From Candidatus Brocadiia bacterium (lineage in GTDB: Bacteria > Planctomycetota > Brocadiia > SM23-32): DNA of 37,439 bases. Made by a program: the position numbers and the translations under genes. Positions 1 through 37,439 of the stretch are shown here, piece after piece (the stretch's first letter is position 1; the number at the start of each line of letters is the position of its first letter). The notes under the pieces were generated by a model. That model was given only the letters and a program-made list of their open reading frames with translations. It was not told where the DNA came from and ran no database searches. The stretch spans positions 1-37,439 of the forward strand of contig JBKHIT010000051.1 of assembly GCA_046538485.1 (NCBI GenBank), in the 5' to 3' direction.

Positions 1-3
1 ACA

Positions 4-1749
4 TCACGCTCGTTTCTCCAGCAAAAACCAACAACTAATCAGCAAAACGATAATCCCAAGGGAAAACTCCCGGTGAAAGTTGTGGACGCCTTTTTCTTTC
101 AAGACGCTTGCTCGTGCCGAAGTAACACTACCGAAGTGTTTCGCATTCGAAAGATCCGATTCAGCTTCGCTTAAAAGATTAACCCCCACGGCAGCCATCT
201 CGCGGTTTTCGCCCTGTCTATTTCTGCCATGGATTGTGTATATTCCTTCCTGGTCCAACTTCCCATAATAAACATGTTTGTCTGAAAAAGTTACGCGTTC
301 CCCGTTCGGGGCCTCAATGATAACATTTCCTCTCCAACTCGCCGGTTTATAAAAAGCCAGTCGCTCTCCGAGCCGGTAACAGTACCGCTTTAAACCGGGG
401 CTTTGTCTGTACACATAGTCCCCGATGTTCGAGATAAGAACCGGCCATGCTGCTTTTTGAAAAATATTGCTCCCCGGCCCCCCAAGATTCAGCACGACGT
501 GCAGGTCTTCCATGACAACGAGAGGGATCTGTCCCGCTGATACAACGACTTCTCCCCGGTCAGGTCGATACTTACTGTCGGCAAACCAAATCGAGCCTCG
601 GAGGTTCAGCCCTCGCGTCAGAGGATGGTAATTCTTTGCAAAGAATGGGCCAACATACGCCTGGCTACTGCGCTCGGCCGGAGCCCTGAAACTCACACGA
701 AAGAAATGTTCCCAATCCCCTCCCGAACCTCTGAAATCTCCGAATACCAGATACGGAGTGTTTTTCCCCGCGAGGCTCAAATGTCTGGCAGCGTGCACCG
801 CCTTTTTGACGTTTTCGGCGAGTCTCTCATCAGACAAATCGATCCGGCATGGGACTGTAACCTTCAAGGGACGCACCAGGTGAAGGACATTATCGTTTTC
901 AAGTGTGTCGTCCGGCAGCTCAGCACGTATTGTTCTGACCCTTTCAGGGATATGAAAGAGCAGGGGCACTGCTTTTTGGGATCCAAAAGTGACCGTTTTT
1001 TCAGCGATTTTCTGACCCGTCTGATCATATACTGCAATTGTCCGCGTTCCTCCCCCTTTCCCGGAATGTTTGACCAGACCGAACAACTTATCGTTTCCCA
1101 GCCAGCGAGCGTTGATCCATCCTGCATTACTTTCGGCCCGGCCCACAGCAACCACACGCGCATTCTCACATTCAACTTCGTGGTCGGTAATCACCAGAAC
1201 GTCCGTATCTTTGCCCGCCATTGAATGCCCAACTTCGACGGCTTGCCGAAAAGAATGGGGAGGCGCGGACGGGCGCCATGTTCGCAAAGCTTCCTCCGCA
1301 TCCTCTCTTCCCATAGCCTGCTCACCGATCACATGGGAGGTCGCGCTGTTGAGAATGGTTACGCGCCCGTTCGCACCCAGTTCATCGTAGATCTTCAAGA
1401 TGGCTCCAACAGCTGCCGATTTGAAACCCGGCTTTTTCGATTCAGCGTTCATGGAAGCGCTCGAATCGAGAACGACAACAATATGACGGCGCGAAGATCG
1501 ATGATCAAGGACGAGTTCACTGACCAATAAAGCAAGAAGCAAAGCAGCCAACAATTCCAGAAGCAAAGGCAAAGTCAGGGGCGGCAGTTTCCGCCTCTGC
1601 CCTTCCGCCTTCAACGTCCTGGTCGCCTCCCAAAGGAAAAGCGATGAGACTTCTCTTCGGCGCCCTCGGAAGACATAGAAATACAGAAACAGCACGCCCC
1701 CCAGCGATGTGAGCGCCAGCAGTCCTGGAGGATTAAGAAAATAAAACAT
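4..1749 (-). CDS. BatA-domain / vWA-domain membrane protein of the MoxR operon
   Basis: N-terminal BatA-like segment (F-LNP-GLLAL...VSSLFLW...LLLELLAALLL), MIDAS-like VLDSSASM, C-terminal TM helix. Start placed at ATG 1749, which overlaps the DUF58 stop (TGATG). Its own stop overlaps another ATG at 4..2, so the operon continues off the window. Confidence 0.85.
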   Translation of the reverse strand: MFYFLNPPGLLALTSLGGVLFLYFYVFRGRRREVSSLFLWEATRTLKAEGQRRKLPPLTLPLLLELLAALLLALLVSELVLDHRSSRRHIVVVLDSSASMNAESKKPGFKSAAVGAILKIYDELGANGRVTILNSATSHVIGEQAMGREDAEEALRTWRPSAPPHSFRQAVEVGHSMAGKDTDVLVITDHEVECENARVVAVGRAESNAGWINARWLGNDKLFGLVKHSGKGGGTRTIAVYDQTGQKIAEKTVTFGSQKAVPLLFHIPERVRTIRAELPDDTLENDNVLHLVRPLKVTVPCRIDLSDERLAENVKKAVHAARHLSLAGKNTPYLVFGDFRGSGGDWEHFFRVSFRAPAERSSQAYVGPFFAKNYHPLTRGLNLRGSIWFADSKYRPDRGEVVVSAGQIPLVVMEDLHVVLNLGGPGSNIFQKAAWPVLISNIGDYVYRQSPGLKRYCYRLGERLAFYKPASWRGNVIIEAPNGERVTFSDKHVYYGKLDQEGIYTIHGRNRQGENREMAAVGVNLLSEAESDLSNAKHFGSVTSARASVLKEKGVHNFHREFSLGIIVLLISCWFLLEKRA

Positions 1750-2597
1750 CAGTAGACTTCCACCAACCCCTTCGGAAGAAACTGTTCGCGCAGGACGCTT
1801 TCCAGTTTTTTGTCGGCAATAATATTGAGGTAAAGTCCCCCGCACTTAAACGTTTCTTCTCGCGCGGCTCCAATCAGACCCGCAAGGCGCCGTTTGTATT
1901 TTTCCACAACGCCCGCTTTGAGCTGGATATCCGCCCGCCGGCCTTCCTCCACGCTTTCCAGAGTAGCAGGGCCCTCGGCCGCAGGATCCGCTTCCCAGGG
2001 ACCAAGCAAATGGAGGACAATCAGCCGCGCGCAACCGGCGGAAAGTGCGCGCACAACGACGCCGGGATCTGCAGGGTCCATAAAGTCCGTGAGCAATATG
2101 CGCACGGCAGAGCGCCGCAAACCGGCCGCGGAACGCCGTGGAGAAAAGAAAATGGCCGAATGCGACTCATCAAAATGCAGTTCCTCCGGGCTTTCCAGGC
2201 GGCGGAGGCGTTCACCCGCCGCGAACAACCTGACCGCAATTCCTCCGGCGCGTGAAGAATGGTAGAGATATTCTTTCAACTCATGGCTTAGAGATGCCTT
2301 GCGGCCATCGAATATGGACATTGAGGCGGAGTTATCGATCAACACATCCACGAACGGGCTTACTTCTTCCCGAAACAGCCGGACGACAAGCCGATCGGTC
2401 CGTCCGTAGGCCAACCAATCGATGCGACGCGGATCGTCTCCGGGGACGTAATCGCGGAAATCCTGGATTTCGACCGACGCTCCCGTTTCCCGTCCTTCCT
2501 TTTCCCCAACGAGACCCGACGCAGCGATTACGTGCGGGTTGAAACGGTATTTACGAGCAAGTATCTCGATTCCCGCCTGACTGAGTGCCTCGGGCAT
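1749..2597 (-). CDS. DUF58 family protein
   Basis: G-SVEIQDFRDYVPGDDPRRIDW-AYGR and IDNSASM motifs typical of DUF58; MoxR operon context; ATG 2597 preferred over TTG 2603. Confidence 0.9.
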   Translation of the reverse strand: MPEALSQAGIEILARKYRFNPHVIAASGLVGEKEGRETGASVEIQDFRDYVPGDDPRRIDWLAYGRTDRLVVRLFREEVSPFVDVLIDNSASMSIFDGRKASLSHELKEYLYHSSRAGGIAVRLFAAGERLRRLESPEELHFDESHSAIFFSPRRSAAGLRRSAVRILLTDFMDPADPGVVVRALSAGCARLIVLHLLGPWEADPAAEGPATLESVEEGRRADIQLKAGVVEKYKRRLAGLIGAAREETFKCGGLYLNIIADKKLESVLREQFLPKGLVEVY

Positions 2598-2678
2598 GCT
2601 CAAAATCTCTCAAGAAAAACGTCTTTCACTTATGCGACTATTCTAAACGCTGAAGCGACATTCTGCACGGTGAACTGT

Positions 2679-2944
2679 TCACCGCCGATACCTGATATCG
2701 AACGTCCGCCGCATAAGCTTGTTCAAATCCCATTGTGCGAAACTGATCATCGCACCCAGCGTAATCACACCGGGGAAAATAGCCATGGGAGCTATTTGCC
2801 AGAAACCTCCGCGACACCGCAGGGCTTCGGCCAGGTATATGCCCGGGAAGAATCCCAACGCCGCGCCCGATACCCTATCTATATTCAACTCAAAAGCGGG
2901 TTCACCCAGCCATCGATCCGGTCTTTCAACTTGCCAGTTATCAT
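2679..2944 (-). pseudogene. Internally deleted paralog of the upstream ABC permease
   Basis: ATG 2944 with GGGAG RBS encodes MITGKLKDRIDGWVNPLL (vs MSLKLKDRVDGWANPLL of 4543..3008). A different frame at 2888..2679 matches the permease C-terminus (LG.FP..Y..E ... IFP.VIT ... FA..DL..LMR...D.R). Confidence 0.85.
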
Positions 2945-3007
2945 GTCAACTCCCACTTACCCCTGAATCTGCGCAGAAGATTCCCTGATAACATTGGCTT
3001 CCCCCGT

Positions 3008-4543
3008 TCAAGAACTGCTTTCTGCAGGAGATTTGTCGGTTTCCACTCCCGTTTTGAGACGAAGATCAGATCTGTGACGCATCAAAATCTCCAGGTCGCG
3101 AACTGCAAAGATAATCACGCATACCACTGTTATCACCGCCGGAAAGATCGTGCCCCAAAAAACATCCAATGGCTCTGCATAATCGGTTACTTCCACCGCA
3201 TAAGCAACAGGGAATGCGCCAAGAATTGGGTTATCGGCTTCAAACGAAAAATGCCCCATTCCGGATTCAAAAAGAACAATGAAAATAAGGCCCGCTGCCA
3301 GGTGGGCTACGATGCAAACGAGCAAAACGATACGCCTGCCGCTTGTATTACGCCACTTCTGAGGTATCAGTGCACCTATTGCCCGGGCTTGATACGCCAG
3401 ATAGCCACCGTAAACCCAAAAAACCCACGTGAGAGCGAAAATTGGCAGAAACTCAAAACTCCGAAGCAGTAACAAGGCTGCCCCGCTCCAAAGTTCCAAC
3501 AGGATCAGTCCGCACGCGAGTGTGAAATACACCCCTCCCGCCCCCGGCCCATCAGTAAAAGGAAATAACAAAAATGAGTAAGTCCGCCCTGATTTTTCAA
3601 TTTCTAAGTCCTGTCGCGCGGAGGTGCCCTGTTTGTCCAGCATCCATACAGTTGCGCATATCGTAAGCGGTATCAATGTAGTTACTACAAAAAAAAGAGC
3701 CGTTTCATCGGAATATCCTCCCTGGGCCGCCATTATTCCGAGGCCAACGCCCTGGGATATTACAATTATCAAAAGAAGCCAGCATTTGGGAGCGACCGAC
3801 GATTTGTTCGCTTCGAAAGTCAGGATATTTGCGCTGCAGGCACACAGGAAAAGCGACCACAGCAATGACATAAGTCCCAGAATTGCCACAAAAATAACTA
3901 TGTGGTTGAGTTCGCCTGCGATATCACGAAATAGATATCCTGCTCCAACACCCATCTGGACAATCATCAGAACAGCTCCGACTTGAAGCAAAATATGAAT
4001 CAGTCGGCCAAGCGTTCTGAAATAGCGCAGAGACGTTAAGGCCGCGAAGAAAATTGCAACAGAAACCGCAAAAAGCGAGACCACAGATATAACTGCAAGT
4101 GTCGCTAATATCTGCCCCACCCCGATGCCGTGAAAAAGAAAAGCGGCCACCGCGAAAGGCCCCATGAGTGCCACCAGCAGTCCCGTTTTTACGACCGCTG
4201 CCAGTAGCCTTCCCCGCACATGTCTTTTGGCATGCAACCGCGTAATTTGGACCAGCTCGATTGTCCCGCTTTTGATCTCTTCATAAAGGTTTGAGAACGC
4301 CAGGTATGGGATAACAACAACTCCCACAATCGCCATACAAACGCTGAAAACCACGAACATATCGTCACCACATTCCCCGCCCGAACCGCTTCCCAGGTAG
4401 GCCAGGACATACGTCATCAAGGAAACAAGCAGAAGGAGCCACAGAGCGGCCAGAAATTTTTTGCTGTGAAGCGATTGGTACATCTCCCGGATCAAAAGCG
4501 GATTGGCCCAACCATCGACACGGTCTTTAAGCTTCAGGGACAT
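3008..4543 (-). CDS. ABC-2 type transporter permease-like polytopic membrane protein
   Basis: Many hydrophobic helices, NPLLIRE and EEIKSGTIELVQIT motifs, directly downstream of an ABC ATPase; ATG 4543 with GGAG RBS. Confidence 0.8.
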   Translation of the reverse strand: MSLKLKDRVDGWANPLLIREMYQSLHSKKFLAALWLLLLVSLMTYVLAYLGSGSGGECGDDMFVVFSVCMAIVGVVVIPYLAFSNLYEEIKSGTIELVQITRLHAKRHVRGRLLAAVVKTGLLVALMGPFAVAAFLFHGIGVGQILATLAVISVVSLFAVSVAIFFAALTSLRYFRTLGRLIHILLQVGAVLMIVQMGVGAGYLFRDIAGELNHIVIFVAILGLMSLLWSLFLCACSANILTFEANKSSVAPKCWLLLIIVISQGVGLGIMAAQGGYSDETALFFVVTTLIPLTICATVWMLDKQGTSARQDLEIEKSGRTYSFLLFPFTDGPGAGGVYFTLACGLILLELWSGAALLLLRSFEFLPIFALTWVFWVYGGYLAYQARAIGALIPQKWRNTSGRRIVLLVCIVAHLAAGLIFIVLFESGMGHFSFEADNPILGAFPVAYAVEVTDYAEPLDVFWGTIFPAVITVVCVIIFAVRDLEILMRHRSDLRLKTGVETDKSPAESSS

Positions 4544-5468
4544 CGGTGTCTCCACTGGTGACTTCGAGGAACATCTTCTCAAGCAATTTTTCTTCCGTCA
4601 TCAACTGGTATGGGACCTTCTCGTGGGAAACTAACCGTTTGACCACTTCTGCAATGTCGTCCTTTCCTCCGGACATCTCGACCTGTAAGATGTCAGGCTC
4701 GGTGGAATGCACATCCCGCACACCCGGAGTCTCCAGCAGAATTCGACCGCATTCTTCCAATCCACCCGTCACGCGCATAGTCAGGGTAAAATCGCCTTCT
4801 TTGGCCTCATGGTCCGCCGGCGAGCCCGAGTAAACCAATTCCCCTTCTTTAATAATCGCTACCTTGTCAACCAAACCCTCCAGCTCAGCAAGAATGTGGG
4901 AACTGATCATGATGGTCTTATCCCGCTGAGCAAGAACACGCAGCAATTCTCGGAGATCTTTGCGAGCCTGCGGATCAAGACCGGCCGCTGGTTCGTCCAG
5001 CAACAATAACTGCGGGCCGTGCAACAAAGTTCGACCGAGACTTATCCGCTGTCGCATTCCTTTGGAAAGATCCGCAACTTTCTTGTCAAGCAGGTGATCT
5101 ATCTCAGTAAAATCGACAATATCGGCAACCCGCCGAAAACGCTTTCGGCCACTCAGCCCATAGGCACGCGCAAAAAAATCCAGGTATTCGCTCACCAACA
5201 GATCGGGATAAGAACCGTAATAATCGGGCATAAAGCCGATGAGCGGACGCACCTTGTCGGCCTGTTTCCGTATGGAATACCCGTTGACATACGCGTCGCC
5301 CCGCGTGGGTTCCGCTACGGTGGCCAGCATGCGCAATGTGGTCGTTTTCCCGGCCCCATTTGGACCAATAAAACCCCAGATCTCCCCGTGATCCATTGTA
5401 AAACTCAACGAATCAACTGCTGTCAACTCGCCAAATTTCTTCGTCAGGTTTTTACAGGTCAGCTCCAT
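4527..5468 (-). CDS. ABC transporter ATP-binding protein
   Basis: Walker A GPNGAGKTT, signature LSKGM, Walker B LLLLDEP, H-loop SSH; ATG 5468 overlaps the upstream stop (TGATG). Confidence 0.95.
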   Translation of the reverse strand: MELTCKNLTKKFGELTAVDSLSFTMDHGEIWGFIGPNGAGKTTTLRMLATVAEPTRGDAYVNGYSIRKQADKVRPLIGFMPDYYGSYPDLLVSEYLDFFARAYGLSGRKRFRRVADIVDFTEIDHLLDKKVADLSKGMRQRISLGRTLLHGPQLLLLDEPAAGLDPQARKDLRELLRVLAQRDKTIMISSHILAELEGLVDKVAIIKEGELVYSGSPADHEAKEGDFTLTMRVTGGLEECGRILLETPGVRDVHSTEPDILQVEMSGGKDDIAEVVKRLVSHEKVPYQLMTEEKLLEKMFLEVTSGDTDVPEA

Positions 5469-7270
5469 CACATCACACCAAAAATCAGGTGAACTGTTTT
5501 CTTGGGCCGGAACCTGTGCAACCATATATGGCCCTCAAAACCATCGGAGGCCTCCGCTACATATGCATTACCCTTCGAAAGTCTATTGGCCCAGATATCA
5601 TGCAGCGGTCTGGCTTTGCGAAGTATGGTCTCTTTCTGAATGCTGGTGAAAAGTCTCTGGAAACTCGCCATATCGACTCCCCTGCATACCTGCGCCGCTA
5701 CTTTCTTGCCGGGCTCGATTCGACCCACTTTCAAAAACGTGTTCCCGTAGTGGATATACGCGCGTTTCAGCTTGCATCCCAGATGATTCTCAACCCAGTA
5801 TTTCCCGTCTTTTTCCCCAATCAACAGACGCCGTCGGTCTCGCCCTATCGCCTGACGGCTAAACCACATCTTGCGACGGGTTTCGAGCAGGCCGGGATAA
5901 TGAATCCCGTCTTCCCGCCACTCCAATTTCAAGTTCCTCATATCGGAACTCCCCCATTCCGGCGAGTAAGCCAGTTCTTTCGTTGAACCTTTGATACCCC
6001 GAGTCCGAACAAACGGATCATAAATGCCGAACTGCGAAACATTTATGCTCTTCTTCACCTGCTGATCGAGAAATCTAACGGCATAGCAACTGGCGTAAGG
6101 ACGGAAACCTTCATGAAAAAAGTCCGCCACAATAACTCCACCCATCACCAGAATGCACAGCGCAGGGGCCGAAATGTAGTACAGTAATCCCTGCTTCCGC
6201 CGCGCCACCAGATACCACCACCCCACAGGTCCTACCAACAATGAAAAAGCGGTCAACGCGAGGAAGACGGGCCAAAAAGGCGCTTTTTCCGTCCCGGGAA
6301 TTTTGGGATGGCCCGCAGTGCTTGTTCTGTGGTGTGAATATCTATGACGCATGTACCCCCCGTGCGAATGGGTGCTTGATTTTTCTGAAATTGGGCCCAC
6401 CGTCAATCCTCGCCTTCGGAAGAATCCACTGTGAGACGAAGAGATTTGTGCTTTGCTCACAAATATCACAGCCCCGATGCCAAACTTTATACCTTCCAGC
6501 GAGGTGTGTCTTACCCAGTGGAAATCTTCCCCGGAATCCGAATCGGCCTTTCTGCGATTCGTGGCGACGAACGGAGCTTTTTGCGCTACTTCACGCACAA
6601 CATTCGTCTTCTTCTCCTCGGGCACATCCAATAAAAGACTCATTCCCCCCATCGCCGTCCACTGGATCACAGGATCGGGATCGAACCCGGGATCACGCCA
6701 TACCTTGTAATCGATGATCAAAATATCTATCCCACTGTACCCTTGCCACCGATCGGGCAAAAAAAAAGGTGAAACGGTTGATCGCTTCAACTCGTAGGGC
6801 TGCGAAAAATCCTTGTTAACGGAATAGGAAGAACTTTCGGTCAACAGCACACTGACCAGATCCTGCTTCCGGCTCCCATAGCGGCGGCCCGAAAACTGAA
6901 GGCGGTTGCCTGCACTGGTCTTCGCCAGGGAACGGCCCGACTCGCCGTCTCGAAACTCAAAACCCGTCAAACGGGATTCAGCAAAAGGCACACACAGACA
7001 CCTTCGAGCTGTCCGATGGGCCGGAATATGAAAAGTGGCGCTTGCCTTAATCTTTCCCAGAGATCGCACTTGAATCTTCCGCGCATCCCCGGAATTCCTA
7101 AACCGTATCACCAGGGGAACCATACCGCCTTCCCGAACATATTCGTTGAGCCCCGCTCGCACGGAACATTTCAGATCTCGATCAAGTTCCAGTTGGGAAG
7201 CTGCTTTCCCTGCACTTGCGCCAAAGCCCAAAAGCAGCAATGCAAGAATCAACCTGTGAATACGGTTCAT
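5468..7270 (-). CDS. Hypothetical exported/membrane protein
   Basis: 600-aa ORF with signal peptide and two central TM helices (..LLVGPVGWWYL..), coupled to both neighbours. Confidence 0.75.
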   Translation of the reverse strand: MNRIHRLILALLLLGFGASAGKAASQLELDRDLKCSVRAGLNEYVREGGMVPLVIRFRNSGDARKIQVRSLGKIKASATFHIPAHRTARRCLCVPFAESRLTGFEFRDGESGRSLAKTSAGNRLQFSGRRYGSRKQDLVSVLLTESSSYSVNKDFSQPYELKRSTVSPFFLPDRWQGYSGIDILIIDYKVWRDPGFDPDPVIQWTAMGGMSLLLDVPEEKKTNVVREVAQKAPFVATNRRKADSDSGEDFHWVRHTSLEGIKFGIGAVIFVSKAQISSSHSGFFRRRGLTVGPISEKSSTHSHGGYMRHRYSHHRTSTAGHPKIPGTEKAPFWPVFLALTAFSLLVGPVGWWYLVARRKQGLLYYISAPALCILVMGGVIVADFFHEGFRPYASCYAVRFLDQQVKKSINVSQFGIYDPFVRTRGIKGSTKELAYSPEWGSSDMRNLKLEWREDGIHYPGLLETRRKMWFSRQAIGRDRRRLLIGEKDGKYWVENHLGCKLKRAYIHYGNTFLKVGRIEPGKKVAAQVCRGVDMASFQRLFTSIQKETILRKARPLHDIWANRLSKGNAYVAEASDGFEGHIWLHRFRPKKTVHLIFGVM

Positions 7271-8277
7271 TGTCCGACGATCCTCTCTTCGCTCGTACTC
7301 ACCAATTCCTTCACAACATCCGGTCCTGTCGTTCCTTCGAGTCGTGCGGCATGATGGAGGGTAATCCGGTGTCCCAGCACCGATGGTGCCGCCAGTTGCA
7401 CGTCCTCAAATCCCACGCCCGGTCGCCCATCCACCAGAGCAAGGGCTTTGGACACCTGACTCAACCAGATTGCCCCCCGAGGTGAGGAACCATACTTCAC
7501 CACATCCCTGACATGTTCGGTCGCCAGCCCAGAATCCGGATGCGTCATGCTCACCAGACCCGAAATATGCTCCGCAACAGCGGCCGGCAGAAAAACATTC
7601 GGAACCATTTCTTGAAGATCCAACACATCTTCGACGTTCATAATCTCCGGCGGCTCAACGGGCCGCCCATCCTTCCGCTCCGTGATAATTTTCTCAAGAA
7701 CCGAGCGATCGCTCCCCAAAACGTCCAGCTTCACCGCAAAACGGTCCATCTGAGCCTCGGGGAGAGGATACGTTCCTTCCATCTCGATCGGATTCTGGGT
7801 CGCCAGAACGCAAAACGGAGCCGCCAGATCCATCGTGTTGCCCATCTGAGTCACCTGGGATTCCGACATCGCTTCCAGGAGCGCCGACTGGGTCTTGGGG
7901 CTCGCACGATTGACCTCATCGGCGAGGACAATATTCGCGAAGATCGGTCCGGGGTAAAATTCCATCTCGCGCCCCTCTTCCGTCTCTTCCAGCACGTAAC
8001 TGCCGGTAATATCCGATGGCAAAAGGTCGGGAGTAAACTGGATCCTCCTGAATTCCACGCCAAGCGCTTTTGCAAACGACTTAGCAAGAACCGTCTTACC
8101 CAATCCCGGCAACCCCTCCAGAAGAGAATGTCCCCCGGCGAGAATGGCGGCAAAAGTCACGCGAACCAAATCCTGTTTTCCCAGGATCACCTCGTTCATC
8201 ACACCAAGAACTCGCCGACACTGTTCGGAAGCTTCAGCAACCTCCGTTTCGGACATCAATTCGCTATTCTGCTTCAT
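7267..8277 (-). CDS. moxR: MoxR family AAA+ ATPase
   Basis: LLEGLPGLGKT, RIQFTPDLLPSDITG, LADEVNRASPKTQSALLEAM, ATQNPIEMEGTYPLPEAQMDRF. Confidence 0.96.
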   Translation of the reverse strand: MKQNSELMSETEVAEASEQCRRVLGVMNEVILGKQDLVRVTFAAILAGGHSLLEGLPGLGKTVLAKSFAKALGVEFRRIQFTPDLLPSDITGSYVLEETEEGREMEFYPGPIFANIVLADEVNRASPKTQSALLEAMSESQVTQMGNTMDLAAPFCVLATQNPIEMEGTYPLPEAQMDRFAVKLDVLGSDRSVLEKIITERKDGRPVEPPEIMNVEDVLDLQEMVPNVFLPAAVAEHISGLVSMTHPDSGLATEHVRDVVKYGSSPRGAIWLSQVSKALALVDGRPGVGFEDVQLAAPSVLGHRITLHHAARLEGTTGPDVVKELVSTSEERIVGQ

Positions 8278-9653
8278 TTCTCTCCATTCTTCTCATTATC
8301 CTCCGCGAAATACTCTTTGAGCGTATCGTGATGGCGTGGTAACAGTCGCGAATGCCAGGTAAGACGCTCATTTCCCGCCCTGAATTCACGGCTCCCGCCT
8401 TCGATCAGACGCGCTTCCGTTTCATCGGTTTCGTCAGGCGGAATATAACTGTATCCAATATCGGCATCCAGTTTGCCCTCCCGCCCCTTAAAAGTCTTCG
8501 CATCGAACTCACCAAAATCTTTGTCGGTGTTTCCTGAGTGCTGCAGTTGAGCCGGTCCCGGTCCCCGGTCGATGCCGCTCCGACCCGGGCGACCGCCCTG
8601 TTGTGCAAGTTCAGCCAGTTCCTCCTCCGAGAAGCCGCAGGCTTCCATCGCATCCCGGGCTTTTGCCGCACGCTTTTTTGCCTGCTTCAACGCTTCATCA
8701 GCCAGTTCCCCAAGCGCCTCCAACTGTTCGCTGTTGAGTCCAGTCTCTCCACTTTCACACTGACTCATCAATTTCTGCAGTTCCTCCGGCGAAAGACCGG
8801 TGCGTCGGCTCGCCTGCTCCATAAACTTGCCCATCTTATCCGCATTGAGACTTTTCGATGCACTGGCAAGACGCCTGGCGTCCTCGGGGTTGAGTTTCCC
8901 ACCGGCTCTAATGCGTTGCCGGACGCGGTGCGCTTGCTCCTCAGCAATTTCTTTCTTACGGTAATTGGTGGCCGCCTGTCGCTGAAGTTCCCGCCGGCAC
9001 TCATCCAGAGCCTGCCAATCACGCTGCTCAAGTCTTGATCCCTTCTCTTTCATTTCCTTCAAAAGTTTCTCAGCATCCTTCAAATAATCTTTCTCCGCCA
9101 GTGTCGTCTGCTCAAGGACTTTCACCAGATCGGACGTTTCCTCAACCCTCGCCGGAGTTGTTCCCCCAGCTGTTTCTGGACTGTGACGCAGATCAGGCAA
9201 CAGAGCCAACACAATAATCACACCTGCCATGCCGGTCGCTTTCAAGAAAGCACGGACCGGGAACCCTGCACGCAACGCAATCTGGCTTCGACCGACTTTG
9301 TCGGCCCACTGATCTTCCCCGCTTTCGTGAAGTGACATAAAGACCCCGTGGCTTTCGCTCCGCAGGTCCGCCAACGCGTCCGCCCGACGCTGACTGACCC
9401 GCCAGGCATCTTTGCGCAAAAAAGACCATATCCCCACGAAAGCGACCCACACTGGCAAAAGCCAGAGACCGTATATCAGGGGCGTCCATAGTATTTTGGA
9501 GAGAAACACCCCACAGGCGACGACAACCAGACCGGGCATGGAATGATCGACAAGCACTTCAAAAAATTTGCGGGCCGAACGGACAAAGCGGTACCGGTTG
9601 CACAGTCCGCAAAGTCGCCCAAAATCCCTTTCTGGAGCGGTATCCTCTTTCAT
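8274..9653 (-). CDS. Hypothetical membrane protein with long helical/coiled-coil region
   Basis: 459-aa ORF, N-terminal TM segments, charged helical middle, ATGA overlap with moxR. Confidence 0.75.
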   Translation of the reverse strand: MKEDTAPERDFGRLCGLCNRYRFVRSARKFFEVLVDHSMPGLVVVACGVFLSKILWTPLIYGLWLLPVWVAFVGIWSFLRKDAWRVSQRRADALADLRSESHGVFMSLHESGEDQWADKVGRSQIALRAGFPVRAFLKATGMAGVIIVLALLPDLRHSPETAGGTTPARVEETSDLVKVLEQTTLAEKDYLKDAEKLLKEMKEKGSRLEQRDWQALDECRRELQRQAATNYRKKEIAEEQAHRVRQRIRAGGKLNPEDARRLASASKSLNADKMGKFMEQASRRTGLSPEELQKLMSQCESGETGLNSEQLEALGELADEALKQAKKRAAKARDAMEACGFSEEELAELAQQGGRPGRSGIDRGPGPAQLQHSGNTDKDFGEFDAKTFKGREGKLDADIGYSYIPPDETDETEARLIEGGSREFRAGNERLTWHSRLLPRHHDTLKEYFAEDNEKNGEK

Positions 9654-9685
9654 CCTGTCACCACTCTTTTAAAAAATGTTCTTTC

Positions 9686-10123
9686 TCAGCTCCGGGAGTA
9701 ATCCCCTTTCAGCACACATTCGCCCAGGATGTGACCTTCCATGGTATCTTCAAGCTCCTGTTTTTTCGCCCCTTCGGACAGATTCAAAACAATGTCGAGC
9801 GCATAAAGTTTAAATAGATACGTATGAGTTCCCGAAGGCGGACACGGGCCGCCGTATTCACGTTTGCCGAAGTCGTTCGTCCCGGCCGTGCTCTGGGGAC
9901 GGGTATCTTCCGGGATTTCTTGCGTTTCCGGCGGAATATTCCACAGGAGCCAATGGTCCCACGTCCCGGCCGGAGCATCGGGGTCGTCAATGATCAGAAC
10001 GAGCGATTCCGTGCCAGGAGGAACATCGGAGATTTCCAGCGGGGGCGAAATATCTTTCCCGTCGCAGGTGTACACCGAAGGAATCATGCCGCCGTCATCA
10101 AACGCCCTGCTGCTCAGTTCCAT
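9686..10123 (-). CDS. YbhB/YbcL family Raf kinase inhibitor-like (PEBP) protein
   Basis: YTCDGKDISPPL, DDPDAP, WDHW, YGGPCPPSGTH-Y-F-LYALD; ATG 10123 with GGGAGG RBS. Confidence 0.95.
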   Translation of the reverse strand: MELSSRAFDDGGMIPSVYTCDGKDISPPLEISDVPPGTESLVLIIDDPDAPAGTWDHWLLWNIPPETQEIPEDTRPQSTAGTNDFGKREYGGPCPPSGTHTYLFKLYALDIVLNLSEGAKKQELEDTMEGHILGECVLKGDYSRS

Positions 10124-10620
10124 AAAAACCTCCCGCTTGAGAAATGATATCGGATGCCAAACCACTCGTATCAGTGTACCGCCTTAACCCCATCCCATCA
10201 AAGAAACATCGGGATTTCCATCGCATATATACCAGTTGAAAACCATTCACCCGTTCAGTCTCTATCGGAATCAGAAGGCAACATTACGACACAAAAGCCT
10301 GTAGAAGTTATCCCCACACAGTAATGGCAGTTGTGTGATTGTTACAACGACACCACATCGCGATGACCGTAGACTGATGCCAAGTTATGGCGGCCTGTGA
10401 AACACATTCATCTTCGAGCGCGCGAGCCGTTCTTTGCCCTGGATCTATCGTGGGAAACAGCGTCGGCATAATGTGCCAGTAATTACTGCAAATCCTCCAT
10501 AAAACCCGGCGGAGCTTTTATCCAGCACATCTCGCTTGACATCCGAACCCCCGGCGAGGATATACAATTAAACGTAGAATGAGGGTAGTTTATCATTCTC
10601 ACGCATATGGGAGGCTGCTG

Positions 10621-11178
10621 ATGGGCATTTTGAAGACGATTGACGATCTGCTCCGGGACAGAAACAGGCTCTATGACATGGCAGTGGAAAAAGGAGGTCT
10701 CGGCGCAATCTGCGCCAAGCTCCTGGGGGTCTTCCTAATCACAACGGCCGTTTACGGAGCGGTCATGGGATCATTTCGCTGCATACATCCGGCTTATCAT
10801 TTCAGCGACTTCTCGGTCTCCCGCCCGGACGGCCCATCGATTACAGATGAGGTGGCAGGGCTGGATACCGGAACCCGGGCTGTTTACACCCGCGCGAGTC
10901 TTTCCGAAGTCACACCGGGCGAGGGACTTTCAAAAATCAGAGAGGCTAAAACCAGTGACGAAGAGCAGGCAGAAAACTCGGCTCCCAAGAAAGGTAAAAA
11001 AGCGCCCGTTCTGCTGGCGTGGCTTCTGCTTTATGCCCTCCTGGGCGCCCAGTTGGCGTGGACCCTCAAACCTTTTCTTGGCACACCTTACTTGCCGGAC
11101 ACACCCCCTTTCCGCATCGAGCGTGGCAACATCTTCGTCAGCGCATTCGAATCCTTCCCGCACGTCCAGGATCGCTGA
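10621..11178 (+). CDS. Membrane protein (W-L-[KR]-P-F-x-G family), probably internally deleted
   Basis: GGGAGG RBS before ATG 10621; N-terminal LLRDR..YGAVMG and C-terminal WLLLYALLGAQLAWTLKPFLG motifs, but only two TM helices. Confidence 0.6.
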   Translation: MGILKTIDDLLRDRNRLYDMAVEKGGLGAICAKLLGVFLITTAVYGAVMGSFRCIHPAYHFSDFSVSRPDGPSITDEVAGLDTGTRAVYTRASLSEVTPGEGLSKIREAKTSDEEQAENSAPKKGKKAPVLLAWLLLYALLGAQLAWTLKPFLGTPYLPDTPPFRIERGNIFVSAFESFPHVQDR

Positions 11179-11305
11179 AGCAACCAACCGCTGCCGTCCT
11201 CAATCGGGGGAAACATCCTCTGGCCTGCATCCTGTGGACGCAGGCTACCCGCAATTCAGATCGTCCGGATAACCGTCCGGCCAAAGGTCCGGAGCTGCGG
11301 GCGGG

Positions 11306-11827
11306 TCACTGACAAATGTCCGAATTCGCGATTTGAACGGCCCGGTCGAGCCGTTCTGAAATGCTTTCCCAGTGGGTTCCATGCCAGTAAACTTTGTCGC
11401 AACGACGGCACTGCCAGTATTCCGAACATCGGTGCCGGACTTTCTCAGGGACCTCATCGATAACACCCTGGAGTTCCACCTTCGCCAGTTCTCCCCCGCA
11501 CTCCATGCAACGCGGATCTTTCAGCGGGAGATCCATCTCACCCAGAACGTATCCGAGCTGTTCTATCACATCAAGATCTCGCGGGATGAACACATAAACG
11601 ATCAATCCCTCGCTCACCGCATAGCGGTCCGGTATGCCACTATCGCTGGTCAGGAGAACTTTATCCTCATCCAGCGATTTACGCACCAGTTCTCCGTCGC
11701 TGAAATGCACATCGAATTCAGCCTTGTAACCGGCAACCCGAAGCCAGCGCGCGAGACCGCCCAGCATCGCATCACAGAGAAATATCGGATCGTGAGTCTC
11801 CTCGGATGTGGCTTGTTTTTGATCCAT
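11306..11827 (-). CDS. Mut7-C RNase (PIN-like, DUF82) with Zn ribbon
   Basis: FLCDAMLGGLARWLR, LLTSD, RCMECGG...CRRCDKVYW-GTHW; start at ATG 11827 preferred. Confidence 0.92.
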   Translation of the reverse strand: MDQKQATSEETHDPIFLCDAMLGGLARWLRVAGYKAEFDVHFSDGELVRKSLDEDKVLLTSDSGIPDRYAVSEGLIVYVFIPRDLDVIEQLGYVLGEMDLPLKDPRCMECGGELAKVELQGVIDEVPEKVRHRCSEYWQCRRCDKVYWHGTHWESISERLDRAVQIANSDICQ

Positions 11828-12339
11828 GCTTTCGCCCTCGTGCTTTTGCGCCGCCCATTTGCAAAAAGTCTTGCGCGTATCCGGGCGGTCGAGTTCCGAC
11901 GGCACGATTATACCAGATCAAGGTGAGGCTATCTGAAAGATCATTTAATCAAGCGTCCGGGGACCGTGAAAAAACAAGCTTCTGCTCATGAACGGGGAAA
12001 GCCTGGACGTCGAGAATCGCAATCAGCTTAAATACGAACTGCCACCAAACGAAGCGGCCTTGTGGTACTGCTGAGATCCCGCCACGACCCTGTTGCAGTA
12101 CCGCGGGGTCCGCCGTACAACACCTATGGAGTCCGGTGGCTTCTCACCGCTTTGTCGTTGGCGAAGCAATGACCCGTTGAGCGGTATTTTGGGGAGAATG
12201 CCACGCACTGCAAAATGCACCAGCGGACTTACGAACCAGAGGATTTAGGTGGTAGCCAGCCCCACTGATCGGAACTCCAGTATGGCTTGTGCGGAAGTCG
12301 GACCGTGCGCGAATCGCGCGACTGCAGATTCTGCATCGA

Positions 12340-12521
12340 ACGTGCGATAGATCCCGAACCATGCCGTCAGGAACGGTATCGTCGATGTTGACATACCGCA
12401 CACCCATCCGAGGAAGAAGGTCCTGGATTTTGCCCTTTTGCTCCAGTGCATCTTCGTGAGAAAAGACAAATTTCCCCATGGGCACAAGCCCGAGCAACGG
12501 TCCGCAAGCCGGATCGTCCAT
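12340..12521 (-). pseudogene. 5' fragment of an L-fucose/L-arabinose isomerase family gene
   Basis: AAGGA RBS and ATG 12521 just after the hydrolase gene; LGLVPMGKFVFSHEDA..QK...DGMVRD resembles the N-terminus of this family; sequence beyond about 12340 is unrelated. End coordinate approximate. Confidence 0.6.
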
Positions 12522-12534
12522 CGTTTTATTCCTT

Positions 12535-14232
12535 TCAATCACCCGAACGCTGTTGAAGTTTTCGGATCTGTTCTGCTCCGGGAGGCAGCACCTGTAATTC
12601 GGCTTCTTCAGCGTGGTATATCTCGGCTAATTTTCCGAAAGCCTCCTCGCAAGCCGGGGTAGCAACTCCGCCGTTGAGAAGCAACTCTTTGTCGATCAAC
12701 GCACGCAATAACAGCTGACGCCACCGCCAGGAATTGCGCCGGTCTTCGGGGATCTGTGTGTCAACCCTTGACAACAGATCATAGCATTCTTCCGCATCAT
12801 CGGCGTCGCCCGCAAGGTTGAAAACAGGGGGCTCTGTACCGTCGTGTCCCGTTTTGATCTCAACTTTTCCCTCCTTGTCTCTCGCCGGTGCATGGCCGTG
12901 ATTACTCTCGAATATTTCGATGGCTCGAACAACATCCTCAACATAATCGCGACCGAACTCCCAGGTGGCGTATTCTCTTACCGCCTCCTCTGCGGAACTA
13001 TCCTCATCCCAGTACAGGTGCGCCAAAATGGCCTTATTTATGTCTTCGAATATCCCCTCGCTGTACGGAAATCCGCCGGCGATGTCCCCACCGACTCGGT
13101 TCCACAAACCCTGGAATCGTGAGGGCTGCGGATTGGCACCGAACCCTCCCCAGGGAAACATCTGGAACATGCTGATCTCAGGGAAATTCAGCAGCGGTAA
13201 ATCTCCCGGCACCCCCTGTTCCAGCGGATAATCCGGGAAATGTTCATGTCCGTCCGCAAGAATATAATCGAGCCACTCGGGCGGCGTATCAAAAGCTTCA
13301 GTCAGCCCCTCCCACTCACCGTCCCGATTCCCCAGGTCGAACAACCAGGTGCTCAATATCACTGTCAGTTCCGGCCAGCGATCCCGCGCCAGTTCTGCTA
13401 TGGCTTCGGACATCTCCAAAAACCCGTTGGCGCCCCAGGGAGCGCATTTTTCGCACGCACATCCTCCCTGGTCGTAGGGCCAGAGCCAGATCTGATCGAT
13501 TCCTATTCCCTGAAAGGCCTCGAATTCCTGGTCGAACCACTTCAGCATCAGTTCTTTTGCGCCGGTTTTATTGGGACAAAGCTCCACCCGGTAGTGGGCC
13601 GTTCCGGTATTGGGATTCGCCCGGAGTTCTTCTGGACTATCAGCAAATGCCTCATTGGCAAGCAAACAGAGCCCGACATCCATCCCCACGCTCTTCCCGG
13701 CTTCAAGAATCGCTCGGAGGCGTTCAATCATCTGCTGCGCCGCGGGATCCTCGATTCCGTGAAAATGGTGCATGTCAAACCAGACCTGCAGCGAGTTGAT
13801 TCCCCAGAGCGCAAGCTCTTCGACGTACTTCTGGATCTTTTTTATGGGAGCGCAGTGATAGAAGTTATGAAAATGGGTGGCAAAATACATTCCCCGCACG
13901 GGTCTATCGGGCCACGATTCTCCGCGCCATTCTCCCGGGATGAAGCTTCGAGGTCGCATAAGTGATGTCCGCATCAACTTGCCCGTGCCATACAGAAGTC
14001 CCTTCGGATCACCGCCGGCCACCACAACACTTCCGCCGCTCTCATCGGCAATCTTAAATGTTTCCAAACCCAGCTCAGGACGCAATTCCAGACTTAACAG
14101 AGCTTGTTCTTTCTGCACTCTCTCGGCTCTCAGATTGCAACGTTGCGCCAGGTGCCGCTCCAGCAGCTCGACGGCCTTATCCACAAGCGGATCGCCCTCG
14201 GTCCTTAACTCAATTTGCACCGGCTGACTCAT
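12535..14232 (-). CDS. Putative glycoside hydrolase (GH20/GH67-like N-terminal domain plus barrel)
   Basis: VVAGGDPKGLLYGTG-LMR followed by P---VRGMYFATHFHNFYH; strong GAGGAG RBS before ATG 14232. Confidence 0.65.
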   Translation of the reverse strand: MSQPVQIELRTEGDPLVDKAVELLERHLAQRCNLRAERVQKEQALLSLELRPELGLETFKIADESGGSVVVAGGDPKGLLYGTGKLMRTSLMRPRSFIPGEWRGESWPDRPVRGMYFATHFHNFYHCAPIKKIQKYVEELALWGINSLQVWFDMHHFHGIEDPAAQQMIERLRAILEAGKSVGMDVGLCLLANEAFADSPEELRANPNTGTAHYRVELCPNKTGAKELMLKWFDQEFEAFQGIGIDQIWLWPYDQGGCACEKCAPWGANGFLEMSEAIAELARDRWPELTVILSTWLFDLGNRDGEWEGLTEAFDTPPEWLDYILADGHEHFPDYPLEQGVPGDLPLLNFPEISMFQMFPWGGFGANPQPSRFQGLWNRVGGDIAGGFPYSEGIFEDINKAILAHLYWDEDSSAEEAVREYATWEFGRDYVEDVVRAIEIFESNHGHAPARDKEGKVEIKTGHDGTEPPVFNLAGDADDAEECYDLLSRVDTQIPEDRRNSWRWRQLLLRALIDKELLLNGGVATPACEEAFGKLAEIYHAEEAELQVLPPGAEQIRKLQQRSGD

Positions 14233-14496
14233 CTTTCCCTCTCCTCTAAGCTGGAAGTCACCGTCAAATATTTCCCATTTCGTCCAATCAGCACAGTCCG
14301 CCATTGTACCCGGCCGACGGCGGGAGGTGTCAAAGACAAAACCAATCGGCGGGCTGAAAAACGATGGAGCAGTCCCCTCAAACTTCAACGCATTCTTCGA
14401 TATCTCACGGGACCGATTCGGGCGTTCGCCGGACCGTTCCGAGAGGCTTTCCGCCGCATCCGCGATATCCGTGGTTTGGACAGTGCAGCCGCGTCC

Positions 14497-14525
14497 TTGA
14501 TACCACCGTGAAAAGGCATTATAGT
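14497..14525 (+). promoter_or_regulatory. Putative sigma70 promoter of the sulfatase-like/GT9 genes
   Basis: TTGATA (14497-14502), 17 bp, TATAGT (14520-14525), 40 bp upstream of ATG 14565. Confidence 0.5.
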
Positions 14526-14564
14526 GCCCACTTTCACAAACATCCCCCCCTTTCAAATGCTATT

Positions 14565-15998
14565 ATGTCTGAGTATCGTCCAAACGTACTGATCATCGTT
14601 ATCGACGCGCTGCGAGCCCGCAACCTCGGCTGTTACAGCAACCGTGACGGTTTGAGTCCTAACATTGACCGGTTTGCGCAAGAATCTGTTCTATTTGAAG
14701 ACAATTACTCGACCTGGAACACAACCGACCAATCTCTCACCACGATTTTGAGCGGACGGTATCCCCGCTCGCACGGAATCATCAACCACGGCGATGCGGT
14801 AACCGAACAGGATCTGCGCAACTTCGAGCGAAGCGGCACGCGGATGCTGGCGGAAATCCTCGGTGAACGCGATTATCATACGATCGCGGTCGATTGGATG
14901 GCCCGCTGGTTTAAGCTGGGCTTTCAGTACTACGGCTATCCACCCGCCGGCGGATTGGCCAAAAAAATACACCTGTATCTGAAATACATGCTCAACCATA
15001 TCGAGATTTTTCGGTGCTACGCGGGGTTGGACCAGGACGCGGGCGATTCCTCACTGATTGAAGATGTGAAAGGTGTGCTCAGCACATTCCTGTTCAGTCG
15101 GCATCTGGCGGAAGTTCAAGATGCCCGGTACGTAACCAACGCCGGCCTCGACCTGCTTGATGATTCCGACCGCGAAAACTTTTTCTTGTTCCTGCACTAC
15201 TGGGATGTCCACACCCCTTATAACTGCCCCCGGCGCTATAAAACATACCATGGTTCGAGTCCTGAAAAACGCCTTCTCGACAGATACGAAGGCGCGGTCC
15301 GCTATGTGGATGAACAGCTCGGCCGGCTCTTTGAAGAAATGGAAGAGCGGGGAGTTCTCGATAACACGATGGTTATCGTAACATCCGATCACGGGGAAAG
15401 CCTGGTGGAGCACGATATCTATTTTGACCATCACGGCCTTTACGAGGTCACAACACATTGCCCCCTCCTCATCCGTCTCCCCGGACAAATTCCTCAGGGG
15501 AAGCGATTGAATGGGTTTGTTCAGCACAGCGATCTGGTTCCGACGATTCTCCATGCGGCCGGCATTGAGGACGAACAGATTGATCCCGATGGGACCGATC
15601 TTTTCCCGCTGATTCGGGGGGAAGTAGACAGTCTTCACCCGTTCATCTACAATGAAGAAACTTACGTCCAGGAAAAACGGGCGCTTCGGACCGAAAATTA
15701 CCGGTATATTGAAGCCCCTGACGGCGAAGGTTACTGCCGATACTGTCACACGGTTCACGGAGGACCTGCGGAGTTGTATGATTTGCAGCAAGATCCCCAG
15801 GAACTGATCAACCTGGTTCCTGAGAAACCCGACCTGGCCGATGAATTATCCGGGAAGCTCAACCGATTAGTGGACAGACTCCAGAAAAGACTGCGGGATT
15901 CCGGAAACGGCTCTGCGGGTCGGCCTGATGACGAGTTCCTGGATAAAGATGAACAGGAAGAATTGCAGCAGCGATTCAAGGGATTAGGATATCACTGA
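14565..15998 (+). CDS. Sulfatase-like hydrolase/transferase (alkaline phosphatase superfamily), non-canonical active site
   Basis: PNVLIIVIDALRA, FLHYWDVHTPY, VTSDHGE, DHHGLY, ELYDL--DP-E; nucleophile region reads TTDQSLTTILSG instead of C/S-x-P-x-R. Confidence 0.85.
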   Translation: MSEYRPNVLIIVIDALRARNLGCYSNRDGLSPNIDRFAQESVLFEDNYSTWNTTDQSLTTILSGRYPRSHGIINHGDAVTEQDLRNFERSGTRMLAEILGERDYHTIAVDWMARWFKLGFQYYGYPPAGGLAKKIHLYLKYMLNHIEIFRCYAGLDQDAGDSSLIEDVKGVLSTFLFSRHLAEVQDARYVTNAGLDLLDDSDRENFFLFLHYWDVHTPYNCPRRYKTYHGSSPEKRLLDRYEGAVRYVDEQLGRLFEEMEERGVLDNTMVIVTSDHGESLVEHDIYFDHHGLYEVTTHCPLLIRLPGQIPQGKRLNGFVQHSDLVPTILHAAGIEDEQIDPDGTDLFPLIRGEVDSLHPFIYNEETYVQEKRALRTENYRYIEAPDGEGYCRYCHTVHGGPAELYDLQQDPQELINLVPEKPDLADELSGKLNRLVDRLQKRLRDSGNGSAGRPDDEFLDKDEQEELQQRFKGLGYH

Positions 15999-16004
15999 CG
16001 CCTC

Positions 16005-17282
16005 ATGAACGGCTCACTTGCGTTATTGAAACTATTTTCGCTCCTGCCGCCCCGATTCGCATCCCGGGCCGTGCGCTGTATCTGCAATAGCCGGGCTCTG
16101 CACTCATACTTTAAGCGACGAGAAACCTGTCCTCTCAGGGGCCTTTCTCACCCGGAACGATTCCTCATTATCGCAGATGTGAACATTGGGGATTCCATTA
16201 ATCTCCAGCCCGTTGCCCGTGTGCTTCAGCATCATTTTCCGCAATCCAAAGTGGATTATGTTTACGGGCAGACAACGGCACGGTTGATCGAGCAAAACCC
16301 ATTTATTGAGAACAATTATCCGGTTTTTCAGGGCGCTTTTGTCCCGTCACCCGAGGAATGCCAGCGCATCCGGGATATTCTTGCCAGCCATTCCTACGCC
16401 GCGGTTTTCAGCTTTTGCCCTTTTTTGCCCGACCGCCATTTGCGCTCGGCCGGTTATCCAATCATAAATCCCACCAGCGTGATTCTCGATATCATAACGA
16501 AATCGCGGCGCAGGTCAGTGGAAACCGCGCATCTCATCCCCAATATTGCACGCTATATTGACGAACTGATGGGGGCATTTTCCGATCAGACTCTCTGTTA
16601 TCCGCATCAGCAAAATGGTCCGAGAACACATCTGTACTTTCCCGAAGATGTTTTGGCATTGCGTGACAGTTGGCTCGCCGAAAACGAGCTTTCCGCTGAT
16701 GCCCGGCCGGTTTTTCTGAATCCGGATGCATCCAACCGTTACACGTTGCTCGATGCCAGCGTCCAAATCGATCTGCTGGGAAAAATCCTGAGTTCCGATC
16801 TTTGCACACACCTTCTGCTCGGACCCGGGTTTACTTTCCCTTCCGTTGAAGATAAAGTCATCAACAGCCTGCCCACCCGCCTTACTCAAAAGATCAGACG
16901 ATTGCCGGAAGACATAACGATCGAGCTCTACGGAGCGCTTCTCGACCGGTGCCGGGTATTTATAACCGGTGATACCGGCCCGATGCATCTCGCTGCAGCG
17001 CGGAAAATCTGCCTTCAGAATAAGGATGCATTCCGTAATCGCACGGCGGTCGTGGGGCTTTTCGGTCCCACTCAACCCCGGATTTATGGTTACGATTCTT
17101 CACGCGCAGGGTTTATCCCCGCGAATCAAGACGCACCTTCCCGGGTTTTTGAGGCTCGTTGCGGACGAAAAAATCTCCTTTGTTCTCTCGAACGCATTAC
17201 ACAGAGGTGCGGAGGAGATGAATGTTTCCGAGAATTCGATGTGGAAGCCGTTGCCCAATTCACGCTACAATGTCTTTCCTGA
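16005..17282 (+). CDS. Glycosyltransferase family 9 (heptosyltransferase-like)
   Basis: NIGD near the N-terminus, FITGDTGPMHLAAA and VVGLFGPT motifs. Confidence 0.88.
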   Translation: MNGSLALLKLFSLLPPRFASRAVRCICNSRALHSYFKRRETCPLRGLSHPERFLIIADVNIGDSINLQPVARVLQHHFPQSKVDYVYGQTTARLIEQNPFIENNYPVFQGAFVPSPEECQRIRDILASHSYAAVFSFCPFLPDRHLRSAGYPIINPTSVILDIITKSRRRSVETAHLIPNIARYIDELMGAFSDQTLCYPHQQNGPRTHLYFPEDVLALRDSWLAENELSADARPVFLNPDASNRYTLLDASVQIDLLGKILSSDLCTHLLLGPGFTFPSVEDKVINSLPTRLTQKIRRLPEDITIELYGALLDRCRVFITGDTGPMHLAAARKICLQNKDAFRNRTAVVGLFGPTQPRIYGYDSSRAGFIPANQDAPSRVFEARCGRKNLLCSLERITQRCGGDECFREFDVEAVAQFTLQCLS

Positions 17283-17420
17283 TGCACTGAACAAAACATT
17301 TTAATATGATGGATTTCTCCGTGAAAAAATTACTTGGTGCGCCCTCAGGAAAATATATAATCCCCCGGTGTCCCCCCGGAGACACGGACCAAAACCCCGA
17401 ACAGGAACAACTCGGCTTGC

Positions 17421-18107
17421 ATGTTCACTGATAAAACAAGATCTCACAGATACATCTTCCTTTTCGGATGCCTGCTCCTCGTGGTAGAGCTCGGCGTGCT
17501 GGTGCTCGTTTCAACGCGAACGGCAAAGACACCGGCCCAGATTCTGGCCATCATTCTCGTCAGCGGGGTCGGCGGTCAGGCTGGGGCTATTCTCGCCGGT
17601 CTGAGATGGTTTCAAGAATGGTCCCTCATCGGTATTCTTGCCGCGTTCAACATTATGCATCTGGCAATCTTCTTCCCACTGATTACAACACTCTATAATC
17701 AGTGTTCACGTGTCAAATTCCTGGGGAAGTGGCTTAAAACCACACGACACATCGCCGAAAGACAGAAAGACTGGGTCACTCATATGGGATTGTTCGGTTT
17801 GCCGGTTTTTATCTGGCTGCCGTTCCCATGGACAGGAACACTGGTCGGCTCAGTTATAGGATATCTGATGGGCATTCGCACATCGAAAATTATGGGCATC
17901 GCGGTCCCGGCTATGTTCATCAGTTGCCTGACATGGGTTTTTGGAGTCAAGTGGCTGAAAGAACTCGCGCACATACAAGATGAATTAACCGTTGCGGTTG
18001 TTCTCGGATTGATCATTCTATTCTCCTTCCTGCGAATCCGAGCAGAGCGCAAAGAAAAAGCGATCGAAAAAGCCAAAAAAGAAGGGCAAAACCACGAGAG
18101 AGATTGA
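17421..18107 (+). CDS. Small multidrug export family membrane protein
   Basis: GL-VFIWLPFPWTGTLVGSVIGYLMG motif, multiple TM helices. Confidence 0.75.
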   Translation: MFTDKTRSHRYIFLFGCLLLVVELGVLVLVSTRTAKTPAQILAIILVSGVGGQAGAILAGLRWFQEWSLIGILAAFNIMHLAIFFPLITTLYNQCSRVKFLGKWLKTTRHIAERQKDWVTHMGLFGLPVFIWLPFPWTGTLVGSVIGYLMGIRTSKIMGIAVPAMFISCLTWVFGVKWLKELAHIQDELTVAVVLGLIILFSFLRIRAERKEKAIEKAKKEGQNHERD

Positions 18108-18349
18108 ACAAATGTCAAAGCCAAAAACTCTCTCTCCAAAACGCGCTTTGTCGCCGAGAATCCGATATTATGGCGTTTATTTTCTTTGAAAACAGAGCCT
18201 ACATCCTGTAGAGTATTACAATTCTAAATGGGCGCTGGGAAAGGCGGTTGCCGACTCATCCAGGCTAACCCCCTTGTCAGCGCGCTTATGTTCATCAATG
18301 TGTACCTGTTTAATCAGTCAATCATTTTCAACGCGGGGGAAAATCAACA

Positions 18350-19648
18350 TTGGCTAAACAGCATGACAGACATAAGGGGCAGGTGTGGCTTAAAGCAGAT
18401 TGGCCTGAGAGACAAACCCGTGTTCTCGTCCTCAGCGTCGTTTTGCTCTTCGCACTGGTCTATGCCCATGTTCTTTTCACGCTCAAATTCGCAGAACCGA
18501 ATTTCTGGCTGCGTTCCCTGAGCTGGGTTGTCTGCGGTTATTCCTTCGTGGTGCTGGTCATCGGCACGAGATGGGGCTGGAAAGCCCATCGGCTGGCGCA
18601 ACGCCATGCCACCGAAAAAAGTGAAGGGATCGATAGCCTTACCGGTCTCCCGAACTGGCAGGGAACGGCCTCAAGATTATCCGAAACGCTATATGGTGAG
18701 ATCGAAGGCGATAAACATACCTGGTTGCTCTACCTTCAACTTCAAGGATTGGAGGGAACAAATTACGAACACGGTCGCACCGCGGGAGATATGCTTCTTC
18801 AGGAAGTTTCTCGTCTGATCGAATCGCACGTCCCGAAGGACGGGACTGTGGGCCGCGTCGGAGGGAGCGAGTTTATCATCGCACTCCCTCTGAGCGAAAG
18901 CGAAAAGGTAGAACGCCTCTCCGATTTGCTCAAAAAAGAGATCAGCCGTATGACCGTCGATCTCGGGCCGTGGGGACAAATTTCTGGACTCCACTTGAGC
19001 ACTGAGATCATTCCCTATAAACCCGGCAAAACGACACTCAGTCAGGTCATGGACTCGCTTCACACCTCCAAACAGCGCACCGAAAGCGTCTCCGGACTTG
19101 AAGCAGTGAGTGAAGACATTGAAATTTACCATCTCCCGGAAATCACACTCGAAGCCTTCGCCGTCCACCGATGGAACCTCGTGCCGAAAAACGAACGCTC
19201 TCAATACCAGGTCTGGCGCTGGAACCCGAAGAAAAAATTCGTCAACATTATGGTCGCCGATATTATGAAACTCATCGAGGTGCGGGTCCAAAAAGGGGAT
19301 ATAGATTTTGTGACCGCCCCTCCTGTTCCGGCTTCACAGGACCAGCGTGAAGCAGCTGCCACACAGGCCCTCGGACGCGCTGTCGCCAAACAACTCGGGG
19401 TGCCTTTCAAAAGAACCCTGAAAGCCGTCGTGAGCGGAACCAGCGGTACGAAACACGTCGACGCGCACCTGGATTCCTCGCTGCCCAAAGGAGCGGGAAT
19501 CGTCCTCGTCCAGGATCTGATCACCTCTCCTAAAATACTTCGCCGTAGCGTGCGAGAACTCTCTTCCGAAGGATGTCATGTGCTGGTTTTGGGCTGGGCT
19601 TTTGATACCGAAGCCGCCGCGGCGGGCCGTGGGCTCCAGTCCGTGTAA
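18350..19648 (+). CDS. Membrane-anchored degenerate GGDEF domain fused to a ComF/PRTase-like domain
   Basis: Two TM helices; DSLTGLPN...HG--AGD-LL...RVGGSEF; C-terminal DFVTAPP...ALGRAVAKQLGVP...IVLVQDLITS. Confidence 0.75.
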   Translation: MAKQHDRHKGQVWLKADWPERQTRVLVLSVVLLFALVYAHVLFTLKFAEPNFWLRSLSWVVCGYSFVVLVIGTRWGWKAHRLAQRHATEKSEGIDSLTGLPNWQGTASRLSETLYGEIEGDKHTWLLYLQLQGLEGTNYEHGRTAGDMLLQEVSRLIESHVPKDGTVGRVGGSEFIIALPLSESEKVERLSDLLKKEISRMTVDLGPWGQISGLHLSTEIIPYKPGKTTLSQVMDSLHTSKQRTESVSGLEAVSEDIEIYHLPEITLEAFAVHRWNLVPKNERSQYQVWRWNPKKKFVNIMVADIMKLIEVRVQKGDIDFVTAPPVPASQDQREAAATQALGRAVAKQLGVPFKRTLKAVVSGTSGTKHVDAHLDSSLPKGAGIVLVQDLITSPKILRRSVRELSSEGCHVLVLGWAFDTEAAAAGRGLQSV

Positions 19649-20048
19649 CAACCGCTCTCAGCCAAAAATCCGGGCTAAAAAAACAGCGCATAAAACCTGG
19701 GGCAGATGCTCAATCCAGCGGTGCCGTTGTTCCGCAAGTATTTCCCTGGCACCGCTTGCATTCGCATCACATAGATATGTAGTATGGCCGATGGTAAAAT
19801 TCATTCCTTCATCTGGCCCCGGTTGGGCCACTATGAACATACTGAACCCCATTAGGCCAAATTCAAACGATCGAAAAAGCGTCGAAGCTCACTTTCGCCA
19901 TACAAGACATTTCATATACCTGCCTGATAGTGTCCAGCGCATTCGTTTTACTTCCCGACTGTGCTGATGAGGATGTACAAAGAGAATATCCGTGTGATGG
20001 CTACGCAACCTTTCACCTTCCCCAAAAATACTCACAAGGAATCGACTC

Positions 20049-21032
20049 ATGGCCGAAGAACTGGCACGCGTTCTGCACGTCCTTCAAATATCTCTGCCAA
20101 TATTCGCCCTCATCGGCCTGGGAACCGTGCTGCGCCGTGTGGGCATGGTCGGACCACAAATTCAAGGTTTCCTCAGCAGTTTTGTCTATCGTATCTGTCT
20201 GCCCGTTATCATTTTTTTTGCCATTGCGCCCGAAGACTTTGGGAATATGCTCAACGGCGCCGTTATCGGCGCGACGTTGACGGGGGCAGCTTTGACCGCC
20301 GTCATATTCTGGCTTCTGAGCATCCGGATTCCGGATCGCGCGCGTGCCCCGCTGGTGGTCAGCACGTTTTTCGCCAACACGGCCTTCATCGGATTCCCCC
20401 TCGTGCAGAGCGCATATCCCGAAGACGGTATGATGTACGCCAGCATCATCAATGCCGTTGCCATGCCCATCTACTACATAGCCAGTGTACTCCTGCTGGA
20501 GAAAGGTGAAGAGGAGCACGGCCGGATCAAATCAGCCGCCATCGCTGCATTGAAAAATCCTGTGTTGCTCGCCGCCGTCGCTGGCCTCATTGCATCCGCC
20601 CTCCTGCATGAAATCGGCCTCTTGAAGACAGCCCAAAACTGGCCTGTGGTGCCCGAAGCGACCGGCATCATCATGGATACCGCCGGGATGATCGGGAAAA
20701 TGGGACTGCCGCTGGCCCTGATAACTGTCGGGGCGTCCTTGAAATTCAGCTATCTGCGCAGCCACCTGAACTGGATGTCCATGGGATGCGCAGGCAAACT
20801 ACTGGTGGCGCCCTTTCTGGGGCACGTGATCTGTCTGATAGTGTTCCCCGACATGCAGCGAGCGGCCCTCGGTAGCACGGTGCTGCTGCTGGGATGTCCG
20901 ATGGCGGTGGGTATCTACATCATAAGCCGCGAGATGGACGTAAACGACGATTACATGGCCGGAGCTCTCGTGCTGAGCACAGTCCTGGCCGCCGCAAGCA
21001 TAACGTTCTGGTTGTACGTGCTTGGTGTATAA
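20049..21032 (+). CDS. AEC (auxin efflux carrier) family transporter
   Basis: LPIFALIGLG, FANTAFIGFP, KNPVL, PLALITVGASL, KLLVAP motifs; AAGGA RBS. Confidence 0.92.
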   Translation: MAEELARVLHVLQISLPIFALIGLGTVLRRVGMVGPQIQGFLSSFVYRICLPVIIFFAIAPEDFGNMLNGAVIGATLTGAALTAVIFWLLSIRIPDRARAPLVVSTFFANTAFIGFPLVQSAYPEDGMMYASIINAVAMPIYYIASVLLLEKGEEEHGRIKSAAIAALKNPVLLAAVAGLIASALLHEIGLLKTAQNWPVVPEATGIIMDTAGMIGKMGLPLALITVGASLKFSYLRSHLNWMSMGCAGKLLVAPFLGHVICLIVFPDMQRAALGSTVLLLGCPMAVGIYIISREMDVNDDYMAGALVLSTVLAAASITFWLYVLGV

Positions 21033-21171
21033 AAAGTCATCCGGGCTTTGAGAAACCACATGTTAGGCGCCGTCCGGACGCCGTAGCGTTAGCTGACTCC
21101 TTTCAGGCTCCTGTCGTCTGGCGAAAATGCGTGGCCCCGGACCTAACTGGCCCGGCCGTCATTCTTGATGC
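21031..21171 (-). ncRNA. Candidate structured non-coding RNA (unassigned family)
   Basis: Nested stems CCGGGC/GCCCGG (21041-46/21150-55), GTTAGG/CCTAAC (21062-67/21142-47), TCCGG/CCGGA (21073-77/21137-41); upstream minus-strand promoter and a T5 run at the 3' end. Strand not certain. Confidence 0.4.
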
Positions 21172-21177
21172 GCGACG

Positions 21178-21206
21178 ATATTAGCTGTTCATGTGTATAG
21201 TGTCAA
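21178..21206 (-). promoter_or_regulatory. Putative sigma70 promoter facing the candidate ncRNA
   Basis: Minus strand TTGACA (21206-21201), 17 bp, TAATAT (21183-21178). Confidence 0.55.
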
Positions 21207-21338
21207 GTCTTTTTTGACGGGAGCTCAGGGGTTTTTTGGGGAAGTTCTTTGCAGATAATGCTTTGCGGAGGACAGAAATATTTTCTTCTTTGCGATCAGG
21301 AATCGGCGAATTCGTGACACGATCAGTTCGCCGCATTA

Positions 21339-21442
21339 TTTAGCGCCATTTTTCACGGGGTAAAAAGCCCCTTTAACGCCATATACGCACCCCTGTTTTG
21401 TCGTAACCACTTACTCAGAATGCCGATATCGTGGTCCGACCC
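21339..21442 (+). repeat. Element-end motif copy A (about 105 bp, ends TGGTCCGACCC)
   Basis: Same spacing of YTTA, TAA, TTTTGTC and TGGT boxes as the copies at 23152, 25571 and 22912 (minus). Confidence 0.75.
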
Positions 21443-21450
21443 AATAGTGT

Positions 21451-21727
21451 GCACGTGGGATTCCATGATCTCAGCGATCACTTCGTCCTTTTTGGCGAGC
21501 TTTTTCTTCAGCGCCGAGACTTTTCTTTTGAGCTTTCTTTCCCGGCTGCCGTTTTTAGTCTCGAATGCGGCTGCTCCCTGCTCAAAAAAACGTTTCTGCC
21601 AGCGGTAGAAAAGATTGGGATTCAGATCGTACTCGTCGCAGATATCAGAGACCGTTTCGTTCTCCAGCAGGTGTCGCCGGAGGATTTCGACTTTCTTTTT
21701 TCCAGAGAAGTTTCTGCGCTTGGCCAT
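21451..21727 (-). mobile_element. IS3-family transposase OrfA (HTH) fragment
   Basis: MAKRRNFSGKKKVEILRRHLLENETVSDICDEYDLNPNLFYRWQKRFFE plus a leucine-zipper-like tail; no OrfB; truncated a few bp from motif A. Confidence 0.8.
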
Positions 21728-21997
21728 AATGCCGTGCTGCAGCCGCGCCAACATGATTGAATCAACCAGCCGATTCATGCCCCTTATTTTTGCCAGCCGA
21801 AGAACTTCTTCTTCATTTATCAGCTCCGGGTTTTTAGCCAGTAACACGACCGCCCCGTGCAAGTCGTCTGTGCGTATAGCCTCCCTTATCTCTTCTAATT
21901 GATTGTCTGCTGAATCAGCGGCATACAGGCTCAAACAGACATGCACGAACAGTATGAGAGTAAGAAGAAGGTCTCTACAATTCCGTGATGTAGACAT
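21728..21997 (-). pseudogene. 5' part of a putative exported immunity protein (ankyrin-like start), interrupted by the IS3 fragment
   Basis: GGGAGG RBS, ATG 2 bp after the toxin-like stop, signal peptide, IREAIRTDDL..V.LLAKNPELIN. Confidence 0.5.
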
Positions 21998-21999
21998 CT

Positions 22000-22806
22000 T
22001 TATTTCTTTACCTCCCTTTGATACCAGTATCTCAAATATAAAGCCCCGTCCCGCATTCGACGGTGATCATCCCATTTTACTCCTCCCCCGCCTGGATGGG
22101 AATAGGGACCGATTCGTTTCTGGGCGTTTATATCGGACCAAAAATCCACTTCGCTATTCACTAACTTCGGGTACATTAATGCTGTGGAGTCATCGTAATC
22201 CGCCCGGATTCCCAAAGCATGGGATATTTCGTGGGCCAAAATAGTACCCAGTTCCCGCTTAAAATACGCCCGCCCCGGAAACACTGTGCCAAATTGCATG
22301 CCGCTAACCAAAACCAAAGGCTCACGGTTTGGTATATAACCTAAGGCATATCCAGCAAAATTCTCCGTCTCACCGCCCCCTGTTAGAATTCCATAATAGA
22401 AGATAACATCCAATGTGTGCCAATAATCATCATCCACTATCTTACTCAATGTGGACCTGTGAGCGTCGTTTGAGATGTCGATTACATCCCGTAATCCTTC
22501 TGGCTCTGTCTTTTCCTCAATCTTACCTGCCACAACGATCCTCACACCAATTTGTGCAAACACCTTGTTCGCGTATGAGATAGCATTATTGATCAATGCG
22601 GGGTCAACTTTCCTAGCCCTCGGTGGTATACCGTTTCTGGGATCCACAAGCGTAATTGGGCGAATCCTGAGAGTAATAGTTTCATGTTTGTGCGAACTCG
22701 GACCATTAATTACTTCCGAATTAAGACTGTCGGTTTCAGGAAGGAAAACAGGAAAGCTCTGTGAAACTGTGCCTGAGAAGCAGGAAAGGCGGACTATGTC
22801 CGGTAA
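22000..22806 (-). pseudogene. 5'-truncated metzincin-like metallopeptidase domain (probable polymorphic toxin C-terminus)
   Basis: HEISHALG and Met-turn LMYP; frame is open from the element end at 22806 to 22000 with no upstream ATG/RBS; visibly AT-richer than flanks. Confidence 0.6.
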
Positions 22807-23256
22807 GGGGGACGTACCATCGCATCTCGTTGCTCAGGATATCGTTACGTATTTTAAGGGGCCTCTCAGAGGGCTTAGAAGCGATTTTCACCCCCCTTAA
22901 ATCAACTGTAAGGCGGCGATACCTCCTGTGCGCGCCATGTGCTCTCCTCGTCCTTCTCCACCGGGGCGAGTTCAATGCGCCGCCGACCGAGCCGGCCTGT
23001 CTCATGGCAGAAATCATACGCGCATTTTACCGGCTGGGGGGCGGATTTTAAAGAATTACTGCGGGAGAACGGACAATACCACAGGGGAATGAACGTTTGA
23101 TGCCACGTCGGCGGAGATCATTTGCCAGCGGCAACGTGTGGTGAGAAACAGCTTACAAGCCGAAAACGCCCCCAAAAAACGGATTTAAGGGGCATATAGA
23201 GGGGCCTTTTTGTCACAAATGGCGGTTCGGCAGACTTTTGCTCTGGTCCGACCCCC
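22807..23256. mobile_element. 450-bp miniature Y1-HUH transposase element with terminal inverted repeats
   Basis: Ends GGGGGACGTACCA and TGGTCCGACCCCC (11/13 inverted match), each part of an about 105-bp motif; interior keeps TATGAT-ATG 23005 and a 29-codon tail (LGRRRIELAP...WRAQEVSPPYS, 22991-22902). Confidence 0.65.
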
Positions 23257-23481
23257 TATACCCCAACTACGGCAACGACCGAACGGACAGCGATCAGAGG
23301 GCAGATGTCAGTGATGGCTACGGCGGCCGGCTTTTTTCCCGTTCGCGCGGCGGGAGACCTCGGGGCGATGGTAGGGTATAAGCCCGGTGCGGAAAATATC
23401 ATCGAGTGATAACCGGGTGCAGGGGACTGATCGAACGGCGGGTCAACGATTGCGATCTTGGGTGCACTCAAAACTCACAAT

Positions 23482-24285
23482 TCAGAAGTGCCGTTTTGCT
23501 GGGAGATGCGGGACGTATTCGTTGAGCAGTATGGCGAATGCTTCCTCCACATCATAGGTAACGCCCGGCCGGAGGAGTTGTTTCACGTCATTCCGGAAAT
23601 GTCGGTCTTTCTTCTTCTCCAGCATATTGTCTTCGTAAACGTTCCCTGAAATGTCCAAACCCTGGTGCTGCATATATTCGAGAAACAGTTCGCACACCCG
23701 CTCAGGTGAGATATCTCTGTTGTTGTGAACGAACCAGAGATCAAACAAATCCCTGCCCTTATTGCGCTGATACAGCGCCCGTAACTTTGTTCCCATCAGT
23801 TCGTTCAGGGTAAATGTTGGAATCTTTTCCTGCCCTGAAAACCAGGGGTTATCCACCGACAGTTCGCGTTCCTGCACGCTTTCAATCGCAAAATGTTCCC
23901 TCGTGTTGATTTCGACCTTCAGTCGCTGCGTCCTCCCGGTATTTTCCGCCTCGTAATCGTATTTGAGGGTGATCGAACGGTGTTTTTGATCATAATCCGG
24001 CTCACCCAACCACGGATCCAGAATCTCATGGATTCTGTCAAGAGAGCCTCCGATCGGTTCCTGTGCCAGCTGAACAAGGTCGATGTCTTCGGAATAGCGC
24101 ACGGGCTCAGCGATGTGCAGCTTGTTAAGTGCCGTTCCCCCGCGCAGGAGAAAACGGTCCCGCAGGTAAGAAGTCGAAAACAATTGCAATAACGCCCTGG
24201 TGAGAACCAGGTCGTGTTCGACCTGCTGGTCCGAAGCCCATGGCGCGACGGCACGCCACGCCGTTATGTAGGCGTCCGGGATCAT
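23482..24285 (-). CDS. abiEii: Type IV TA toxin, AbiEii/AbiGii nucleotidyltransferase
   Basis: QVEHDL, LRGGTAL-K, RYSEDIDL, KVEINTRE, KLRAL-QR-KGRDLFDL; ATGA overlap with the antitoxin. Confidence 0.93.
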   Translation of the reverse strand: MIPDAYITAWRAVAPWASDQQVEHDLVLTRALLQLFSTSYLRDRFLLRGGTALNKLHIAEPVRYSEDIDLVQLAQEPIGGSLDRIHEILDPWLGEPDYDQKHRSITLKYDYEAENTGRTQRLKVEINTREHFAIESVQERELSVDNPWFSGQEKIPTFTLNELMGTKLRALYQRNKGRDLFDLWFVHNNRDISPERVCELFLEYMQHQGLDISGNVYEDNMLEKKKDRHFRNDVKQLLRPGVTYDVEEAFAILLNEYVPHLPAKRHF

Positions 24286-25085
24286 GCGTCCGGCTCCAGT
24301 TGATAGTTGACAATGACCTCCCACTTTTTGTTTCGTTCGCCGTTGCCGTAGCCCATTCCGGGATGCAGCTTCACCCGGCTGGGATTTCTCCCTGCAAGCC
24401 ACTCAGCCAGAGGCTCCACCAAAGCGCTCTTGCCAAGGAAATCCATGATGTATCCAAATCGCTGGATGATGGAGTGGTAGGGCATAAGTCTGGCGACGCG
24501 TTTGAGTTCCTTCTCGTCGAGCGTTTCCGCCAGTTCGCTCAGGATAGTGGCAATGTTGTCGAATCCTCCGGCGGCGTCCGGGAAACGAAACAGGTCATAC
24601 GCCGTGAGTTCGGGGGTAGATACATTCACCGTCCCCGTTCGGGTGTTTTTCTTTTGCTCGGGAAGGGCGTGAAGATTCTTCACAGTGTGGAACTCAACGG
24701 CCACTCGCGCCACCTCGATAGAATCCGTTTGCGTATCGGTGACGACCTGAAAGACCTGTGGTCGTTGGTGAGCGGCGCCGAAGATTCCAGCAGCCGATAG
24801 GATCCCGACATAGTAAGCCTGGTCCAGGTAGCGCATCAAGTCGTCGATGAACCATTCAGCTGGCAGACAGCCGGCTGATTGATACTCGAGGGTCACGATG
24901 ACATAGAACCCCTTTTTGAGCGCCGCAATTCGCCCTTTCCGGGAAAGTCTGCTCAGTGCCACTCGGATGGCGTCTTTGGACTGAGACAGCTTTTCATAAC
25001 ATTCGGCCGTTGAAAATGTGTACCGGCCCCGGCTTTGGAGGTAATCCACATAATCCGGGACCGACAGGTTTGCAGTTTTTTTCAT
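24282..25085 (-). CDS. abiEi: Type IV TA antitoxin, AbiEi family
   Basis: LQSRGRYTF, KGFYVIV-LEY, YYVGILSAA--FGAAHQ-PQVFQV, VSTPELTA-DL; upstream of abiEii. Confidence 0.92.
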   Translation of the reverse strand: MKKTANLSVPDYVDYLQSRGRYTFSTAECYEKLSQSKDAIRVALSRLSRKGRIAALKKGFYVIVTLEYQSAGCLPAEWFIDDLMRYLDQAYYVGILSAAGIFGAAHQRPQVFQVVTDTQTDSIEVARVAVEFHTVKNLHALPEQKKNTRTGTVNVSTPELTAYDLFRFPDAAGGFDNIATILSELAETLDEKELKRVARLMPYHSIIQRFGYIMDFLGKSALVEPLAEWLAGRNPSRVKLHPGMGYGNGERNKKWEVIVNYQLEPDA

Positions 25086-25110
25086 GTCTAACCGAGAGGT
25101 CGAGGTTCGG

Positions 25111-25164
25111 GTGACAAGCTGTTATCACATACAGCCAGTATAACGCATATCGTTCTTTTGTCAA
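25111..25164 (-). promoter_or_regulatory. abiE promoter with putative operator palindrome
   Basis: Minus strand TTGACA (25164-25159), 16 bp, TATACT (25142-25137); imperfect inverted repeat GTGACAA-gctg-TTATCAC at 25111-25128. Confidence 0.65.
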
Positions 25165-25221
25165 TATAAGATAGCAAACTGCCAAGCGCAGTTCTTGCTG
25201 GTGGAACACGTAAAGGTATCC

Positions 25222-25673
25222 GGGTCGGACCAAGCGAAGTGGTTGAGATCTGCGAGGGATGCTGAACGCAAAGAAATGACCGGCATCGTCCGAGCAAAGC
25301 TCTCTACGCAATCAACACGCGCAATAAGGTGAACATGATTCGATGTAACGCAATATCCAAAAAGCGAAACCCCGTGTCGCTCACACCCCAGTCTGAGCCA
25401 CTCCCGATAGGCATTTCTGTCCTTGACATACCGCAACAAAAACTCACTGTTCACGCACCTGTGAGTTACGTGATAGGTATATCCTGCCAACATATATCGG
25501 TTTGCTCGTGGCATGATGCTTCGCATAATACCTCAAACACTGCCAGCCCGCAAAACAACCGCCATATCGCCTTAAACGCCCATTACCCCCCCTTCAAAAC
25601 CGCTCTAACGCCCTATATGCTACCCCATTTTGTCATAACGTATTATTAACCATGCAGTTGCTATGGTGACACC
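25222..25673. mobile_element. Second miniature Y1-HUH transposase element (about 452 bp)
   Basis: Ends GGGTCGGACCA (25222-25232) and TGGTGACACC (25664-25673); full end motif at 25571-25673; contains the truncated transposase. Confidence 0.7.
25284..25514 (-). pseudogene. REP-associated-type tyrosine (Y1 HUH) transposase, N-terminal 77 codons only
   Basis: MPRANRY..G-TYHVTHRC...Y--WL...LFGYCVTSNHVHLI (HUH motif); family resemblance stops at SFARTM, before the catalytic Tyr region. Confidence 0.85.
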
Positions 25674-25877
25674 AAAAGGGTCTTGCCCACTTCACGCTCT
25701 TTTCGCCGATTCTCAATAAAACAGGTCGATCCGGTTGCTCACCGCTGTACCGTTCCATAAAGATCCTTTTGTCCTTAAAACCAGTGCCGTTCTGCCTCTC
25801 CCGGGCATATAAAGCTTTACATAGACTTTTACGCCTTTTTGATAATCTTTGATTTCTTCATCTTTAAAAGAGGGCGT

Positions 25878-28800
25878 CTATTTCTGGAGGTTTTTTTCAG
25901 TTTCGGGGATTTCTGTATCTTCTCCTGTACCTCTACCCGCAACGGCTGTGCCCGAGAGCATTTTGGGCTTGACACTGTGGATCAGAAATTGGCCCCGGGT
26001 TGTAATCCCAAATGCATTTTTGTCGGGGAGCGCCCACCCCCGTGGCATCGACAGAGACGAGAGTTTCCCCTGCCAGCAAACATATTTTTCCCCTTCGAAT
26101 TTACTCCAAATCCCGACGTTGCCCTAGCACTCTCCACAATGACATCGACGACGTAAGTTTTGTCGGTCTCTACATCGGGTGGTGACAGGGGTTCCGTGCC
26201 CTTTCCGTCCACGAAACACAGCCCAGCTTTGCTTCCATGGAAGGACAAAACTTCAAGTTTCACCTGTTGGTCCCTTGCGACAGGCAACACAAGCCCGAGA
26301 GTCTTTCGCCCTCCTATATACGAAAACTCTACCCTAAGGATATAGTTACCATGCGGGTGGACCGGTAACACAATACGTCCCTGCTGCGTGCCACCGTCTC
26401 CAAAAAAGCCCATCACGACGACGTTCCCAATTTCCAAAGACGGTGTCTTTATCAGGACTGACAAACTTGAGTAGTTCGCCTGTTTTGAATTGCCTCTCGT
26501 TCTCTTCTCCTTCGGTTTCTTCCTTATATCCAAAACTATACATGGCGGGCAGGTTTACCTTCGTGTGATCATTGGGATCATATGAAAACCTGGATGGTGG
26601 TGAGGGATAGGGAAGAGGCCCCGGTAAACCAGTGGCCAGGTTCGTCTGTGTATTCCCGGTGGCAACCAGATCAACCAGCAGCGACCCCACAGCAGGGAAA
26701 ACAGGTTGCTCCTCCAGAGTCATATGCATGAATTGTGTGGGAACGCCTGTTATTTTCTCCGAACTGCTGGAAGCAAACAGCGGCGTATCTCCACCTTCTG
26801 CTTTAACCGTCCCAGTGAAATGAATGCCGTCCCATCCCACGTAATCCACACCTTTATCGGTTGTCAACGACGTCCCCGACTTCCAGGCGGGGCCCTCGGC
26901 TCTGGATAACAGTTGGATAGTTTTGGCCCCCACATTCATTTCGCCCTGCGTGTTCAGATCGCCAATCGAAGCGGTATTGCCCGCAGAAATCCTGAGATCG
27001 CCCAGAACCGTCATCTTGTCGTTCTGCGTCATGCGCATGTCGCCGCCAGCGTCGATCTCAACGTCCGTCCCCGACACAGGGGTATAAATCATGGCGATGT
27101 CTAACGGTGTATTCTGGGCGGTGTTGAATTCGATATCCCCTGCTTGACTCAAAAGTTGGACGACACCAGAGGAAGCGGCAGAATCGGAGAGTGCAATGGT
27201 CCCCACGTAGCTCTGCTTACCCATTGTGTGGACAATGCCACCTGCGACATTGATGTGCGCGGCGGTTATGCTCATAGCATTCAGTAAATCGTTAGCACCA
27301 ACTGTGTTCCCGAACGTCACGTCACCGGCGCCTGCTTCAAGAATGAGGGGATCGTTGCTACCCGCATCATCAAGTAGACCGGCGAAAGTAACGTCATCGG
27401 CAACGCCGCCACCGCTTTGCACCGTGATTGTGTTGCCGCCGGCACGAAGACTCGTTGCACCCGCAAACCGGATCAGCCCACCGCTCCTGTATGTGGCCCC
27501 GTCAAGATGGATATTATCAGATCTTAGGTCGACTGTTCCGACGGTGTACAGATCCTGCAGCTCTGCCGTGCCCGCGCTACTTATGGTCAGTCCGCCGAGC
27601 GCCGAATTGCCTCCCACCGCGTTCTGCAGATTCACATCACCGGCCCCGGCGATCAAATCCAGCGTGTCATTGCTGTTCGGATCATCTATCAGTCCGGTGA
27701 ACGTAATGTCATCACCGGAACTGCCACCGCTCTGCACCGTGATTGTATTACCGCCCGCGTGCAAATCGGTGTTCCCGGCAAATCGAAGCGAATCCGTGGC
27801 GCTAAGATAAGTAGTCCCGTTCAGTCCAATGCCGCCCGCTGTGATATCCATCACGCCGATCACGGAGATATCATTCAGATCAGCAACGTTCGCGCTACTT
27901 ACTCTCAGCAGACCGAGCGCCGAATTGCCTCCCACCGCGTTCTGCAGGTTCACATCACCGGCCCCGGCGATCAAATCCAGCGTGTCATTGCTGTTCGGAT
28001 CATCTATCAGTCCCGTAAACGTAATGTCATCGCCTGCACCGCCACCGCTCTGCACCGTGACGGTGTTACCACCCCCGTGGAGATTAGTTGCGCCCGCAAA
28101 CCGGATCAAATCACCGAAACTATTGTAGGAAGTCCCGTTCAGGTTGATATTGGCGCCCGTGATTGACTGCGTTCCCGTTGTGGTCACATCCAGAACATCC
28201 ACCTGGTTGGCCGAGGAAACGATCAGATACTGCAGACCGTCATCATCCGCGCCTGTCTGGTTCCCGCTGCCGCCTCCGACTTCAGCCTCAAAGGTGGTGG
28301 CACCATTCGGGCTATCCACCGTTAGTCCCCAGGAGGAACTCCCGGCTGTTCCATCATCAGCGGCATCAACGAAATCATGGAACGTTATTCCGATGTTTCC
28401 GGTATCGCTGAGGGTGATATCACCATCCAGCAGCACTGGATCATTGAAGGTGATCGCCCCCCCCTGAGCAAAGATATCATTACCCAGCTCCGTCGTTCCT
28501 CCCGCATTCGTGGTGAGAGAAGCCAGCGGAGTCGTTCCGCCCATCGGGCCGTTGATGTCGGTGGTGCCGGTGCTGTTAAGCACGAGCGCGTTGTTGCCGT
28601 CCACCGCACCGTCAAGGGCGATGTTGCCGCCGGACGCATCCAGGGTCAAATTCTGGCTCAGCGCGATGCTGTCACTGAAAGAAATATCTCCATCTGTCCC
28701 GTCATTGTCGGCGTCGCTGTCGATACCAACAGCTCCGCCCGCATTCAAATCCACCGGCCCCGTGAAACTGATTGTCCCATCATCGCTGTTGTAGGAGGTG

Positions 28801-30634
28801 CCGTGGAGGTGGATATTATCGGCCGTTACATCATTGGCTCCGATGGTAAAAACGTCCCGCAGTTCAGCCGTGTTCGCGCTGGTAATTTCCAGGGACCCCA
28901 GAGCGGAATTGCTCCCGGCCGTATCCTGAAAAACAACATCGCCATCGCCCGCCGCGAGGCTGAGCGTATCATTGCTTCCCGCATCATCAAGTAGACCGGC
29001 GAAAGTAACGTCGTCCCCGGATCCCCCTCCGGTGGTAATCGTGGTCAGATCTCCCGGTATATACAGGTGAGTATGCCCATCGAAACGGAAAGAACCGCTG
29101 TTGCTCTGATACGTGTTTCCGGTCAGACGGATATCGCCAGCGGTCACATCCATTGAACCGAGCAGGTATATATCAGCCAGATCGGCTCTGGTTGCGCTGG
29201 TCACATTCAGAGCACCCAATTTATCCCGACCACCTGTGACGCCCCGCAGCTCCACATTACCATCCCCCGCGGTCAGAGTAAGGGCCCCACCGGAAGCATC
29301 TTCTATATTACCTTTGAAAATAATATCATCACCGGTTCCAGCACCATTCAAAATATTGGTTGCGCCTCCGGGCATAAACAGAACGGTATTTCCGTTGAAA
29401 AGCAACGATTGGTTGATACTGCGATATGTGTCTCCGTAGAGGCGAATCCAGGTCCCATCCGCTGTTACGTCGACCGGCCCCAGGCAATACACATCATGCA
29501 GATCCGTGGCAGACGAGCTGGTTACGGTCAGGCTGCCGAGCGCTGAATTGGCACCAGCCGCACTCTGTAAATCCACATCTCCACTTCCGGCCACCAGCCG
29601 GAGGTGATCATTGGTGCCCGGATCATCAACCGGACCGGTAAAGACAATGTCGTCTGCCGAACCGCCACCACCGGTCACGGTGAGCGTGCTGCCGGATTGC
29701 AACTTCGTTGTCCCATCGAATATCACATGGGAACTACTGCTCGTATAAGTCGTTCCGTTCAGATAGATGTTGTCGCCGTTCACATCAATCTTTCCGTTTG
29801 CCGTTACATTCTTCAGGCTTACATTGCCGGACGGTCCGGCGTTTAGCAGAATGCCATGAACTGAACCCGGATCCGCGATTCGCCCGTTTAAGGTGATGTC
29901 ATCTCCGCTTCCGCCCCCGCTGCTCACCGATACCGTTCCACCGCCCGCGCTCAGATCCACGGGGCCATTCAGATACACTCTGCCATAATTACTCCTGTAT
30001 GTGGTGTCATCAAGCTTTATTCGGCTCGCATTAACATCAAGTCTGTTTTGGGTAATCACGTCCTGAAGGCGGGCTGTATCCGTATGCGAGGTTACCAGAG
30101 CACCCAGCGGGTCTCGCCGCCCGGCGTCATCCATCAACCACACATCGCCCTCCCAGCCACCGCCGCCGCGTAGATTCCGCCCACGTCCACCACAGAGCCG
30201 CTGTGGAAGTAGATGCCCGCCGGGTTGGTCAGATACACGATGCCGTTGGCTTTCAGCTGGCCATAGATATCGGTGGCATTCCCACCGATCACCCGGTTGA
30301 GCGACCGGGCGCTGGAGCTGGGCTGGATGAACCGCACGAGTTCCTGTGAGGCAATATCAAAGTCCGAATACTCGATGATGCTGCCGTCGGAGGCGCGGAT
30401 CGTAGTGGTGTCGCCGCTGCGCTGAAAACTGGCCTCACCGCGGACGACGTTCTCCCCCTCCGGTCCTGCCTCAACCGGGGAAAACTGGCCGATGGCTGTC
30501 AGAACCAGAAACACAACACATACCGTCAATAATGAATTTCGCCCGCACGTCCGTTGAGAATACATAAATACATTTCCCGATGAAGAAGTATAGGAATCTG
30601 TTTCTAACTCGTTTTTATTCGGTCGGCTCATCAT
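25878..30634 (-). pseudogene. TpsA / filamentous haemagglutinin-like exoprotein, broken into four frames
   Basis: Signal peptide and TPS domain (LNRV-G...NG-VYLTNPAGI) at 30634-30165; frame switch into Gly/Thr/Asp-rich beta-helix repeats (ORF 30143-26346); further frameshifts at about 26405 and 26125; reconstructed stop at 25880-25878. Confidence 0.8.
27595..28060. repeat. Near-identical about 145-bp direct repeats, 318 bp (106 codons) apart, inside TpsA
   Basis: ccgagcgccgaattgcctcccaccgcgttctgcag... begins at both 27595 and 27913; peptide FTGLIDDPNSNDTLDLIAGAGDVNLQNAVGGNSALG occurs twice. Confidence 0.9.
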
Positions 30635-30649
30635 CTGGATTGTCTCCAA

Positions 30650-32614
30650 TCAATACATCAGCGTCAAACTGACGTAAATTTCATCATCACCACGTTCCAC
30701 GTCTTCACTTTTGAGGTCCCTCAGCGCCTGGCCCCATTCAAGTCTTGCATTGAGGTTCGACAGGATCTGAAGTTCCACGCCGAGACCCGCACCCAACAGG
30801 TCATCGTCGGTCTCGTAACTGAGCCGGTCGCTATTCTCGACCTGTGCCCAATCCACAAAAGCCTTCAGTTGAAGGTCCCAGTCAGGATACCCAAACGTGT
30901 GCTGCGGCGCCATTCGAAATGGACGACCCAGCAGTGGCACTTCCGGCGGGCTGGGGTTCGGGCGGAGGACGCGGGGTATGTGGAAACGATATTCCCCCCG
31001 AACAATATACACGTCGTCGCCAGCCACCGCCGACTCCGGATACCCGCGCACCGTGTACATCCCACCCGCCACCATCTGAGCCTGCGGCACAAGACGGTTG
31101 CTGAAAGAATACTGCCCCTTGAACTCAAAAAACATCTCATGGGCCAAGGTGGAACTCTCCGGACTCTCCACGTCTTTGAATTCGTTGCCAAAAATAATTG
31201 GTTCGAGGAAAAATGAGTGATAGGCGTTCCAGTGGGCCACCGTCCAGCGTTTATCAACGTTCAGACGTCCCAGTCGAGGCAATTCCTTCTCGTCGGTGCC
31301 AGCCCAGCTGGCAAGATTATACTCGATATCAAGATTTGCCCCTGTGCGCGCCAGGCGAGTCTGGCGTGCCAGCTCGATCCCCACAAAGGGCAACAGAAAG
31401 TCCGTCTTGCCCTCCAAGCCGAACAGATTGTTCTGCACGCGGGTGTGTTCGTACCGGGCTCCCCCCACCACGTCGATGAACAGCGGCCCGTTCTGATAGA
31501 TGTTCCAAGTCAACTCGGTTCCCGCATGCCATCCTTCCCCCTCGAACGCGTCTTTGGCGCGCCCGACCTCCGAGGCGGTATATTCGTTCCAGTTGCCGTA
31601 AACCCGCAGGTCCGAATAGAGCCATTTAACGGGACTCTGATACGATCCCACCAGAGCATTCACCTCATCAAACGTCGTGGTCTCGTAATCCAGACGCAAA
31701 ATATCATCACGACCGGTCAGCTGGCGATGCGTCAGACCGAAGCGCTGACGCCACTCGTCCGTTGATTCAGTGCCGGTATTGCTGAGCTGGGAATAAGCCA
31801 TCCATGGTTTGTTTTCCGCCACCATGTAATCCAGAACGGCCTGACCCGGTTCGTCTCCGGCCGAGACGGCCATGTCCACGTTCCGACCGGGATGACGATT
31901 CAACCGGTAGATGTAATCCGACACCTCTTCGATCCGTAGCAGATCACCAATCCACACAGGTGAACCGGTTCGTATGCGGTCGTGCAGGGGATTATCGATC
32001 CGGTTCTCCTCATCGACCCGCCCCCCCGAAGCGATAGTCCGCACATTGTCCACCTGCGTCGTATGCACCACCAGATGCAGGGTCTTATCTTTACCACGAC
32101 GGTCCTTGCCGGTGCGGCGCGCGATGTCCTCAGTGGACACCATCACGTAGACGCCCAGATAGCCTCGATCCTTGAACGCTTCCACCAGCTGGTTGCACAC
32201 CGTCCGGATACCCCCGGGATAGAACATTTTGGGACCGGCCGGCGGATTGCCCAGAGACCATATATATTTGTCCGTTCCTTTCTCTGGAGCACCCAGTCCG
32301 CCATCCACCCGTCCCAGTTCAATCTTCACACCATGAAGTTCGTCCAGTGAAAGATGGCCGCTCCGCTCGTAGCGATAACTGAGCGCGAACCGGCTGACTG
32401 GATATCGCACTTTTCTTGATGCCGTTTTCGCCCCTTTTTCATTCTGTGCCTGAGTCTCCCCCTTCCGAGAAGCGGCTTTTTCGGGTTGGGCTTTTCGTGT
32501 ACCTTCGTTATCCGACCCGGCTAATGCGATGCCCCGCACCACGGTTGAGAGCATCAGAACAACGAGAATGAGCATTTGGACAAAGAAATTACGATTCAAT
32601 TTTTCAATGAACAT
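30650..32614 (-). CDS. TpsB (ShlB/FhaC/HecB) outer-membrane transporter
   Basis: Signal peptide, POTRA-like region, SNTGT, GGMYTVRGY loop-6 motif, C-terminal aromatic beta strand; directly upstream of TpsA. Confidence 0.9.
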   Translation of the reverse strand: MFIEKLNRNFFVQMLILVVLMLSTVVRGIALAGSDNEGTRKAQPEKAASRKGETQAQNEKGAKTASRKVRYPVSRFALSYRYERSGHLSLDELHGVKIELGRVDGGLGAPEKGTDKYIWSLGNPPAGPKMFYPGGIRTVCNQLVEAFKDRGYLGVYVMVSTEDIARRTGKDRRGKDKTLHLVVHTTQVDNVRTIASGGRVDEENRIDNPLHDRIRTGSPVWIGDLLRIEEVSDYIYRLNRHPGRNVDMAVSAGDEPGQAVLDYMVAENKPWMAYSQLSNTGTESTDEWRQRFGLTHRQLTGRDDILRLDYETTTFDEVNALVGSYQSPVKWLYSDLRVYGNWNEYTASEVGRAKDAFEGEGWHAGTELTWNIYQNGPLFIDVVGGARYEHTRVQNNLFGLEGKTDFLLPFVGIELARQTRLARTGANLDIEYNLASWAGTDEKELPRLGRLNVDKRWTVAHWNAYHSFFLEPIIFGNEFKDVESPESSTLAHEMFFEFKGQYSFSNRLVPQAQMVAGGMYTVRGYPESAVAGDDVYIVRGEYRFHIPRVLRPNPSPPEVPLLGRPFRMAPQHTFGYPDWDLQLKAFVDWAQVENSDRLSYETDDDLLGAGLGVELQILSNLNARLEWGQALRDLKSEDVERGDDEIYVSLTLMY

Positions 32615-33243
32615 CGCAGGAACCTTCGAGCTACTTGAGAAACGTAGGGATCAATAAAGAGATGAGGAAAAGTGTTTATATTCTAATGGCACCGGCCGAC
32701 ACCGTAAAGCCAGCCCAGATCTCAGGAGTGCAGACAGTTGAGATCGACAGACTCCGTTCAGGAACATCAGATTACAACAACCAGCAATTCTCACAATCCG
32801 CGGCCTGGATCAACTAACCAGCAAATGTTCCCGCACCCAAGCCGATCAGATTATATCCCTATGACAAAGCAAAACGCGAAAAGAGAACACTGCCACGTTG
32901 GTGTGTGACTGCACCGCTCACTCTATAACGGGACTGAATCGATGCCAAGCCCTGCAGCATCAACCGGTAGATTCTTATCAATCCGGATATTGAGACGCCG
33001 CCCTCTTCCTGCTACATTACCATCAAGGTATTGATTTGTTCTGTTCATTTAATGCCACGGGAAAAAAGGCGTTCACTACGCGGTGCGTAAGCACAAAAGA
33101 AATCAGCACCCTCAACTAACTCAGGCCAGAATATAACCTTACGTCTCACGGCAGAAAGTAGGCTTCCCCGCCTGGCAGAGCGTTCTCTTACACTGTCTTC
33201 CCAAGTGCTGTCTGTCCTCACCGGATCGCCCCACTCCGGAATT

Positions 33244-33960
33244 TCAGTTTTGCCCGCGCTTGATCGGATCCCTCTGCAGAAACTTCCCCAGCTCCGGCCA
33301 GTAGTGGCGGTTGCGGTAGTAGTAGAGCCGGCTCTCAGGGTCGTATCTTCTGCCCTGGAACATATAGGCGTTCCCCACCGCGCTGGCGCTCCGCTCGTTG
33401 CCCTGATTGTCAAGGATCGTCGGCTCTCCATACGCACTATACCGGTATCTTTCCACCACTTCACCCGATTCGCCGGTTATCGCCCGCACGTTATACAGGT
33501 TGTTGGTGTGATAGTAGAACGTGCCCTCCTCTGTGGTCAGGCTGATCGGCTCGTCGATGTAATTCCCGTAGGTGTAGGTTTTCTCCACGCTCCCGCCTGC
33601 GCCTCGCTCCTCCACCACCTGCCAGCCGTCATACACGTAGCGCGTGGTACCGTTCAGCTCGTCGGAGTGTGTGACTTCCCGGGTTATCCGGCGGTTGTTG
33701 GTATCGTAGCTATATTCGGCCAGGGTGACGGTCGGATCATCGGATTCGCTCACCCGCACCAGCCGGTTCAGGGCGTCGTAATCGTAGTGATACCACCCGT
33801 CATCGATCAGGTTGCGCTTCGCATGGCTCCGCGCCCTCGCTTTGCTCGGGGAGTCGGCCGGAGGCCGACGCCTTCCTCCGCCTCGCCGGCTCCGGTTGCC
33901 GTTCTCATCGTAGACCGTCTGCAGGTCCTCGATCCTGTCACCCAGGTAATCCAGGGCCAC
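33244..33960 (-). pseudogene. RHS repeat-associated core fragment
   Basis: YDENGN, YDALNRL, YDGWQVVEE, YRYSAYGE, FQGRRYD-E--LYYYRNR-Y-P-LG-FLQRDP; lacks the N-terminal repeats and the terminal DPxG/toxin. Confidence 0.88.
33810..33899. repeat. 78-bp GC-rich palindromic insertion flanked by a 6-bp direct repeat
   Basis: GGTTGC at 33810-33815 and 33894-33899; hairpin GTCGGCC-GGA-GGCCGAC at 33853-33869; removal restores YDENGNLIDDG. Confidence 0.8.
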
Positions 33961-33984
33961 GCTGGCGCCTTTCTGGAGCTGGAC

Positions 33985-35517
33985 TTATTCCAGCGAACGA
34001 TCCAAAGCCCGGTAATTCACGGCCTCGCTGACGTGATGGGCTTGAATATCCTCCTGTCCACCCAGATCAGCGATCGTTCTTGCCACTTTCAGTATTTTCC
34101 CGTAGGCCCTTGCGGAAAGTCCCAACGACATCATGGCCTGTCGCAACAGCGCCTGTGCATCGCCCCCCACTTTGCAGTATTTTTTCATATGGCGCATCTC
34201 CATCCGGGAATTGCTGTAGAACTTTTCTCCCTTGAACCGATCCGCCTGGCGCCGTCTCGCCCCTTCAACACGCTCGCGAATCGCATCCGAACTCTCGGCC
34301 GGATGCTCCGTCGATAACTCCCGGTATTCGACCGGGGGGACATCGACGTGGATATCGATTCTATCCAGCAACGGGCCACTGACGCGCGACCGGTATTTTT
34401 TGACTTGCTTGGGCGAGCACGTGCATTCCCGCCGCGGATCGGTGTAGTAACCGCACGGACACGGGTTCATCGCTGCCACCAGCATGAACTGCGAGGGGTA
34501 AGTCACGGTGCTGGCTGCGCGGGAGATCGTGGTGGTGCCATCTTCCAGAGGTTGGCGCAACGACTCGAGTGCAGATCGGTTGAATTCAGGAAGTTCGTCC
34601 AAAAACAATACGCCGTGATGCGCGAGACTTATTTCCCCCGGACGGGGATTTGTGCCCCCGCCGACAAGTCCCACATCACTGACGGTATGGTGCGGTGATC
34701 GGAACGGGCGGATGGCAAGAAGCGGTTTCTTATCCGGAAGTTTGCCGCTGACGCTGTATATTCGGGTGGTCTCGAGCGACTCTTCGAAACTCAACGCGGG
34801 CAGGATCGTGCAGAGACGCCGGGCCAGCATACTTTTCCCCGCACCCGGTGGGCCGATCATCAGCATATTGTGCCCTCCGGCCGCGGCAACTTCGGTCGCT
34901 CGTTTCACGTTCTCCTGTCCGCGAACTTCGGAAAAATCGACCTCGTAATGCCTGGCCTGCTGAAAAATATCTTCCGCATCCATCTTGACTCCCTGCACGA
35001 GACGGGAGCCCTGCATAAACTCCACGGCCTCCGTCAGGTGTCGCACGGGCACTACGTGCAATCCTTTGACCACCCCGGCTTCGCTCGCATTATCTTCGGG
35101 AACGATCATGCCGCCGAAACCATTTTTCCTTGCGGCCAGAGCCATCGAAAGGCACCCTTTGACCCGACGAAGGCTTCCATCGAGAGCCAGCTCCCCAACG
35201 ACAACATATCGGCCTTCCACCGAGGGGGTAAAGGCATCGAGCGCTTCAAGAAGCCCAAGCGCAATGGGGAGTTCAAAGGCAGGCCCTTCTTTTTTCCGGT
35301 CAGCCGGCGCGAGGTTCACTGTCACAGAACGAACAGGGAAACGGAAACCGCTGTTTTTGAGCGCGGCTTTTACGCGGTCGGCGCTTTCCTTCACACTCGC
35401 ATCCGGGAGCCCGACGACTGTCATCCTGGGCATCGTCGCTTTGGCCACATAAACCTCGACTTCGACCGGGTAAGCCCCGATGCCGAAAACACCCATACTT
35501 TGAACTTTTGACAGCAT
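33985..35517 (-). CDS. comM: YifB/ComM Mg-chelatase-like AAA+ ATPase
   Basis: VGLPD--VKES-DRV, NLAPAD-KKEG, GPPGAGKSM, RPFRSPHHT, GEISLAHHGVLFLDE, AAMNPCPCGY, SGPLLDRID; ATG 35517 with AGGA RBS. Confidence 0.96.
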   Translation of the reverse strand: MLSKVQSMGVFGIGAYPVEVEVYVAKATMPRMTVVGLPDASVKESADRVKAALKNSGFRFPVRSVTVNLAPADRKKEGPAFELPIALGLLEALDAFTPSVEGRYVVVGELALDGSLRRVKGCLSMALAARKNGFGGMIVPEDNASEAGVVKGLHVVPVRHLTEAVEFMQGSRLVQGVKMDAEDIFQQARHYEVDFSEVRGQENVKRATEVAAAGGHNMLMIGPPGAGKSMLARRLCTILPALSFEESLETTRIYSVSGKLPDKKPLLAIRPFRSPHHTVSDVGLVGGGTNPRPGEISLAHHGVLFLDELPEFNRSALESLRQPLEDGTTTISRAASTVTYPSQFMLVAAMNPCPCGYYTDPRRECTCSPKQVKKYRSRVSGPLLDRIDIHVDVPPVEYRELSTEHPAESSDAIRERVEGARRRQADRFKGEKFYSNSRMEMRHMKKYCKVGGDAQALLRQAMMSLGLSARAYGKILKVARTIADLGGQEDIQAHHVSEAVNYRALDRSLE

Positions 35518-35804
35518 TGGTTTTCCTGTCCATCCGCCGGATAGCACTTGTCCCAAAACCAGTACTGTACTTACCGACAAATCCGTTTAAGTGCAAGTGC
35601 GTGTGGGATTTTTGGCCGAGAAATCGAACGGGCGAAATGTGGTCAGCGGGCAAGTCTGGTCTCCATCCTCTTAGTTTCAGGGAATATATTCTTCGTAAAC
35701 GGTTTGAGTTGAGCACACGCAACTGACAAAATGTTATTCTTTTAAAATAAAACAAGGTCGAAAAAACCGTCGTTTTTAATCCTGTCCCTTTATCCGGGGA
35801 GAAA

Positions 35805-37286
35805 ATGTCACAGCAAAAGCAGCCGAACATTCTTCTCATTCTGACCGACCAGCACCGCCTGAGCGCAGTCGGGGCTTACGGAGATACCCCCTGCCAGACT
35901 CCCAACATTGATCGTCTGGCCGAAGACGGTTATCGCTTCCAGACCGCTTACACAAGCTGTCCGGTCTGCAGTCCGACGCGCGGGACCATCATGACCGGTT
36001 TGTATCCACACGCTCACGGGATTTGCTCAAACGTCCACAATCTCGGTTGCAGCGTGCACGAGCTGGCTGATCGGCCGGGACTGCTTTCACGTCGTCTCGA
36101 AGCCGCCGGTTACCGTTGTGGATATTCTGGCAAGTGGCACCTCGGCACCGATCGCCAGGAAGCGTGGCACGCGCCGAACAACCCTTCCCTCCCGAAAGAT
36201 GTGGGGTTTGAAGGGCAAAATTTCCCCGGGCACGGGGGCGGCGGATTCCACTACCCCGAATACAGAGGATACCTTCGGGAAAACGGTTGGAAGCACGAAG
36301 TCGCTCCGCCCGACAAGGATTCCGTTGCACTAAGCCATTGCGGGATTTTGCAGGGTCCGATTGAATCAACGGTTCCGTATTTTCTTGCCGAGAATACGAT
36401 TTCTATGATCGACCGTTTTTCCGGCGATGGCGATTCGTTTTTCATCTGGCACAATTTTTGGGGACCGCACGGGCCTTATTACTCGACCGCCGAATTTTAT
36501 GGGTTGTACGAAGACGTTGAAATCCCGCCGTGGCCCAATTACGAATGGCCTGCAGGGAAGATAAATCGCCCCCATCGGGTCAAACTTCATGCCGACTCGG
36601 AGAAACTGGAATGGGAAAACTGGGCGGAAACGATCCGTTATTACTATGCTTTCACATCTCTGATTGACAGTCAGATTGGTCGGATGCTGGATCACCTTGA
36701 GGAAACGGGACTCATGGACGATACGATCGTGGTATTCACCGCTGATCACGGAGAGACACTGGGGAGTCACGGGGGATTGATTGACAAAGGATGGCATCGT
36801 TTTGAGGAGATTCAGCGCATTCCGCTTATCGTATGGTTGCCTGAAAAATACCGCGAGGAAGGCTTTTCCGCACCCCGTATCGTCCAGAAATGGGCCAGCG
36901 CCGTTGATATCTACCCGACCATAATCGACATTTCCGGTGGCGAACAGAATCCCGAGGAGAATCACGGCCGATCCCTTATGCCTGTTCTGTGTGGCGAGAA
37001 CAGCGAGTGGCGTGACGCGGCATTTGTGGAGTTTAACGGGGTCAATTCACTCGCGACCAGCATGGCAAGTGTCCGGGAGGGCAACTTAAAATACGGGTGG
37101 AACTGTTCGAACCAGGATGAACTGTACGATCTCGGAAACGACCCCTATGAAATGGAGAATTTGATTGATGATCCGGCGTATGCCGACTCCCTCCGGTTCC
37201 TGCGGCAGAAGATGGCGAAATGGATGGAGGAGACAAATTATCCCGGGATTCCGCGGAATATTTTTGAGAGCAACAAGCTCGGCTGA
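35805..37286 (+). CDS. Cys-type (formylglycine-dependent) sulfatase
   Basis: PNILLILTDQ, canonical CSPTR-TIMTG, GKWHL, GPH-PY, ADHG, DKG; GGGAG RBS. Confidence 0.93.
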   Translation: MSQQKQPNILLILTDQHRLSAVGAYGDTPCQTPNIDRLAEDGYRFQTAYTSCPVCSPTRGTIMTGLYPHAHGICSNVHNLGCSVHELADRPGLLSRRLEAAGYRCGYSGKWHLGTDRQEAWHAPNNPSLPKDVGFEGQNFPGHGGGGFHYPEYRGYLRENGWKHEVAPPDKDSVALSHCGILQGPIESTVPYFLAENTISMIDRFSGDGDSFFIWHNFWGPHGPYYSTAEFYGLYEDVEIPPWPNYEWPAGKINRPHRVKLHADSEKLEWENWAETIRYYYAFTSLIDSQIGRMLDHLEETGLMDDTIVVFTADHGETLGSHGGLIDKGWHRFEEIQRIPLIVWLPEKYREEGFSAPRIVQKWASAVDIYPTIIDISGGEQNPEENHGRSLMPVLCGENSEWRDAAFVEFNGVNSLATSMASVREGNLKYGWNCSNQDELYDLGNDPYEMENLIDDPAYADSLRFLRQKMAKWMEETNYPGIPRNIFESNKLG

Positions 37287-37439
37287 TCAGTTTGACAACG
37301 GTCAGCTGTCACAGCTAGCCTGCATCTTACGGATGCAGCCCACCGGCGGATCTCCCAGCAAAACAGCAGAACGACCAACGGCAGGTCCGCCTCAAGTCCA
37401 GTTTCGCCCGCTCAGTAGCGGGCTCAGCTGAACTCGAGT

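Follow-up and report, generated by a model that had tools for sequence, protein, structure and literature searches.

The described elements closest to those of the locus studied here are TIRtrons, whose transposases are known as TIRYTs (TIR-associated tyrosine transposases). Both names come from Di Nocera, De Gregorio and Rocco (2013; PMC3733652). As described in PMC3733652 and PMC6006769, these elements have GGGGWSAS tips and form moderately abundant TIR families organized in dimers or clusters. They roughly correspond to (i) subclass 2.1 of TnpA-Y1 (Quentin et al., 2018; PMC6006769); and (ii) group 1 of the RAYTs (Bertels et al., 2017; PMC5581495), for which 12 occurrences are given for the 16-mers that flank the genes.

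The window (the whole stretch of DNA analysed, 37,439 nt) contains long terminal repeat modules, hereafter ENDs, that alternate with AbiE and other accessory genes. This alternation, which a sequence-only reading had pointed out, is real, and similar arrays exist elsewhere in the genome, with Rhs fragments on contig C99 and a SoFic pair on C95. The same reading had proposed an undescribed, integron-like capture platform. Our results point elsewhere: the class of element is already named, facing pairs of ENDs are not in excess, and the first cargo segment is a mosaic. Most likely, the locus is an accumulation of copies of one TIRtron family, with bystander DNA as its cargo rather than captured cassettes. 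TIRtrons are a little-studied type of mobile element and, to our knowledge, the TIRtron/TIRYT system has never been the subject of a biochemical study.

Repeat family and intact element

The ENDs are a repeat of approximately 125 nt with 67–73 copies (about 70) in a genome of 5.2 Mb. Throughout the genome, an nhmmer profile of the ENDs yields 81 matches at E<=1 and 67 at E<=1e-3, the latter on 32 contigs, and a sequence-only covariance model (R1) yields 73 at E<=1e-3. The exact 11-nt tip TGGTCCGACCC occurs 32 times in the genome vs approximately 3.5 expected from base composition. The loose motif TGGT-N4-CC, for its part, barely exceeds chance in the window (28 matches vs 18.3 +/- 4.6; a count of 28 was attained in 1 of 100 shuffles). 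Five END modules, and no more, lie in the window (21331–21442+, 22801–22911−, 23147–23261+, 25215–25245−, and 25571–25667+), and the five termini initially placed at 21432+, 22819−, 23244+, 25232−, and 25664+ are genuine. Among the END copies, similarity continues for 4–8 nt beyond the CCC first taken as the terminus. With the IS3 homology starting at 21451 and the divergence of other copies setting in past 25678, the real tips sit a little outside those positions.

Three tip variants can be distinguished in these long modules, and the published GGGGWSAS is matched at 7 of 8 positions by GGGGTCGG and at 6 of 8 by GGGGACGT. As for subtypes, the c-type lies on the 5' side of the intact transposase gene and the b-type on its 3' side; there is also an a-type. 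Clustering of the ENDs is strong: for 41 of 67, another END lies no more than 5 kb away, vs 12% expected. Neighbouring pairs, taken from the 67 nhmmer matches, are of the types −+ (11), +− (8), ++ (3), and −− (7). Many ENDs are paired as gene-less, MITE-like doublets of 320–530 bp and others are solitary. No direct target duplication was found at any of the 11 paired elements checked; their flanks are mirror images and, hence, part of the repeat. No convincing fold emerges for the ENDs: RNAalifold returned no consensus structure, and a CTTAG..CTAAG hairpin (mean z −1.6; z<−2 in 13 of 35) lacks significance in all four window ENDs tested.

The only intact RAYT-like Y1/HUH transposase gene of the genome lies in a 979-bp element (C99:37118-38096), flanked by an inverted pair of ENDs (END− 37113–37232 and END+ 37982–38104). 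Its product matches Pfam Y1_Tnp (E=7e-13) and, among NCBIfam models, best REP_Tyr_transpos, with 66.9 bits against a RAYT cut-off of 80. The HUH motif (H60-V-H62) and Y120 do not vary among the 10 homologues aligned; the Y-motif is Y---NM instead of Y---NP, and no C-terminal HTH family (DnaA-C/HTH_23/HTH_28 tail) was detected. Among PDB entries, the AlphaFold model (pLDDT 81) best matches a REP-associated tyrosine transposase (4er8_A, E=1.9e-7, TMt 0.71); the transposases of ISDra2 and IS608 rank lower (Foldseek E~4e-6 to 1e-4). The genome contains at least four decayed copies of the gene, and remnants adjoin ENDs at five places (twice in the window, on C130, on C4, and at C99:44856). The Y1 gene is the sole gene found between two complete ENDs with no other content. 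The ENDs are, as had been suggested, termini of Y1/HUH-transposase elements.

Among 31 genomes scanned with R1, there are three clear holders of ENDs: this genome (73), G007 (21), and G005 (7); G025 has one marginal match. Besides this genome, close homologues of the transposase (44–47% identity) were found only in G007, and none was found in G005, which is 92% complete. END-like modules with the same tip were found at 4 of 80 loci of other phyla, in no case with a transposase nearby.

The genes beside ENDs are mixed and mostly whole, and many are housekeeping genes (pyrBI, DHODH, sulfatases, GH130). Tips coincide exactly with the truncation points of at least four genes: the IS3 gene of the window, a Flavodoxin_2 gene (C68), and two Rhs pieces (C99). 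Contig C99 carries in series two N-truncated Rhs C-terminal modules that start or stop at ENDs. On C95, a 185-bp END unit comes after each of two SoFic genes; the units are 95.7% identical to each other, the genes only 30%. Enrichment beside defence genes, whose absence would have refuted the first reading by its own terms, is present but modest: under a strict PADLOC criterion, chosen post hoc with the results already seen, defence-type genes occur at 8 of 38 END loci vs 2 of 38 random ones (one-sided p=0.043), and a loose criterion gave no enrichment (18/184 vs 15/170 proteins, p=0.86). A modest enrichment of this kind is expected of any mobile repeat that accumulates in variable islands.

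Genes and remnants in the window

The first END, E1 (21331–21450, + strand), is a solo END of the c-type (nhmmer E=9e-23) with tip TGGTCCGACCC at 21432–21442, a true boundary near 21450, and 86–90% identity to C99:37994-38096 and C130:64-166. Its inner side is abutted by a repeat of approximately 290 bp (repeat X, 21051–21341) unrelated to the END module, with no match in Rfam and copies of 88–92% at C134:56481-56772, C81:53-326, and C139:28687-28950.

Next to E1 is the first cargo segment, which is a patchwork of three pieces: (i) 278 bp of an IS3 element; (ii) a beheaded ORF with a signal peptide; and (iii) an apparently whole metzincin gene. The IS3 piece (21451–21728, − strand; Pfam HTH_Tnp_1 E=2.7e-10) is an internal fragment of orfA (first ~92 codons) without 5' UTR, inverted repeat, frameshift site or orfB, and shares 80% amino acid identity with a copy on C129. 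A 287-nt contig (depth 205) assembled from public runs covers exactly 21451–21728 with other sequence on both sides. The supposed immunity gene turned out to be a truncated 90-codon ORF (21729–21997, − strand) whose N-terminal part resembles a signal peptide and which continues in frame into the IS3 fragment; it has no paralogue in the genome and no Pfam family. The third piece (22000–22647, − strand) is a small, probably complete gene for a metzincin-like metallopeptidase (HExxH) of approximately 198–215 aa. It had been read as a toxin C-terminus cut at the END. Actually, its Pfam matches are sub-threshold (Peptidase_M10/Reprolysin_3, E~0.007-0.01), its look-alikes in the Atlas are stand-alone metalloproteases of 159–250 aa (feature scores 0.92–0.96, structure TM 0.58–0.64), PADLOC has no match for it, and its frame stays open through the adjoining END. 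The idea that cargo is cut at the ENDs stands for the IS3 piece, which stops at E1, and not for this gene, which shows no sign of cutting.

The first of the two mini-elements is a 446-bp doublet of E2 and E3, 88% identical to C99:32975-33370. E2 (22801–22911, − strand; nhmmer E=1.1e-8, covariance model E=1.6e-15) is of the b-type, with tip TGGTACGTCCCCC at 22807–22819 and terminus TGGTACGTCC at 22819−; E3 (23147–23261, + strand; nhmmer E=9.8e-18) has tip TGGTCCGACCCCC at 23244–23256, and TGGTCCGACCC is found again at 23244+ in E3 and at 25232− in E4. Between E2 and E3 lie (i) a remnant of the transposase C-terminus, residues 213–245 (22899–22994, − strand; tblastn 51.5% identity, E=5e-5); and (ii) a multicopy interior module of approximately 150 bp (22992–23140) with some 15 further copies (77–94%) on C8, C103, C139, C83, C1, C12, C58, C115, and C44. 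Contigs assembled from public runs X2 and X3 have loose ends at 22992.

The second cargo segment is an AbiE module (abortive infection/type IV toxin-antitoxin), intact as first described. The nucleotidyltransferase toxin AbiEii (23482–24285, − strand) matches Pfam PF08843 (E=3.8e-38) and the whole PADLOC profile (1–260/260, E=5.6e-99), and the antitoxin/regulator AbiEi (24282–25085, − strand) matches PF09407 (E=2.9e-33) and PADLOC (E=4.1e-91); both genes overlap by 4 nt.

The second mini-element begins with E4, an a-type END of which only the outer 31 nt remain (25215–25245, − strand; nhmmer positions 97–127, E=7.5e-4), joined to the middle of a dead transposase gene. E4 is 93–96% identical to tips on C95, C75, C68, and C43, and is absent from the paralogue on C111. 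The dead gene (residues 1–86, 25257–25514, − strand; tblastn 54.7% identity, E=1e-29; Pfam Y1_Tnp E=6e-6, profile 5–79/121) lies in an ORF at 25161–25526; it keeps the HUH motif and has lost the catalytic Tyr. Thus, both mini-elements hold RAYT remnants, in agreement with the first description. E5 (25562–25678, + strand; nhmmer E=3.7e-8, R1 E=1.5e-15) has tip TGGTGACACC at 25664–25673 and its boundary at 25678, where assembled public runs show loose ends; its copy on C111 diverges after ...CACCAAAAG.

Origin of the locus

A TIRtron is a mobile element with a single gene, for a RAYT-like Y1/HUH transposase (TIRYT), and long inverted-repeat ENDs on either side. By homology with the TnpA of IS200/IS605 and with E. 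coli TnpA-REP, the enzyme would nick a single strand at the tips or close by, with formation of a 5'-phosphotyrosine link, and END-bounded units would be moved without target duplication. Fresh copies would settle preferentially next to old ones and in DNA that tolerates insertions (3' flanks, defence/toxin islands, other mobile elements), and subsequent recombination or deletion between copies would leave gene fragments abutting the tips. In the window, the outcome would be AbiE, a small metalloprotease gene, and scraps of IS3 and of an ORF amid two dead mini-elements and a solo END.

The family resembles TIRtrons in its RAYT-like gene with long inverted repeats, not GTAG hairpins, on both sides, its tips starting with GGGG, its moderately abundant repeats in dimers and clusters, and its IS-like traits (decayed duplicates, patchy distribution). 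It differs in (i) the unusual length, modularity, and three tip variants of its ENDs; (ii) the incomplete match to GGGGWSAS; (iii) a protein with Y---NM and no detected HTH tail; and (iv) a copy number (~70) that is high for the class compared with the 12 given in PMC5581495. The imperfect tip, the missing tail, the RAYT score below cut-off, and the weak folding are at odds with a TIRtron reading, as is G005, with 7 ENDs and no close homologue of the gene.

With REPIN-RAYT systems and BIMEs (Nunvar, 2010; Bertels and Rainey, 2011, PMC3116915; Ton-Hoang, 2012, PMC3333891), the family shares one resident Y1 transposase with many non-coding copies of a repeat, inverted doublets as the commonest unit, mosaic clusters, and targeting by another IS. 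It is unlikely that the ENDs are domesticated repeats of this kind, kept by the host as terminators, mRNA stabilisers or protein-binding sites and found after genes because they act there. Such a role would suit some 70 ENDs with a single intact gene copy, the many ENDs just 3' of genes (the stop codon of the second SoFic gene on C95 lies inside the tip), the GC hairpin followed by a T-run in several subtypes (e.g., GCCCCTC-TGA-GAGGGGC, −7.8 kcal/mol), and the same-tip modules without a nearby transposase in other phyla. But the terminator-like hairpin is significant in just 5 of 35 ENDs (mean z −0.2). ENDs break up genes and mobile elements of other kinds as well, and their 125 nt contain neither the GTAG tag that defines REPs nor a strong palindrome of 20–40 nt. 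Furthermore, at least four decayed copies of the gene exist, ENDs are patchily distributed with three clear holders among 31 genomes, the gene is neither single-copy nor vertically inherited, and the gene remnants in the 320–530-bp doublets indicate MITE-like deletion derivatives, not REP pairs.

In integrons too (IntI/attI/attC), short repeats alternate with one or two genes at a time, conflict genes among them. An integron-like platform, whose Y1/HUH nuclease takes up, removes or reorders toxin and defence cassettes between facing ENDs, would account for the recurring arrays of gene(s) plus END (window, Rhs modules, SoFic genes), for the toxin or defence genes in 3 of the 6 +− intervals that exceed 700 bp, for the strict PADLOC result, and for the genes severed exactly at tips. 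We consider it quite improbable. All four relative orientations of ENDs occur (facing pairs 8 vs 11 of the opposite type, with 10 in the same direction), 2 of the 6 long facing intervals are filled by ordinary N_methyl genes, many ENDs adjoin housekeeping genes, and the repeats are scattered over 32 contigs. The first cargo segment includes fragments, its three unrelated pieces meet away from ENDs (21728), and the supposed toxin appears complete and stand-alone; the loose PADLOC criterion is null. Both transposase copies of the window are dead and the sole intact one is on another contig, the window cargo has no second copy in the genome, no integrase/attI/Pc promoter unit was found among the ORFs scanned, and a literature search found no published precedent. 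In any case, within the TIRtron interpretation, the tips may do more than serve as passive ends of a mobile element, given the exact gene cuts at them and the modest defence enrichment.

The similarity to IS200/IS605 elements (IS608, ISDra2) lies in the common HUH/Y1 catalytic fold and the lack of target duplications; these elements, however, use asymmetric subterminal hairpins instead of inverted ends, and with NCBIfam transpos_IS200 (cut-off 55) the protein reaches 27.7 bits. Ownership of the ENDs by a conventional DDE-type IS or MITE, with the Y1 gene a mere passenger between two of them, is highly improbable, for although the ENDs are inverted as in classical IS elements and do not form the strong hairpins known for Y1 enzymes, target-site duplications are found at 0 of 11 pairs, the Y1 gene is alone between complete ENDs with remnants beside ENDs at five places, ENDs and close gene homologues co-occur in G007, and the arrangement is that of the TIRtron definition published in PMC3733652.

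Finally, orphan arrays at Rhs/polymorphic-toxin loci and IS-mediated adjacent deletions also produce patterns comparable to those observed here, namely serial N-truncated Rhs C-terminal modules, as on C99, and fragments that abut tips. Unlike in such arrays, the junctions on C99 are occupied by TIRtron ENDs.

The END Repeat Family

The ends of the cassette-like array belong to a demonstrated repeat family that is strongly clustered, is linked to a Y1 transposase gene and shows no target duplications at its inverted pairs. In the window, exactly five members (ENDs, modules of about 125 nt with an outer terminus, or tip) are found in the strand order +,-,+,-,+: E1 (21331–21450), E2 (22801–22911), E3 (23147–23261), E4 (25215–25245) and E5 (25562–25678). 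All five termini claimed by a sequence-only reading of this DNA are present at the positions it gave. The loose motif TGGT-N4-CC is near chance in the window (28 matches vs. 18.3 ± 4.6 in shuffled sequences). For the exact tip TGGTCCGACCC, base composition predicts about 3.5 copies in the 5.19-Mb genome, which has 32. Nearly all of these copies follow the same stretch of about 110 nt, made up of a CTTAG...CTAAG segment, a box reading ATATA or CTCTGAGAG, TTTTTGTC and some 28 variable nt just before the tip.

A profile of the END module, run on the genome as had been proposed, gave 81 matches at E ≤ 1, of which 67, spread over 32 contigs, reach E ≤ 1e-3; a sequence-only covariance model gave 73 at E ≤ 1e-3. 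Three tip variants can be distinguished in an alignment of 35 ENDs: TGGTCCGACCCC, TGGTACGTCCCC and TGGTGACACC. The copies remain similar for 4–8 nt past the CCC at which the termini had been placed and, in consequence, the true boundaries lie at about 21450 and 25678, in agreement with the divergence points of other END copies in contigs from public sequencing runs. The 67 ENDs form 38 clusters, among them 11 doublets (inverted pairs), and 41 of the 67 have a neighbor within 5 kb, vs. 12% expected. Target duplications were sought at the doublets and were absent in 11/11. Tandem duplication of the tip ("stutter") occurs on contigs C54, C53, C139, and C95.

Folding of the ENDs is weak. RNAalifold returned no consensus structure for the 35 ENDs, and the sole recurrent hairpin has a mean z of -1.6 (z < -2 in 13/35); in the four window ENDs tested, it never reaches significance. 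Covariation between G-runs and C-runs, read by eye, was dropped as unscorable, the subtypes being one to two columns out of register. In a relative of another genus, a homologous transposase gene (locus L071, contig C204 of genome G007) is flanked, at 108–261 and 1158–1201, by a good palindrome with a 14-bp stem, CTTAGAAGCGATTTT..AAAATCGTTCTAAG, preceded by GGGGGCGGCCCTCGATAACCC in tandem repeats. It may be that the hairpin is the older, conserved portion of the END.

The Transposase Gene

Nine Pfam Y1_Tnp matches are present in the genome and only one of them is an intact gene between ENDs. This is an intact copy of the kind that the sequence-only reading had proposed to find: C99:37208–37942, encoding 245 aa and flanked by inverted ENDs (37113–37232, minus strand; 37982–38104, plus strand) in a 979-bp element. 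The protein matches Y1_Tnp with E = 7e-13; its best NCBIfam model is REP_Tyr_transpos (66.9 bits, below the cut-off of 80), against 27.7 bits for transpos_IS200 (cut-off 55). Its catalytic residues are intact, the HUH motif H60-V-H62 and the catalytic Y120 being invariant across 10 homologues. The AlphaFold model (pLDDT 81), in which residues 142–214 form a helical C-terminal part, is closest among PDB folds to 4er8_A, the E. coli REP-associated tyrosine transposase, above the ISDra2 and IS608 transposases; by sequence, the PDB yields ISDra2 only, weakly (E ~ 0.03). More distant homologues of 324–328 aa, with a longer C-terminal tail, occur in two relatives (G025 and G028).

Decayed transposase copies are located on C130, on C4, at C99:44856 and in the window, where both are dead (an N-terminal piece and a C-terminal scrap). 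The RAYT-like remnants reported for the window are indeed found in both of its mini-elements: residues 213–245 adjoin E2 and residues 1–86 adjoin E5.

Relation to Known Systems

RAYT-like genes between long terminal inverted repeats (TIRs) were named "TIRtrons" and "TIRYT" by Di Nocera et al. (2013; PMC3733652), where TIR families are described as "organized as REPs in dimers or clusters" and the tip motif GGGGWSAS is ascribed to the majority of published TIRs. Most TIRYTs are placed in TnpA-Y1 subclass 2.1 by Quentin et al. (2018; PMC6006769), a subclass equivalent to group 1 of Bertels (PMC5581495); in the literature searched, the names TIRtron and TIRYT are used by these works only. The C99 element resembles this class as follows: (i) in its RAYT-like Y1/HUH gene, unlike in the dead window copies, both the HUH motif and the catalytic Tyr are intact; (ii) long inverted repeats, unrelated to the GTAG hairpins of REPs, flank the gene; and (iii) ENDs, like TIRs, are also dispersed as singles, dimers and groups. 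Read inward, the tips agree with GGGGWSAS, as that motif is quoted in PMC3733652, at 7/8 (GGGGTCGG) and 6/8 (GGGGACGT) positions, GGTGTCAC being the third variant. The ENDs are far longer than the TIRs quoted there, and while the description of subclass 2.1 in PMC6006769 includes a C-terminal DnaA-C/HTH_23/HTH_28-like HTH and a Y---NP motif, the C99 protein has YVDMNM and no detected HTH (Pfam to E ≤ 5 gave nothing beyond Y1_Tnp and no DnaA-C/HTH_23/HTH_28 tail). Hence, what had been put forward as an undescribed system belongs to the class named in PMC3733652: the C99 element and the ENDs are a new TIRtron/TIRYT member, and arguably an aberrant one, since the tips fit the motif at 6–7 of 8 positions, the HTH tail is undetected and the ENDs exceed the quoted TIRs by far in length.

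Other known systems fit less well. In REPIN-RAYT systems, the REP is a palindrome of 20–40 nt, one end of which carries a conserved GTAG, and the RAYT is single-copy and vertically inherited, whereas the END measures about 125 nt, folds weakly and lacks a GTAG-tagged hairpin, and the gene is here represented by one intact and several decayed copies, with close homologues in 1/30 other genomes. Elements of the IS200/IS605 type have an IS200-type Y1 TnpA and no inverted-repeat ends, while the C99 protein falls well below the transpos_IS200 cut-off and ENDs are inverted repeats. As for the integron-like platform with cargo in facing ENDs, an integron requires a resident recombinase, a primary site, a promoter and one-ORF-one-site cassettes in one orientation, but ENDs run both ways (adjacent pairs genome-wide: 11 element-like, -+; 8 facing, +-; 10 co-directional, of which 3 ++ and 7 --), the first cargo is a fragmentary mosaic and no recombinase family was found among the seven ORFs scanned in 20049–26533. 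What was read as "cargo bracketed by facing ends" is nothing more than the DNA between two neighboring elements.

Occurrence in Other Genomes

The nearest genomes belong to other genera (about 66% nucleotide identity). When the END model was run on relatives, as had also been proposed, the 31 genomes covered (its own and 30 others) gave 73 matches in the genome itself, 21 in G007, 7 in G005 and one marginal match in G025. Close homologues of the C99 gene (44–47% identity) were found, among the 30 other genomes searched, in G007 only, where CTTAG..CTAAG palindromes flank the transposase homologues; none was found in G005, which is 92% complete. A scan of 596 Gb of genome contigs with the pattern TTTGTC-N24-34-GGTCCGACCC was too loose to have more than little bearing on host range: 4/80 loci from other phyla, among those with DNA, match the END profile and have the same tip, with no transposase beside these four. 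Metagenome scans with the Mem_trans neighbor and with AbiEii found no relative.

Elements and Cargo in the Window

The array lies between the Mem_trans gene (20049–21032) and a gene for a giant protein (26346–30143). The two mini-elements of the window are doublets of about 450 bp (E2–E3 and E4–E5), and their paralogues at C99:32975–33370 (88% identity) and C111:421–648 (93–98%) have partly different boundaries. E4 (31 nt) is the outermost bit of another END subtype, joined to the mid-part of a dead transposase gene. A single TIRtron at 22807–25678, split by the AbiE genes, was considered and rejected, even though the transposase remnants have the order and strand that it would require; two separate elements are preferred because the halves have separate paralogues, each bounded in its own way. 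An interior module of about 150 bp (22992–23140) has about 15 further copies in the genome, often without adjoining ENDs. E1 is joined on its inner side to a repeat of about 290 bp (21051–21341), called "X," with copies of 88–92% identity at C134:56481–56772, C81:53–326, and C139:28687–28950; the C139 copy is 39 bp away from the interior module of another END. Repeat X has no match in Rfam, and Rfam run over 20500–26500 gave a single, chance-level match.

The first cargo, between E1 and E2, is a mosaic of three pieces, namely an IS3 orfA fragment, a 90-codon signal-peptide ORF and a metzincin-like gene. The IS3 piece is internal, 278 bp long, cut on both sides and 80% identical to C129; a contig of depth 205 spans exactly 21451–21728. 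It does stop at an END, as had been claimed, and exactly at the tip. The supposed immunity gene is instead the 90-codon ORF, fused to the IS3 piece, and the supposed toxin-CT does not appear to be cut at the END: look-alikes of the metzincin-like gene are stand-alone proteins of 159–250 aa, and the open frame upstream just continues through E2. G+C content over the metalloprotease/IS3 segment (21500–22999) is 47–49%, vs. 52–57% in the flanks, which is consistent with foreign origin.

The second cargo, between E3 and E4, is an intact AbiEi/AbiEii pair, as had been proposed, with full-length PADLOC matches (E = 4e-91/6e-99) as well as Pfam matches and a 4-nt gene overlap. It presents the adjacent full-length AbiEi (wHTH plus C-terminal domain) and AbiEii (DUF1814 nucleotidyltransferase) expected of AbiE, a type IV TA/abortive infection system. 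Both cargoes are single-copy in the genome.

Public runs were examined as assembled contigs, which break at every repeat. The only joint within the region, 25325 to 25497 (runs X1 and X3), was rejected as an excision, being the C111 paralogue. The contigs of run X2 (from another study) have no cover over 22008–22675. The remaining three joints lie outside the region, at 18081, 19659, and 27912; in run X2, 1314 other letters replace the 49 nt at 19659–19709, just upstream of the Mem_trans gene, and strains differ there too.

Genes Cut at Tips

At least four genes have one of their boundaries exactly at a tip, namely the IS3 piece of the window, two Rhs pieces at locus L040 (C99) and a Flavodoxin_2 gene on C68. 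In the latter, at C68:4429, the first 114 profile positions are missing. At L040, an N-truncated Rhs gene lies 8 nt from a tip at 9114 and an Rhs C-terminus continues into a tip at 10250–10292; two N-truncated Rhs C-terminal modules are arranged serially over 5533–11701, with the intact TIRtron and a solo END between them. Next after the second module comes a 543-aa ORF, which belongs to no known family. At locus L043 (C95), positions 755–3862 contain tandem SoFic-type Fic genes (PADLOC E = 1e-121 and 1e-125) with a mutual identity of only 30%. A 185-bp END unit comes after each gene; the two units are 95.7% identical, and the first of the two tips bears an 18-nt tandem duplication.

These cut genes, the SoFic units and the stutter count in favor of a more active role of the tips; they fit equally insertion plus recombination among about 70 copies, or one-sided joining by the enzyme. 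By family resemblance, the tips would be nicked on a single strand through a phosphotyrosine link, units bounded by ENDs would move, and non-autonomous doublets would be served in trans by the C99 gene. A stronger reading has TIRYT tips as active breakpoints, where the transposase, or host repair at nicks, repeatedly joins a tip one-sidedly to foreign DNA, truncating genes, stacking ENDs and so causing conflict genes (among them Rhs, SoFic and AbiE) to turn over in the islands in which ENDs are clustered; we consider it improbable. If true, active tips would constitute a single-strand-nuclease path to defence-island remodeling, looser than an integron and mechanistically specific. TIRtrons are a class by name, and none of them is known to have been studied at the bench for transposition, cleavage site or recognition of its ends. 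This genome is a good specimen for such work, with one intact gene, about 70 long modular ENDs, three tip variants, clear miniature derivatives, no target duplications, several genes cut at tips and a second insertion sequence apparently homing to the tips.

Association With Defence Genes and a Second Insertion Sequence

Elsewhere in the genome, ENDs lie near both accessory genes (Rhs fragments, two SoFic, RmrA-like, PD-Lambda-3_A, GmrSD-like, retron-type RT) and ordinary ones (pyrBI, DHODH, sulfatases, GH130, N_methyl). The 38 END clusters ± 3 kb (220 kb, 184 ORFs ≥ 120 aa) were compared with 38 random length-matched windows (170 ORFs). The proposed enrichment beside defence genes is not seen at PADLOC E ≤ 1e-10 (18/184 vs. 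15/170 proteins, p = 0.86), where matches are mostly to generic domains (ABC ATPase, ankyrin, HEAT, MotB); it is seen, modestly, under a stricter criterion picked after the output had been seen (E ≤ 1e-15, ≥ 70% of the profile covered), with 10 proteins in 8/38 END loci vs. 2 proteins in 2/38 controls (loci, one-sided p = 0.043; proteins, two-sided p = 0.037). The two control matches (MotB-like, DprA-like) look housekeeping. The association is modest and is to be expected of any repeat that piles up in variable regions. ENDs account for many contig breaks, truncated genes and "cassette-like" patterns in the variable regions of this genome; for annotation, END arrays call for strain-level evidence before being called a new gene-capture system.

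REPs are homing targets of some insertion sequences, and the TIRtron repeat seems to be likewise. A second multicopy insertion sequence, with the end GTAA[CA][TA]ATTCGGTAAAGTGCG, was found at 17 contig edges and one internal site (C92:47031); its 18 sites include C46:19161, C53:46, C70:14570, C84:48, C104:47, C130:46, and C139:31920, and 7 of the 18 lie inside a TIRtron tip or within about 10 nt after one.
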